Source: Acinetobacter wanghuae (GTDB lineage: Bacteria; Pseudomonadota; Gammaproteobacteria; Pseudomonadales; Moraxellaceae). From it: a stretch of 32,000 nt of DNA. Of the stretch, positions 1 through 32,000 are shown piece after piece (position 1 is the first letter of the stretch; each line of letters opens with the position of its first letter). The notes under the pieces are model-generated. The model saw only the letters and a list, made by a program, of their open reading frames with translations. It made no database searches and was not told where the DNA came from. The position numbers were made by a program, and so were the translations under genes. Where the stretch lies: contig NZ_CP045650.1 of assembly GCF_009557235.1 (NCBI RefSeq), positions 2,130,001 to 2,162,000 of the forward strand, written 5' to 3'.

Positions 1-150
1 GACGGCACATTGACGGCAAGAACCAACAGAACCTAAGGATGGATGCCAACAAAAGTATGGAATATCCAGACCCAAAGACAAACATGCTTGTAGCAAGTTT
101 TCCGAGCCATTTACTTCGTAGTCTTTTCCATCGACATGAATTGTAGCCAT
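1..150 (-). CDS. nuoG: NADH-quinone oxidoreductase subunit G, first 50 codons only (gene runs off the left edge)
   Basis: The reverse complement of 1-150 reads [50 protein letters not shown] from the ATG at 148-150. This is a 2Fe-2S ferredoxin-like N-terminus typical of NuoG. It lies directly downstream of nuoF, as in the canonical nuo order. Confidence 0.85.
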
Positions 151-161
151 AGTCGAATTCC

Positions 162-1493
162 TTAAACTTGTTCGGTGTTGCTAACTTGAGCGGCCGCATT
201 TACGACTTTCGCTTCAAATTCGCCACGGAAATGTTTGAGAGCGCCCATAAGCGGTTCCATTGCACCCGGCGCATGGGCACAGAAAGTCTTACCAATCCAC
301 AACTTACGAGTTAGTTCTTGTAAGTGATCGATATCTTCCTGTTTACCTGTACCATTTTCCAATGCTTTCAGCGCTTTCACCGCCCAAGGTAAACCATCAC
401 GGCAAGGGGTACAGAAGCCACATGATTCACGTGCAAAGAATTCTTCTAAGTTACGTGTTGCAGACACCATACATTGGGTTTCATCCACCACCATGAGCAA
501 ACATGTCCCTAAACGTGAACCTGCTTTCATGATGGTTTCAGCATCCATTGGCAAATCAATATGTTCTGCTGCCAAGAAGTCAGTTGATGCACCACCTGGT
601 AACCATGCTTTCAGTTTTAAACCGTCGCGCATACCACCAGCATGTTCTTCAATCACTTCACGTGCAGTCGTACCAAATGGAAGCTCCCAAAGACCCGGGA
701 ATTTCACTTTACCTGAGGCACCGTAAATTTTTGTGCCTGGATCTTTCGATTTACCCGCAGATAAACCGATATACCATTCAGGACCACGCAGCATGATTGC
801 AGGTAAGTTGTTGTAGGTTTCTACGTTGTTGACAATCGTAGGACGCCCCCAAGCACCTGCCACTTGCGGGAATGGCGGCTTAGTACGTGGATTTGCACGG
901 CGACCTTCAAGCGAGTTAATCAATGCAGTTTCTTCACCACAAATATAACGACCCGCACCCGTATGCACGTGTAAATCGAAGCTCCAACCAGATCCTAGGA
1001 TGTTTTCACCCAAGTAACCTTTGGCACGAATTTGCTCAAGTGCTTCATTTAAGTACTGAGCGGCCTCAATGTATTCGCCACGAATAAAGATATAACCGTG
1101 TGTTGCTTCTAGCGTATAACCCGCAATCAACATCCCTTCGATCAATTGATGTGGAAGATCTTCCATCAACAAACGGTCTTTAAAGGTACCCGGTTCCATT
1201 TCATCGGCATTACAAATCAGGTAACGTGGACCTGAATTGTCGTTTGGCGCCATGAGCGACCATTTAATACCTGCTGGGAAGCCTGCACCACCACGACCTT
1301 TTACAGTTGCAGCTTTAATGACATCAAGTACATCTTTAGGCGGCATTGTGAGTGCTTTTTTAAAGCCCGCATAACCTTCTAAAGCTTCATAGTCATCTGC
1401 ACTGCGAACATTGGCTTGTTTACTTAAACGCCAAGTCAGTGGATGCGTTTCTGGGTTACCGTCGCCATAAATTGGTTTTGGTTCAGTATTCAT
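162..1493 (-). CDS. nuoF: NADH-quinone oxidoreductase subunit F (NADH/FMN-binding 51 kDa subunit)
   Basis: 443-aa ORF with motifs [23 protein letters not shown] and the 4Fe-4S ligand block [10 protein letters not shown]. It has a 4-bp start/stop overlap with nuoE. Confidence 0.95.
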
Positions 1494-1999
1494 ACATACT
1501 TCTCCAATAACTGTTTAATTGAAGTCACTTCAACCAGACCGTGCGTATCTTCATCAATCATTAAGGTTGGACCTTTGTCACAGTTACCTAAACAGCAAAT
1601 CGGAAGTAAAGTAAAACGACCATCAGCGGTGGTTTGACCAAACGAGATACCGAGTTCACGTTGGAATGCTTCTGCCAAAGTTTCCGCACCCATCAAGAAA
1701 CACGCAATCGAATCACATAATAAAATCACGTGACGACCAACAGGTTGACGGTAAATACGGTTATAGAATGTCGCCACGCCTTCCAAATCGGCAACGCTCA
1801 TTGAAAGCATTTGCGCGATGGCATTCATTTGTGCGTCATCGACCCAACCATTACGGCGTTGTACACATTTAAGTGCATCTAAACATGCCGCACGTGGGTA
1901 TGGGTAATGACCAATGTGATGTTCGATATCGTGAATTTCTTCCGCAGTCAAAATCCCTTCAACATTCACACGTGGTTTTTTATCAGTCAAAATCATCAT
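1490..1999 (-). CDS. nuoE: NADH-quinone oxidoreductase subunit E (2Fe-2S, 24 kDa subunit)
   Basis: 169-aa ORF with Cys ligand blocks LLCDSIAC and [10 protein letters not shown]. It is positioned between nuoCD and nuoF. Confidence 0.95.
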
Positions 2000-2013
2000 A
2001 ATGCGATTACCCC

Positions 2014-3801
2014 TTAGCGATCCACGTCAGCCATTACGACGTCAATGGTCGCTAAATAAATGATTAAGTCAGACATTAAGCTGCCGTTAATCACAGAAGG
2101 CATTTGCTGTAAATGCGTGAAGGTTGGTGTACGAATACGAGTACGGTAACTCATCGTTGACTTGTCTGAAGTCAAGTAGTAGTTCGACGCACCTTTCACC
2201 ACTTCCGCCATCACAGATGCTTCACCTGCTGGCATGACAGGACCCCAAGATACGCTTAAGAAGTGCGTAATCAAGGTTTCAATATCTTGTAGTGTCTTGT
2301 CTTTTGGTGGTGGAACAGCCAGTGGATGATCTGCTTTATATGCACCAGACGGCATGTTATCTAAACATTGCTTGATGATTTTCAGCGATTCTTCGATTTC
2401 ACGGTAGTGAACCATGACACGTGCATATGCATCGCCTTCATACTCAAGTGGTACTTCGAAATCATAGTTTTCGTAGCCACTGTATGGACGGTACTTACGT
2501 ACGTCAAAATCGATACCTGTCGCACGCAGACCTGTACCTGTCACACCCCAAGCCAATGCTGATTTTGCATCGTATTGCGCAACATTACGGGTACGACCAA
2601 TAAATACAGAGTTTTTCAGCGCTGCAGTATGGTATTCCTTCAAACGTTTAGGCATCCAATCCAAGATTTCACGGATTAAATGTTGCCAGTTGTTTGGAAG
2701 GTCGTGTGCTGTACCACCGATACGGAACCATGCTGGGTGCATACGGTAACCGGTGATCGCTTCAATCGCGTCATAGATTTTTTGACGATCGGCGAACATG
2801 TAGAACACAGGTGTCATACCGCCGGCATCTTGAATTGCAGTACCAATGAACAATAAGTGGTTATTGATACGGAACAATTCAGACATCATCACGCGAATAC
2901 ATTGTGCACGGTCAGGAACAGTAATCCCTGCCATTTGCTCAACACCTAACACGTAAGGCATGTTTTGCGCACAACCACCTAAGTAGTCGACACGGTCTGT
3001 ATACGGAATGAATGAATGCCAAGTTTGACGTTCAGCCATCTTTTCCACACCACGGTGGTGATAACCGATGTCAGGCACACAGTCTTTCACTTCTTCACCG
3101 TCCAACTGCAGAATGACACGGAAGGCACCGTGCGCAGATGGATGGTTCGGACCCAAGTTTAGGAACATGAAGTCTTCATCTTTATTACCGCGTTTCATAC
3201 CCCAATCTTCAGGTACGAAGCGAAGATGCTCTTGCTCGTAATCTTGTTTCGCTTGGTTTTGCATGTACGGCGTATATTCAGTCGCACGTGCAGAATATTC
3301 TTTACGAAGTGGATGACCTTCCCAATAGGTTGGCAACAAAATACGACGGAGCATTGGATGCCCTTCGAAATTGATGCCGAACATATCGTAAGCTTCACGT
3401 TCGTACCAGTTGGCATTTGGCCAAATGTTGGTTGCTGTTGGAAGATTAAGATCACTCTCAGCTAACGCAACTTTAATACGAATATCGGTATTACGCTCTA
3501 AAGACAACAAGTGATAGAACACTGTGAAGTCAGATGCAGGCAATCCATCACGGTGCGTACGTAGACGCTCATCTACCGCTGACAAATCGAATAGCATCAC
3601 GTAAGGACGCGATACAGTACGCAAGAACATTAAGACGTCTTGCACACGTGCGCGCTCAACCCAAACTGTCGGGAAATCCTCGAAAGTCTTTTGCACATAG
3701 AAGTTCTCACCAAACTTGGTTTTGAGCTCTTCTACAATTGCAAATGCAGGGCGGGAATCAACCGGCGTTGATTCTGGCATAGCAATGTCAGTTTCAGCCA
3801 T
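2014..3801 (-). CDS. nuoCD: Fused NADH-quinone oxidoreductase subunit C/D
   Basis: 595-aa ORF. The N-terminal half has the NuoC signature [18 protein letters not shown] and the C-terminal half has the NuoD signature [15 protein letters not shown]. This fusion is the usual state in gammaproteobacteria. Confidence 0.95.
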
Positions 3802-3888
3802 TAGCTTGGCTTCCTATTTAATACAAATTCAGTCAACTTAAACGACAATGACACCCTCAATTAGGTGCATCAACATAGCGCGCTTAAA

Positions 3889-4569
3889 TTATTTAATTTC
3901 ATCCATCGAACGTAGATTTTTCACAGCAACACGCTGTTCTTTCTTACGGTCACGTTCAGGCATCATCTTTGGCTTATAAACTGGCTTAAGATCGTCACCA
4001 ATGACCGCTGAAAGCGGACGACGTTCGAGTTGAATTTGGTCTTGCAACAACATCAATGCCTGAATTAAAGCTTCAGGACGTGGTGGGCAACCTGGAACAT
4101 AAACATCGACTGGGATGATTTTATCCACGCCTTGTACAACCGAATAAATGTCGTACATACCACCTGAGTTTGCGCATGCACCCATTGAAATGACCCATTT
4201 TGGCTCTAACATTTGTTCATACAAACGTTGAATCACTGGCGCCATTTTCACGAAGCACGTACCAGCAACAATCATCAAATCTGCTTGACGAGGTGAAGCA
4301 CGGATAACCTCTGCACCGAAGCGTGACAAGTCATGTACGCCTGTTAACGTTGTTGCATATTCAACATAGCAACAAGATGTACCAAAGTTAAACGGCCAAA
4401 CCGAGTTCTTACGACCCCAGTTTACTGCTGTGTGCATCACGTCCTCTAAACGAGTCATGAACACATTTTTATTCACTTCTTCTTGTAAAAGCGGATCTTC
4501 TACCGGAATACGCTCTTGAAGTGGATATTGATCAGCATCCGGATTCGCACGGGTTAAAGTATATTTCAT
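3889..4569 (-). CDS. nuoB: NADH-quinone oxidoreductase subunit B (N2 4Fe-4S subunit)
   Basis: 226-aa ORF with the motifs [14 protein letters not shown] and VPGCPPRPE. Confidence 0.95.
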
Positions 4570-4575
4570 CCCGAG

Positions 4576-5121
4576 TTACTCCTTATCAGATGATGTAGCC
4601 GGTGAAGATTTCACACGACCAGAGGATTGAGCTGGGATTTGACCAGTCGGGTCTGTTACCAATTCTTCAATTGAGTTAAAGCGCGTAATTTCTGCAAGAT
4701 CCATATTTGGCGAACCAATTTTGAACGCCTTACCAGCAGCTTTACGTTTGTCAGTCGGCGCCCAATTCAACGCACCCACTTTCACGGCATAAATCAATGC
4801 AATCAATAAATCGACCACAAAAATAACCACAGTTGTGAAACCGAACCACCCTGCTTCACGCACAGAAGTAGACCATGCATAAAGATAAAGTGCTTCAATA
4901 TCGAAAACGACAAAGAAAATCGCCACTAAATAGAATTTCGCAGACAAGCGGATACGAGCTCCACCTGCACCTACTACACCTGACTCAAACTGCTCCTGCT
5001 TAGCACGGCCCCATGACTTACCCCCTAGGAGTAATGGAACTGTGAGCATGAAGACGCATAAAAATGTAACGCCGATCACGAAGGCAATAATTGCCCAATC
5101 GTATGGAGTAATGGCACTCAT
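4576..5121 (-). CDS. nuoA: NADH-quinone oxidoreductase subunit A
   Basis: I place the start at the internal ATG (cat at 5119-5121), which is preceded by AGGAG (revcomp of ctcct at 5132-5136), giving MSAITPYDWAIIAF.... The product has three hydrophobic helices and a hydrophilic C-terminal tail. The track's longer 211-aa version adds 30 unlikely N-terminal codons. Confidence 0.88.
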   Translation of the reverse strand: MSAITPYDWAIIAFVIGVTFLCVFMLTVPLLLGGKSWGRAKQEQFESGVVGAGGARIRLSAKFYLVAIFFVVFDIEALYLYAWSTSVREAGWFGFTTVVIFVVDLLIALIYAVKVGALNWAPTDKRKAAGKAFKIGSPNMDLAEITRFNSIEELVTDPTGQIPAQSSGRVKSSPATSSDKE

Positions 5122-5475
5122 GCGGGGATAACTCCTGGCAGGCCTATTTATTAACAAAAGAATGTATGTATTGGCCTTCGAATACACCAAACACAAAATT
5201 AATCCCGCCAATTGTACCTGATTTTAGATTTCACTTGCTAGTTTATAAGCCTTAGTCTTTTAGATGTTTTTTTATGCAAATGCTCTTTGGTAAAGCTTTG
5301 TATGACATACAGCACCAATCAATCGATTTAACAAATAAAAAATCATTTTTTAATTATTTTTTCCAAACTCAAGCGCTTATAAAAACAATGCTTATCACTA
5401 ATAAAAAATACTGATTTACAATCATTTGTTTGGTTTTTGCAACAAGAGGTCTCAGATTCTTCAACCTAGCATCAG

Positions 5476-5513
5476 ATTGTGATATTTGTGTAGTGAAACA
5501 CAACAATCACAAT
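5476..5513. promoter_or_regulatory. 38-bp imperfect palindrome just upstream of the 118-aa ORF (operator or 5' UTR hairpin candidate)
   Basis: The left arm attgtgatatttgtgt (5476-5491) and the right arm acacaacaatcacaat (5498-5513) are reverse complements at 14 of 16 positions. The loop is the 6 nt agtgaa. The palindrome ends 14 nt before the ATG at 5528. Confidence 0.35.
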
Positions 5514-5527
5514 AAGGTCGACATTCT

Positions 5528-5884
5528 ATGAGTTTAGATTTCACTCACAAACCTGATTATTTCTTATCCGCCCAACTTTTCATTCGCCACCTTGAAACTT
5601 ACGTCGAAAAGCACCCTGAAGCTGACAATGCAATTTTTGATTTACGCGATATTTACGAGCTGTTCCGTCAGGACTTAGCCTCAGCAACCACAAACCTTGA
5701 CGGCATTTTGAATATTGCAGATGAATATAAAGTCGACACCTTAGAAGGCGACCAAAAGATCATTCAAAGCTATCAAATTAATGCTAAAAACAACACACTC
5801 CTACTCGAACTTAATGCACACGCATTAACCAGTTTACGTGCAGGTAAAAGCATCATTGCACCTGATGCCAATTTGCACGAATAA
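5528..5884 (+). CDS. Hypothetical protein (118 aa), no family recognised
   Basis: Clean ORF with an AAGG 11-14 nt upstream of the ATG, followed by a strong hairpin terminator. It occupies the slot between nuoA and bfmS. No motif recognised. Confidence 0.55.
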   Translation: MSLDFTHKPDYFLSAQLFIRHLETYVEKHPEADNAIFDLRDIYELFRQDLASATTNLDGILNIADEYKVDTLEGDQKIIQSYQINAKNNTLLLELNAHALTSLRAGKSIIAPDANLHE

Positions 5885-5900
5885 TTAAATTTTCTAAACA

Positions 5901-5929
5901 AAAAAACGATGCCGATGCATCGTTTTTTG
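5901..5929. terminator. Bidirectional rho-independent terminator shared by the 118-aa ORF (+) and bfmS (-)
   Basis: Stem acgatgc (5906-5912) pairs with gcatcgt (5917-5923) around the loop cgat. An A-run lies on the left and a T-run on the right. Confidence 0.75.
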
Positions 5930-5930
5930 T

Positions 5931-7604
5931 TTAAGGTTCAATCAAGGGCACTTCTTCTTTGTGCTCATCACTAGATTTATGCTTGTTCTTTTTGCGATAA
6001 CGATGTGGCGGCCAACTCATCGTAAAACGCGCTCCACCCAAGGTCGGACTTTCATCCACAGTGATGGTTCCGCCGAACCAAAAGGCGATTCGACTCACAA
6101 TAGACAAGCCTAAACCGTAACCACCTGAAGCACGTGTACGACTATCGTCTAATCGCGAAAATGCCTCAAAAATCCGTTGACGGTCTTCTTCTGGAATACC
6201 TGCCCCATCATCCTCAACACAGATATAAGCTTGACCTTGATAATCAAGCCCACCACTGACCACAATACGCTCATCACAATAACGAATCGCATTACCTACC
6301 AAGTTTTGAATCACGCGATGTAAGTAACGACGCTCTGCATCCACCACAAAGTTCTCAGGCATAGGCAGGAGTTCAATTTTTTTCTGAGTCTTTAAGGCTT
6401 CAGTCTCAACCACGACCTGATCAAGTACGTCATACAAAATCACCTGCTCAAAATCAAGCGATGGCGTCCCCTGCTCAAGCTTGGCATAAGTCATGATCTC
6501 ATCAATCAAGGTGTTCAGCGCTTCAATGTCTTTATCAATTTGCTCCACTTGCTGCAATCGATACTCATAATCATCTTCATCAGCAAGCATTTCCATGGCA
6601 AACCGAATGCGTGCCACTGGGGTACGTAACTCATGAGACACTGCACGCATCAATTCGCGCTGCGACTCAATCAAACGCTGAATATGATCTGACATTTTGT
6701 TATAGCTCGATGCCAGTAAAGCCATTTCATCTTTGCCGTCAATTTCAAGACGCATCGATAAATTACCGGACTTCATTTTGTTTAAAGCGTAGCTCACTTC
6801 ACGCAGCTTACGCTGTAAAGGCAGCAATAGACCATACACACCAAGACTAAGTACAAATAAGCTGAGCAAGGTAATACCTGCCGCCAACTGGAAAGGCATC
6901 CAGTTAAACAACGGCACAGGACCCATCACCAACACTTCAGAAGTTGAACTTGGAATAGGCGAAACAATTGAAATGGTGGTACCGCGAATCGAGGCACTAT
7001 CCCGATACAAAATAATACTGTGATCTAAACGTAAGCGACCAATTTGCTCTGAATCGAGCGGCAGGCTTTGAACACTTTCAATACCGATCGGATAAGAAAA
7101 ATGAGATTGGATTTTGGCAAGATATTCTTTTTCTTGACCCGGATAATACACCAAATAATCTAAAATAAAGACCGGCAACGCCTTCATTTGGCGTTCAGTC
7201 AGATTATCTGCCTTGATATAAAGATAATGATCTGGATCATCCTTCAAGCCCAGTACAATATAAGCAACGCTGGTTTGCGCATCCCAACGCACAACCGCAC
7301 GACGATCGTTGATACGCCGCCTTTCCGCACGTGTCAGCTCAACTTTGTCAGATTTGACATAATAGATCGGCAATTCCAGCAAATCTGATGCATCTGAAAT
7401 CCAATCTATTTTTTGTTGAGCGTTGGGTTGCCGTGCTACACCTTCACTAATGATAAATGCAATACCATCAGTCAAGGACTCACGATACTCTTGCGCACGT
7501 TGGTAGTTAATAATCTGTACCAACAGATAGCCGAACAGTGCCACCAACACCACGAGGATGACAAGCCCTGCATAGATACGCAAAAATATACTGTGTTTAA
7601 ACAC
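5931..7604 (-). CDS. bfmS: Sensor histidine kinase BfmS
   Basis: 557-aa ORF with two TM segments, an H-box SHELRTPV, an N-box NLVGNAIRY, and G-boxes DDGAGIP and GYGLGLSIV. It lies directly downstream of bfmR, as in the A. baumannii bfmRS operon. Confidence 0.9.
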   Translation of the reverse strand: MFKHSIFLRIYAGLVILVVLVALFGYLLVQIINYQRAQEYRESLTDGIAFIISEGVARQPNAQQKIDWISDASDLLELPIYYVKSDKVELTRAERRRINDRRAVVRWDAQTSVAYIVLGLKDDPDHYLYIKADNLTERQMKALPVFILDYLVYYPGQEKEYLAKIQSHFSYPIGIESVQSLPLDSEQIGRLRLDHSIILYRDSASIRGTTISIVSPIPSSTSEVLVMGPVPLFNWMPFQLAAGITLLSLFVLSLGVYGLLLPLQRKLREVSYALNKMKSGNLSMRLEIDGKDEMALLASSYNKMSDHIQRLIESQRELMRAVSHELRTPVARIRFAMEMLADEDDYEYRLQQVEQIDKDIEALNTLIDEIMTYAKLEQGTPSLDFEQVILYDVLDQVVVETEALKTQKKIELLPMPENFVVDAERRYLHRVIQNLVGNAIRYCDERIVVSGGLDYQGQAYICVEDDGAGIPEEDRQRIFEAFSRLDDSRTRASGGYGLGLSIVSRIAFWFGGTITVDESPTLGGARFTMSWPPHRYRKKNKHKSSDEHKEEVPLIEP

Positions 7605-7647
7605 CTAGGGTTTTACTCACTTATATTAGCCATTGAAACGGTATGCA

Positions 7648-8364
7648 TTACATACCGTTGGTTTCTTTGACAAACAAATAACCTTTACTACGTACGGTTT
7701 TAATACGTTTTGGATTTTCCGGATCATCACCAATTTTTGGGCGAATACGTGAAATACGCACATCGATTGAACGGTCTTGACCATCATATTCAATACCGCG
7801 TAAACGCTCAAAAATATCTTCACGCGATAAAATACGACCCGCATTTGAAGCCAGCAACCATAATAAGTCATATTCTGCACTGGTGAAATCAACGAGTTCG
7901 TTATTGAGTGTAACTGAGCGACCGCCGTTATCAATCACTAAGTCATCAAATTCAATACGTTGCGCAACTTCATCTTCAGGCACTTTGTCTGTACGACGTA
8001 ACAATGCACGAATACGCGCTAAAAGCACACGCGGTTGAACAGGCTTAGCGACATAATCATCCGCGCCCATTTCAAGACCCAAGACTTGATCCATATCTTC
8101 AGTACGCGCAGTCAACATCAGAATCGGTTGATGATAATGTGGACGAACTTCACGGCAAATAGTCAAACCATCCGCACCCGGCAACATTACATCAAGTACA
8201 ACCAAGTCAGGTTGTTCAGCAACAATACGACGAATCGCACGATTACCATCTGGCTCTACCCCAACCTCTAAACCATTGCGAATCAGGTATTCCTGTGTCA
8301 AACGAGCCAAACGCTCATCATCTTCCACAATTAAAATCTTGGGTAACTTTTCTTCTTGACTCAT
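7648..8364 (-). CDS. bfmR: OmpR/PhoB-family response regulator BfmR
   Basis: 238-aa ORF with a receiver domain (ILIVEDDERL ... VVLDVMLPGADG) and a winged-helix domain (VRSKGYLF). From memory it is nearly identical to A. baumannii BfmR (MSQEEKLPKILIVEDDERLARLTQEYLIRNGLEVGVE...). Confidence 0.93.
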   Translation of the reverse strand: MSQEEKLPKILIVEDDERLARLTQEYLIRNGLEVGVEPDGNRAIRRIVAEQPDLVVLDVMLPGADGLTICREVRPHYHQPILMLTARTEDMDQVLGLEMGADDYVAKPVQPRVLLARIRALLRRTDKVPEDEVAQRIEFDDLVIDNGGRSVTLNNELVDFTSAEYDLLWLLASNAGRILSREDIFERLRGIEYDGQDRSIDVRISRIRPKIGDDPENPKRIKTVRSKGYLFVKETNGM

Positions 8365-8443
8365 ATGTTTGTCCCTTTATTAATTGGACGTATCCTTTAG
8401 AAATCCAATAGATACGATTGAATATTAACTGCAATATACACAC

Positions 8444-8458
8444 GTTTACATTGTAAAC
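8444..8458. promoter_or_regulatory. Perfect 15-bp palindrome GTTTACATTGTAAAC about 80 bp upstream of bfmR (candidate BfmR autoregulatory site)
   Basis: gtttaca (8444-8450), t, tgtaaac (8452-8458). A related inverted repeat, gtgttta-N6-taaacac, lies at 8595-8614 in the same bfmR/nrdA divergent control region. Confidence 0.35.
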
Positions 8459-8798
8459 AAGATAGCGTTCACCAAACCGATACATCAAAGTAGCATTTTG
8501 TAATATTTTATTTGAATAAATATTTAAAGTTCGCGTTTAGTTGCTGTCATTTTCCTCAACTGAATGATTTAGCGTGATATCAACTGCACAAAAAGTGTTT
8601 ACTTAAATAAACACGATTCAACTCTTTTCACTTATCCACAATGTTATCTATAAGCACTTTTATTTAGCTTTGCTATCCTACACCTTGCCCAACAAGGCTT
8701 ACATGAAAATGATAAAAACAAGGATAATTTTGAGATGGATTCTCAACAAGTTTGATCAAAATTTTTAGGCGAATGTCAATATTGATCTACCCTTAATT

Positions 8799-8846
8799 TT
8801 CCCGTATCTTGTGTTCAATTAATTTATAAACCACTAGGTCTTGTGT
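8799..8846 (+). promoter_or_regulatory. Candidate tandem NrdR boxes upstream of nrdA
   Basis: Two 16-mers end in tcttgtgt: ttcccgtatcttgtgt (8799-8814) and ccactaggtcttgtgt (8831-8846). They are 32 bp apart start to start. The second matches my remembered NrdR palindrome acaCwAtATaTwGtgt on both halves. The first matches only on its right half. Confidence 0.35.
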
Positions 8847-8932
8847 TTATCCCTCAAACACTGTGGCATGTTTTTTGCTCAGTTCAAACGGTCCATAAAC
8901 ATAAAAATAGATGACAATGGAGCTATGCTAAA

Positions 8933-11767
8933 ATGAGCGTAATCACTTCAACTCCTGGTCAACTTCAGGTGATTAAACGCACCGGCGATGTTGCCGCTTT
9001 TGATGCAGAAAAAATTTCTGTGGCAATTGGTAAAGCGTTTTTGGCTGTTGAAGGCCAACAAAGTGCTGATTCGAGTCGTATTCACGACCGTATTGAGCAA
9101 CTGACGGAAATGGTAATGAACACCTTTAACCGTCGCTTGCCTTCTGGCGGCACGATTCATATTGAAGAAATTCAAGACCAAGTTGAACTTGCGCTAATGC
9201 GTACTGGCGAGCAAAAAGTTGCGCGTGCTTATGTCATTTATCGCGATCAACGTGCTGAAGCGCGTAAAGAATTGGGTGCAAATCATCACCCTACATTACA
9301 AATTACAGATGCAGACGGCAAACTTAAGCCTTTAGACTTAGGTGCTTTAACTGCACATGTTGAAAAAGCAGCTGAAGGTCTTGAAGGGATTAGCGTTCAA
9401 GCCATTGTCGATGAAACGGTTAAGAACTTATATAACGGTGTAAAAGAGTCAGACATTGCAACCACAATGATGATGGCAACACGTACCCGTATTGAACAAG
9501 AGCCTAACTACACTTATGTCACTGCACGTTTACTTCGTGACAACTTAGTGGCTACAGGTCTTGAGTTCTTGGGTCTACCTACAGACACCAATGAAGGCGA
9601 TGCTTTAGAGACATTCTTAAAGAAAGGGATCGAGCTTGATCTACTTTCTCCAGAACTTCTTAATTTTGACCTTGCAAAATTGGCTGCTGCAATCAAACCT
9701 GAACGCTCAAACCAATTTACGTACTTAGGTCTACAAACGTTATTTGACCGTTACTTCATTCACTCTGATGGCATCCGTTTCGAATTACCGCAATTGTTCT
9801 ACATGCGCGTATCGATGGGTCTATCGTTAAATGAAGCAAACCGCGAAGCATCAGCGATTGAGTTCTATAACTTATTGTCAAGCTTCGACTACATGGCATC
9901 TACGCCTACCCTATTCAACTCAGGTACGTTACGTCCACAGTTGTCGAGCTGCTACTTAACAACCATTGATGATGACTTGTATGACATTTATGGCGCAATG
10001 CGTGATAACGCAATGTTGTCTAAATGGGCAGGCGGTTTAGGTAACGACTGGACCCCAGTTCGTGCATTGAACTCTTACATCAAAGGTACAAACGGTAAAT
10101 CTCAAGGTGTTGTTCCATTCCTAAAAGTGGCGAACGATACAGCTGTTGCGGTAAACCAAGGCGGTAAACGTAAAGGTGCAGTCTGTGCATACCTTGAAAC
10201 TTGGCACTTGGACATTGAAGAATTCCTAGAGCTTCGTAAGAACACAGGTGATGACCGTCGCCGTACGCACGACATGAATACTGCAAACTGGGTTCCAGAT
10301 TTATTCATGCAACGTGTCTTTGAAGATGGCGATTGGACACTGTTCACGCCTTCTGAAACACCTGATTTGCATGATTTAACAGGTGCAGAATTCGCTGAGC
10401 GTTATGCGCACTACGAAGCCATTGCCAAAGAAAATAATATGCTACACAAAGTCATTCGTGCGAAAGACTTGTGGCGCAAAATGTTGTCGATGTTGTTTGA
10501 AACAGGTCACCCGTGGATCACATTCAAAGACGTATGTAACTTACGTTCACCACAACAACACGTTGGCGTGGTTCACTCATCTAACTTGTGTACTGAAATT
10601 ACCCTCAACACAAACAAAGATGAAATTGCGGTATGTAACTTAGGTTCAATCAACCTTGTACAACACGTAAAAGGTGGCAATCTTGATCGCGAAAAACTAG
10701 CACGCACAGTGAAAACTGCGGTTCGTATGCTTGATAACGTGATTGACATTAACTATTACGCTGTTCCACAAGCACGCAATTCAAACATGAAGCACCGCCC
10801 TGTCGGTATGGGTATCATGGGCTTCCAAGATGCATTGTATGAAATGAATCTTGCGTATGGTTCTGAAGCTGCCGTTGAGTTTGCTGATGAATCGATGGAA
10901 GTGATTTCTTACTACGCAATTCAAACGTCAAGCGATTTGGCTGTTGAACGTGGTACGTATGAAACCTTCAAAGGTTCACTATGGGATCAAGGCATCTTGC
11001 CAATCGACTCGTTAGACATCGTGGCAAAATCACGTCCTGAACGTATGTTCGAAGTAGACCGTACAACTCGTTTGGATTGGGACACGTTACGTGCCAAAGT
11101 TCAAAAAGACGGTATGCGTAACTCGAACGTGATGGCAATTGCACCAACTGCAACCATTTCAAATATTTGTGGCGTGTCTCAATCGATTGAGCCAACATTC
11201 CAAAACTTATATGTGAAATCAAACTTGTCTGGTGAATTCACTGTCATCAACCCTTACCTTGTTCGTGCATTGAAAGAACGTGGTCTTTGGGATTCAGTGA
11301 TGGTCAACGACCTGAAACATTTTGAAGGTTCAGTACAAAAAATTGCGCGTATTCCTGATGAATTAAAAGCAATCTTTGCAACTGCGTTCGAAGTTGAACC
11401 TCGTTGGATCGTTGATGCTGCTTCACGTCGTCAAAAATGGATTGACCAAGCACAGTCTCTTAACCTTTACATCTCTGGTGCAAACGGTAAGAAATTGGAT
11501 ATGACTTACAAAATGGCGTGGTTACGTGGTCTTAAAACCACTTATTACCTACGTGCATTGGGTGCGACATCTGCTGAGAAATCAACCATTAATACTGGCG
11601 CGTTAAACGCAGTGAAATCAACTGTAGCGGCAGCGCCTGTTGCAGCAGTTGCTCCTGTAGTTGAAGCGAAAAAACCTGAAGCTGTTGAAGAAGATGGTTT
11701 TGCTCAAGCAGCACCAGTGCCATTGGCATGTTCAATTGACAATCCTGATTGTGAAGCTTGTCAATAA
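8933..11767 (+). CDS. nrdA: Class Ia ribonucleoside-diphosphate reductase, alpha subunit
   Basis: 944-aa ORF with an N-terminal ATP-cone (VIKRTGDVAAFDAEKISVAI), the catalytic loop SSNLCTEI and a C-terminal redox Cys pair (CSIDNPDCEACQ). Confidence 0.97.
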   Translation: MSVITSTPGQLQVIKRTGDVAAFDAEKISVAIGKAFLAVEGQQSADSSRIHDRIEQLTEMVMNTFNRRLPSGGTIHIEEIQDQVELALMRTGEQKVARAYVIYRDQRAEARKELGANHHPTLQITDADGKLKPLDLGALTAHVEKAAEGLEGISVQAIVDETVKNLYNGVKESDIATTMMMATRTRIEQEPNYTYVTARLLRDNLVATGLEFLGLPTDTNEGDALETFLKKGIELDLLSPELLNFDLAKLAAAIKPERSNQFTYLGLQTLFDRYFIHSDGIRFELPQLFYMRVSMGLSLNEANREASAIEFYNLLSSFDYMASTPTLFNSGTLRPQLSSCYLTTIDDDLYDIYGAMRDNAMLSKWAGGLGNDWTPVRALNSYIKGTNGKSQGVVPFLKVANDTAVAVNQGGKRKGAVCAYLETWHLDIEEFLELRKNTGDDRRRTHDMNTANWVPDLFMQRVFEDGDWTLFTPSETPDLHDLTGAEFAERYAHYEAIAKENNMLHKVIRAKDLWRKMLSMLFETGHPWITFKDVCNLRSPQQHVGVVHSSNLCTEITLNTNKDEIAVCNLGSINLVQHVKGGNLDREKLARTVKTAVRMLDNVIDINYYAVPQARNSNMKHRPVGMGIMGFQDALYEMNLAYGSEAAVEFADESMEVISYYAIQTSSDLAVERGTYETFKGSLWDQGILPIDSLDIVAKSRPERMFEVDRTTRLDWDTLRAKVQKDGMRNSNVMAIAPTATISNICGVSQSIEPTFQNLYVKSNLSGEFTVINPYLVRALKERGLWDSVMVNDLKHFEGSVQKIARIPDELKAIFATAFEVEPRWIVDAASRRQKWIDQAQSLNLYISGANGKKLDMTYKMAWLRGLKTTYYLRALGATSAEKSTINTGALNAVKSTVAAAPVAAVAPVVEAKKPEAVEEDGFAQAAPVPLACSIDNPDCEACQ

Positions 11768-11870
11768 TTAACTAAAGGTATCGAAATCAGAAATTAGGCT
11801 ACTGACGTAGCCTCTCTGAAAATCTCTAAACGTGGCTACGTGTAGCGTAATTTTTCTGAGAGGAAAAATT

Positions 11871-12152
11871 ATGAAAAAAAGAAAAGATATCTTTGGTAGA
11901 AAAATTGATTTAACCAAAGAAGAACGTAAGTCTCTTCAAATGGTTGTAAGTTTTACAATAACAATCCTATGGGCGTTAAGATTTAAAAATTCTTATCTAG
12001 CGCATACTTTGTTTAAGTCCTTAAAATTGATTTGCTTTGAACTAATCAAATTAATTAAAAGACTATGGGAATTCAGTATTGCTATAGCGCTACCATATTT
12101 TTCGGTAAAGCTGGCAATCTATTTAAGCAATATGAGTAATCCTTTCATTTGA
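11871..12152 (+). CDS. Small hypothetical protein (93 aa from the ATG at 11871), AT-rich, hydrophobic
   Basis: GAGGA (11859-11863) lies 7 nt before the ATG at 11871, giving MKKRKDIFGRK.... The track's 106-aa version starts further upstream without an RBS. No family recognised, and composition is much more AT-rich than nrdA or nrdB. Confidence 0.3.
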   Translation: MKKRKDIFGRKIDLTKEERKSLQMVVSFTITILWALRFKNSYLAHTLFKSLKLICFELIKLIKRLWEFSIAIALPYFSVKLAIYLSNMSNPFI

Positions 12153-12181
12153 AAGGATTACCAATAACTAAGGAAATGACC

Positions 12182-12313
12182 ATGGATCCAATTACCCCAA
12201 ACTATATGTTAGGACTTGCAGCCCTGGTCATTTCCTTTGCCGTTTTGTTTTACGTCCCTGTTGCCTATTTCTGGTTGAAATCTGCAAAGGCAAAGCGTAA
12301 TCAAAATAAGTAG
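12182..12313 (+). CDS. Small single-TM peptide (43 aa), below the ORF-track length cutoff
   Basis: AGGAA (12171-12175) lies 6 nt before the ATG at 12182. The product is MDPITPNYMLGLAALVISFAVLFYVPVAYFWLKSAKAKRNQNK, one hydrophobic helix plus a Lys/Arg tail. The TAG stop is at 12311-12313. Confidence 0.3.
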   Translation: MDPITPNYMLGLAALVISFAVLFYVPVAYFWLKSAKAKRNQNK

Positions 12314-12454
12314 TGGGGATTGCGCCACAGAACAATTTTAAGGCGTTTATCGACAAAACTTAATTTTGCTTACACCTAGATGAGCGTATAGTAGGACATC
12401 TCAGCGTTGCTGGATGTCTAAATAAAAGATATAAGCAACGTAGAGAGAATTGAT

Positions 12455-13738
12455 ATGTCTATCCTAAGTTGGGACGATTTCGAAGATGATTCGCAAAAAT
12501 CGGCTGCACCTGAACTCCAGTCTGCGCCCGTCGAACCGCAAAAAGCGGCTCATACACAAGTGGTATCTGATGCACACAACGCACCGTCGAATGTGGCAGC
12601 TACACAACCCATTAGAGCCACTCAAAACCGAGGATCAAATCCAACCGATTCGTTGGCAAGAGCATCTGCTTCCCTAGAACAACTTGATGTTGCTCCGGGC
12701 TTAGAAGAGCTTGAAATGGGCGCGCAACGTGTACAAGTTGACGACAAAGCAATGATTAACTGTCGTGCTGACTTGAACCAACTTGTACCGTTCAAATACG
12801 AATGGGCGTGGCAGAAGTATCTTGACGGATGTGCAAACCATTGGATGCCGCAAGAAGTGAACATGAATCACGATATCGCGCTTTGGAAGTCTGAAAATGG
12901 CTTAACTGAAGACGAACGTACAATTGTAATGCGTTCACTTGGTTTCTTCTCGACTGCCGATTCATTGGTTGCAAACAACTTGGTATTGGCGATTTACCGT
13001 CACATTACCAACCCTGAATGCCGTCAATACATTTTACGTCAAGCCTTTGAAGAAGCAATTCATACGCACGCGTACCAATACTGTATCGAATCATTAGGTA
13101 TGGATGAAGGCGAAGTCTTCAATATGTACCGTGAAGTTCCATCAGTTGCACGTAAAGCAGCTTGGGGTCTGAAATATACGCAACAGTTAAGCGATCCAAC
13201 CTTCAAGACAGGCACACCTGAAAATGACCAAATCTTGCTTCGCAACTTGATCGCGTTCTACTGTGTACTTGAAGGGATCTTCTTCTACTGTGGTTTCTCA
13301 CAAATCTTGTCGATGGGTCGTCGTAACAAAATGAATGGTGTTGCTGAGCAATTCCAGTACATTTTACGTGATGAATCGATGCACTTGAACTTTGGTATCG
13401 ATATGATTAACCAAATCAAGAACGAGAATCCAAACCTGTGGACAACTGAGTTCCAAGAAGAAATCATTCAAATGATTCTTGAAGGTACAATGCTAGAAAT
13501 CGAATACGCACGTGACACGATGCCACGCGGTGTACTTGGTATGAATGCTGCAATGATGGAAGAATACTTAAAATTCATTGCAAACCGTCGTTTAAGTCAA
13601 TTGGGCTTACCTGAACAATTTGCTGGTGTGAATAATCCATTCCAGTGGATGTCAGAAATGATGGATTTACGTAAAGAGAAGAATTTCTTCGAAACTCGTG
13701 TTACGGATTACCAAACTGGTGGTGCGTTAAGCTGGTAA
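12455..13738 (+). CDS. nrdB: Class Ia ribonucleoside-diphosphate reductase, beta subunit (Pseudomonas-type, with low-complexity N-terminal extension)
   Basis: 427-aa ORF with di-iron ExxH motifs EEAIHTHAY and RDESMHLNF. The blocks [37 protein letters not shown] match my memory of P. aeruginosa NrdB. Confidence 0.95.
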
Positions 13739-13750
13739 TCGAAAGATGAT

Positions 13751-13784
13751 AAAAAAATCCCGCTCAAGTAGCGGGATTTTTTTT
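13751..13784. terminator. Bidirectional rho-independent terminator between nrdB (+) and the TonB-dependent receptor (-)
   Basis: Sequence aaaaaaatcccgc-tcaagta-gcgggatttttttt. The 7-bp GC-rich stem atcccgc (13757-13763) pairs with gcgggat (13771-13777), flanked by an A-run and a T-run. Confidence 0.8.
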
Positions 13785-13799
13785 ATCTAGACATAAGAC

Positions 13800-15986
13800 T
13801 TAAAATGCTTTGGTCACACTCAAACCTGCACTCCAGTTACGCCCTTCTGCTGGCTCAAAATAACGACCAATAGGCTTAGTTGAATCATTCACAATTACAG
13901 AACCTGAATAATCTTTATCAAACAAATTATCCACTCGAGCAAAAGTATTGAATGCCCAATCATTGACCGTCCAGTTATAACCAATATTGGCTGCTGCAAC
14001 GACATAGCTTGGTGCTGCATCTGAATTGCCATCATTAACGTAAATTTTATCACTATAACGAACATCTACACCCGCACGTAAACCATTTTCAGGTTTCCAG
14101 CCCAAGCTTAAGAATGCCTGATTCTTCGCAATCCCCGGAATATAATTTCCATTCGGGATTTCAGCTACAGTTACTTTGCCATCTTTATCTAAAATTTCTG
14201 GAATATCCGCATCGAATTTTGCATCAATATAACTATAACTTGCTTGTGCGGTTAAATCACGCCATACATTTTTGTTCCAAGACAACTCTACACCTTGTCT
14301 TACAGTTTGATCTGCATTACGGAATGTTGAGCGACCAGAATCACTCGCTGCTGCGACGATATCATCTTGAGTTTTTGTATAGAATGCTGCTGCAGTAAAG
14401 TCTCCAAGCATATTTGAAGATTTTAATCCTAGCTCGTAAGTATCGCTTTCGGCAGCTTTAAGATTAAAATTTTGATCCGAATCAGTATCAGCAGGATATG
14501 CCATTTCAGTAAAGGTTGGTGTTTCAAAACCTTGTGCATAGCTTGCATATGCCATCAGCTCAGGTAAGATTTTCCAACTGATTGCTAAAGATGGCAATAA
14601 TTTTTGATAATCATTTTTACCCGAGTTATCCCCATTATCCTTAGTAATATAATGATCTTCTGATTTAAAATGTACATTACTATAACGTAAGCCTGCATCC
14701 ACATTTACAGCATCATTCACAGCATAAGACGCTTGTAAATAGGGATCTAAATTCCATAAAGTGTTATCTTCATTACGGCGTAGTTCACCCTTAACACCAT
14801 ATTGTGTATCGCCAATAAAGTTTTGAAAGCCTTTACGCTCTTCACTCATTCCATCAATGGCAACACCTGCGATCAATTTTAAATTTGGTAAAACTTCTTT
14901 GCCTGTCCAACGAATGTCGGTACCGTAAAAATTACGATCAAAATCAATCACACCACCGGCATGCTTCTTACCGAGTTGAACCGTATTTGGCTTACAAATA
15001 TCCGTTTCATCAACATAAGCACATTTAGGCGTTGACTGATACTGTGTCACAGAACGCTGTCCTGCATAGACCATCGCATAAATGTCATTCTGATCATTGA
15101 TTGGTTTATTCCACGTTAAACCTGTTTGCACCTGTTCAATTTCTTTACGTGCATTGTATTTAGTCACATTTCCAACAACTTGTTTTGGATTTTCTTTCCA
15201 TTGGGCACGTGTTAAGCCGCCCGGATCATCTGCTTCAATTTTAACGTAGTTATTAATCCAATTAATTTTTGAGCCATCATCCAAATCCCAAGTGAGCTTG
15301 GCATTACTCAAAATTTTATTTGCACCACTATGATCGCGGAAGCCATCGGTATCAAAATAAGATGAACTTAAGATATAACTCGGTTCATTGGCATTTTTCG
15401 CGCCACCTTGCAGGACAACATTGGCTTGCCCTTTATTTTCACTGCCGCCCGAGTAACCAAGGGTAATCGAGTCATTCCCTTGCCCTTCACGACTTGTAGT
15501 CAAAATTGTACCACCCGATGAGTTACCATACAGTGAAGATAAACCACCGCCTAAAACTTCAATATGATCTAAACTATTTAAATCAATATTTGAGGTTTGA
15601 CCTTGACCATCAGGCATGGTTGCCGGAATACCATCGACATATAAACGCACACCACGCACACCAAAGCTTGAACGTGCGCCAAAGCCACGCATTGAAATTT
15701 GCAAGTCTTGTGCATAGTTTTCGCGGTTATTGAGCTGTAAACCTGGCACACCTTTTAAGGTTTCCGACAGGTTAACATTCATGCCTTTTTGCGGCTCTTG
15801 GGTCAGATAGTAAGCAGATGCAGGTGTTGACATCACATCACGATCTGTACGAGTCGCTTCGATCACAATTGTATCTAGCGTTTGAACTGCTTGCGCTTCA
15901 TTCTCTGCATATACCTGTTGACCAATACAAGCGATTAAGCAAGACAAGGTCGTTCTTACAAATGGAAATTTCGGGCTTTGCGACAT
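13800..15986 (-). CDS. TonB-dependent outer-membrane receptor (substrate not assignable)
   Basis: 728-aa ORF with a signal peptide ending ...GQQVYA/EN, a TonB-box/plug region (LDTIVIEATR; ISMRGFGARSSFGVRGVRLYVDGIP), beta-barrel style alternating sequence and a terminal ...SVTKAF. Confidence 0.9.
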   Translation of the reverse strand: MSQSPKFPFVRTTLSCLIACIGQQVYAENEAQAVQTLDTIVIEATRTDRDVMSTPASAYYLTQEPQKGMNVNLSETLKGVPGLQLNNRENYAQDLQISMRGFGARSSFGVRGVRLYVDGIPATMPDGQGQTSNIDLNSLDHIEVLGGGLSSLYGNSSGGTILTTSREGQGNDSITLGYSGGSENKGQANVVLQGGAKNANEPSYILSSSYFDTDGFRDHSGANKILSNAKLTWDLDDGSKINWINNYVKIEADDPGGLTRAQWKENPKQVVGNVTKYNARKEIEQVQTGLTWNKPINDQNDIYAMVYAGQRSVTQYQSTPKCAYVDETDICKPNTVQLGKKHAGGVIDFDRNFYGTDIRWTGKEVLPNLKLIAGVAIDGMSEERKGFQNFIGDTQYGVKGELRRNEDNTLWNLDPYLQASYAVNDAVNVDAGLRYSNVHFKSEDHYITKDNGDNSGKNDYQKLLPSLAISWKILPELMAYASYAQGFETPTFTEMAYPADTDSDQNFNLKAAESDTYELGLKSSNMLGDFTAAAFYTKTQDDIVAAASDSGRSTFRNADQTVRQGVELSWNKNVWRDLTAQASYSYIDAKFDADIPEILDKDGKVTVAEIPNGNYIPGIAKNQAFLSLGWKPENGLRAGVDVRYSDKIYVNDGNSDAAPSYVVAAANIGYNWTVNDWAFNTFARVDNLFDKDYSGSVIVNDSTKPIGRYFEPAEGRNWSAGLSVTKAF

Positions 15987-16325
15987 AGGGACAAACCTTA
16001 TTTAAAAATAGTTTAATTCACTGAGTACATCAACGAGATGCCATTCACAACTCATGCTGCAACGTCTTGATTTTTATCATCGAGCATTAAAAAGATGTAT
16101 CTCAATACAATGTTTAGATCACACCATTTATCATTCGGATTTGGCTTTAAAATTCTGTATCACCAACATTTAAACGAATTGTTGGCTTGGTTTAAATGGC
16201 AATAAAAATCAGCCATATATCAATGACTATTTTAATATGACCTGAACAAAATTGATGCTTCAGCAACAAATTCACATCATTTCTCTATGAACCATAAAAT
16301 GGGCAATATAAGAAACAAGATAATA

Positions 16326-16353
16326 AAAAAGCCTGACGAATCAGGCTTTTTTA
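16326..16353. terminator. Rho-independent terminator downstream of gcd (symmetrical, could act in both directions)
   Basis: Sequence aaaaa-agcctga-cgaa-tcaggct-ttttt. The stem is 16331-16337 pairing with 16342-16348. Confidence 0.75.
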
Positions 16354-16372
16354 AACTGAGTTAAAAACTCAA

Positions 16373-18784
16373 TTATTTTTGATCTGGTAATGCGTAAGCA
16401 ACAACAGAGTCACCCATTTTGGTACCGAACGAACCGTGACCACCCGCCATGATAACAACGTATTGTTTACCATTTTGTTCATAAGTCATAGGAGTCGCTT
16501 GACCACCTGCAGGAAGACGACCTTTCCAAAGCTCATCACCGTTAGTTACGTTGATTGCACGGATATAGTTATCTTGAGTACCACCAACAAACATTACGTT
16601 ACCCGCAGTTGAGATAGAACCACCCAACATTGGAACGCCCATTTTGAACGGAGGTAATGGAATACCAGGCATACTGTCACGAATTGTACCAATACGACGT
16701 TTCCATACAGTTTCGTGAGTGTTTAAGTCAACACCAGCCACGAAGCCCCATGAAGGTTGTTTACAAGGTAAACCGAATGGAGATAAGAACGCACTAATTT
16801 CAACACCGTAAGGCACGCCATACATTGGTTGAACACCCGCTTCAGTACCCGCACCTTTCGCAGTTTGCGGACGGTTTGGATCTTGTGGGATTAATTTAGT
16901 TACAAATGGCAAGCCAATTGGGTTCATTACAGCAATTTGACGGTCTGGGTTTACAGACATACCGCCCCATTCGAACACACCTAAGTTACCTGGGAATACC
17001 AAAGTACCGTTTTCAGATGGTGGCGTATAAATGCCATCGTAGTTCAATTTATGGAATGATACACGACAGATCAATTGGTCAAACATAGTGGCACCCCACA
17101 TTTGTTTGTCAGTCAATTTCTCTTTTGGTGCCATATCAAAGTCAGAGAATGGTTGAGTTTTAGAATAGAACTCGCCCTTAGTCTGAGGACCACGTTTCAC
17201 AGATTGTGGAACTGGTTTTTCTGTAATAGGTACAATTGCTTTACCGTTACGACGGTCAAGAACGAAGGCATTACCTGTTTTAGTCAATACATAGATTGCT
17301 GGAACAGTTTTACCATCTTTGTCTTTGATATCAGCCAATGTAGGTTGTGACGGTACGTCCATATCCCACAAATCGTGATGTGTTGTTTGGAAGTTCCAAA
17401 CCAACTTACCAGTTGTCGCGTTTAACGCAAGCATAGAGTTTGCATAACGTTCATCTAACTCAGTACGGTGACCACCGAAGATATCCGGAGTACCTACACC
17501 CGTTGGAATATATACGATATCCAATTTAGCATCATATGCTAAAGGTGCCCAAGCATTTGGTGAGTTGTGTACGAATTTTTGACCAGGAGCAGGGATCGCA
17601 TTTGGATCTTCAGCACCAGTATCAAATACCCATAGAAGTTCACCAGTGTTTACGTCATAACCACGGATCACACCAGATGGTTCTTCAGTAGAATAGTTAT
17701 CGGTAGTAGAACCTGCGATAACAATTGTTGTACCAGTAATCACTGGAGGAGAAGTTGGGATATAGCCGCCTGGATAAGGGAATGGCATATCTTTTTGTAG
17801 ATCAACTTCACCGTTTTTACCGAAGTCAGAACATGGTTTACCTGTGTTTGGATTTACCGCAACAAGACGACCATCATTCACAGGAAGAATCACTTTCTGT
17901 GGACATTCAGCAGATACAGTTTTCTTAGCAGCAAGACTTGTTTCGAAACCAACAGTGTTGTTTGCATCAAAGTAAGACACACCACGACATGTTAAATGTT
18001 GATATGTGTTATCTGCTCTTAATACAGGATCGTAAGTCCATTTTGCTTTACCAGTCGCAGGATCAAGTGCAGTCAATTTTTGGTGGGTAGTACACATGTA
18101 CATGTTGTTACCCACTTTAATTGGTGTTACTTGGTTTGTAGTCTCACCTGAGTCGTTTTCAGTTTTGAATTCGCCAGTGTGATATTCCCAAGCCACTTGA
18201 AGATCTTTAACGTTTTCAGAGTTAATTTGTTTTAACGGTGAATAACGTAGACCAGACTGTGTACGACCGTATGCAGGCCAATCTTCATCAGCCACACCAG
18301 CAATTGCTTGATGTTTTTCAGGTTGTTGAGTTTTTAATTCGCCACGAATTTCTTGTGGGTCATTAAAGACAGCATAAATCATTACTAAAATCGTAATAAT
18401 TAATGAACCGCCTAAAGCCATTTTCGCAGTTTTAGTATTATCGAAACCACGAGTAACCGCAGGGATAAGTAACACTAAACCAAAGACACCTAGGATGTCT
18501 AAACGAGGCGCAAGCGCGAAGAAGTCAGAACCAACTTCCCATAGGCCCCACACCACTGTACCCAACATGAGAACAGCGTAGACCACCAGCGCGTTGCTTT
18601 TTTGCTTTTGTAATAATACTGCCGTAGCAATAAAGAGAATACCTGCAATGATGTAGTACCAAGACCCACCAAGCACTGCAAGATAAATCCCTCCAATCAG
18701 TAGTACCAAACCAAAAATAACGGCAACAACCGCTACAATCGTTTTAAGTACCGAACCTGATGATGAAGTATTCATATCGAACAC
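16373..18784 (-). CDS. gcd: Membrane-bound PQQ-dependent (quinoprotein) glucose dehydrogenase
   Basis: 803-aa ORF with five N-terminal TM helices followed by a PQQ beta-propeller. Long blocks match my memory of A. calcoaceticus GdhA, for example DWPAYGRTQ.G.RYSPLKQIN, SGETTNQVTPIK.GNNM, HHDLWDMDVPSQP and GQATPMTYE.NGKQYVVIMAGGHGSFGTKMGD. Confidence 0.95.
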   Translation of the reverse strand: MFDMNTSSSGSVLKTIVAVVAVIFGLVLLIGGIYLAVLGGSWYYIIAGILFIATAVLLQKQKSNALVVYAVLMLGTVVWGLWEVGSDFFALAPRLDILGVFGLVLLIPAVTRGFDNTKTAKMALGGSLIITILVMIYAVFNDPQEIRGELKTQQPEKHQAIAGVADEDWPAYGRTQSGLRYSPLKQINSENVKDLQVAWEYHTGEFKTENDSGETTNQVTPIKVGNNMYMCTTHQKLTALDPATGKAKWTYDPVLRADNTYQHLTCRGVSYFDANNTVGFETSLAAKKTVSAECPQKVILPVNDGRLVAVNPNTGKPCSDFGKNGEVDLQKDMPFPYPGGYIPTSPPVITGTTIVIAGSTTDNYSTEEPSGVIRGYDVNTGELLWVFDTGAEDPNAIPAPGQKFVHNSPNAWAPLAYDAKLDIVYIPTGVGTPDIFGGHRTELDERYANSMLALNATTGKLVWNFQTTHHDLWDMDVPSQPTLADIKDKDGKTVPAIYVLTKTGNAFVLDRRNGKAIVPITEKPVPQSVKRGPQTKGEFYSKTQPFSDFDMAPKEKLTDKQMWGATMFDQLICRVSFHKLNYDGIYTPPSENGTLVFPGNLGVFEWGGMSVNPDRQIAVMNPIGLPFVTKLIPQDPNRPQTAKGAGTEAGVQPMYGVPYGVEISAFLSPFGLPCKQPSWGFVAGVDLNTHETVWKRRIGTIRDSMPGIPLPPFKMGVPMLGGSISTAGNVMFVGGTQDNYIRAINVTNGDELWKGRLPAGGQATPMTYEQNGKQYVVIMAGGHGSFGTKMGDSVVAYALPDQK

Positions 18785-18938
18785 CTATTTTAGATTCTTT
18801 GAAAGCCCATGAGTGGGAGACTCATAGGCACCATATTGTTTTAGTTGTAAATACAGCAATACCTTCAGCATGCATCAATTATCAATGCATCAAAATGCTT
18901 AAAGATTCAATAGTGTATTTGCAACATGTAACTTTAAA

Positions 18939-20198
18939 TTAGAACGCTGTACTGAATTTAATGCCGCCAACCCAAGCATTTTCACCGTTTTTATACGCGC
19001 CAACATGACGAACATATTGAACGTTTGGACGGATCGTTAACCAGTTGGTTGCATGTAAACCGTAGTAAATTTCTGCATCGATTTCTTGGCTACGATTGCC
19101 AAGTACATCATCATTCATATTGATGCGTGCAACACCGACAGCGATTTCATCTTTAGGACGAGAATCCATTGCGCCTTTATAAACAAGACCCAAGTTTTGC
19201 ATGTCAGTTTTTTCGTTAGTTTTAGAGTCATGAACAGTTACGTTCACAAAACCTGTTAAACCACGAGAAGCATCACCTTTATGTGCAGTCAATTGTTGCT
19301 TCGCAACAACCCAACCACCTTGATGATGATCAGTTTGATTTTGAAGTTCTTGAGGTGTTACACCATCAAAGATTTTTGCATCAGCAGTACTGTAGTAGTA
19401 ACCAGCACGGTATTCACCAGGAAGTTTTTGTGCACCAAGTTTCGGTGTCCAAACCACTTCTGCAGGAATCATCGCGCCTTCAGAACCATCAGTGCTAAGG
19501 TTGAAACCTTTACCACGTGATAAGTTCTCACGGTTAATTTCATAAGCACCCACTTGCGCATAAACTTCAGGTGTGATGTTGTATTTCACACGTGCAGCCC
19601 ATTGTGATACTGGCCAGTTATACCATTCATCACCAACCCAGTTACCCACTTGTGAACCACAAAGTGCAAGGTTTTGGAAATCACAATCAAAGCTATTGAA
19701 GTCTTCACCTTCGCCGAAACGACCCACTTTAACGTCTAATTTTTGGTCTAAGAATTTTTTCTTAATCCAAAAATCAGTTAAACGCCAAGTTTGACCACGG
19801 CCCCACACTTCTTGAGCAGAACTCAAATGACCATTTAAAGCATCAGAAGTATTTGACAGGTTACGACCATTACGCTCAGTCACTGTAATCTGTGCTTCGG
19901 TATCTTTCCAACCTGCGATTTTTTCGAGGTCTAAATGTGCACCAAGTGCGATTTGGTCAGCGTATTCAGTACCATGGCTTGATGATTTTTTTGCATCAAG
20001 TAAAGTTGCCATTTCGCCTGTATAACCAAAGCTGAAATCAACACCTTTTTGTTGCAGCTCAGTACGTTGACCATTCCAGTCACCAAGCATCCATGGACTT
20101 TCTGCGCTAAATGCATCTGCAGCATGTGTAGCAGTATTTGACAATAGCAAAGCCGCCAAAGAGGTGTACACCGCTTTGGTTAATGGGGAGAGATTCAT
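18939..20198 (-). CDS. oprB: Carbohydrate-selective porin, OprB family
   Basis: 419-aa ORF with a signal peptide ...NTATHA/AD, beta-barrel-like sequence and a C-terminal ...IKFSTAF. It sits immediately upstream of gcd on the same strand, which is the classical glucose porin plus periplasmic oxidation pairing. Confidence 0.85.
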   Translation of the reverse strand: MNLSPLTKAVYTSLAALLLSNTATHAADAFSAESPWMLGDWNGQRTELQQKGVDFSFGYTGEMATLLDAKKSSSHGTEYADQIALGAHLDLEKIAGWKDTEAQITVTERNGRNLSNTSDALNGHLSSAQEVWGRGQTWRLTDFWIKKKFLDQKLDVKVGRFGEGEDFNSFDCDFQNLALCGSQVGNWVGDEWYNWPVSQWAARVKYNITPEVYAQVGAYEINRENLSRGKGFNLSTDGSEGAMIPAEVVWTPKLGAQKLPGEYRAGYYYSTADAKIFDGVTPQELQNQTDHHQGGWVVAKQQLTAHKGDASRGLTGFVNVTVHDSKTNEKTDMQNLGLVYKGAMDSRPKDEIAVGVARINMNDDVLGNRSQEIDAEIYYGLHATNWLTIRPNVQYVRHVGAYKNGENAWVGGIKFSTAF

Positions 20199-20726
20199 TA
20201 AAAGATTGCCTAAAACACATTCTAAGTATGCTTATAGTACACCTTTTTTTTCATTTTGATGTAAATAATAGATAATAAGTATTAAACATATGTGGTTTTC
20301 TTATAAGAAAGTTATCTAGTTTGTGGTTTTATGTAAATACACATCTCATTGATTCAGCTATTTTTAAAAGATAGCGACTCTCAAATCAATTATATAAAAT
20401 AAAGATAAATAATAAATTTAATATAAATTTTAATTATATAACCAATAAAAATTTATTATGAAATTCACCAAAAATCTTGAATTTAAAAAGATTGCTAGTT
20501 ACTTCTTTTTTCTTAACTTAGCTAAAAAAACAGCCTTGTAAGCTTATGCCCATATATCATTATTTAACATAAATATTAAGTATTACTTAATTTCAAAAAA
20601 TAAAATCTATTACATCAAGCTCCCTCTGAGTAGGATTTTTCTATTAAACTTCTGGTAAACTAAACACTGTGTCTTATTGAAGCGACTTGAGCTGCCAAAT
20701 ATTGCACCCTTAGACCTTTTATTCAT

Positions 20727-22271
20727 CTAAATAGACTCAAAGAGCTCTACCCATTTTTTTAGAATACTAGTACTAGAAAAGTTTTGACTCAGTAATTTGG
20801 CTTGTTCGCGAATATGACTCATATTCTGTTGATCATTCAAGTATTGAATAATTTTTTGAGCGTATTGCTCTACATCACCATCTGCAATCAAATAGCCATT
20901 TTGGTTATGTTGAATCATTTCACTTGGTCCATAACGAATATCGAATGAAGTCACAGGACAGCCATTAGCAAGCGCTTCCATGATCACCAAACAAAAGGAT
21001 TCACTCTGACTGGTTAATAACAACATTGAAGCTTCTTGGAGCACTTGATTTACATCCGAAACAAAGGGCTTTAAGAAAATATGATTTTCAAGTTTTTTGT
21101 CTTTAATCATTTTCTTTAAGTTCGAATACTCTAGTCCGAAACCAAATAAATCTAAGGTCGCTTGTGGATGATGCGTAACTACACGTTCAAAAATTGAAAT
21201 GAGTAAATCTAAGCGTTTTACTTTGTCATACCGTGCCAAAGAAACGAATTTATAGGGATCAAATGTAAGATAATAATCATCAGGTCTATGCGCCAATGCA
21301 TGTGGAATCACTTTATAGTTATTATGTGCACCATAAAGTTCTTCAATATCCTTTTTCTGTCGGTGAGTCAAAATGATCAAACCAGATAATTTATCGATAT
21401 GCCTAAAATATGGTGTGTAATTTTTATTCGGTGAACTTTTTATATCATTTGGATTATTATAGTGCGCTGCATGAATTGTACCAAACATGAAGAAATTCGA
21501 AGGAATATTATCCTTCAGTAAAAGATTAAAAACATTTATACGGTCGATCAAGAAAAGATATTTCTTCCGCGGGTCAATACATAATTTTCGCTGAATTGTA
21601 TATTGAGCCAATTCGATCAAACTCTGACAACTTTGGATGACCATCCCGTGTTCATCGAATAAATGTAGATTCTGAATCACACGTTTATCCTTGTTATAGC
21701 CGTAATGAACTTGGATAACGAGTTTGCCATTCACATCAAAAAAACTCTCAGCAATAACTTTTTTTTCATTCAAAATTTGATTTGAACATAGCTTTCCATA
21801 GTCATCGTAACGACTACGACTTACGACTTGTCCATTTTCAAAAAAGTTGATATGAATGAGCTTAGAGGATTTAAATACTTCATAGCGTTTGGTTCTACCC
21901 GATGTATCTTTATATATACGATTATTGATTGAATCAAATTCAACACCATTTTCAACACATGCGGCGATTGAACAAAAATAATCGGATGACTTCTTTTGGT
22001 AATATGAAAAAAGATTAATCAATTCGATATTTTTTGTATTTTTTAATAAACAATCGCTATATAATTTTTCAAAATTTGCACGTGTATTCAAATCGTGTTC
22101 AATGGTTAAAATTTTTATTTTGTAACCATAATTTGCGAGTAACTCTGCTCGACGCAACATTGAAACTACAATACCTGTCTTATTTTCTGATATTTTAGGG
22201 TAAAGCATAAATATTTCTTTATTGCTCATATTCATTATGTATCCATATAGATTTTTATCTAAAAACAACAC
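20727..22271 (-). CDS. GT4 glycosyltransferase of the GtfA/SdgA/SdgB type (O-glycosylation of Ser-rich or Ser-Asp repeat proteins)
   Basis: 514-aa ORF. The track start at 22271 is a GTG that overlaps the upstream stop by 1 nt; ATG starts at 22235 or 22229 are at least as likely.
- The C-terminal GT-B half has the E-x7-E block SESFCLVIMEALANGCPV followed by FDIRYGPSEMIQHNQNGYLI. I remember streptococcal GtfA as ...FDVRYGN..FI.DGKNGYL.
- The mid-region GTIHAAHYNN...NKNYTPYF...LIILTHRQKKDIE resembles GtfA VVVHAEHF...WNNFYDYQ...FIVATEAQK.
- The N-terminal ELINLFSYY resembles GtfA IIWLYNFF.
- The length of about 500 aa suggests an inserted domain between the Rossmann halves.
- There is no signal peptide. 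Confidence 0.75.
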   Translation of the reverse strand: MLFLDKNLYGYIMNMSNKEIFMLYPKISENKTGIVVSMLRRAELLANYGYKIKILTIEHDLNTRANFEKLYSDCLLKNTKNIELINLFSYYQKKSSDYFCSIAACVENGVEFDSINNRIYKDTSGRTKRYEVFKSSKLIHINFFENGQVVSRSRYDDYGKLCSNQILNEKKVIAESFFDVNGKLVIQVHYGYNKDKRVIQNLHLFDEHGMVIQSCQSLIELAQYTIQRKLCIDPRKKYLFLIDRINVFNLLLKDNIPSNFFMFGTIHAAHYNNPNDIKSSPNKNYTPYFRHIDKLSGLIILTHRQKKDIEELYGAHNNYKVIPHALAHRPDDYYLTFDPYKFVSLARYDKVKRLDLLISIFERVVTHHPQATLDLFGFGLEYSNLKKMIKDKKLENHIFLKPFVSDVNQVLQEASMLLLTSQSESFCLVIMEALANGCPVTSFDIRYGPSEMIQHNQNGYLIADGDVEQYAQKIIQYLNDQQNMSHIREQAKLLSQNFSSTSILKKWVELFESI

Positions 22272-23332
22272 TATATCTTGGCAATTTTTTTACGTAAGTT
22301 TTGCGGTAAAAAATTATTCTTATACGGTGGTTGAGCCTTAATTGCTAACCATTCATAATAATCGACCTGCGCACATGCAACGGAATATGCCATAAAGCCA
22401 ACACCAGGCCCAACATTAACCTCGTAAATATAGATATCTCCATCTTGTGTAATCCCAAGGTCCAGCCCAATTGAATCCAATCTCCACGCAAATTGTTTTT
22501 GGAAATTTTGATTAAAATCATCAAATAACTGTCTGATACCTAGATTAATTTTATCCACGCTACTTGGGTAGTATTGCTCTAAAAATAGCTGTTCTCGAGT
22601 GGTGATTAATGCCCCGAGCATACCATTTGTAATATCAATCTCTTTGTTTAGATTCACGTAAGGGAAAAATTTAATGAGCTGCCATTTGCCCTCTTTCCCA
22701 CGTGTAATATGCATTCTAAAAACAGTCGTCTGTCCTAAATGAGTTTCACTTTTTAGAAATGGACTAACTGTATAACCTCTTTTGAGATTTTTTTTTGTAA
22801 ATTCTTCTAATTCACTTAAATTATATTCATGCTGTTCTTGCATTTGTTTTACTATATATACATCAGCATTCTTTTTAATTGTAACAATTCCCTTACCCTG
22901 ATTACTTGCATCGGGTTTACAAATAATCTTGCTATATTTATTTAGGCTATTTTTAATCACTGAAAAATCATTAAGCTCTAAAACCTCGATTAAATACTTC
23001 CTCAACGGTTCAACCTTATTCATAATTTTATAAACCGTTTCCTTCGTACCAATCCGATTATTTGCAAAAGGAATAAGCTCTGCTAACTTTAAGTAGCTTT
23101 CCATATCCTCTTCTTTCACAGCCAAACGATTCTGCACAACATCTGGAAAATCAAAAATCTCTTCAACAACTTTATTATTCCTTAAAGTTTTGCCCTTAAT
23201 TCTCTTATTCTTAAAATCAATATTTTTTGCAATGAATACATAAGCTTCATGTTTTTTTTGCTGAGCAACTGAAATAAAAATTTTCTCTATATCGGTTATC
23301 ACCATATTCGGTTTTAATACACCAAAAATCAT
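22271..23332 (-). CDS. ATP-grasp enzyme, YheC/YheD-like family
   Basis: 353-aa ORF. Motifs are FDFPDVVQNRL (like the YheC/D ...PDV.Y.R), IICKPDASNQGKGI (the P-loop-like ATP-grasp strand), FRMHITRGKEGKWQL, and GLDLGITQDGDIYIYEVNVGPG (the ATP-grasp C-terminal Mg/ATP motif). It has a 4-bp overlap with the upstream gene. No signal peptide. Confidence 0.7.
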   Translation of the reverse strand: MIFGVLKPNMVITDIEKIFISVAQQKKHEAYVFIAKNIDFKNKRIKGKTLRNNKVVEEIFDFPDVVQNRLAVKEEDMESYLKLAELIPFANNRIGTKETVYKIMNKVEPLRKYLIEVLELNDFSVIKNSLNKYSKIICKPDASNQGKGIVTIKKNADVYIVKQMQEQHEYNLSELEEFTKKNLKRGYTVSPFLKSETHLGQTTVFRMHITRGKEGKWQLIKFFPYVNLNKEIDITNGMLGALITTREQLFLEQYYPSSVDKINLGIRQLFDDFNQNFQKQFAWRLDSIGLDLGITQDGDIYIYEVNVGPGVGFMAYSVACAQVDYYEWLAIKAQPPYKNNFLPQNLRKKIAKI

Positions 23333-24129
23333 TTTTCATCGCTCCATTTCTGAATTATCATTAAAGCATTTGTAATATCTTTATTTCTCAACTCTATATT
23401 TTCATTATAGAAGTCAACAATATAACCTTTACATTTTTCTAATTTGAAAAATATTAATATGTTAAAAATACCTGGAACGAGGGTTCCTGTTTTAACAGCC
23501 GTTATCTTATTTTTCAGCTCAGATTCATAGGTATTTTTCACCCGAATCTCATCACCACTTTTAGAATAAAATACATGTTCCGTGATGTTAGACATTGCTT
23601 GAAATCGAGCATCCGTTAATTTCGCATCAAGAATAATTTTTAAATCTGATAAAGTTGTATATTGCAGTCGATCAGCAAGTCCATGCTCATTGACAAGATG
23701 GGTATTTATCATTCCACGCGTGCTATTGTACTGATTGATATAGCTTATAAAGTTATAGTCTTGGACTTTTTCTAAATATTTCCTTAAGACCGCAGCCGAT
23801 GTATTGCTCGAAGCAATCATTAAATTTTTGATTAAGTCTTGAACACGGTACAGCTCACCTACTTTTAGGTTATTACCACTGCCTTTTCTTACATCATCTT
23901 CAGTGACTTCCAGATATTCATCCATATCAATATTACTATTGAGTAATCTATCGAGCAGAAAAATTTTAGCTGTTGAAGCAGGCACCACCTTTCGATCAAT
24001 ATTCTTTTGATACAAGGTAAAATTCCCACCCTTTTCATACATTCTAATGAGGATATGCTTGCCTGTAAGTGACTGATTCAAACTATCTGACAGTCTAGCC
24101 ATTTTTTCGATTAATGGAATATTCTGCAT
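23329..24129 (-). CDS. Peptidase S11 (D-alanyl-D-alanine carboxypeptidase / PBP5-like) catalytic domain protein, apparently cytoplasmic
   Basis: 266-aa ORF with all three active-site motifs at family-typical spacing: S52-T-A-K55 (PASTAKIF), S107-S-N109 (IASSNTSA) and K213-T-G215 (AVKTGTL). It also has VNEHGLADRLQYTTLSDL, which resembles the S11 block NxHGL...T.A.DL. The N-terminus MQNIPLIEKMARLSDSLNQSLTGKH has no hydrophobic signal sequence, and there is no C-terminal PBP5 beta-sandwich domain. Confidence 0.75.
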   Translation of the reverse strand: MQNIPLIEKMARLSDSLNQSLTGKHILIRMYEKGGNFTLYQKNIDRKVVPASTAKIFLLDRLLNSNIDMDEYLEVTEDDVRKGSGNNLKVGELYRVQDLIKNLMIASSNTSAAVLRKYLEKVQDYNFISYINQYNSTRGMINTHLVNEHGLADRLQYTTLSDLKIILDAKLTDARFQAMSNITEHVFYSKSGDEIRVKNTYESELKNKITAVKTGTLVPGIFNILIFFKLEKCKGYIVDFYNENIELRNKDITNALMIIQKWSDEK

Positions 24130-24140
24130 TTACTAAGCAC

Positions 24141-25793
24141 TCACTCAAAATAGTTTAAGTAAGCAATGTAGCCAGACAAATTATGCTCTTGATCATCAAT
24201 ACGTGTTCTAAAGCGATCATGGCGAACATAGAAGGCATTTAATATTTTTTCAGGTTTTGCCATATACATAGCAACTTCAGGATAGAAATAGCCTGCACTT
24301 CTTTGGAATTCGACGCGTTGCTCAATGAGCTTCTTAAGCTCTTCAAATTTTGATTTTTCATAGAGCTCATCAAATCCTTGTTCTCGCATACGAATCACCA
24401 TTTTGTATGCAGACATCATCATCTCTAAAAAAGTCGCATAAGCTGTTTTGCGCTCTGCAATAAACTTCATATGTTTTAAATAATTATTTAACCCAAATTC
24501 AAAATATTTTTCTTCTGGGCATATTTTTGTAAGTTCATTGGTGCAATAACTTAACCAATGATCATGATATTTATCGTATTTCTTCTCTATAAAATGCTCA
24601 AACATCAACTTTACAGTTTGAAGTAATGTGGCATCTTGATTAATCTGATACAGTCTTAGCAGTCCTAAAGCTGCTTCTCCATCATAGTAAACGATACGGA
24701 ACTGCTCTTTAGTTTCTAAACTCGGATAGTCGAGAACATGGGTGGTTTTACCCTGATCATCAACCATATACAAAATGCCTTCAGCCAACTTCTCTGCAAC
24801 AGATTGATATTGAGCGTCTTGCGTAATCTCTTGGTATTTAGCAAACATGAAGATGGCAGCTGCGTTTGAGCCAAGCTTGATTTCAGCTTCATCTTCACCA
24901 TCAATCATAAACCCACATGACTTTTCTTCTTTGTAGAAAACTTGAATGGCGTATTCGATTGCAAGTCGGATTTTTGTTAAATATTCTTCCTTATCATCAA
25001 CTTCTAGCGTTTCTAACAAAGCATAGACTGCCGTGCAATGGCGCACCGTATTATAGCTTTTTAATTCGCGATCATAAGCTGGGAAGTATCCATAAATAAA
25101 CCTCCCATCTTCTTGAAGTTCATTATGTAAAAACGTGGCATTTTCTAGAACTAAAGAACGTATATGTGTTTTTAAGTCCGAATCTAGCTCACGCACACCA
25201 TTAACTGGTCCTGTACTTTGCAAGTTCAGCATTTTCTCATCTTCATAAAATGCTGAAACTGTATCAAATAACCAAACGTGCTTAAGTTGATCTAATTCTA
25301 AATTTTTAGTGATTGTTGGATACTTAGAATGAAGTGCGCGATTTACATTGTCTTGATCCCAAAAGGTAGGCTGATTGTAGACAATGCCCCGGATTAACGC
25401 TTTTCCATATAGCTCTTGCTCTAAGAAGCAAATCTCAAACTTTGAATCGAAACTTACACCTTTCCTAAAATGATTATTATGCATTTGGGTGTTCAGTGTT
25501 TGTTTAACATCTTGCCATGACTTTTGCTTAATATTCACAGCGATATCAAACTTTAAATACTCAGGTAGACCTCTTTTTTTATCGTACATTTTGTCCAAAA
25601 AATTAAGCGTTCTATTTAATGCTGTTTTAGCATCGGGTGCATTCGTACTCCATACTTTACAACGTGTAGTCGGTTCACCATAAGAAATAAACACCACATA
25701 AGGTGCTTGTGCAATTGTGATGAGCTCTTGATTCAACCAATCTTTTAATTTTTCTTTAAAGCTTAAATATTGACTTTGAGTAGTGATTTTCAT
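24141..25793 (-). CDS. Hypothetical 550-aa protein, first gene of the AT-rich operon; family not recognised
   Basis: Long clean ORF, 11 nt upstream of the next gene, with no signal peptide or TM segment. The C-terminal two thirds is helix-rich, with spaced aromatic and small-residue blocks (DGRFIYGYFP...YNTVRHCTAVYAL; LGSNAAAIFMFAKY; YYDGEAALGLLRLY). These remind me of alpha/alpha-toroid enzymes, but that is only an impression. Confidence 0.7.
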   Translation of the reverse strand: MKITTQSQYLSFKEKLKDWLNQELITIAQAPYVVFISYGEPTTRCKVWSTNAPDAKTALNRTLNFLDKMYDKKRGLPEYLKFDIAVNIKQKSWQDVKQTLNTQMHNNHFRKGVSFDSKFEICFLEQELYGKALIRGIVYNQPTFWDQDNVNRALHSKYPTITKNLELDQLKHVWLFDTVSAFYEDEKMLNLQSTGPVNGVRELDSDLKTHIRSLVLENATFLHNELQEDGRFIYGYFPAYDRELKSYNTVRHCTAVYALLETLEVDDKEEYLTKIRLAIEYAIQVFYKEEKSCGFMIDGEDEAEIKLGSNAAAIFMFAKYQEITQDAQYQSVAEKLAEGILYMVDDQGKTTHVLDYPSLETKEQFRIVYYDGEAALGLLRLYQINQDATLLQTVKLMFEHFIEKKYDKYHDHWLSYCTNELTKICPEEKYFEFGLNNYLKHMKFIAERKTAYATFLEMMMSAYKMVIRMREQGFDELYEKSKFEELKKLIEQRVEFQRSAGYFYPEVAMYMAKPEKILNAFYVRHDRFRTRIDDQEHNLSGYIAYLNYFE

Positions 25794-25885
25794 GACCTGT
25801 ACATGTCTATTTTTTAAAGAATTTTGTAATTAAAAGCTAACATGACTTATTTTTTTTGGCGATGTTATTTTATGTATGTTTTGTT

Positions 25886-25913
25886 TATTTATGTATATCT
25901 ATATTCGAGTCAA
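25886..25913 (-). promoter_or_regulatory. Candidate sigma70 promoter for the four-gene operon
   Basis: On the minus strand, TTGACT (revcomp of agtcaa, 25908-25913) is followed by a 16-nt spacer and then TAAATA (revcomp of tattta, 25886-25891). This lies about 95 nt upstream of the ATG at 25793 and just downstream of the adhesin terminator. Confidence 0.25.
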
Positions 25914-25923
25914 AATAAAGCGC

Positions 25924-25950
25924 ATAAAAAAGAGGCCCCTAGGGGCCTCT
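25924..25950 (-). terminator. Rho-independent terminator of the giant adhesin gene
   Basis: Perfect 20-bp palindrome agaggcccctaggggcctct (25931-25950). On the minus strand it is followed by a T-run (complement of the aaaaa at 25926-25930). It lies 24 nt after the stop codon at 25974-25976. Confidence 0.85.
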
Positions 25951-25973
25951 CTCTTTTACTGTCAATTTACTAA

Positions 25974-28900
25974 TTAATAGAGCAGCTGATTGTTTTCAAG
26001 TAAATCAGCAAGACTTACCGTTGTATTGTTTAAAACAACCAAGTTAGTAGCAGCGCCACTTAGTAAGCCTGGGCCATCTAAATCTACTCTAACTACAGCG
26101 TTCGCACCGCTTTGAGTAACTGTTACGAAGTCTTCAATATTACCTGCATCAACACCGCTCTCTTTGAGTAAGCCTCTCAGATCTAGGGTATCGCCTTGTG
26201 CGAAATTAAAGTCTGTCCATACATCGTTACCCAATGTACTGGTGTTACCTCCACTACTAGTATTCGCCAACAGATCATAGATCACCGTATCTGCGCCTAG
26301 GCCTGTGGTAAAGGTATCATTAGCAGATGTACTGAATACAAACTGACCTTCTTTAGTCGCTGTAATGTCAATGCTGAGCGTTGAGCTTGATGTACTTCCA
26401 TCAATACCAGTGATGGTGTAAGCAATTACATCATCAGCAACATCAGCAACATTTACACCTACTTTATTGGTATAGCTATAGTCACCATTACCAGAAACGG
26501 TCAAGAAGCCTTGTGCTGTTTCAATGGTCTCTGTGTCATGTCTACCTAGAGTAACGCCACCAATGGTCAATTTAGTAAAGCCACCACTTGTGATGTCAGC
26601 CCCTGCACCATCATACAGGTTACCTGTTACTGTTGGATGTGATTTAGTCACTACATCCGCAATAACATAAGTACTACCAGTAATATCTACTTGCAGATTT
26701 GGAGCAGAAGAACTCAATGTCGTTGAACCCTTCTGAATATTATAGTCAAAACTATAATTACCTGCCTCTAAAGTAGATAGGTCAATATCTATTAAAGAAG
26801 CTCCAAGAGTTTTTTCTGAAGTAGTGAGTACCTTCGTATAATAACCCGTACTAGCATTATAGGTACCACCAAAATTAGCATTTTGTACAGCAACGTTATC
26901 TTTCAATAAACGATACGTAACCGTGATAGTTGCTGAACTAACTACTCCTGATGTCTCAAGGGTCAGCGTTGCATTACTTATCTCATTTCCTAATGTAAAT
27001 GATGTTGAACCACCGCCTGAAGCTTGCCCTGAAGTGGTTGCAGTACTAACACTATTAGCAAAGGTGAGATCAATAAAATCATAACGATCATTGGTCAAGA
27101 CTGCTACTGCATTCACATCAGGATTTGCTTCAACAACCGTCACTGTACCGTCTTGTGCAGGATTTGCATCATCCCAAACAATTTCAGTACCATCAGCATC
27201 AACACGAATATTAAGGACTGCAGTTTCAGTATGGTAGCCATCATCAATGGTATAGGTGAAGCTATCTACCTTGCCATAAGAAGATGATTGCCCATTACCT
27301 ACATAGCTAAATGAACCATCAGGTTTAATGGTGAGCGTACCATGTGCACCCTCAATTGTTGTTCCTGCTGCAGTGACAGATGCTGTCGTACCTGTTTCCG
27401 AAGCAATTTGGGTTAATACCGCAGTGCTACCATGTGCCTCAGCAACCCAATCATCAGCACCTATACCGTTATTGTCTAAAGATACATTGCCCTCTACACG
27501 ACCATAATCATGTAAAGTTGAATCTGTGATCGTGATATCAGTATTACTCAACACACCTACATTCAGTAAACTGGTTAACAAATCTGTAATAGGTCCTGGC
27601 TCAGGTGGAGCAAGCGCAAGAGTATATAGACCTGCTGGTATGTCATTAAACTGTACATTTATCGCAGAGATATTTGTGTTTAGACCTTGCGGAGTAAATG
27701 TTACTGCATCTTGAGCTATCGCTACAATTTCACCTGTAACAATATCAATGACATTTAGGTCAACTGTATAAGCCCCATCTAGTAAACCTACAAGAGAACC
27801 AAGATCTGTCAGACTACCATCCACTCTAACAGTAATATCTTGGAATGAATTCTCTTTAACTTCAAACGTCAGTGCAGTCGTTCTAGGTAATAATTTCACA
27901 TCAATGGTTTGTCCTAAAACAGAAACTGCTCCTAAGGCGAAAATATCCCCAGTTTTACCGTTTAGATTATCCTGCTCATCGAAAGCAACTGCTGTATATA
28001 GATCATCCACTGCTGCAATATCTTCTGGAATTACACCATCCGCACTTAGATCATTCTCATTCCAATCGATTGTGACACCATTTTTGGTGATACGAATGTT
28101 TAGATTAGCAGTATCTGTGTGCAGACCATCATCAATCGTATAAGTGAAGGTATCTACTTTACCAGTTACATCTCCCGACAATGGATCTAAGACATAAGTG
28201 TATGAACCATTACTAAAGATCGTCAAAGTACCATACTGACCTTGAATGGCGGTTCCTGACTCATTGACTGTTACTGGAGCTGTCACGACTTCTGATGTAA
28301 TTGCCACTAATGTTGCAGTCGCATCATGTAACTCTCCATTAATGTCATCTTGTCCAGAACCATTTTCACCATTTTCAAATACATTACCTTGCGTTTGAAT
28401 CTGATTATGTTGAAGAGATGCTGAAATCTCCATTTCCAGTCCAGATAACAAACCTGTACCAGCAACAAGACCAGTTAAAGCAGTTAATAAACCACCTACT
28501 TCAGTTGAAGAAAGTGCAACTGTGTAATTACCTGGAGGTAAACCTTCAAAATTAACTTGGTTGGCTGTAATTGTAGTTGTAACTAGACCTCCATTACCAA
28601 CAAGCTGAGGAGTTAAGGTTACTGCATCCTGTGCAACGGCCACAATATCACCAGTATCACGATCGATAATAAGAAGGTCGGCAAAAGTGCTAGGACTTTG
28701 ACCAAATAACAATGAGCTCAATAATCCATCGACTATTCCTGTTAAAGCCTCAATACTTACAGAACCGGTTTGGCCCGTCACATCAACAGTTATGTCCTGC
28801 GTTGAATTTGGGGCAACAGTAAAGTTAAGAGGATTATTTGTTGGCAACAAGCTCACATTAATTATTTCTGCAAGCGCATCAAGCTCTAAGAATGCCGATG

Positions 28901-31900
28901 AACTGCCTGTCATAAGTATATTGTTGACTACAGTAGCGTCACTTAAATTCACTGAATCTAGGTCGTCAACTGCATCGATGTCTGATTCCACATCAGAGTC
29001 AGAGTCGCTGTCAGAGTCACTATCGCTGTCAGAGTCAGAGTCGCTATCGGAATCAGAATCGCTGTCGCTGTCTGAGTCAGAGTCAGAATCGCTGTCGCTG
29101 TCAGAATCAGAGTCAGAATCGCTGTCTGAGTCAGAATCGCTGTCGCTGTCAGAATCAGAGTCGCTATCGCTGTCAGAATCAGAGTCGCTATCGGAATCAG
29201 AATCGCTGTCGCTGTCTGAGTCAGAGTCGGAATCACTGTCGCTATCAGAATCAGAGTCGGAATCGCTATCGCTGTCTGAGTCAGAATCGCTGTCGCTGTC
29301 TGAGTCGGAATCGCTATCAGAGTCAGAATCGCTGTCGCTGTCAGAGTCGGAATCGCTGTCGCTGTCAGAGTCGGAATCGCTGTCGCTGTCAGAGTCGCTG
29401 TCGCTATCAGAATCAGAATCGCTGTCAGAGTCAGAATCGCTGTCAGAGTCAGAATCGCTGTCAGAGTCAGAATCGCTGTCAGAGTCAGAATCGCTGTCGC
29501 TATCAGAGTCGGAGTCGCTATCGCTGTCAGAATCGGAGTCGCTATCAGAGTCAGAATCGCTATCGCTGTCAGAATCGGAGTCGCTATCAGAGTCGCTGTC
29601 AGAATCAGAGTCAGAATCGCTGTCGCTGTCAGAATCAGAGTCGGAGTCGCTATCAGAGTCAGAGTCGCTATCAGAATCGGAATCACTATCGCTGTCTGAG
29701 TCAGAATCGCTGTCACTATCAGAGTCAGAGTCGCTGTCAGAGTCGGAATCGCTATCGCTGTCAGAATCGGAGTCGCTATCAGAGTCGGAGTCGCTGTCAG
29801 AGTCAGAGTCGCTGTCAGAGTCAGAATCGCTGTCGCTATCAGAGTCGGAATCGCTGTCGCTATCAGAGTCAGAATCGCTATCGGAGTCAGAATCACTATC
29901 GCTGTCTGAGTCACTGTCGCTGTCTGAGTCGGAATCACTATCGCTGTCTGAGTCAGAGTCGCTGTCGCTATCGGAGTCAGAGTCGCTGTCAGAGTCAGAG
30001 TCGCTGTCAGAGTCAGAATCGCTGTCGCTATCAGAGTCGGAATCGCTGTCGCTATCAGAGTCAGAATCGCTATCGGAGTCAGAATCACTATCGCTGTCTG
30101 AGTCACTGTCGCTGTCTGAGTCGGAATCACTATCGCTGTCTGAGTCAGAGTCGCTGTCGCTATCGGAGTCAGAGTCGCTGTCAGAATCAGAATCACTGTC
30201 GCTATCAGAGTCGGAGTCGCTATCAGAATCGGAGTCGCTATCGCTATCAGAGTCGGAGTCGCTATCAGAATCAGAGTCGCTGTCGGAATCAGAGTCAGAA
30301 TCGCTGTCGCTATCAGAATCAGAGTCGCTATCGCTATCAGAGTCGGAATCGCTGTCGCTATCAGAATCGGAGTCGCTGTCAGAGTCAGAATCGCTGTCTG
30401 AGTCAGAGTCGCTGTCGCTATCAGAGTCAGAATCGCTGTCGCTATCAGAGTCAGAATCGCTGTCGCTATCAGAATCAGAGTCGCTGTCGCTATCAGAGTC
30501 AGAATCGCTGTCGCTATCAGAGTCGGAATCGCTGTCGCTATCAGAGTCAGAGTCGCTGTCGCTGTCAGAATCAGAGTCGCTGTCGCTATCAGAGTCGGAA
30601 TCGCTGTCGCTATCAGAATCGGAGTCGCTGTCAGAGTCAGAATCGCTGTCTGAGTCAGAGTCGCTGTCGCTATCAGAGTCAGAATCGCTGTCGCTATCAG
30701 AATCAGAGTCGCTGTCGCTATCAGAGTCGGAATCGCTGTCGCTATCAGAATCGGAGTCGCTGTCAGAATCGGAGTCGCTGTCAGAGTCAGAATCGCTGTC
30801 GCTATCAGAGTCGGAATCGCTATCGCTGTCAGAATCGGAGTCGCTGTCAGAGTCAGAATCACTGTCGCTGTCAGAGTCGGAATCGCTGTCACTATCAGAG
30901 TCGGAATCGCTATCAGAGTCGGAATCGCTATCAGAGTCAGAATCGCTGTCGCTATCAGAGTCAGAATCGCTGTCAGAGTCAGAATCGCTGTCGCTATCAG
31001 AGTCGGAATCGCTGTCGCTATCAGAGTCAGAGTCGCTGTCGCTGTCAGAATCAGAGTCGCTGTCGCTATCAGAGTCGGAATCGCTGTCGCTATCAGAATC
31101 GGAGTCGCTGTCAGAGTCAGAATCGCTGTCTGAGTCAGAGTCGCTGTCGCTATCAGAGTCAGAATCGCTGTCGCTATCAGAATCAGAGTCGCTGTCGCTA
31201 TCAGAGTCGGAATCGCTGTCGCTATCAGAATCGGAGTCGCTGTCAGAATCGGAGTCGCTGTCAGAATCGGAGTCGCTGTCAGAATCGGAGTCGCTGTCAG
31301 AGTCAGAATCACTGTCGCTGTCAGAGTCGGAATCGCTGTCACTATCAGAGTCGGAATCGCTATCAGAGTCGGAATCGCTATCAGAGTCAGAATCGCTGTC
31401 GCTATCAGAGTCAGAATCGCTGTCAGAGTCAGAATCGCTGTCAGAATCAGAGTCACTATCGCTGTCAGAATCGGAATCGCTATCGCTGTCAGAATCGGAA
31501 TCGCTATCGCTGTCAGAGTCGGAGTCGCTGTCGCTATCAGAATCAGAGTCGCTGTCAGAGTCGCTGTCAGAGTCAGAATCGCTGTCGCTATCAGAGTCGG
31601 AATCGCTGTCGCTATCAGAGTCAGAATCGCTATCGGAGTCAGAATCACTATCGCTGTCTGAGTCACTGTCGCTGTCTGAGTCGGAATCACTATCGCTGTC
31701 TGAGTCAGAGTCGCTGTCGCTATCGGAGTCAGAGTCGCTGTCAGAATCAGAATCACTGTCGCTATCAGAGTCGGAGTCGCTATCAGAATCAGAGTCGCTG
31801 TCTGAGTCAGAGTCGCTGTCGGAATCAGAGTCAGAATCACTGTCGCTGTCAGAGTCGGAGTCGCTGTCGCTATCGCTATCAGAATCAGAGTCACTGTCGC

Positions 31901-32000
31901 TGTCTGAGTCGGAATCGCTGTCGCTATCAGAATCGGAATCACTGTCGCTGTCTGAGTCAGAGTCGCTGTCGCTGTCAGAATCGCTGTCAGAATCAGAGTC
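25974..32000 (-). CDS. Giant Ser-Asp-repeat, T1SS-type (Bap/RTX-like) surface adhesin; 5' end lies beyond the window (2008 codons visible)
   Basis: The 1005-aa track ORF begins at a GTG (cac, 28989-28991), but the same frame stays open upstream. The preceding codons are atc/aga/gtc/aga/gtc/gct, which read GAT TCT GAC TCT GAC AGC on the minus strand. The phase, with plus-strand codon starts divisible by 3, still reads Asp/Ser at 31980-32000. The C-terminal part has VCBS-like blocks ([14 protein letters not shown]...[11 protein letters not shown]) and a T1SS C-terminal target domain. Confidence 0.85.
25977..26336 (-). other. Type I secretion C-terminal target domain (about the last 120 aa of the adhesin)
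   Basis: [23 protein letters not shown]...[22 protein letters not shown]...[25 protein letters not shown]...[23 protein letters not shown]-stop. The pattern (D.I.DF...GD.LDL..LL ... vd.dG.g ... i.L ... L) matches the T1SS C-terminal target domain of the VCA0849 subclass as I remember it. Confidence 0.7.
27114..28976 (-). repeat. Two tandem, diverged modules of about 300-320 aa within the adhesin, each ending in a VCBS-like block
   Basis: Module 1 (aa 6-326) and module 2 (aa 327-626) align block by block:
- AVDDLDSV / AVDDLYTA
- [24 protein letters not shown] / [24 protein letters not shown]
- [18 protein letters not shown] / [18 protein letters not shown]
- [10 protein letters not shown] / [10 protein letters not shown]
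- [14 protein letters not shown]...[25 protein letters not shown] / [14 protein letters not shown]...[25 protein letters not shown]. Confidence 0.8.
28992..32000 (-). repeat. Uninterrupted Ser-Asp dipeptide repeat tract, at least 1003 codons, truncated by the window edge
   Basis: Only the codons GAC/GAT (Asp) and TCT/TCA/TCC/AGC/AGT (Ser) occur. Strict alternation is mirrored in the shadow ORF 28958-31942, which alternates [T/I] with [L/Q/P/A/V] without exception. Higher-order identical DNA blocks lie inside the tract (see findings). Confidence 0.9.

Follow-up and report, generated by a model that had tools for sequence, protein, structure and literature searches.

A DUF1975-insert glycosyltransferase linked to a giant serine-aspartate repeat adhesin in Acinetobacter suggests glycosylation before type I export

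Gene Content of the Locus

The window examined herein is a 32-kb stretch of DNA from the gammaproteobacterium Acinetobacter wanghuae whose minus strand carries the 3′ portion of a giant adhesin gene and, after it, a cassette of four intact ORFs that are tightly spaced or overlapping (Table 1). The last gene of the cassette encodes the glycosyltransferase that is the subject of this report (hereafter "the enzyme"). Elsewhere in the window are nuo genes, a two-component system, and genes for ribonucleotide reductase, a TonB-dependent receptor, PQQ glucose dehydrogenase, and OprB. The G+C content is 31-35% across the 20-26 kb portion of the window versus about 40-45% in the flanks. A plasmid collection search returned only staphylococcal, Bacillus, and similar relatives of the enzyme and no Acinetobacter plasmid, and thus the cassette appears to be chromosomal.

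Table 1. Features of the A. wanghuae locus, in window coordinates
Feature	Position	Strand	Basis or description
GT4 (GT-B) glycosyltransferase with DUF1975-like ten-strand beta insert, SdgA/SdgB/TarM/GtfA family	20727-22235	-	Pfam, NCBIfam, Foldseek
YheC/D-type ATP-grasp ligase, 353 aa, predicted cytoplasmic	22271-23332	-	Pfam ATPgrasp_YheCD, 1.1e-32
S11 (DD-peptidase/beta-lactamase fold) protein, 266 aa	23329-24129	-	Pfam Peptidase_S11, 1.3e-18
U550, 550 aa, annotated without a function	24141-25793	-	N-terminal alpha/beta and C-terminal (alpha/alpha)6-barrel-like domains
Intrinsic terminator	25924-25950	-	8-bp GC-rich stem, 4-nt loop, TTTTTTA tail, directly after the adhesin stop
Nonrepeat C-terminal 1005 aa of adhesin, BapA/Bap/LapF-type	25974-28991	-	NCBIfam adhes_GNV_Cterm
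T1SS C-terminal target domain, residues 923-1003 of the adhesin C-terminal region	~25983-26225	-	TIGR03661, 49.4 bits (cut-off 17.6)
Serine-aspartate repeat region, proposed acceptor	28992-32000	-	501 SD, continues beyond the window

At its maximal extent, the enzyme ORF (20727-22271) starts at a GTG codon at 22271 and encodes 514 aa, and this GTG has one base in common with the TAG stop codon of the preceding ATP-grasp gene. Public annotation and the consensus of homologues instead point to the ATG at 22235 as the likely start, which gives a 502-aa product that is 100% identical to a public A. wanghuae protein. The maximal ORF thus probably overextends the 5′ end by 36 nt. The stop of the ATP-grasp gene abuts the start region of the enzyme gene, and the ATP-grasp gene itself overlaps its upstream neighbor by 4 nt. 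A sequence check revealed neither a signal peptide nor a transmembrane segment in any of the four cassette proteins.

The adhesin gene ends about 3.7 kb upstream of the enzyme gene. It encodes 501 SD dipeptides in an unbroken row (28992-31997) that runs past the window end and is in frame with the 1005-aa C-terminal region. The repeat codons are mixed (AGC/TCT/TCC/AGT/TCA with GAC/GAT), which indicates that the repeats are maintained at the protein level. A 994-aa ORF at 28958-31942 was rejected because it reads the SD repeats out of frame. The C-terminal region scores 302 bits against the NCBIfam model NF045619 (adhes_GNV_Cterm), above the cut-off of 180. In its hundreds of SD dipeptides, its BapA-type C terminus, and its T1SS signal, the adhesin resembles the SD-repeat "beta-BAP" proteins described in Acinetobacter, such as ABSDF2314 and ABSDF785 (De Gregorio et al. 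2015; PMC4647330). That paper mentions neither glycosylation nor a glycosyltransferase gene nearby, and "glycosyl" occurs in its text in one reference title only.

The terminator (AGAGGCCCCTAGGGGCCTCT on the minus strand, then TTTTTTA) separates the adhesin gene from the four-gene cassette, suggesting that the two are linked but probably do not form one transcript. Genes for the type I secretion system (OMP, ABC, MFP) were found neither in the window, which excludes the 5′ side of the adhesin gene, nor within 10 kb in the fetched Acinetobacter loci.

An initial annotation of this locus had described a stand-alone enzyme next to its SD substrate. The SD repeats are real, but three genes intervene, and the enzyme is the last member of a four-gene cassette whose U550 product is fused to it in other lineages. 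The same annotation was correct that no GtfB-like paralogue or SecA2/SecY2 gene is present: neither these nor Asp genes occur within the 32-kb window or in the fetched Acinetobacter and Edwardsiella loci. A GtfA-type SRRP pathway was rejected on these grounds. The window also carries no tar/tag-type genes.

A Member of the DUF1975-Insert GT4 Family

The enzyme is a member of the GT4 family whose representatives carry a DUF1975 insert, together with SdgA/SdgB, TarM, and GtfA. The Pfam profile Glycos_transf_1 (PF00534) matches it with E = 1.2e-34, which speaks against an ORF that arose by chance. The NCBIfam models rank in the order SdgA (2e-59), SdgB (3.6e-54, with enzyme residues 27-510 aligned to model positions 9-492), and then GtfA (2.4e-34), and a PDB sequence search yields SdgB (2.7e-44), TarM (1.7e-38), and GtfA (1.6e-26). 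The sequence motifs ELINLF (position 83), HAAHY (267), and FDIRYGP (443) and the E-x7-E pair (E424/E432) are all present (514-aa numbering).

Support for the insert domain is structural, since the Pfam model for DUF1975 (PF09318, Glyco_trans_A_1) gives no match at E <= 10 in the enzyme, its Edwardsiella homologue, or the homologue P0007. Among the sequences tried, only P0017, a 27% identical homologue, is matched (1.9e-11). The AlphaFold model of the enzyme (pLDDT 91.4) has ten beta strands inserted at residues ~98-203, and the SdgB structure paper describes the corresponding insert of SdgB as ten antiparallel strands. The model superposes over its full length on SdgB, TarM, and GtfA, with TM scores of 0.80-0.87. 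The top 11 Foldseek matches are all SdgB (E 1e-44 to 9e-42, TM 0.80-0.87, alignments of ~510-526 columns); TarM comes next (TM 0.82-0.85) and then GtfA (E ~1e-32).

Conservation of functional residues was assessed against those given in the SdgB structure paper. The UDP-GlcNAc-binding residues of SdgB (H246, R329, K334, E406, and E414) are all kept as H267, R347, K352, E424, and E432 (514-aa numbering). The groove for the SD peptide in SdgB comprises R101, Y103, F108, Y111, Y124, N126, F128, R132, K134, and R137, six of which are kept (R101, Y103, Y111, N126, F128, and R137, corresponding to R118, Y120, Y130, N142, F144, and R152); the R101/R118 pairing was made by hand through the RIY motif, in a column that the MAFFT alignment gaps. 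Among the changed positions, Y124 is His and F108 is Thr, while the basic residues R132 and K134 are replaced by Gly and Val, which is a point against a role on an SD acceptor. SdgB and almost every SD-linked relative have Asn at position N126, where TarM has Asp. Net charge of the insert was dropped as a discriminator between SdgB and TarM because the values (enzyme +2, SdgB +2, TarM +7) are uninformative.

Judging from profile scores, the enzyme is not an orthologue or equivalog of SdgA/SdgB, although these are its best-scoring families. Its 201.5 and 184.2 bits fall below the cut-offs of 800 for NF047880/NF047881 (SdgA/SdgB), and its 118.9 bits against TIGR02918 (GtfA) below the cut-off of 574.6. 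Identity to SdgB is 22-24% and about the same to TarM, and the enzyme is approximately as distant from SdgB as TarM is; raw tree distances from the enzyme are 1.77 to SdgB and 2.06 to TarM. The Acinetobacter and Edwardsiella enzymes are monophyletic in 96 of 100 neighbor-joining bootstraps and form a clade of their own, whereas TarM clusters separately with other Firmicutes enzymes. Tests of an SdgB-versus-TarM bipartition are uninformative because both splits exist trivially in this unrooted tree, which was built by neighbor joining only and has no outgroup.

The initial annotation's reading of the enzyme is supported overall, with corrections. It had regarded the protein as more than a generic GT4, and SdgA and SdgB indeed lead the NCBIfam ranking, with SdgB also first in the PDB sequence and fold searches. 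The motifs that it quoted are all found, the beta domain that it predicted is visible in the model, and the superposition that it proposed on SdgB or GtfA extends over the full length with SdgB as the best match. Of the two Pfam domains that it named, Glycos_transf_1 was detected and DUF1975 was not, and the relationship that it expected to SdgA/SdgB/GtfA holds as that of best-scoring families but not of orthologues.

Recurrent Linkage to SD-Repeat Proteins

A scan of 596 Gb of genomes with the motif [FY]DI[RND]YGP[SEN][DE] gave 140 matches, none of them an A. wanghuae locus, and relatives of the enzyme are encoded at 133 of the 140. Hosts of the family include A. pittii, A. calcoaceticus, and some A. 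baumannii.

SD repeats adjoin the enzyme homologue in nine further Acinetobacter and Edwardsiella loci, and thus the linkage is not a one-locus coincidence. The Acinetobacter examples are from sp. Marseille-Q1620 (L003), A. beijerinckii (L004), sp. JW (L006), A. calcoaceticus (L007), A. pittii (L008), and A. baylyi (L086). The complete A. baylyi adhesin is arranged as an N-terminal module, 506 SD dipeptides, Ig repeats, and a T1SS C terminus. In Edwardsiella anguillarum (L001/L002), the homologue is linked to SDSDSD[A/S]EGGAG repeats, and its gene lies inside a T1SS operon, 14 nt after the OMP-ABC-MFP genes, without the other cassette genes. The DSD motif, which is the minimal SdgB acceptor according to the SdgB structure paper, is present in the SD repeats of all linked loci.

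The pairing with an SD adhesin is seen in all evaluable proteobacterial loci, even as gene order, orientation, and accessory genes vary; the other loci are interrupted by contig ends or by masking. In one of these (L009), a masked run of 1358 codons lies precisely where the repeats are expected. Linkage extends to Gram-positive bacteria, where relatives accompany SD proteins of Levilactobacillus (L027, L061, L067, and L073) and an LPXTG Ser-rich protein of Kurthia.

Partner Genes of the Enzyme

U550 is a conserved partner of the enzyme and is fused to it in other lineages. It is encoded in all Acinetobacter loci and in the Levilactobacillus SD-protein loci, at least 11 natural fusions of U550 to a glycosyltransferase exist, and within Acinetobacter its identity is 60-66%, compared to 33-53% for the glycosyltransferase. 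Searches of Pfam, NCBIfam, and PDB sequences gave no match to U550. In Foldseek, its AlphaFold model (pLDDT 82) resembles GH76 and AGE epimerases weakly (E ~4e-5, TM 0.4-0.58).

The S11-like protein matches DD-carboxypeptidases in the PDB (4e-10) and has intact SxxK, SxN, and KTG motifs at residues 52, 107, and 213. Its maximum Kyte-Doolittle hydropathy is 1.55 (19-residue window), and because it lacks a signal peptide it is predicted to be cytoplasmic. Fusions of this protein to the enzyme occur in P0267 and P0280 (the latter from Pelistega ratti). The ATP-grasp protein, whose sequence contains no hydrophobic segment and for which a PDB sequence search gave no relative, is conserved beside the enzyme in seven loci (L003, L004, L005, L006, L007, L010, and L085).

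Proposed Function and Alternative Explanations

By analogy with its characterized relatives, the enzyme most likely O-glycosylates the SD repeats of the adhesin in the cytoplasm before type I export, a reading to which we assign a probability of roughly 70%. Its family, fold, intact catalytic apparatus, predicted cytoplasmic location, and linkage to SD adhesins are results of computation; what we infer is which acceptor and sugar are used, when the transfer takes place, and what it does for the cell.

We propose that the enzyme is a cytoplasmic retaining GT-B (GT4) glycosyltransferase whose beta insert and acceptor-side Rossmann domain would bind the unfolded, polyanionic (SD)n stretch of a BapA/LapF-type adhesin and move sugar from a UDP-sugar to the serine hydroxyls. 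All four characterized relatives use UDP-GlcNAc, which favors this donor, and the analogous product would be alpha-GlcNAc. Modification must be cytoplasmic because the adhesin exits directly through the type I secretion system. Export by this route begins with the C terminus, and the N-terminal module of LapA-type adhesins serves for retention. The glycosylated SD stalk would follow an N-terminal BapA_N-like module and, by analogy with staphylococcal SDR proteins, would hold the adhesive domains outward as a spacer that resists proteases. The co-transcribed U550, S11-like, and YheC/D ATP-grasp proteins most likely support this modification or elaborate on it.

The closest known counterpart is the SdgB/SdgA system of Staphylococcus aureus (PDB 7EC1, 7VFK-7VFO, and 7EC2), whose enzymes transfer O-GlcNAc to serine-aspartate repeats. 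The enzyme shares with it the GT4 GT-B fold and the ten-strand DUF1975-type insert; SdgB/SdgA is its best curated-family, PDB-sequence, and fold match, with all donor and catalytic residues and about half of the groove residues retained. Both are cytoplasmic, are encoded near SD-repeat protein genes, and lack a GtfB-type partner or accessory Sec system. However, the enzyme has only low identity to SdgB/SdgA, scores below the curated cut-offs, and belongs to a separate clade. It occurs in a Gram-negative host with a type I-secreted BapA/LapF-type adhesin rather than a Sec-exported, sortase-anchored MSCRAMM, and as a single glycosyltransferase rather than a pair. It is also accompanied by U550 and, variably, by ATP-grasp, cytoplasmic S11-like, and acetyltransferase-like proteins, none of which is known to us from the staphylococcal system.

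The streptococcal GtfA-GtfB pathway for export of the serine-rich repeat protein (SRRP) by accessory Sec (PDB 4PQG and 5E9T) involves the same enzyme family and insert domain. There, too, serines of a giant repetitive adhesin receive O-GlcNAc in the cytoplasm ahead of export, as proposed here. It differs in its weaker match to the enzyme by both profile score and fold, and in its use of GtfB and SecA2/SecY2/Asp, whereas export of the A. wanghuae adhesin would be type I. A similar logic, in which a large adhesin is modified by its own cytoplasmic enzyme before crossing the envelope, is seen in Gram-negatives with the HMW1C-type N-glycosyltransferases and the autotransporter heptosyltransferases Aah/TibC. 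Those enzymes belong to unrelated families (GT41 and the BAHT family, respectively), and their sugars, linkages, and secretion route (type V versus type I) are different.

One alternative, which we judge unlikely, is that the enzyme acts in the manner of TarM on a nonprotein anionic polymer or glycan (capsule, lipooligosaccharide, a polymer resembling teichoic acid, or a peptide polymer produced by the ATP-grasp protein) and lies near the adhesin gene only because the two share an island. TarM, the alpha-GlcNAc transferase for wall teichoic acid of S. aureus/S. epidermidis (PDB 4WAC, 4X6L, and 7QD7), whose similar identity to the enzyme counts against an SD acceptor since it acts on teichoic acid and not on protein, has the same fold and insert, aligns over the full sequence length, and has FDI[KR]YGPS in common with the enzyme. 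Its likeness to the enzyme nearly equals that of SdgB, its acceptor is likewise a long polyanion, and some public annotations of the family read "poly(glycerol-phosphate) alpha-glucosyltransferase." Certain relatives also lie in non-Ser-rich contexts. A U550-glycosyltransferase fusion (L087) sits in a polysaccharide-type locus among GT2, GT29, GT61, UDP-glucose dehydrogenase, and aminotransferase genes, where no Ser-rich protein is encoded close by; a Selenomonadales fusion (L012) includes the poly-gamma-glutamate capsule domain PGA_cap and adjoins a Mur-ligase/PGA_cap gene; and a homologue from a Burkholderiales MAG (L039) is next to genes that, judged by eye from their sequence, look to be of the capsule-export type.

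However, L039 and L087 fall outside the Acinetobacter/Edwardsiella clade. To our knowledge, Acinetobacter, as a Gram-negative, has no wall teichoic acid and lacks the poly-ribitol-phosphate acceptor of TarM, and the enzyme shares with SdgB the groove Asn that distinguishes both from TarM. The cassette carries no initiating transferase, flippase, polymerase, or exporter and is flanked by OprB, glucose dehydrogenase, and the adhesin. Moreover, the SD-adhesin linkage persists through varied gene arrangements, and in Edwardsiella the gene resides in a T1SS operon with no other cassette gene.

It also seems improbable that the enzyme modifies the adhesin other than as the primary Ser O-glycosyltransferase, either by acting on the Ser/Thr-rich Ig-like or linker regions or by adding a second sugar, or a sugar on a residue first installed by U550, the ATP-grasp protein, or the S11-like protein. 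SdgA is a second-step enzyme that follows SdgB, and NCBIfam places it slightly above SdgB for the A. wanghuae protein. U550 is better conserved than the glycosyltransferase and fused to it elsewhere, and the Levilactobacillus SD loci combine three paralogous glycosyltransferases with U550. In contrast, U550 has no recognizable glycosyltransferase fold, and Edwardsiella pairs the enzyme with an SD adhesin in the absence of the other cassette genes, indicating that the enzyme alone appears sufficient there. The fetched part of the A. indicus adhesin has Ig-type repeats and no SD run, but this sequence is truncated toward the N terminus, the side that carries the SD run in A. baylyi.

Finally, we give little credence to the idea that the cassette is a decaying, horizontally acquired remnant with an inactive or unexpressed enzyme and an unmodified adhesin: although the low G+C content, the IS elements that break up the homologous A. 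indicus locus, and the terminator between adhesin and cassette could be read in this way, the four ORFs are intact and closely packed, the catalytic residues of the enzyme and the three active-site motifs of the S11-like protein are all kept, and retention of the cassette in many Acinetobacter species at 33-66% identity points to long-term purifying selection.

Implications for Adhesin Glycosylation

Taken as SD glycosylation, these findings suggest that, in some Gram-negative bacteria, sugar is added to a type I-secreted adhesin while it is still in the cell and awaiting export. We know of SD-repeat glycosylation established so far only for Sec-exported, sortase-anchored staphylococcal adhesins. 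A literature search, whose scope excluded most subscription journals, returned no paper linking an SdgB-, TarM-, or GtfA-type enzyme to Gram-negative bacteria or to type I-secreted adhesins. If the proposal is correct, then cytoplasmic O-glycosylation of Gram-negative adhesins would be extended to a further enzyme family and to a further secretion route. The proposal also raises a testable question, namely, whether hundreds of sugars on one chain are compatible with passage through a type I channel.

A broader possibility, which we offer tentatively and with less than even confidence, is that Acinetobacter (including the calcoaceticus-baumannii complex) and Edwardsiella possess a Firmicutes-derived cytoplasmic pathway that glycosylates SD serines and to which, in some species, ATP-grasp and DD-peptidase-fold enzymes add further groups. 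It would then follow that type I secretion can handle a polypeptide with heavy glycosylation, and U550 would be a new obligatory partner of DUF1975 glycosyltransferases and a functional counterpart of GtfB. Current annotations label the cassette genes only as "glycosyltransferase," "hypothetical," or TagE-like. Conserved linkage and natural fusions tie to the proposed pathway three uncharacterized proteins (a large family at present misnamed "poly alpha-glucosyltransferase," the cytoplasmic S11-fold protein, and the YheC/D ATP-grasp), making them candidates for new protein-tailoring chemistry.

In staphylococci, modification of SD repeats is described as shielding adhesins from neutrophil cathepsin G and as creating an immunodominant epitope to which as much as 1% of human IgG binds (PMC3794999). 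If Acinetobacter displays the same GlcNAc-SD epitope, then the abundant human antibodies to staphylococcal SDR-GlcNAc, and the therapeutic antibodies derived from them, might cross-react with these bacteria.

Family, Fold, and Residues of the Glycosyltransferase

In A. wanghuae, a gammaproteobacterium, a minus-strand ORF encodes the 514-aa protein proposed in the initial annotation, and all the motifs quoted there are found in it (ELINLF at residue 83, HAAHY at 267, FDIRYGP at 443, and E424/E432 as the E-x7-E pair). The GTG at 22271 overlaps the stop of the upstream gene by one base. The public A. wanghuae protein (100% identical, 502 aa) starts at the ATG at 22235, and the consensus start among homologues agrees with this choice.

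The NCBIfam SdgA and SdgB families, which comprise O-glycosyltransferases of SD-repeat adhesins, are the two best matches to the enzyme (2e-59 and 3.6e-54, the latter with an end-to-end alignment), and GtfA is third (2.4e-34), all with scores far under the curated cut-offs. Likewise, a PDB sequence search ranks SdgB (2.7e-44) ahead of TarM (1.7e-38) and GtfA (1.6e-26). Pfam recognizes a generic GT4 C-terminal domain alone (1e-34), and the DUF1975 match anticipated in the initial annotation did not appear even at E ≤ 10. The inserted beta-domain that had also been predicted is seen in an AlphaFold model (23 homologues as input; pLDDT 91.4) as ten strands (residues ~98-203) within the N-terminal Rossmann domain, the same architecture as that reported for DUF1975 in SdgB and SdgA (PMC8561734). 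When this model was compared with the PDB by Foldseek, the top eleven matches were SdgB chains (TM 0.80-0.87 over the whole chain), followed by TarM (TM 0.81-0.85) and then GtfA.

SdgB complex structures served as the guide for mapping residues. All the residues that hold UDP-GlcNAc in SdgB (H246, R329, K334, E406, and E414) are kept. Within the SD-peptide groove of the SdgB insert domain, six of ten residues are kept, including R101, whose match was counted by hand via the RIY motif at a column where MAFFT places a gap. The basic groove residues R132 and K134 of SdgB are both lost. Groove position N126 is Asn in the enzyme, in SdgB, and in nearly all SD-linked relatives examined, and Asp in TarM.

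A neighbor-joining tree of 81 family members places the Acinetobacter and Edwardsiella enzymes in a clade of their own (96/100 bootstraps); outside it, SdgB lies at the shortest distance (1.77 versus 2.06 for TarM). Thus, on the computed profile, PDB, fold, residue, and tree results, the enzyme belongs to the DUF1975-insert GT4 family, within which it is closest in likeness to SdgA/SdgB. We rejected its assignment as an SdgA/SdgB orthologue, given its own clade, the scores under cut-off, and an identity to SdgB (22-24%) about the same as that to TarM; it represents a separate subfamily.

The SD-Repeat Adhesin and the Four-Gene Cassette

The SD-repeat neighbor claimed in the initial annotation is present, and its SD run continues in frame into a 1005-aa nonrepeat C-terminus. 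Because five Ser and two Asp codons are mixed within the run, the repeats are maintained at the protein level. The C-terminal 1005 aa score above the curated cut-offs of two models, one for the C-terminal region of BapA/Bap/LapF large adhesins and one for the C-terminal target domain of type I secretion. The protein belongs to the “beta-BAP” group of SD-repeat adhesins that De Gregorio et al. described in Acinetobacter (PMC4647330). That paper also names KPN_00994 and ST548_p6177, two SD-rich adhesins whose genes are flanked by lap genes. A 994-aa ORF at 28958-31942 (minus strand; “TLIATAIPT...”) is a second open frame of the same repeats rather than a separate gene. In the public record for Acinetobacter sp. 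Marseille-Q1620 (L003, 70-3372), the gene caller followed an incorrect frame of this kind, which left the adhesin split. Because this second frame is open and has been miscalled, database entries for SD adhesins are probably often fragmented or mis-annotated.

Features of the window
Feature	Position	Strand	Remarks
Adhesin, SD repeat	28992-31997	-	501 unbroken SD dipeptides, read from window end
Adhesin, end of C-terminus	25974	-
Intrinsic terminator	25924-25950	-	directly 3′ of adhesin stop; AGAGGCCCCTAGGGGCCTCT then TTTTTTA
U550, 550-aa protein	24141-25793	-	no Pfam, NCBIfam, or PDB sequence match
S11 DD-peptidase/beta-lactamase-fold protein	23329-24129	-	SxxK (52), SxN (107), KTG (213) intact
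YheC/D-type ATP-grasp ligase	22271-23332	-	translationally coupled to neighbors
Glycosyltransferase	20727-22271	-	fourth, after ATP-grasp, in tightly packed cassette
AT-rich spacer, 530-nt	20199-20726		downstream of glycosyltransferase; within low-G+C stretch
nuoA-F; histidine kinase and response regulator pair; ribonucleotide reductase large and small subunits	within 1-20198		ordinary chromosome
TonB-dependent receptor; membrane PQQ glucose dehydrogenase; OprB porin	within 1-20198		ordinary chromosome

The terminator after the adhesin is of perfect, textbook form and lies on the minus strand (the scan output gave the plus strand only), and about 130 nt of AT-rich DNA separates it from the cassette. 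Although the adhesin gene is indeed nearby, the initial description of the enzyme as “next to” it and “stand-alone” is inaccurate, because the genes for U550, the S11-like protein, and the ATP-grasp ligase intervene. No signal peptide or membrane segment is present in any of the four cassette proteins. S11 enzymes are normally active outside the membrane, and the S11-like protein, which has neither feature, is predicted to be a cytoplasmic member of the family. The PDB holds no solved relative of the ATP-grasp protein detectable by sequence. We speculate that these two proteins might add amino acids onto the sugar or onto Asp/Ser side chains.

U550 is modeled as an N-terminal alpha/beta domain followed by an (alpha/alpha)6-like barrel. 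Homologues of U550 number more than 779; of the 120 best-scoring ones listed, those with a name come almost entirely from Acinetobacter. NCBI names for these proteins include “poly alpha-glucosyltransferase,” “GH88,” and “AGE family epimerase,” the first of which probably spread from fusions in which U550 sits N-terminal to a glycosyltransferase. Of the 147 representatives nearest to the enzyme at the 50%-identity level, at least 11 are such natural fusions, all metagenomic protein clusters, and two more (P0280 of Pelistega ratti and P0267) fuse a glycosyltransferase to an S11-like domain. Because they are fused elsewhere, U550 and the S11-like protein are each predicted to act together with the glycosyltransferase.

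Linkage and Origin

An SD-repeat adhesin adjoins the enzyme homologue in Acinetobacter sp. Marseille-Q1620, A. beijerinckii, Acinetobacter sp. JW, A. calcoaceticus, and A. pittii. The same is true of A. baylyi, whose complete adhesin consists of an N-terminal module, 506 SD dipeptides, Ig-like repeats, and a T1SS C-terminus. Loci L005 and L010 (contig ends), L085 of A. indicus (adhesin N-terminal part outside the fetched stretch), and L009 of A. pittii ATCC 19004 (masked) were left out of this count. In L009 (~16500-20600), ~1358 masked codons (N) lie exactly between the adhesin N-terminal module and C-terminal region; presumably they correspond to the SD repeat, which the collection would have masked for its low complexity. 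At the Edwardsiella anguillarum locus, the adhesin carries about 35 SDSDSD[A/S]EGGAG repeats, the enzyme gene starts 14 nt after the genes for the outer-membrane, ABC, and membrane-fusion components of a T1SS, and none of the other cassette genes is present. Type I secretion genes are absent from window positions 1-20198. Across these evaluable loci the pairing of enzyme and SD adhesin is constant, while gene order and orientation vary. The enzyme might have a second-step role that follows another enzyme of the cassette, but the Edwardsiella arrangement argues that it can act alone.

U550 is present in every Acinetobacter locus, and the cassette surroundings differ among species. In A. beijerinckii (L004), the cassette also includes a hexapeptide-repeat acyltransferase (7019-7744) and two uncharacterized proteins of 365 and 328 aa (3389-4486 and 11073-12059); the layouts in Acinetobacter sp. 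JW and A. calcoaceticus look the same, as judged by coordinate spacing only. An uncharacterized 428-aa protein follows the glycosyltransferase in A. baylyi (L086, 13215-14501). In A. indicus, IS elements (DDE_Tnp_1 and IS21-type IstA/IstB; L085, 6186-9940) lie between the adhesin gene and the cassette, whose ATP-grasp gene is called at 213 aa and looks truncated.

A U550 homologue (31-32% identity) is also found in Levilactobacillus, at loci with genes for SD-repeat proteins and for three paralogous glycosyltransferases. Four Levilactobacillus/Lactobacillus loci (L061, L067, L073, and L027) combine SD-repeat surface proteins, a U550 homologue, and three tandem DUF1975-type glycosyltransferases. 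Such loci look like a nonstaphylococcal system for SD glycosylation, of which we found no description in the literature.

Among named records, the close clade of the enzyme is confined to Acinetobacter, and one of its clusters has 218 members, which come from A. pittii, A. calcoaceticus, and A. baumannii; the closest named relatives beyond the clade belong to the Firmicutes. The cassette and spacer (~20200-26000) have a G+C content of 31-35%, compared with about 40-45% in the flanks, which carry housekeeping genes. This low G+C is consistent with foreign origin and, together with the two phylogenetic observations, points to a putative old transfer from Gram-positive bacteria.

Proposed Mechanism

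The best-supported reading is that the SD serines of the adhesin are glycosylated in the cytoplasm before type I export. Computation establishes the family, fold, catalytic residues, location, and linkage of the enzyme; we infer the acceptor, sugar, timing, and role as follows. The enzyme would bind the unfolded polyanionic SD segment in the cytoplasm, the sole compartment where a soluble UDP-sugar-dependent GT-B enzyme could meet a type I substrate. It would then move a sugar onto the SD serines, likely alpha-GlcNAc from UDP-GlcNAc, since SdgB, SdgA, TarM, and GtfA all use this donor. Modification would precede exit of the adhesin through its type I secretion system. By analogy with the staphylococcal case (PMC3794999), the sugar coat would guard the stalk, once exposed, against proteases.

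One might instead propose a nonprotein acceptor, given that the enzyme family includes TarM, a teichoic-acid enzyme, and that one U550-glycosyltransferase fusion sits in a polysaccharide-type locus (L087). Another fusion, from a Selenomonadales MAG (L012, 1225-6045), is a 1606-aa protein that joins U550, a PGA_cap (poly-gamma-glutamate capsule) domain, and a glycosyltransferase; its neighbors encode a PGA_cap and Mur-ligase protein, another large GT4 protein, and an ATP-grasp protein. Instead of a protein, its acceptor may be an anionic peptide polymer. L087 and L012 indicate that the family as a whole is not confined to Ser-rich proteins. However, for the Acinetobacter/Edwardsiella clade a nonprotein acceptor is unlikely, because polymer-assembly genes are absent and the evaluable loci all keep the link to the adhesin.

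The report on Acinetobacter SD-repeat adhesins (PMC4647330) does not mention a linked glycosyltransferase. Full-text searches, whose incomplete coverage makes this less than proof, turned up no publication in which an SdgB/TarM/GtfA-type enzyme acts with adhesins that are Gram-negative or type I-secreted. The genes carry uninformative or incorrect names in databases (“glycosyltransferase,” “poly(glycerol-phosphate) alpha-glucosyltransferase,” or “poly alpha-glucosyltransferase”). Glycosylation of the SD serines before export implies that a type I channel would pass a heavily glycosylated chain. The chemistry of this putative system is known; what is new is the type of envelope, the route of secretion, and the set of accessory genes.

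Follow-up and report, generated by a model that had tools for sequence, protein, structure and literature searches.

A Bap-family adhesin with a long (Ser-Asp)n stalk and an adjoining candidate modification cassette in Acinetobacter wanghuae

A window of 32,000 nucleotides from Acinetobacter wanghuae contains the 3' part of the gene for a large adhesin with a (Ser-Asp)n stalk and, downstream on the same strand, a cassette of four genes encoding a glycosyltransferase (GT), an ATP-grasp ligase, an S11 peptidase-like protein and a protein termed UNK. We consider it rather probable that the two constitute a substrate-plus-modifier module, in which the stalk of a Bap-family type I secretion system (T1SS) adhesin is acted upon by four soluble cytoplasmic enzymes. 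Gene order, family assignments, predicted folds and co-occurrence across lineages were established directly and form the basis of this reading.

Architecture of the adhesin gene and the cassette

The minus-strand frame 25974-32000 encodes the adhesin and is open up to the window edge (Table 1); the window covers the 3' two-thirds of an ORF of 3,585 amino acids in the whole genome. The first-pass annotation had described a giant protein with at least 1003 residues of (Ser-Asp)n, and translation confirms that the first 1,003 residues of the frame within the window are pure (Asp-Ser)n, the complete repeat amounting to 1,046 residues or 523 dipeptides (genome coordinates 2158992-2162129). Its codons are mixed (GAC/GAT for Asp, AGC/TCT/TCC for Ser), and no second run of this kind occurs elsewhere in the genome. 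The N-terminus features a BapA_N prefix (PF22783, 96.4 bits; NF033677, 75.7 bits), located beyond the window at L001:11364-11732, and nine Big_6 Ig domains. The C-terminus matches the BapA/Bap/LapF domain model NF045619 at 302 bits (cut-off 180) and includes a single VCBS repeat (TIGR01965, 24 bits; cut-off 15.5) and a T1SS target domain (TIGR03661, 49 bits; cut-off 17.6), in agreement with the VCBS-like modules and type I secretion signal proposed earlier. Judged by these sequence matches, the protein is a large T1SS adhesin of the Bap family (BapA/Bap/LapF). Homologs of TolC, ABC and MFP components are encoded ~950 kb away, at genome positions 1206327-1211034, share 57-76% identity with the T1SS genes adjacent to a sister locus and may represent the cognate exporter.

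Table 1. Features of the adhesin and cassette region, numbered from the first nucleotide of the window.
Feature	Coordinates	Strand	Evidence and remarks
GT4 glycosyltransferase, SdgA/SdgB-TarM-GtfA type	20727..22271	-	NCBIfam and PDB matches; probable start at Met13, giving 20727-22235
YheC/D-family ATP-grasp carboxylate-amine ligase, 353 aa	22271..23332	-	PF14398, 113.7 bits
S11 (DD-peptidase/penicillin-binding) catalytic domain alone, 266 aa	23329..24129	-	PF00768, 67.8 bits
UNK, 550-aa cytoplasmic protein	24141..25793	-	no Pfam/NCBIfam family; predicted N-terminal alpha/beta domain and (alpha/alpha)6 barrel
Intrinsic-terminator-like hairpin and T-run	25924..25950	-	AGAGGCCCC-TA-GGGGCCTCT; between adhesin and cassette; sequence reading
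Adhesin C-terminal non-repeat part	25974..28991	-	NF045619 ~26364-27866, VCBS repeat, T1SS target domain ~25983-26225; stop codon 25974-25976
(Ser-Asp)n stalk	28992..32000	-	1,003 residues in window, 1,046 in whole gene, which extends beyond window edge

Between adhesin and cassette, the minus strand shows a perfect, GC-rich hairpin (25931-25950) and after it a run of T; the same palindrome was picked out by a consensus scan, and the strong terminator predicted at this position is thereby borne out. Because of this terminator, co-transcription of adhesin and cassette is not assured. With regard to the spacing given in the first-pass annotation, the 11-nt gap and the 4-bp overlap stand, while the 1-nt overlap of the GT gene probably gives way to a gap of 35 nt, since the recorded product of 502 aa fits a start at Met13 of the ORF. 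In base composition, the cassette stands out from the genome (33.4% vs. 40.6% GC). None of its four proteins contains a hydrophobic segment (no 19-residue window above 1.6 on the Kyte-Doolittle scale), which agrees, on hydropathy alone, with the reported lack of signal peptides.

The GT, whose gene lies ~3.7 kb from the adhesin stop codon, had been assigned to the GtfA/Sdg type, and this assignment holds. The NCBIfam models for SdgA (2e-59) and SdgB (3.6e-54, over the full length) gave the best matches, ahead of GtfA (2.4e-34), and the PDB sequences of SdgB (2.7e-44) and TarM (1.7e-38) were again matched over the full length; among solved structures, SdgB, TarM and GtfA come nearest. The catalytic core is of the GT4 GT-B type (Glycos_transf_1; PF00534, 119.8 bits; PF13692, 93.9 bits). 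In the SdgB family, the GT-B fold is combined with an inserted domain to which SD peptides bind (PMC8561734). The alignments to positions 9-492 of 496 of the SdgB model and to residues 5-498 of TarM span this region, though the Pfam model of the inserted domain (DUF1975) gave no match at E ≤ 0.01. Identity is ~29% in the aligned part, and both the donor-site His and the E-x7-E stretch have their counterparts in SdgB. The scores of 201.5 (SdgA) and 184.3 (SdgB) bits are far under the curated NCBIfam cut-off of 800, and by sequence the enzyme is a relative of SdgA/SdgB rather than an ortholog. A generic polysaccharide GT4, which the first-pass annotation had itself named as an outcome that would speak against its assignment, is disfavored by the full-length alignments of SdgB/TarM/GtfA type.

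All three catalytic motifs of the S11 family (SxxK, SxN and KTG) are intact in the second cassette protein (STAK52, SSN107, KTG213). It has no hydrophobic N-terminus (top 19-residue hydropathy 1.55 at residue 209), its scores against NCBIfam equivalogs are all far under the cut-offs, and DacB, PBP4 and K15 DD-transpeptidase are distant relatives in the PDB. By sequence, the protein resembles a DD-peptidase fold, carries no export signal by hydropathy and is not a classical PBP. The ATP-grasp protein was modeled with a pLDDT of 89.9, and the model resembles ATP-grasp ligases at a Foldseek probability of 1.0, the predicted fold matching D-Ala-D-Ala ligase, RimK, TTL, LysX and RiPP ATP-grasp ligases. 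Cell-wall enzymes are found in both the S11 and the ATP-grasp families.

The UNK sequence did not match any Pfam, NCBIfam or PDB entry. Its structure was predicted with a pLDDT of 94.8, and the (alpha/alpha)6 barrel of the model resembles sugar epimerases and hydrolases of the AGE type, with mannose isomerase, cellobiose 2-epimerase and GH76 as Foldseek matches (E 3e-07, TM 0.64-0.67 by target, 10-13% identity). UNK differs from these barrel enzymes by an extra N-terminal domain of 200 aa and does not belong to them at the sequence level. UNK has 1,564 representative relatives. Arg, His and Lys are frequent among its invariant and near-invariant positions, and acidic residues are among the invariant ones.

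Occurrence in Acinetobacter and in other lineages

In a sample of 151 Acinetobacter species genomes, the GT was found in 18, of which 15 also hold SD-coding runs, and nearly all GT genes sit within an adhesin locus. UNK is encoded directly after, or convergent to, the C-terminus of a Bap-family adhesin at 42 loci in 39 species genomes, and every Bap-type adhesin found in the genus has UNK after it. These loci are of two types, which occur together in five genomes. The 19 SD-type loci all contain GT, ATP-grasp or Mur ligase genes, save one that is split by an IS5 element, and their accessory content differs (GT only, ligase only, or both), with a MurF-like domain present in sister loci; at several loci, the cassette is placed between adhesin and TolC. 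GT, ATP-grasp and Mur ligase are present in none of the 23 Ig-type loci, the adhesins of which lack a long Asp-X run (a DA tract of 16 aa was all that was seen, in the two loci extending as far as the adhesin N-terminus) and are nevertheless followed by UNK and an S11-like/PGA_cap protein, the S11-like domain having lost its catalytic motifs. The earlier notion of a single SD-specific cassette of four genes does not hold in view of these Ig-type loci and the variable accessory content, whereas the co-occurrence of the GT with SD runs, for which a gene-neighborhood survey had been suggested, is found. The analogy to a substrate-plus-modifier module is supported in part. In the UNK tree, a single clade unites the Ig-type loci and is nested in an SD-type grade, such that a single change accounts for the split, and the association of GT and ligases with SD repeats in Acinetobacter therefore does not represent independent events. 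One genome (G100) shows an arrangement without UNK, in which the GT gene directly follows that of an adhesin whose (Ser-X)n tract measures 150 aa.

Outside Acinetobacter, UNK modules are found in many phyla, often next to Asp-Ala repeat proteins, which offer no Ser to glycosylate. For 50 UNK loci from other genera, an (Asp-X)n ORF was present within 10 kb in 33 cases and absent from this range in 17, and at 24 of the 50 loci UNK is preceded on its own strand, at a distance of 63-523 bp, by the end of a repeat protein of this kind with an LPxTG motif. The arrangement, which the first-pass annotation had set apart as that of a diderm, is not restricted to diderms. Dedicated sortases or T1SS genes accompany some UNK loci; only ~3 of 300 UNK carriers had a T1SS target domain in the surrounding 5 kb. 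The GT is encoded at 0/25 loci of the Asp-Ala type, 0/5 of the mixed type and 3/6 of the SD type, some SD-type loci (L145, L178, L093) having no GT within reach. In Bacillus cytotoxicus, an SD(A)-repeat LPxTG protein adjoins UNK and an Sdg-like GT, and in Edwardsiella anguillarum the gene order is Ser/Asp-rich BapA_N adhesin, TolC, ABC, MFP and Sdg-like GT. An Asp-Ala T1SS adhesin, on the other hand, is followed by TolC, ABC, MFP and a fusion of UNK, YheC/D and Mur ligase with no GT. Thus, wherever the Sdg-like GT was followed in Acinetobacter, the Bacillus cereus group and Edwardsiella, its occurrence goes with repeats that contain Ser. UNK is elsewhere fused to PGA_cap, Mur-ligase, ATP-grasp and Sdg-like GT domains, and these fusions tie the respective enzymes into one pathway. 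In Limnobacter-like genomes, fused UNK modules follow TamAB, and no clear repeat protein is found nearby. The sugar epimerase/hydrolase-like fold of UNK sits poorly with Asp-Ala loci that have no GT.

Proposed stalk modification, related systems and alternatives

The substrate role of the adhesin, the cytoplasmic timing, the sugar and the chemistry of UNK, ligase and peptidase are what we infer from these data. The long polyanionic Ser-Asp stalk would keep the Ig domains near the cell apart from the C-terminal modules at the distal end, and the enzymes would act on the unfolded stalk in the cytoplasm, before the C-terminal signal leads the adhesin through the T1SS. The GT may move a sugar, probably HexNAc, from a UDP-sugar onto stalk Ser residues. 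SdgB does so on staphylococcal SD repeats, and this is the best-supported step of the proposal. UNK, ATP-grasp and S11 proteins would belong to a wider, unnamed module alongside (Asp-X)n surface proteins, sortase-anchored in Bacillota and T1SS-dependent in Proteobacteria. As the constant member, UNK may recognize or process the Asp-X repeat, the ATP-grasp enzyme (or a MurF-like Mur ligase at other loci) could attach an amine or amino acid to Asp side chains after activating their carboxylates, and the S11 enzyme, with its motifs intact, could trim or edit this addition. Tentatively, and on balance we find it unlikely, the proposal can be extended to an undescribed cross-phylum system that modifies, after translation, (Asp-X)n surface-protein stalks made by ribosomes, with UNK as universal repeat-handling subunit, ATP-dependent amide ligases (YheC/D ATP-grasp or MurF-like Mur ligase) that graft amino acids, possibly D-Ala or D-Ala-D-Ala, on the side-chain carboxylates of Asp, editing by S11, and a sugar added by the GT if X is Ser. 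If true, such stalks would be a protein-based counterpart of decorated teichoic acid or cyanophycin, made in the cytoplasm and exported via sortase pathways or T1SS.

SdgA and SdgB are the O-GlcNAc transferases of the staphylococcal SD-repeat adhesins ClfA and SdrC/D/E. The GT described here shares with them the full-length GT4 GT-B alignment, the adjoining gene for a long Ser-Asp protein and the absence of a signal peptide. It differs in that one enzyme is present instead of a pair, that the substrate goes by T1SS in a diderm and not by Sec and sortase, and that UNK, ATP-grasp and S11 enzymes accompany it. TarM is the alpha-GlcNAc transferase of wall teichoic acid with poly-ribitol-phosphate as acceptor, and GtfA, which needs GtfB and the accessory Sec system, glycosylates serine-rich-repeat adhesins together with GtfB. 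They belong to the same GT4 subfamily, for which an inserted domain is described, and work on long, repetitive, hydroxyl-bearing polymers (PMC8561734); GtfB and an accessory Sec system are not present in the locus studied here. Amide ligases such as the Mur-ligase-like M domain of cyanophycin synthetase, RimK and TTL/TTLL decorate polypeptide carboxylates and resemble the present case in that ATP-grasp or Mur-ligase folds stand beside a polyanionic peptide. The likeness to these amide ligases is at fold level only, the ATP-grasp protein matching D-Ala-D-Ala ligase and glutathione synthetase equally well.

The repeats of 'beta-type' BAP of Acinetobacter (ABSDF785, ABSDF2314) consist of SD dipeptides (De Gregorio et al., 2015; PMC4647330). 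The A. wanghuae adhesin shares with them the SD region and the BapA N-terminal prefix and matches the NCBIfam ABSDF2314-family and Bap C-terminal models, and differs by retaining nine Ig-like domains besides the SD run. The flanking enzymes are not mentioned in that study, where 'glycosyl' occurs solely in the title of an Sdg paper in the references, cited for the role of the repeat region in surface exposure. The first-pass annotation had known of no characterized example, which has to be amended for the SD-repeat Bap itself, published in 2015, and stands for the enzymes: no paper linking such adhesins with them was found in the literature. The recurrence of UNK beside surface proteins with Asp-dipeptide repeats in many bacteria points to an undescribed stalk-modification system.

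Synthesis or remodeling of a free polymer or envelope component by the cassette (e.g., a poly-amino-acid or glycopeptide akin to poly-gamma-glutamate, teichuronopeptide or cyanophycin), for a biofilm matrix beside an unmodified adhesin, appears quite unlikely to us. Fusion or adjacency of UNK to PGA_cap (CapA-like), Mur-ligase (CapB/MurF-like) and ATP-grasp domains is typical of polymer synthesis, fused UNK forms occur next to TamAB without an adhesin nearby, the polyanion glycosylated by TarM, to which the GT is closely related in structure, is not a protein, and the UNK barrel resembles carbohydrate enzymes. PGA_cap and Mur-ligase domains, which recall poly-gamma-glutamate synthesis (CapB/PgsB, CapC, CapA/PgsA), occur only in sister loci and UNK fusions. 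A Pfam search of the window gave no PGA_cap or CapB-like gene, the window holds neither CapC nor a membrane component, and a tblastn search of this genome with PGA_cap found no match. However, the window's cassette encodes nothing that would serve as a membrane, export or polymerase-anchoring part, and all four proteins look soluble. A free polymer would moreover leave unexplained the near-invariant place right after the stop codon of a repeat protein in two phyla, the pairing with dedicated sortases or T1SS genes and the tracking of repeat Ser by the GT.

It also seems improbable that the GT alone modifies the stalk and that UNK, perhaps with the S11 and ATP-grasp proteins, serves as chaperone or quality control, keeping the extremely acidic, disordered repeat export-competent or degrading stalled substrate. 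That UNK is present whatever the repeat type and irrespective of ligases or GT would fit such a role, as would its conserved Arg, His and Lys residues, suited to polyanion binding, and the motif loss in the S11-like domain of Ig-type loci. Its barrel, on the other hand, is well formed and enzyme-like, with invariant acidic and basic residues, UNK is repeatedly fused to ATP-dependent ligases, and the S11 protein of the window keeps all three catalytic motifs. A horizontally acquired island placed next to the adhesin by chance and serving an unrelated pathway, e.g., cell-wall precursor or small-molecule metabolism, is suggested by the low GC content, the dividing terminator and the cell-wall enzymes of the S11 and ATP-grasp families, yet is highly improbable and close to refuted, because the adjacency recurs across genera and phyla, at 42 loci in Acinetobacter and dozens elsewhere.

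The adhesin and the adjoining cassette

Translation of the minus strand from position 25974 to the window edge gave a single open frame, whose in-window N-terminal 1,003 residues are an uninterrupted (Asp-Ser)n tract; in the genome, which consists of one 2.77-Mb contig, the whole adhesin gene comprises 3,585 codons. The C-terminal part of this Bap-family protein carries one VCBS repeat, a BapA/Bap/LapF C-terminal domain (302 bits, cut-off 180) and a T1SS C-terminal target domain (49 bits, cut-off 17.6), and a GC-rich perfect hairpin with a T-run is located directly 3' of the stop codon. In full agreement with the first-pass annotation, translation and domain matches confirm a Ser-Asp run of at least 1,003 residues, a VCBS-like module and a type I secretion signal, and the terminator claimed between adhesin and cassette is present. 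A TolC/ABC/MFP set lies approximately 950 kb from the adhesin and is 57-76% identical to the adhesin-adjacent T1SS of a sister species.

The four cassette genes, i.e., those for UNK (a protein without family), an S11 DD-peptidase domain, a YheC/D ATP-grasp protein and a GT4 glycosyltransferase (GT), are closely packed as had been stated, except that the proposed 1-nt overlap with the ATP-grasp stop exists only for the alternative GT start GTG 22271, while the product on record and the SdgB alignment favor ATG 22235. None of the four proteins contains a hydrophobic segment, which is consistent with the reported absence of signal peptides. At 33.4%, the GC content of the cassette (20727-25793) is below the 40.6% of the genome and the 40.4% of the C-terminal part of the adhesin. 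Out of about 36,000 genera, 69 (48 Bacillota, about three Gammaproteobacteria) possess the N-terminal half typical for this GT, and the N-domain was not found in 400 other gammaproteobacterial genomes. The low GC content and the predominance of Bacillota among carriers of this GT type suggest a horizontal origin of the cassette. The remaining genes in the window are all of an ordinary housekeeping kind and comprise nuo genes as well as those for ribonucleotide reductase, a two-component system, a TonB-dependent receptor, a PQQ-type glucose dehydrogenase and a porin (OprB).

The best NCBIfam models for the GT were SdgA (2e-59) and SdgB (3.6e-54), followed by GtfA (2.4e-34), with GT residues 27-510 covering positions 9-492 of the 496 in the SdgB model. 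The nearest solved structures are SdgB (2.7e-44), TarM (1.7e-38, residues 5-498 aligned to GT residues 16-513) and GtfA/Gtf1. The GT4 subgroup of Sdg, TarM and GtfA is defined by an inserted beta-domain, which in SdgB forms a basic groove holding the SD peptide (PMC8561734). The earlier assignment to a GtfA/Sdg type is upheld by the full-length alignments, but all scores fall well short of the 800 bits set as curated cut-off for orthologs, and on this basis the GT is classed as a relative of the Sdg enzymes and not as an Sdg ortholog. Profile and fold checks likewise agreed with the S11 and YheC/D assignments and left UNK without a family. A PDB sequence search with UNK and the ATP-grasp protein yielded no match for either. 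The predicted model of UNK (pLDDT 94.8) combines an alpha/beta domain at the N-terminus with an (alpha/alpha)6 barrel that was likened to mannose isomerase, cellobiose 2-epimerase and GH76 (10-13% identity); invariant residues in the family alignment are enriched in Arg, His, Asp and Glu and include R201, N248, Y370, R493, E506 and D533/D534. A LanC-like cyclase was ruled out, as Cys is absent from the listed invariant and near-invariant alignment residues. For the ATP-grasp model (pLDDT 89.9), D-Ala-D-Ala ligase, RimK, TTL, LysX, glutathione synthetase and RiPP ligases were about equal matches, so that the fold search did not discriminate between protein-modifying and small-molecule ligases.

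In one metatranscriptome run, the GT, ATP-grasp and S11 genes as well as the adhesin C-terminus were matched by short pieces at 100% identity, and two others contained pieces chiefly over the adhesin C-terminus; these are assembled contigs with possible DNA carry-over, uninformative on operon structure, strand and expression level.

Features of the adhesin, the cassette and related loci (window coordinates for the first eight rows; L, extracted locus with its own coordinates; G, surveyed genome; SD, Ser-Asp)
Feature	Location	Size	Characteristics
Adhesin, N-terminus			BapA N-terminal prefix domain and hydrophobic segment
Adhesin, next part			Nine Big_6 Ig-like domains
Adhesin, stalk		1,046 residues in full gene	Ser-Asp, mixed codons
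Adhesin, C-terminal part	stop codon 25974-25976 (-)	about 1,000 residues after stalk	Three matched modules
UNK	24141-25793 (-)	550 aa	No Pfam or NCBIfam match
S11 DD-peptidase domain		266 aa	STAK, SSN and KTG motifs, PBP5-like spacing
YheC/D ATP-grasp		353 aa	Third gene of the cassette
GT4		502 aa	Start on record is Met13 of the ORF
GT genome without SD run, case 1			Adhesin masked as N
GT genome without SD run, case 2			GT on 1.9-kb contig
GT genome without SD run, case 3	G100		GT directly 3' of adhesin with 150-aa (Ser-X)n tract, SDSTSNSDSI...
S11-like/PGA_cap fusion (Ig-type)	L066:14644-16374 and 22 similar loci	577 aa	S11-like domain without SxN or KTG motifs
MurF-like ligase/S11/PGA_cap fusion (SD-type)	L033:5370-8561	1,064 aa	
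IS5-family transposase, G104	L041:7039-7755		Right behind UNK
GT and PGA_cap gene, G104	L080:14753-18041		
Short tract in Ig-type adhesins	L059:189; L060:751		DADADADADADADSDV
HExxH family members	L039:2-985; L043:17370-18410; L048:1552-2649		
HExxH copy, own genome	1747588-1748505		
LPxTG-type locus, Staphylococcus simulans	L142:6598-9858 and 10001-11545		
Further LPxTG-type loci (among L128-L178)	L175; L135		Listeria newyorkensis; Brochothrix campestris
(Asp-Ala)n T1SS locus	L098:3-12896		GCA_040392545.1
Edwardsiella anguillarum locus	L179:2464-11554		GCA_003425865.1

Occurrence in the genus Acinetobacter

Among 151 Acinetobacter species genomes, UNK is encoded in 40 and SD-coding runs were detected in 23, robustly in 20, all of which contain UNK. 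Draft assemblies break in the SD-coding repeat, which often leaves UNK within 3-5 kb of where the contig ends (e.g., G001:C26, G126:C39 and the end of G112:C4), such that SD adhesin counts from draft genomes are underestimates; in addition, some repeat stretches are masked as N. The Sdg-like N-domain was found in 18 genomes, 15 of them with SD runs; the other three are specified in the table. The neighborhood survey proposed in the first-pass annotation thus connects the GT with SD repeats, whereas UNK is also present in 23 loci of the Ig-type, i.e., with a Bap adhesin that does not have such repeats.

At all 42 UNK loci, a Bap-family adhesin C-terminus is situated directly upstream or convergent just past the cassette, which in some cases is placed between adhesin and TolC. 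The Ig-type loci (n = 23) contain solely UNK and a protein in which a degenerate S11-like domain is fused to PGA_cap, a domain not found in the window. A weak partial match of PGA_cap to the peptide epimerase model MslH (30-43 bits, cut-off 700, about 42 residues; PMC10406935) is a lead toward a possible epimerase activity. SD-type loci (n = 19) occur in at least five arrangements, with the GT in 14, ATP-grasp in nine and a MurF-like Mur ligase fused to S11 and PGA_cap in two. The single SD-type locus with neither GT, ATP-grasp nor Mur ligase nearby, in genome G104, looks as if split by insertion of an IS5 element, and GT and PGA_cap genes are found 20 kb away within that contig. Five genomes harbor both locus types, and in a sixth the SD-type adhesin is masked. 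The UNK tree groups the Ig-type loci in a single clade (support 98) inside an SD-type grade; the split accordingly needs one change, and the association within the genus counts as one event.

Only two Ig-type loci reach the adhesin N-terminus. Both feature a short DADADADADADADSDV tract just past the BapA prefix region, the same place as the (Ser-X)n tract of the G100 adhesin, and this tract could be a vestige or a minimal UNK target. Putative HExxH metalloproteases of 330-370 aa with a weak MXAN_6640 match adjoin the GT in several SD-type loci, and a 35-44% identical copy resides outside the cassette in the A. wanghuae genome. The one member checked, from L039, has a hydrophobic N-terminal segment and may be exported.

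UNK and aspartate-dipeptide repeats in other bacteria

UNK relatives form 1,564 representative clusters with carriers in 906 genera from many phyla. Members are labeled 'poly alpha-glucosyltransferase' by NCBI, a name for which the underlying evidence was sought but not traceable. Long fusions combine UNK with PGA_cap, with YheC/D and Mur ligase, with PGA_cap and an Sdg-like GT (29% identity to the window GT, insert region included) or with PGA_cap, Mur ligase, ATP-grasp and acylphosphatase, and thereby identify the cassette enzymes as one recurrent module.

When species genomes were searched with the UNK alignment, 80 named loci were obtained, 50 of them outside Acinetobacter. Within 10 kb of UNK, 33 of these 50 contain an (Asp-X)n ORF (runs of at least 24, mostly 300-1,500 residues), and no repeat protein was found in the other 17. 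In 24 loci, 63-523 bp separate UNK from the stop codon of a repeat protein encoded upstream in the same direction; this protein has a long (Asp-Ala)n or (Asp-Ser)n run and a C-terminus made up of LPxTG motif, membrane segment and basic tail. These loci stem from, among others, eight coagulase-negative Staphylococcus species, Listeria, Brochothrix, Exiguobacterium, Paenibacillus and many Bacillaceae, and a dedicated sortase, YheC/D ATP-grasp or Mur ligase is often encoded downstream of UNK. The unnamed UNK family seems to be a hallmark of stalk proteins with Asp-dipeptide repeats.

Proteobacterial loci (Phyllobacterium, Nitratireductor, Ectorhizobium, Paraburkholderia, Paenalcaligenes) encode giant repeat proteins of the (Asp-Ala)n type, and UNK is a Mur-ligase fusion placed after T1SS genes. 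Locus L098 comprises, in this order, an (Asp-Ala)n T1SS adhesin (at least 370 repeat residues at a contig break), TolC, ABC, MFP, a 1,422-aa UNK/YheC-D/Mur-ligase fusion and a 300-aa HExxH protein. GT is absent, in keeping with a repeat devoid of Ser. Outside Acinetobacter, T1SS linkage of UNK amounts to about 3 of 300 in a census and is thus not general. A clear repeat protein was not seen at Variovorax and Limnobacter-like UNK loci. In Limnobacter parvus and a related metagenome contig (L084, L092), UNK-Mur ligase or UNK-PGA_cap-Sdg-like GT directly follows TamA/TamB, and another Limnobacter locus (L158) has a masked stretch with 28 Ser-Asp residues 6.4 kb upstream.

Sorted by repeat type, the GT accompanies none of 25 Asp-Ala and none of five mixed loci outside Acinetobacter but three of six SD-type loci, as well as two further loci cut just upstream of UNK. 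Two cases stand out for their clarity. In Bacillus cytotoxicus, a UNK-GT pair is divergent from an SD(A)-repeat LPxTG protein. Among Gram-negatives, Edwardsiella anguillarum independently pairs a Ser/Asp-rich T1SS adhesin with this type of GT: the gene for a BapA_N adhesin, whose stalk is (GSDSDSDAEGGA)n, precedes those for TolC, ABC, MFP and an Sdg-like GT. This GT is 33% identical to the window GT and has 37.8% GC in a locus of 54% GC. UNK is not encoded at this locus.

Proposed function of the module

The best-supported reading is of a cassette dedicated to the repeat stalk of the adhesin. The GT would be present because the repeat contains Ser, and its step would resemble that of SdgB, although the cut-off for orthology is not reached. 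The ligases are confined to SD-type loci in Acinetobacter and elsewhere also occur beside Asp-Ala repeats. As Asp is common to all repeats and the folds are carboxylate-activating, modification of Asp side chains by these ligases is the most economical inference. The MurF-like ligase of sister loci, together with a DD-peptidase predicted to be active, hints at D-Ala chemistry. UNK, the constant member, could be an enzyme, a recognition subunit or a chaperone. The main rival, synthesis of a free polymer by the module, is hard to square with soluble cassette proteins that come without an export component, with the position of UNK right behind the stop codon of the repeat protein in two phyla and with the linkage of the GT to Ser in the repeat. 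A poly-gamma-glutamate system is ruled out since CapC, CapB and the membrane part are all missing.

SD-repeat 'beta-type' BAPs of Acinetobacter (PMC4647330) and staphylococcal sdr genes with GT genes behind them (PMC3794999; PMC8360574) have already been published. In line with the earlier statement that a characterized example is not known, our literature search, which covered few subscription journals such that prior description is possible, found no report on an Sdg-like GT with a T1SS adhesin, on a glycosylated T1SS substrate, on the UNK family, on a link between UNK, Asp-dipeptide-repeat proteins and amide ligases or on cassette enzymes tied to SD/DA (Asp-Ala)-repeat adhesins in Gram-negatives. 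If the proposed GT step is true, it would constitute Sdg-type O-glycosylation of a T1SS adhesin in a Gram-negative bacterium, with a bearing on protease resistance and host recognition of Acinetobacter biofilm adhesins. The wider result on UNK may outweigh this step, as it provides a large unnamed family with a clear genomic signature: surface proteins with Asp-dipeptide repeats have UNK and amide ligases as neighbors in staphylococci, Listeria, bacilli, Acinetobacter and rhizobia, so that peptides and recombinant enzymes can be used to test directly what these common acidic stalks and the YheC/D-type ligases do.

Follow-up and report, generated by a model that had tools for sequence, protein, structure and literature searches.

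The Ser-Asp tract and its reading frame

In the window (the whole stretch of Acinetobacter wanghuae DNA analysed in this work, 32,000 nucleotides long), a single open frame of 2008 codons was found on the minus strand, ending with a stop codon at 25974-25976. Translation from window base 32000 yields a perfect (Asp-Ser)n tract of 1003 residues (28992..32000, minus strand), in which 502 Asp and 501 Ser residues alternate without interruption. Within the window the tract is N-terminal to a non-repeat region of 1005 residues (25974..28991, minus strand) of the same ORF; it extends off the window edge, and the N-terminal continuation of the protein lies beyond. An earlier note on this DNA had described an uninterrupted Ser-Asp tract of at least 1003 residues running off the window edge, with Ser encoded by TCT, TCA, TCC, AGC and AGT and never by TCG; the tract is real, and our codon counts agree with that description.

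Asp is specified by GAC (296 codons) and GAT (206), and Ser by AGC (200), TCT (194), TCC (63), AGT (23), TCA (21) and TCG (0). The tract DNA is not a simple repeat: the seven codons occur in nine hexamer types, exact internal repeats reach at most 250-299 bp, and the periods detected by Tandem Repeats Finder (12, 18, 24, 30 and 42) are each a multiple of 6. This variety is accompanied by zero amino-acid changes over 1003 codons. In the tracts of other species the share of TCG ranges from 0 to 30% and that of TCC from 0 to 31%, yet there are 0-2 substitutions per 1100-1400 residues. Codons have turned over synonymously while the residues stayed constant, which indicates purifying selection at the protein level.

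TCG makes up 14.7% of the Ser codons in the housekeeping genes of the window as against none in the tract. This avoidance is local to the A. wanghuae genome, and no meaning was attached to it, since TCG is freely used in related SD tracts (up to 30% of Ser codons). Besides the coding frame, minus-strand frame 1 and two plus-strand frames are open across the tract. The 994-aa TLI-rich ORF in minus frame 1 (28958-31942) and the open plus-strand frames were rejected as by-products of the repeat; the coding frame is identified by its unbroken run into a homologous adhesin C-terminus.

It is very improbable that the tract is an assembly artefact of wrong length or frame, or that the gene is a pseudogene making no protein. 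SD tracts do break most short-read assemblies, and many related contigs end or carry N gaps there; one related locus (L001) has a frameshift between SD runs of 1111 and 133 residues, and the window itself ends inside the tract. The A. wanghuae adhesin is also missing from the protein database in which its gene neighbours are present, so the gene may be annotated as a pseudogene. Against these points, all 3009 nt are in frame, contain no codon for a residue other than Ser or Asp and are joined in frame to a conserved C-terminus, and the source contig (2.77 Mb) is as large as a complete chromosome. Intact tracts of 414-1836 residues within complete ORFs of independent genomes and metagenomes, as well as the synonymous turnover described above, likewise argue against an artefact.

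The C-terminal region of the adhesin

The 1005-residue region consists of two tandem modules of ~330 aa with VCBS/cadherin-like segments, followed by a secretion signal. It passed the cutoff of the NCBIfam model NF045619 for large adhesins of the BapA/Bap/LapF type (302.3 bits, cutoff 180, E 7.8e-90). A VCBS match (3.2e-5) and a weak Pfam Cadherin_4 match were also found, and homologues in Acinetobacter are 42-45% identical. Residues 923-1003 (25983..26225, minus strand) form a type I secretion C-terminal target domain (TIGR03661, T1SS_VCA0849; 7.9e-13, 49.4 bits, cutoff 17.6, passed). The protein ends in ...LLENNQLLY, with neither LPXTG nor a hydrophobic-plus-basic tail at its C-terminus. These matches bear out the assignment in the earlier note to a Gram-negative, Bap/LapA-type substrate of type I secretion (T1SS).

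A hairpin resembling an intrinsic terminator, AGAGGCCCCTAGGGGCCTCT followed by TTTTT (25931..25950, minus strand), can be read in the sequence 23 nt past the stop codon, where it stands between the adhesin gene and the enzyme genes described below. T1SS genes are absent from the 26 kb that follow the adhesin gene; what precedes it is beyond the window edge. The window has no LapG or LapD gene, searches of it for RNA families and tRNAs were negative, and the low-GC island has no notable repeats at its flanks.

Enzyme genes downstream of the adhesin

Just downstream of the adhesin lies a low-GC set of four genes, all on the minus strand, encoding p550, an S11-like protein, a YheC/D-type ATP-grasp ligase and a GT4 glycosyltransferase. 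p550 and GT4 are 100% identical to proteins of A. wanghuae. None of the four proteins has a signal peptide; taking into account also that the ATP-grasp enzyme needs ATP, they must act in the cytoplasm.

p550 (24141..25793, 550 aa) gave no Pfam or NCBIfam match and has no signal peptide. Its AF2 model (pLDDT 79.6) combines an N-terminal alpha/beta domain with a C-terminal (alpha/alpha)6 barrel, for which Foldseek returned cellobiose 2-epimerase/AGE and GH76 enzymes (E about 1e-6). The family comprises 1880 cluster representatives in a library of 1.84e9 proteins, and many of its members are fused to ATP-grasp, CapA, Mur ligase or GT2 domains. In every Proteobacterial context examined p550 adjoins T1SS adhesins. 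As a specific marker of X-Asp (XD) tracts it was rejected, for members of a clade at ~57% identity are encoded downstream of Ig-repeat BAPs devoid of any XD tract (an example is locus L074), and thus the gene set is not strictly tract-specific.

The S11 DD-carboxypeptidase/transpeptidase-like protein (23329..24129, 266 aa; Pfam Peptidase_S11 1.3e-18) keeps in its translation the SxxK (ASTAK), SSN and KTG motifs, lacks a signal peptide and matches DD-peptidases and PBP4 in the PDB (4e-10). The ATP-grasp ligase (22271..23332, 353 aa) was recognized by Pfam ATPgrasp_YheCD (1.1e-32); sequence search found no solved relative.

The GT4 gene (20727..22271) has an ORF of 514 aa, the annotated form being 502 aa with a start at 22235. 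In addition to Pfam Glycos_transf_1 (1.2e-34), its top NCBIfam matches were SdgA (2e-59) and SdgB (3.6e-54), the enzymes known to modify staphylococcal SD repeats. With 201.5 and 184.2 bits, respectively, these matches are far below the equivalog cutoff of 800 but are still the best in the library. The best PDB sequence match was again SdgB (2.9e-44), at 23-24% identity. The AF2 model (pLDDT 89.4) contains an insertion of about 10 beta strands at residues 111-215, and is thus predicted to have the GT-B fold of GT4 enzymes with an inserted beta-sandwich domain of the DUF1975 type. Foldseek superimposed the model on SdgB with a TM of 0.83-0.88 over 507-526 columns, insertion included, and on TarM, the teichoic-acid GlcNAc transferase, with a TM of 0.80-0.87; by predicted fold, the enzyme would be equally close to both and belong to the SdgB/TarM class.

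In SdgB the inserted domain binds SD peptides (PMC8561734). Comparison of residues R101, Y124, N126, F128, R132, K134 and R137 of the positively charged SD-peptide groove of SdgB showed that three of the six that could be aligned are kept, N126, F128 and R137 corresponding to N142, F144 and R152. Y124 is replaced by His and K134 by Val, R132 falls in a gap, and R101 was not aligned. Within the Acinetobacter/Edwardsiella GT4 family N142, the counterpart of the contact residue Asn126, is nearly invariant and R152, that of Arg137, is invariant.

Related loci and co-occurrence of the enzymes with the tracts

A genome scan yielded 26 related loci. Complete SD tracts in related loci had 1111, 1308 and 1836 residues, and tracts cut by the end of the locus or contig had at least 1142, 1398 and 1459. 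The comparison of lengths among relatives that the earlier note had called for thus gave a range of 414-1836 residues for complete tracts in other genomes and metagenomes. Moreover, SD tracts of 501 and 701 pairs have been in the literature since 2015, and "extraordinarily long", as the earlier note put it, is an overstatement for the A. wanghuae tract.

Complete relatives show where the tract is placed in the protein. Locus L042 encodes an N-terminal BapA_N domain (2.6e-44), an SDx918 tract and a 683-aa C-terminus, with an HlyD gene upstream and genes for p550, a hexapeptide transferase, S11, ATP-grasp and GT4 downstream. In L017, BapA_N is followed by SDx210, Ig-like repeats and the C-terminus, and T1SS ABC and HlyD genes lie upstream; L020 likewise has an SD tract mixed with Ig-like repeats. 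T1SS genes are adjacent in L017, L021, L025 and L042. The proposal of the earlier note that the tract replaces or supplements the Ig-like extender is supported by the tract-only layout of L042, by the two mixed proteins and by published precedent (PMC4647330).

Genes next to XD tracts were tabulated, another check suggested earlier. GT4 accompanied 20 of 30 Ser/Thr-Asp tracts and none of 23 Ala-Asp tracts (Fisher p = 2e-7; the set consists of the fetched loci and the window, includes near-duplicate loci, and the statistics ignore phylogeny). Three further Ser/Thr-Asp loci have a GT2 fused to p550, and for 10 of the 30 there is no GT4 within the available locus sequence. In L019, an AD-tract locus of Acinetobacter amyesii, p550, S11 and ATP-grasp are kept and GT4 is absent. 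GT4 genes also adjoin those of SD-containing adhesins in Edwardsiella and, in Bacillus cytotoxicus, that of a surface protein with SD/AD sequence.

These distributions bear on whether the tract is modified at all. Following the model of the earlier note, one could suppose that it is exported as an unmodified polyanion (charge about -500), which would bind extracellular Ca2+, stiffen as a tether and act as an RTX-like ratchet through the T1SS duct. Acidity and folding with extracellular Ca2+ are typical of T1SS substrates, as seen in RTX proteins, and the tract is perfectly acidic. The RTX-like sequence of the C-terminal region is weak (the HemolysinCabind match in L042 is sub-threshold), so another Ca2+-binding element could be useful, and one third of the Ser/Thr-tract loci are without GT4. 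We nevertheless consider a bare tract unlikely. In several genera these adhesin genes have genes for dedicated cytoplasmic enzymes next to them, and the association of GT4 with Ser and its absence with Ala would be unexplained if Ser were never modified; furthermore, the SD repeats of staphylococci are glycosylated (PMC8561734).

The ligases are distributed differently from GT4: ATP-grasp genes accompany 14 of the 30 Ser-type and 10 of the 23 Ala-type tracts, and a Mur ligase is found with 8 of the 23 Ala-type tracts. Fusions of p550 to a YheC/D ATP-grasp, to PGA_cap plus Mur ligase or to multiple ATP-grasp domains occur in Thiopseudomonas, Halomonas, Alcaligenes and Roseovarius; in the first three, the ones that were looked up, each fusion adjoins T1SS genes and an (A/S)D-tract adhesin. 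One could suppose from this that the gene set mainly targets Asp, with ATP-grasp, Mur-ligase and CapA-type enzymes ligating amino acids or amines to the beta-carboxylates and glycosylation of Ser as an optional extra. SD, AD and TD tracts have only Asp in common, and both the spread of the ligases over Ser- and Ala-type tracts and the p550 fusions fit such a role. Cyanophycin synthetase, which decorates a poly-Asp backbone, unites the two ligase chemistries represented by ATP-grasp and Mur-ligase domains. However, the YheC/D ATP-grasps are uncharacterised and gave no solved relative, the p550 barrel resembles sugar-acting enzymes rather than ligases, p550 also occurs with Ig-repeat BAPs lacking XD tracts, and the window contains no Mur ligase or CapA. 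We regard a gene set directed mainly at Asp as quite improbable, more so than an unmodified tract.

Comparison with known adhesins

The closest known proteins are the beta-BAPs of Acinetobacter (De Gregorio et al. 2015, PMC4647330), such as ABSDF785 and ABSDF2314 of A. baumannii SDF; their published SD tracts, of 501 and 701 pairs, stand where Ig-like repeats would otherwise be. Genus, adhesin family, C-terminal T1SS signal and a long perfect SD tract in place of Ig-like repeats are shared, and the size is comparable (at least 501 pairs here). As in the beta-BAPs, the central region consists of alternating Ser and Asp and has no Ig-like modules, its 1003 residues abutting the C-terminal region. 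The difference is in that C-terminal region: NF045618, the equivalog of the ABSDF2314 family, scored 186.6 bits (cutoff 975), and identity to the best homologue is only 42%. The protein shares the ABSDF2314-type design but has a C-terminal region of another type. The SD tract itself is thus not new but adds one more species to an Acinetobacter adhesin class described in 2015. The neighbouring enzyme gene set seems to be undescribed; the beta-BAP description is silent on downstream enzyme genes, and "glycosyl" occurs only in its reference list (PMC4647330).

Staphylococcal SD regions are about 300 aa long and glycosylated (PMC8561734), GlcNAc being added to the repeats by SdgB and SdgA. They are, as the earlier note had said, shorter; the tract here is at least 3 times longer. 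In both systems an SD stalk lies between an anchor and a ligand-binding domain, Ser is encoded by mixed AGY and TCN codons, and a cytoplasmic GT4 with a beta-sandwich insertion is encoded nearby, the present one matching SdgB over its whole length. In contrast, the Sdr/Clf proteins are Gram-positive Sec/sortase substrates with LPXTG, whereas the A. wanghuae protein is a T1SS substrate with a predicted N-terminal anchor and no LPXTG; p550, ATP-grasp and the S11-like protein have no counterpart among SdgA/SdgB. As adhesins, the two share only the stalk principle of the staphylococcal Sdr/Clf MSCRAMM family.

Adhesins of the LapA/RTX type (LapA, SiiE, alpha-type Bap) resemble this protein in C-terminus-first T1SS export, an N-terminal retention module (predicted here from relatives) and a long extender projecting C-terminal binding domains. 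Their extender is made of Ca2+-stiffened Ig-like domains, whereas here it is a disordered dipeptide polymer. The serine-rich repeat glycoproteins of streptococci also have a repetitive Ser-rich stalk and a GT4 with the same inserted domain (GtfA/GtfB). Their stalk receives its O-GlcNAc in the cytoplasm, ahead of export, as we infer for the tract, but they use accessory Sec export, their repeat composition is different, and GtfA/GtfB match the GT4 fold less well (Foldseek TM 0.67-0.72).

Proposed function

On balance, the tract is best read as the disordered polyanionic stalk of a beta-type BAP, a role that is well supported, and it probably receives O-linked sugars in the cytoplasm ahead of T1SS export. 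As in complete relatives, an N-terminal BapA_N anchor would be followed by the SD tract and then by the adhesive head, which carries the T1SS signal at the C-terminus. The head would leave the cell first, and in this anchor-tract-head layout the SD tract would therefore stand in for Ig-like extender repeats; it would be compatible with T1SS export because it needs no folding. Its length would set the distance of the head from the cell and could change in 6-nt steps with the frame intact.

Because of the neighbouring enzyme genes, the secreted tract is likely to be chemically modified, which would alter its charge, its protease sensitivity and the way it binds Ca2+. The product of the fourth gene downstream, the SdgB-like GT4, would O-glycosylate the Ser residues in the cytoplasm before export, in parallel with the GlcNAc decoration of staphylococcal SD repeats by SdgB and SdgA, from which the sugar may be surmised; p550, ATP-grasp and the S11-like protein probably add or process further modifications. 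The enzyme context thus suggests cytoplasmic modification of Gram-negative dipeptide-stalk T1SS adhesins by SdgA/SdgB-related enzymes. Several points speak against this reading: the terminator-like hairpin between the adhesin and enzyme genes, the GT4 scores far below the SdgA/SdgB cutoffs with TarM equally close by fold, the groove residues kept only in part, the Ser/Thr-tract loci that show no GT4, and the presence of p550 beside Ig-repeat BAPs. Literature searches found no experiments on any Gram-negative SD adhesin and no relevant report that SD or T1SS adhesins of Gram-negative bacteria are glycosylated or modified by ligases, and glycosylation is not known as an established feature of T1SS substrates.

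According to Hazenbos et al. in 2013, glycosylation of staphylococcal SD repeats reportedly protects against host proteases and creates a dominant antibody epitope. If the Acinetobacter stalk is modified as proposed, recombinant adhesin fragments made without the enzymes would mislead, the question would arise how a heavily decorated chain passes the T1SS, and a function would be at hand for the p550 family and the YheC/D ATP-grasps.

More tentatively, glycosylation and ligation might be combined. X-Asp tracts (SD, TD, AD) could be ribosomal scaffolds for modular cytoplasmic modification, with GT4 or GT2 acting on Ser/Thr, and ligases and p550 on Asp. The ligases would be YheC/D ATP-grasp, Mur-ligase and CapA-like enzymes, and the decoration of Asp would perhaps be cyanophycin-like. 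Such a system might be conserved across Acinetobacter, Edwardsiella, Pseudocitrobacter, Halomonas, Thiopseudomonas, Alcaligenes and Bacillus. We hold this extended scheme to be possible but less likely than not; if true, it would amount to a protein-based, teichoic-acid-like polymer threaded through the T1SS, and these adhesins would be the first heavily modified T1SS substrates. The Pseudocitrobacter locus encodes (TD)n adhesins and a GT2::p550 fusion together with LapG and LapD.

Reading frame and composition of the tract

Translation of the minus strand from base 32000 yielded a strict alternation of Asp and Ser (502 D and 501 S), in agreement with the perfect SD tract of at least 1003 residues that the earlier note had described. 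The tract fills 28992-32000 (minus strand) exactly and continues past the window edge. The same frame stays open for 2008 codons in total and runs on to a stop at 25974, the last 1005 residues being non-repetitive; the tract is thus the N-terminal side of the protein within the window. The computed mass of the unmodified in-window segment is approximately 101 kDa, and the contour length of the in-window tract would be about 340-380 nm if it were fully extended, a value that is an upper bound and not a prediction.

Three further frames are open over the tract, a minus-strand ORF of 994 aa (28958-31942) and two plus-strand frames. The minus-strand shadow ORF is TLI-rich, and the plus-strand frames over 28992-32000 read SESESL... 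and QSQSRC.... As genes all three were rejected, being by-products of the repeat alone. The coding frame is settled by its continuity with the conserved C-terminus of the adhesin. Gene callers could mis-annotate these three frames.

The DNA of the tract is heterogeneous, with nine hexamer types and a longest exact internal repeat of 250-299 bp. Tandem Repeats Finder reported periods of 12, 18, 24, 30 and 42. Because all of these are multiples of 6, slippage or unequal recombination would alter the length of the tract while always leaving frame and S/D register intact.

Codon use was as noted earlier from the sequence: GAC 296, GAT 206, AGC 200, TCT 194, TCC 63, AGT 23, TCA 21 and TCG 0. Relative to the housekeeping genes of the window, the tract prefers GAC among the Asp codons (59% vs 30%), and AGC (40% vs 10%) and TCC (12.6% vs 1.7%) among the Ser codons, whereas TCG, which makes up 14.7% of the housekeeping Ser codons, is absent. 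Despite the synonymous variety there is not a single amino acid change in 1003 codons. The SD tracts of other species have differing codon mixes (TCG 0-30%, TCC 0-31%), so that the lack of TCG, correctly observed for this tract, is specific to the genome. Impurities are few in those tracts: a single Ala among 1308 residues, a single Thr among 1398, and two Ala among 1142. Since they are equally pure in spite of their different codons, the dipeptide is conserved at the protein level. GAC and AGC are enriched in every species whose SD tract was examined, and the GC content of these tracts is 0.49-0.56 (52% in the window tract) compared to approximately 0.40 in the genomes. The codon bias of the tract could have to do with DNA stability or with the translation of long runs.

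Family, architecture and length range of the adhesin

The earlier note had predicted a Gram-negative secreted adhesin of the Bap/LapA type, exported by a type I secretion system (T1SS). This was borne out by the 1005-residue C-terminal region, which matched the NCBIfam model of BapA/Bap/LapF family large adhesins (NF045619) with 302 bits (cutoff 180), contains VCBS/cadherin-like segments and has a type I secretion target domain at its end (TIGR03661, 7.9e-13). Its nearest homologues are Acinetobacter adhesins (42-45% identity).

Complete relatives show where the tract lies in such proteins. In locus L042, a BapA_N prefix-like domain (Pfam, 2.6e-44) is followed by a short hydrophobic segment with TAAG, 918 SD pairs and a C-terminal region of 683 aa that holds the secretion signal, and an HlyD-type gene lies upstream. 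In the Acinetobacter rudis locus (L017), which has T1SS ABC and HlyD genes upstream, the order is BapA_N, 210 SD pairs, Ig-like repeats and C-terminus; in three others (L020, L021, L022) Ig-like repeats precede the SD tract and the C-terminus. From this architecture it follows that the tract stands in for the extender, or adds to it, between an N-terminal module near the cell and C-terminal domains far from it. Both the stalk role and the substitution for Ig-like extender repeats, proposed before from the sequence, thus hold, the latter also agreeing with the published view.

The peptide PLTAAGILWW is found between BapA_N and the SD tract in L042 (about 2290-2320) and in a second relative, L025. 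TAAG is the motif at which LapG cleaves LapA-type adhesins. If it is used in these two proteins, the SD tract would be the chain threading the outer-membrane channel.

The Acinetobacter BAPs were divided by De Gregorio et al. (2015) into two types, of which the alpha types carry Ig-like repeats (PMC4647330). The same work described A. baumannii SDF proteins with 501 and 701 SD pairs (ABSDF785 and ABSDF2314). It also mentioned A. haemolyticus as having AD tracts, and Klebsiella and Enterobacter as having SD-rich adhesins flanked by lap genes. Among the relatives surveyed here, complete SD tracts were 1836 (L042), 1308 (L020), 1111 (L001), 565, 423 and 414 residues long, and those cut by the end of the locus or contig reached at least 1459 (L033, A. 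pittii), at least 1398 (L026, A. corruptisaponis) and at least 1142 (L045). The tract is a member of an already described adhesin class and is not unprecedented; with at least 1003 residues it falls in the upper range of that class, and to call it extraordinarily long, as had been done, goes too far. Staphylococcal SD tracts are shorter, as the earlier note had stated (about 300 aa; PMC8561734).

Many short-read contigs stop within the SD tract or have N gaps in it. In Acinetobacter sp. Marseille-Q1620 (L001, 36-3781) a frameshift lies between SD runs of 1111 and 133 residues, and gene callers divided the adhesin into two ORFs; the frameshift reflects either an error in sequencing or a true pseudogene.

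The A. wanghuae adhesin was not found in a collection of 5.8 billion proteins, which does contain two of its neighbours (P0001, P0046). The absence may be due to annotation as a pseudogene or to the dropping of very long low-complexity products. This absence, together with the end of the window inside the tract, would fit an assembly artefact or a pseudogene, but the clean frame and the intact relatives make that explanation very improbable.

Four enzyme genes downstream of the adhesin

A classical hairpin terminator followed by TTTTT (25931-25950) lies after the adhesin stop, and four tightly packed genes start approximately 130 nt beyond it. They are contained in a low-GC island (20200-26000; 31-35% GC vs 40-45% in the flanks), which suggests that the enzyme genes were horizontally acquired. 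Signal peptides were found in none of the four products, hence all four enzymes must act in the cytoplasm.

The first gene (24141-25793) encodes a 550-aa protein (p550) that matched no Pfam or NCBIfam family. In its structural model (pLDDT 79.6) the C-terminal part is an (alpha/alpha)6 barrel, loosely similar to AGE-family epimerases and GH76 enzymes (E about 1e-6, TM 0.36-0.59). Next is an S11 DD-carboxypeptidase/transpeptidase-like protein (23329-24129, minus strand) with intact SxxK (ASTAK), SSN and KTG motifs; a cytoplasmic member of this normally periplasmic enzyme family is unusual. The adjoining gene codes for a YheC/D-type ATP-grasp ligase (22271-23332), a pairing reminiscent of D-Ala-D-Ala ligase with DD-peptidase.

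The fourth gene (20727-22271) encodes a glycosyltransferase of the SdgB/TarM class (GT4). Its best NCBIfam matches were SdgA (2e-59) and SdgB (3.6e-54), both under their 800-bit cutoffs, and the best match among PDB sequences was SdgB (2.9e-44). The model (pLDDT 89.4) superposed over its full length on SdgB with TM 0.83-0.88, including the approximately ten-stranded beta insertion, which in SdgB binds SD peptides (PMC8561734). TarM was nearly as close (TM 0.80-0.87), and GtfA gave TM 0.67-0.72; the predicted fold thus does not tell SdgB from TarM as the counterpart of GT4. Of the SdgB peptide contacts, N126 corresponds to a nearly invariant column of the GT4 family and R137 to an invariant one; some of the other contacts are not conserved. 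GT4 and p550 are each 100% identical to A. wanghuae proteins encoded on a 2.77-Mb contig.

Distribution of p550

Relatives of p550 are encoded directly downstream of Bap-type adhesins at 26 genome loci, nearly all of them in Acinetobacter. When 1.84 billion representative proteins were searched with an HMM, 1880 relatives were identified. Many of these are fused to other enzymes: to YheC/D ATP-grasp, to PGA_cap and Mur ligase with or without ATP-grasp, to several ATP-grasp domains and acylphosphatase, and to GT2. In each Proteobacterial context opened, p550 adjoins both a T1SS and a giant adhesin that carries an X-Asp tract (SD, TD or AD pairs), the exception being a clade of about 57% identity. 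These contexts include Thiopseudomonas (L037; at least 548 (A/S)D pairs, T1SS and Mur ligase), Halomonas (L038; (AD)n, T1SS), Alcaligenes (L039; at least 76 AD pairs, T1SS) and Pseudocitrobacter (L035), where two (TD)n adhesins are accompanied by LapG, LapD and a TolC-like gene. The two P. faecalis adhesins are adjacent (L035, 15924-18599 and 19239-22124) and lie next to a GT2::p550 fusion; one perfect run has about 120 TD pairs, and the locus overall about 233.

In Bacillus cytotoxicus (L040) a Gram-positive surface protein of the Sec/sortase type, with signal peptide, LPKAG motif and (S/A)D runs of 101 and 51 pairs, is encoded divergently to a p550 homologue and to a GT4 of the SdgB class (7589-9751, minus strand, and 10001-13226). 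Edwardsiella (L002) has interrupted SD repeats in a BapA_N adhesin, with T1SS and GT4, and no p550. In A. corruptisaponis (L026, 11655-15481) p550 is accompanied by PGA_cap (CapA-like) and ATP-grasp genes and then an IS transposase, a gene content which indicates that the enzyme set is modular; GT4 may have been lost or replaced there. A p550 homologue of 48% identity lies on a 1253-bp contig (28% GC) assigned to Staphylococcus rostri (L032), and is either staphylococcal or a contaminant.

The clade of about 57% identity (metagenome contigs L046-L070 and L074) is located downstream of alpha-type BAPs with Ig repeats and no X-Asp tract, such as the 3122-aa protein of L074 (475-13365), and rules out p550 as a strictly tract-specific gene; p550 is rather a gene of adhesin loci. 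In the four loci of this clade that were opened (L047, L049, L057, L074) the next gene after p550 encodes a protein of about 575 aa that has no annotation.

Enzyme type and tract type

Co-occurrence was tabulated for all fetched loci and the window (30 Ser/Thr-Asp and 23 Ala-Asp tracts), counting GT4 at 60% coverage or more. SdgB-class GT4 genes accompanied 20 of the 30 Ser/Thr-Asp tracts (three more had the GT2::p550 fusion) and none of the 23 Ala-Asp tracts (Fisher's exact p = 2e-7, uncorrected for phylogeny and with some loci near-duplicates). The difference is seen within Acinetobacter too, where an AD-tract locus (L019) has p550, S11 and ATP-grasp without GT4. ATP-grasp (14/30 and 10/23) and Mur ligase genes (1/30 and 8/23) accompany both tract types. 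Most simply, this would mean that GT4 needs a hydroxyl residue, and that the ligase-type enzymes relate to Asp, which all tracts have in common.

We consider it fairly probable that the tract serves a beta-type BAP (SD tract instead of Ig-like repeats) as a disordered stalk of variable length, compatible with T1SS export, and that its Ser residues would be O-glycosylated by the SdgB-like GT4 in the cytoplasm, before export. The analysis establishes the tract with its family, secretion signal and place in the architecture, as well as the fold and co-occurrence of GT4; the modification, its sugar and its timing we infer. Against glycosylation are the equal closeness of the GT4 fold to TarM, the third of Ser-type loci in which GT4 was not seen, and the terminator between the adhesin gene and the enzyme genes. 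The earlier proposal of a bare Ca2+-binding polyanion that also acts as an export ratchet is unlikely, being hard to square with the link between GT4 and Ser. A further alternative, that Asp side chains are ligated by analogy with cyanophycin, is attractive in view of the fusions to ATP-grasp, Mur ligase and CapA, but it is wholly inferential and we regard it as quite doubtful. What the present analysis adds is the conserved, putative modification gene set next to the SD adhesin; no description of this set was found in the searchable literature.

Remainder of the window

Positions 1-20200 are ordinary chromosome, with nuoA-F, a two-component system, nrdA/nrdB, a TonB-dependent receptor, a membrane PQQ glucose dehydrogenase and an OprB porin, and the remaining genes are consistent with an Acinetobacter chromosome. 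In three relatives (L005-L007) an adhesin and enzyme set of the same kind is also located near nrdAB.
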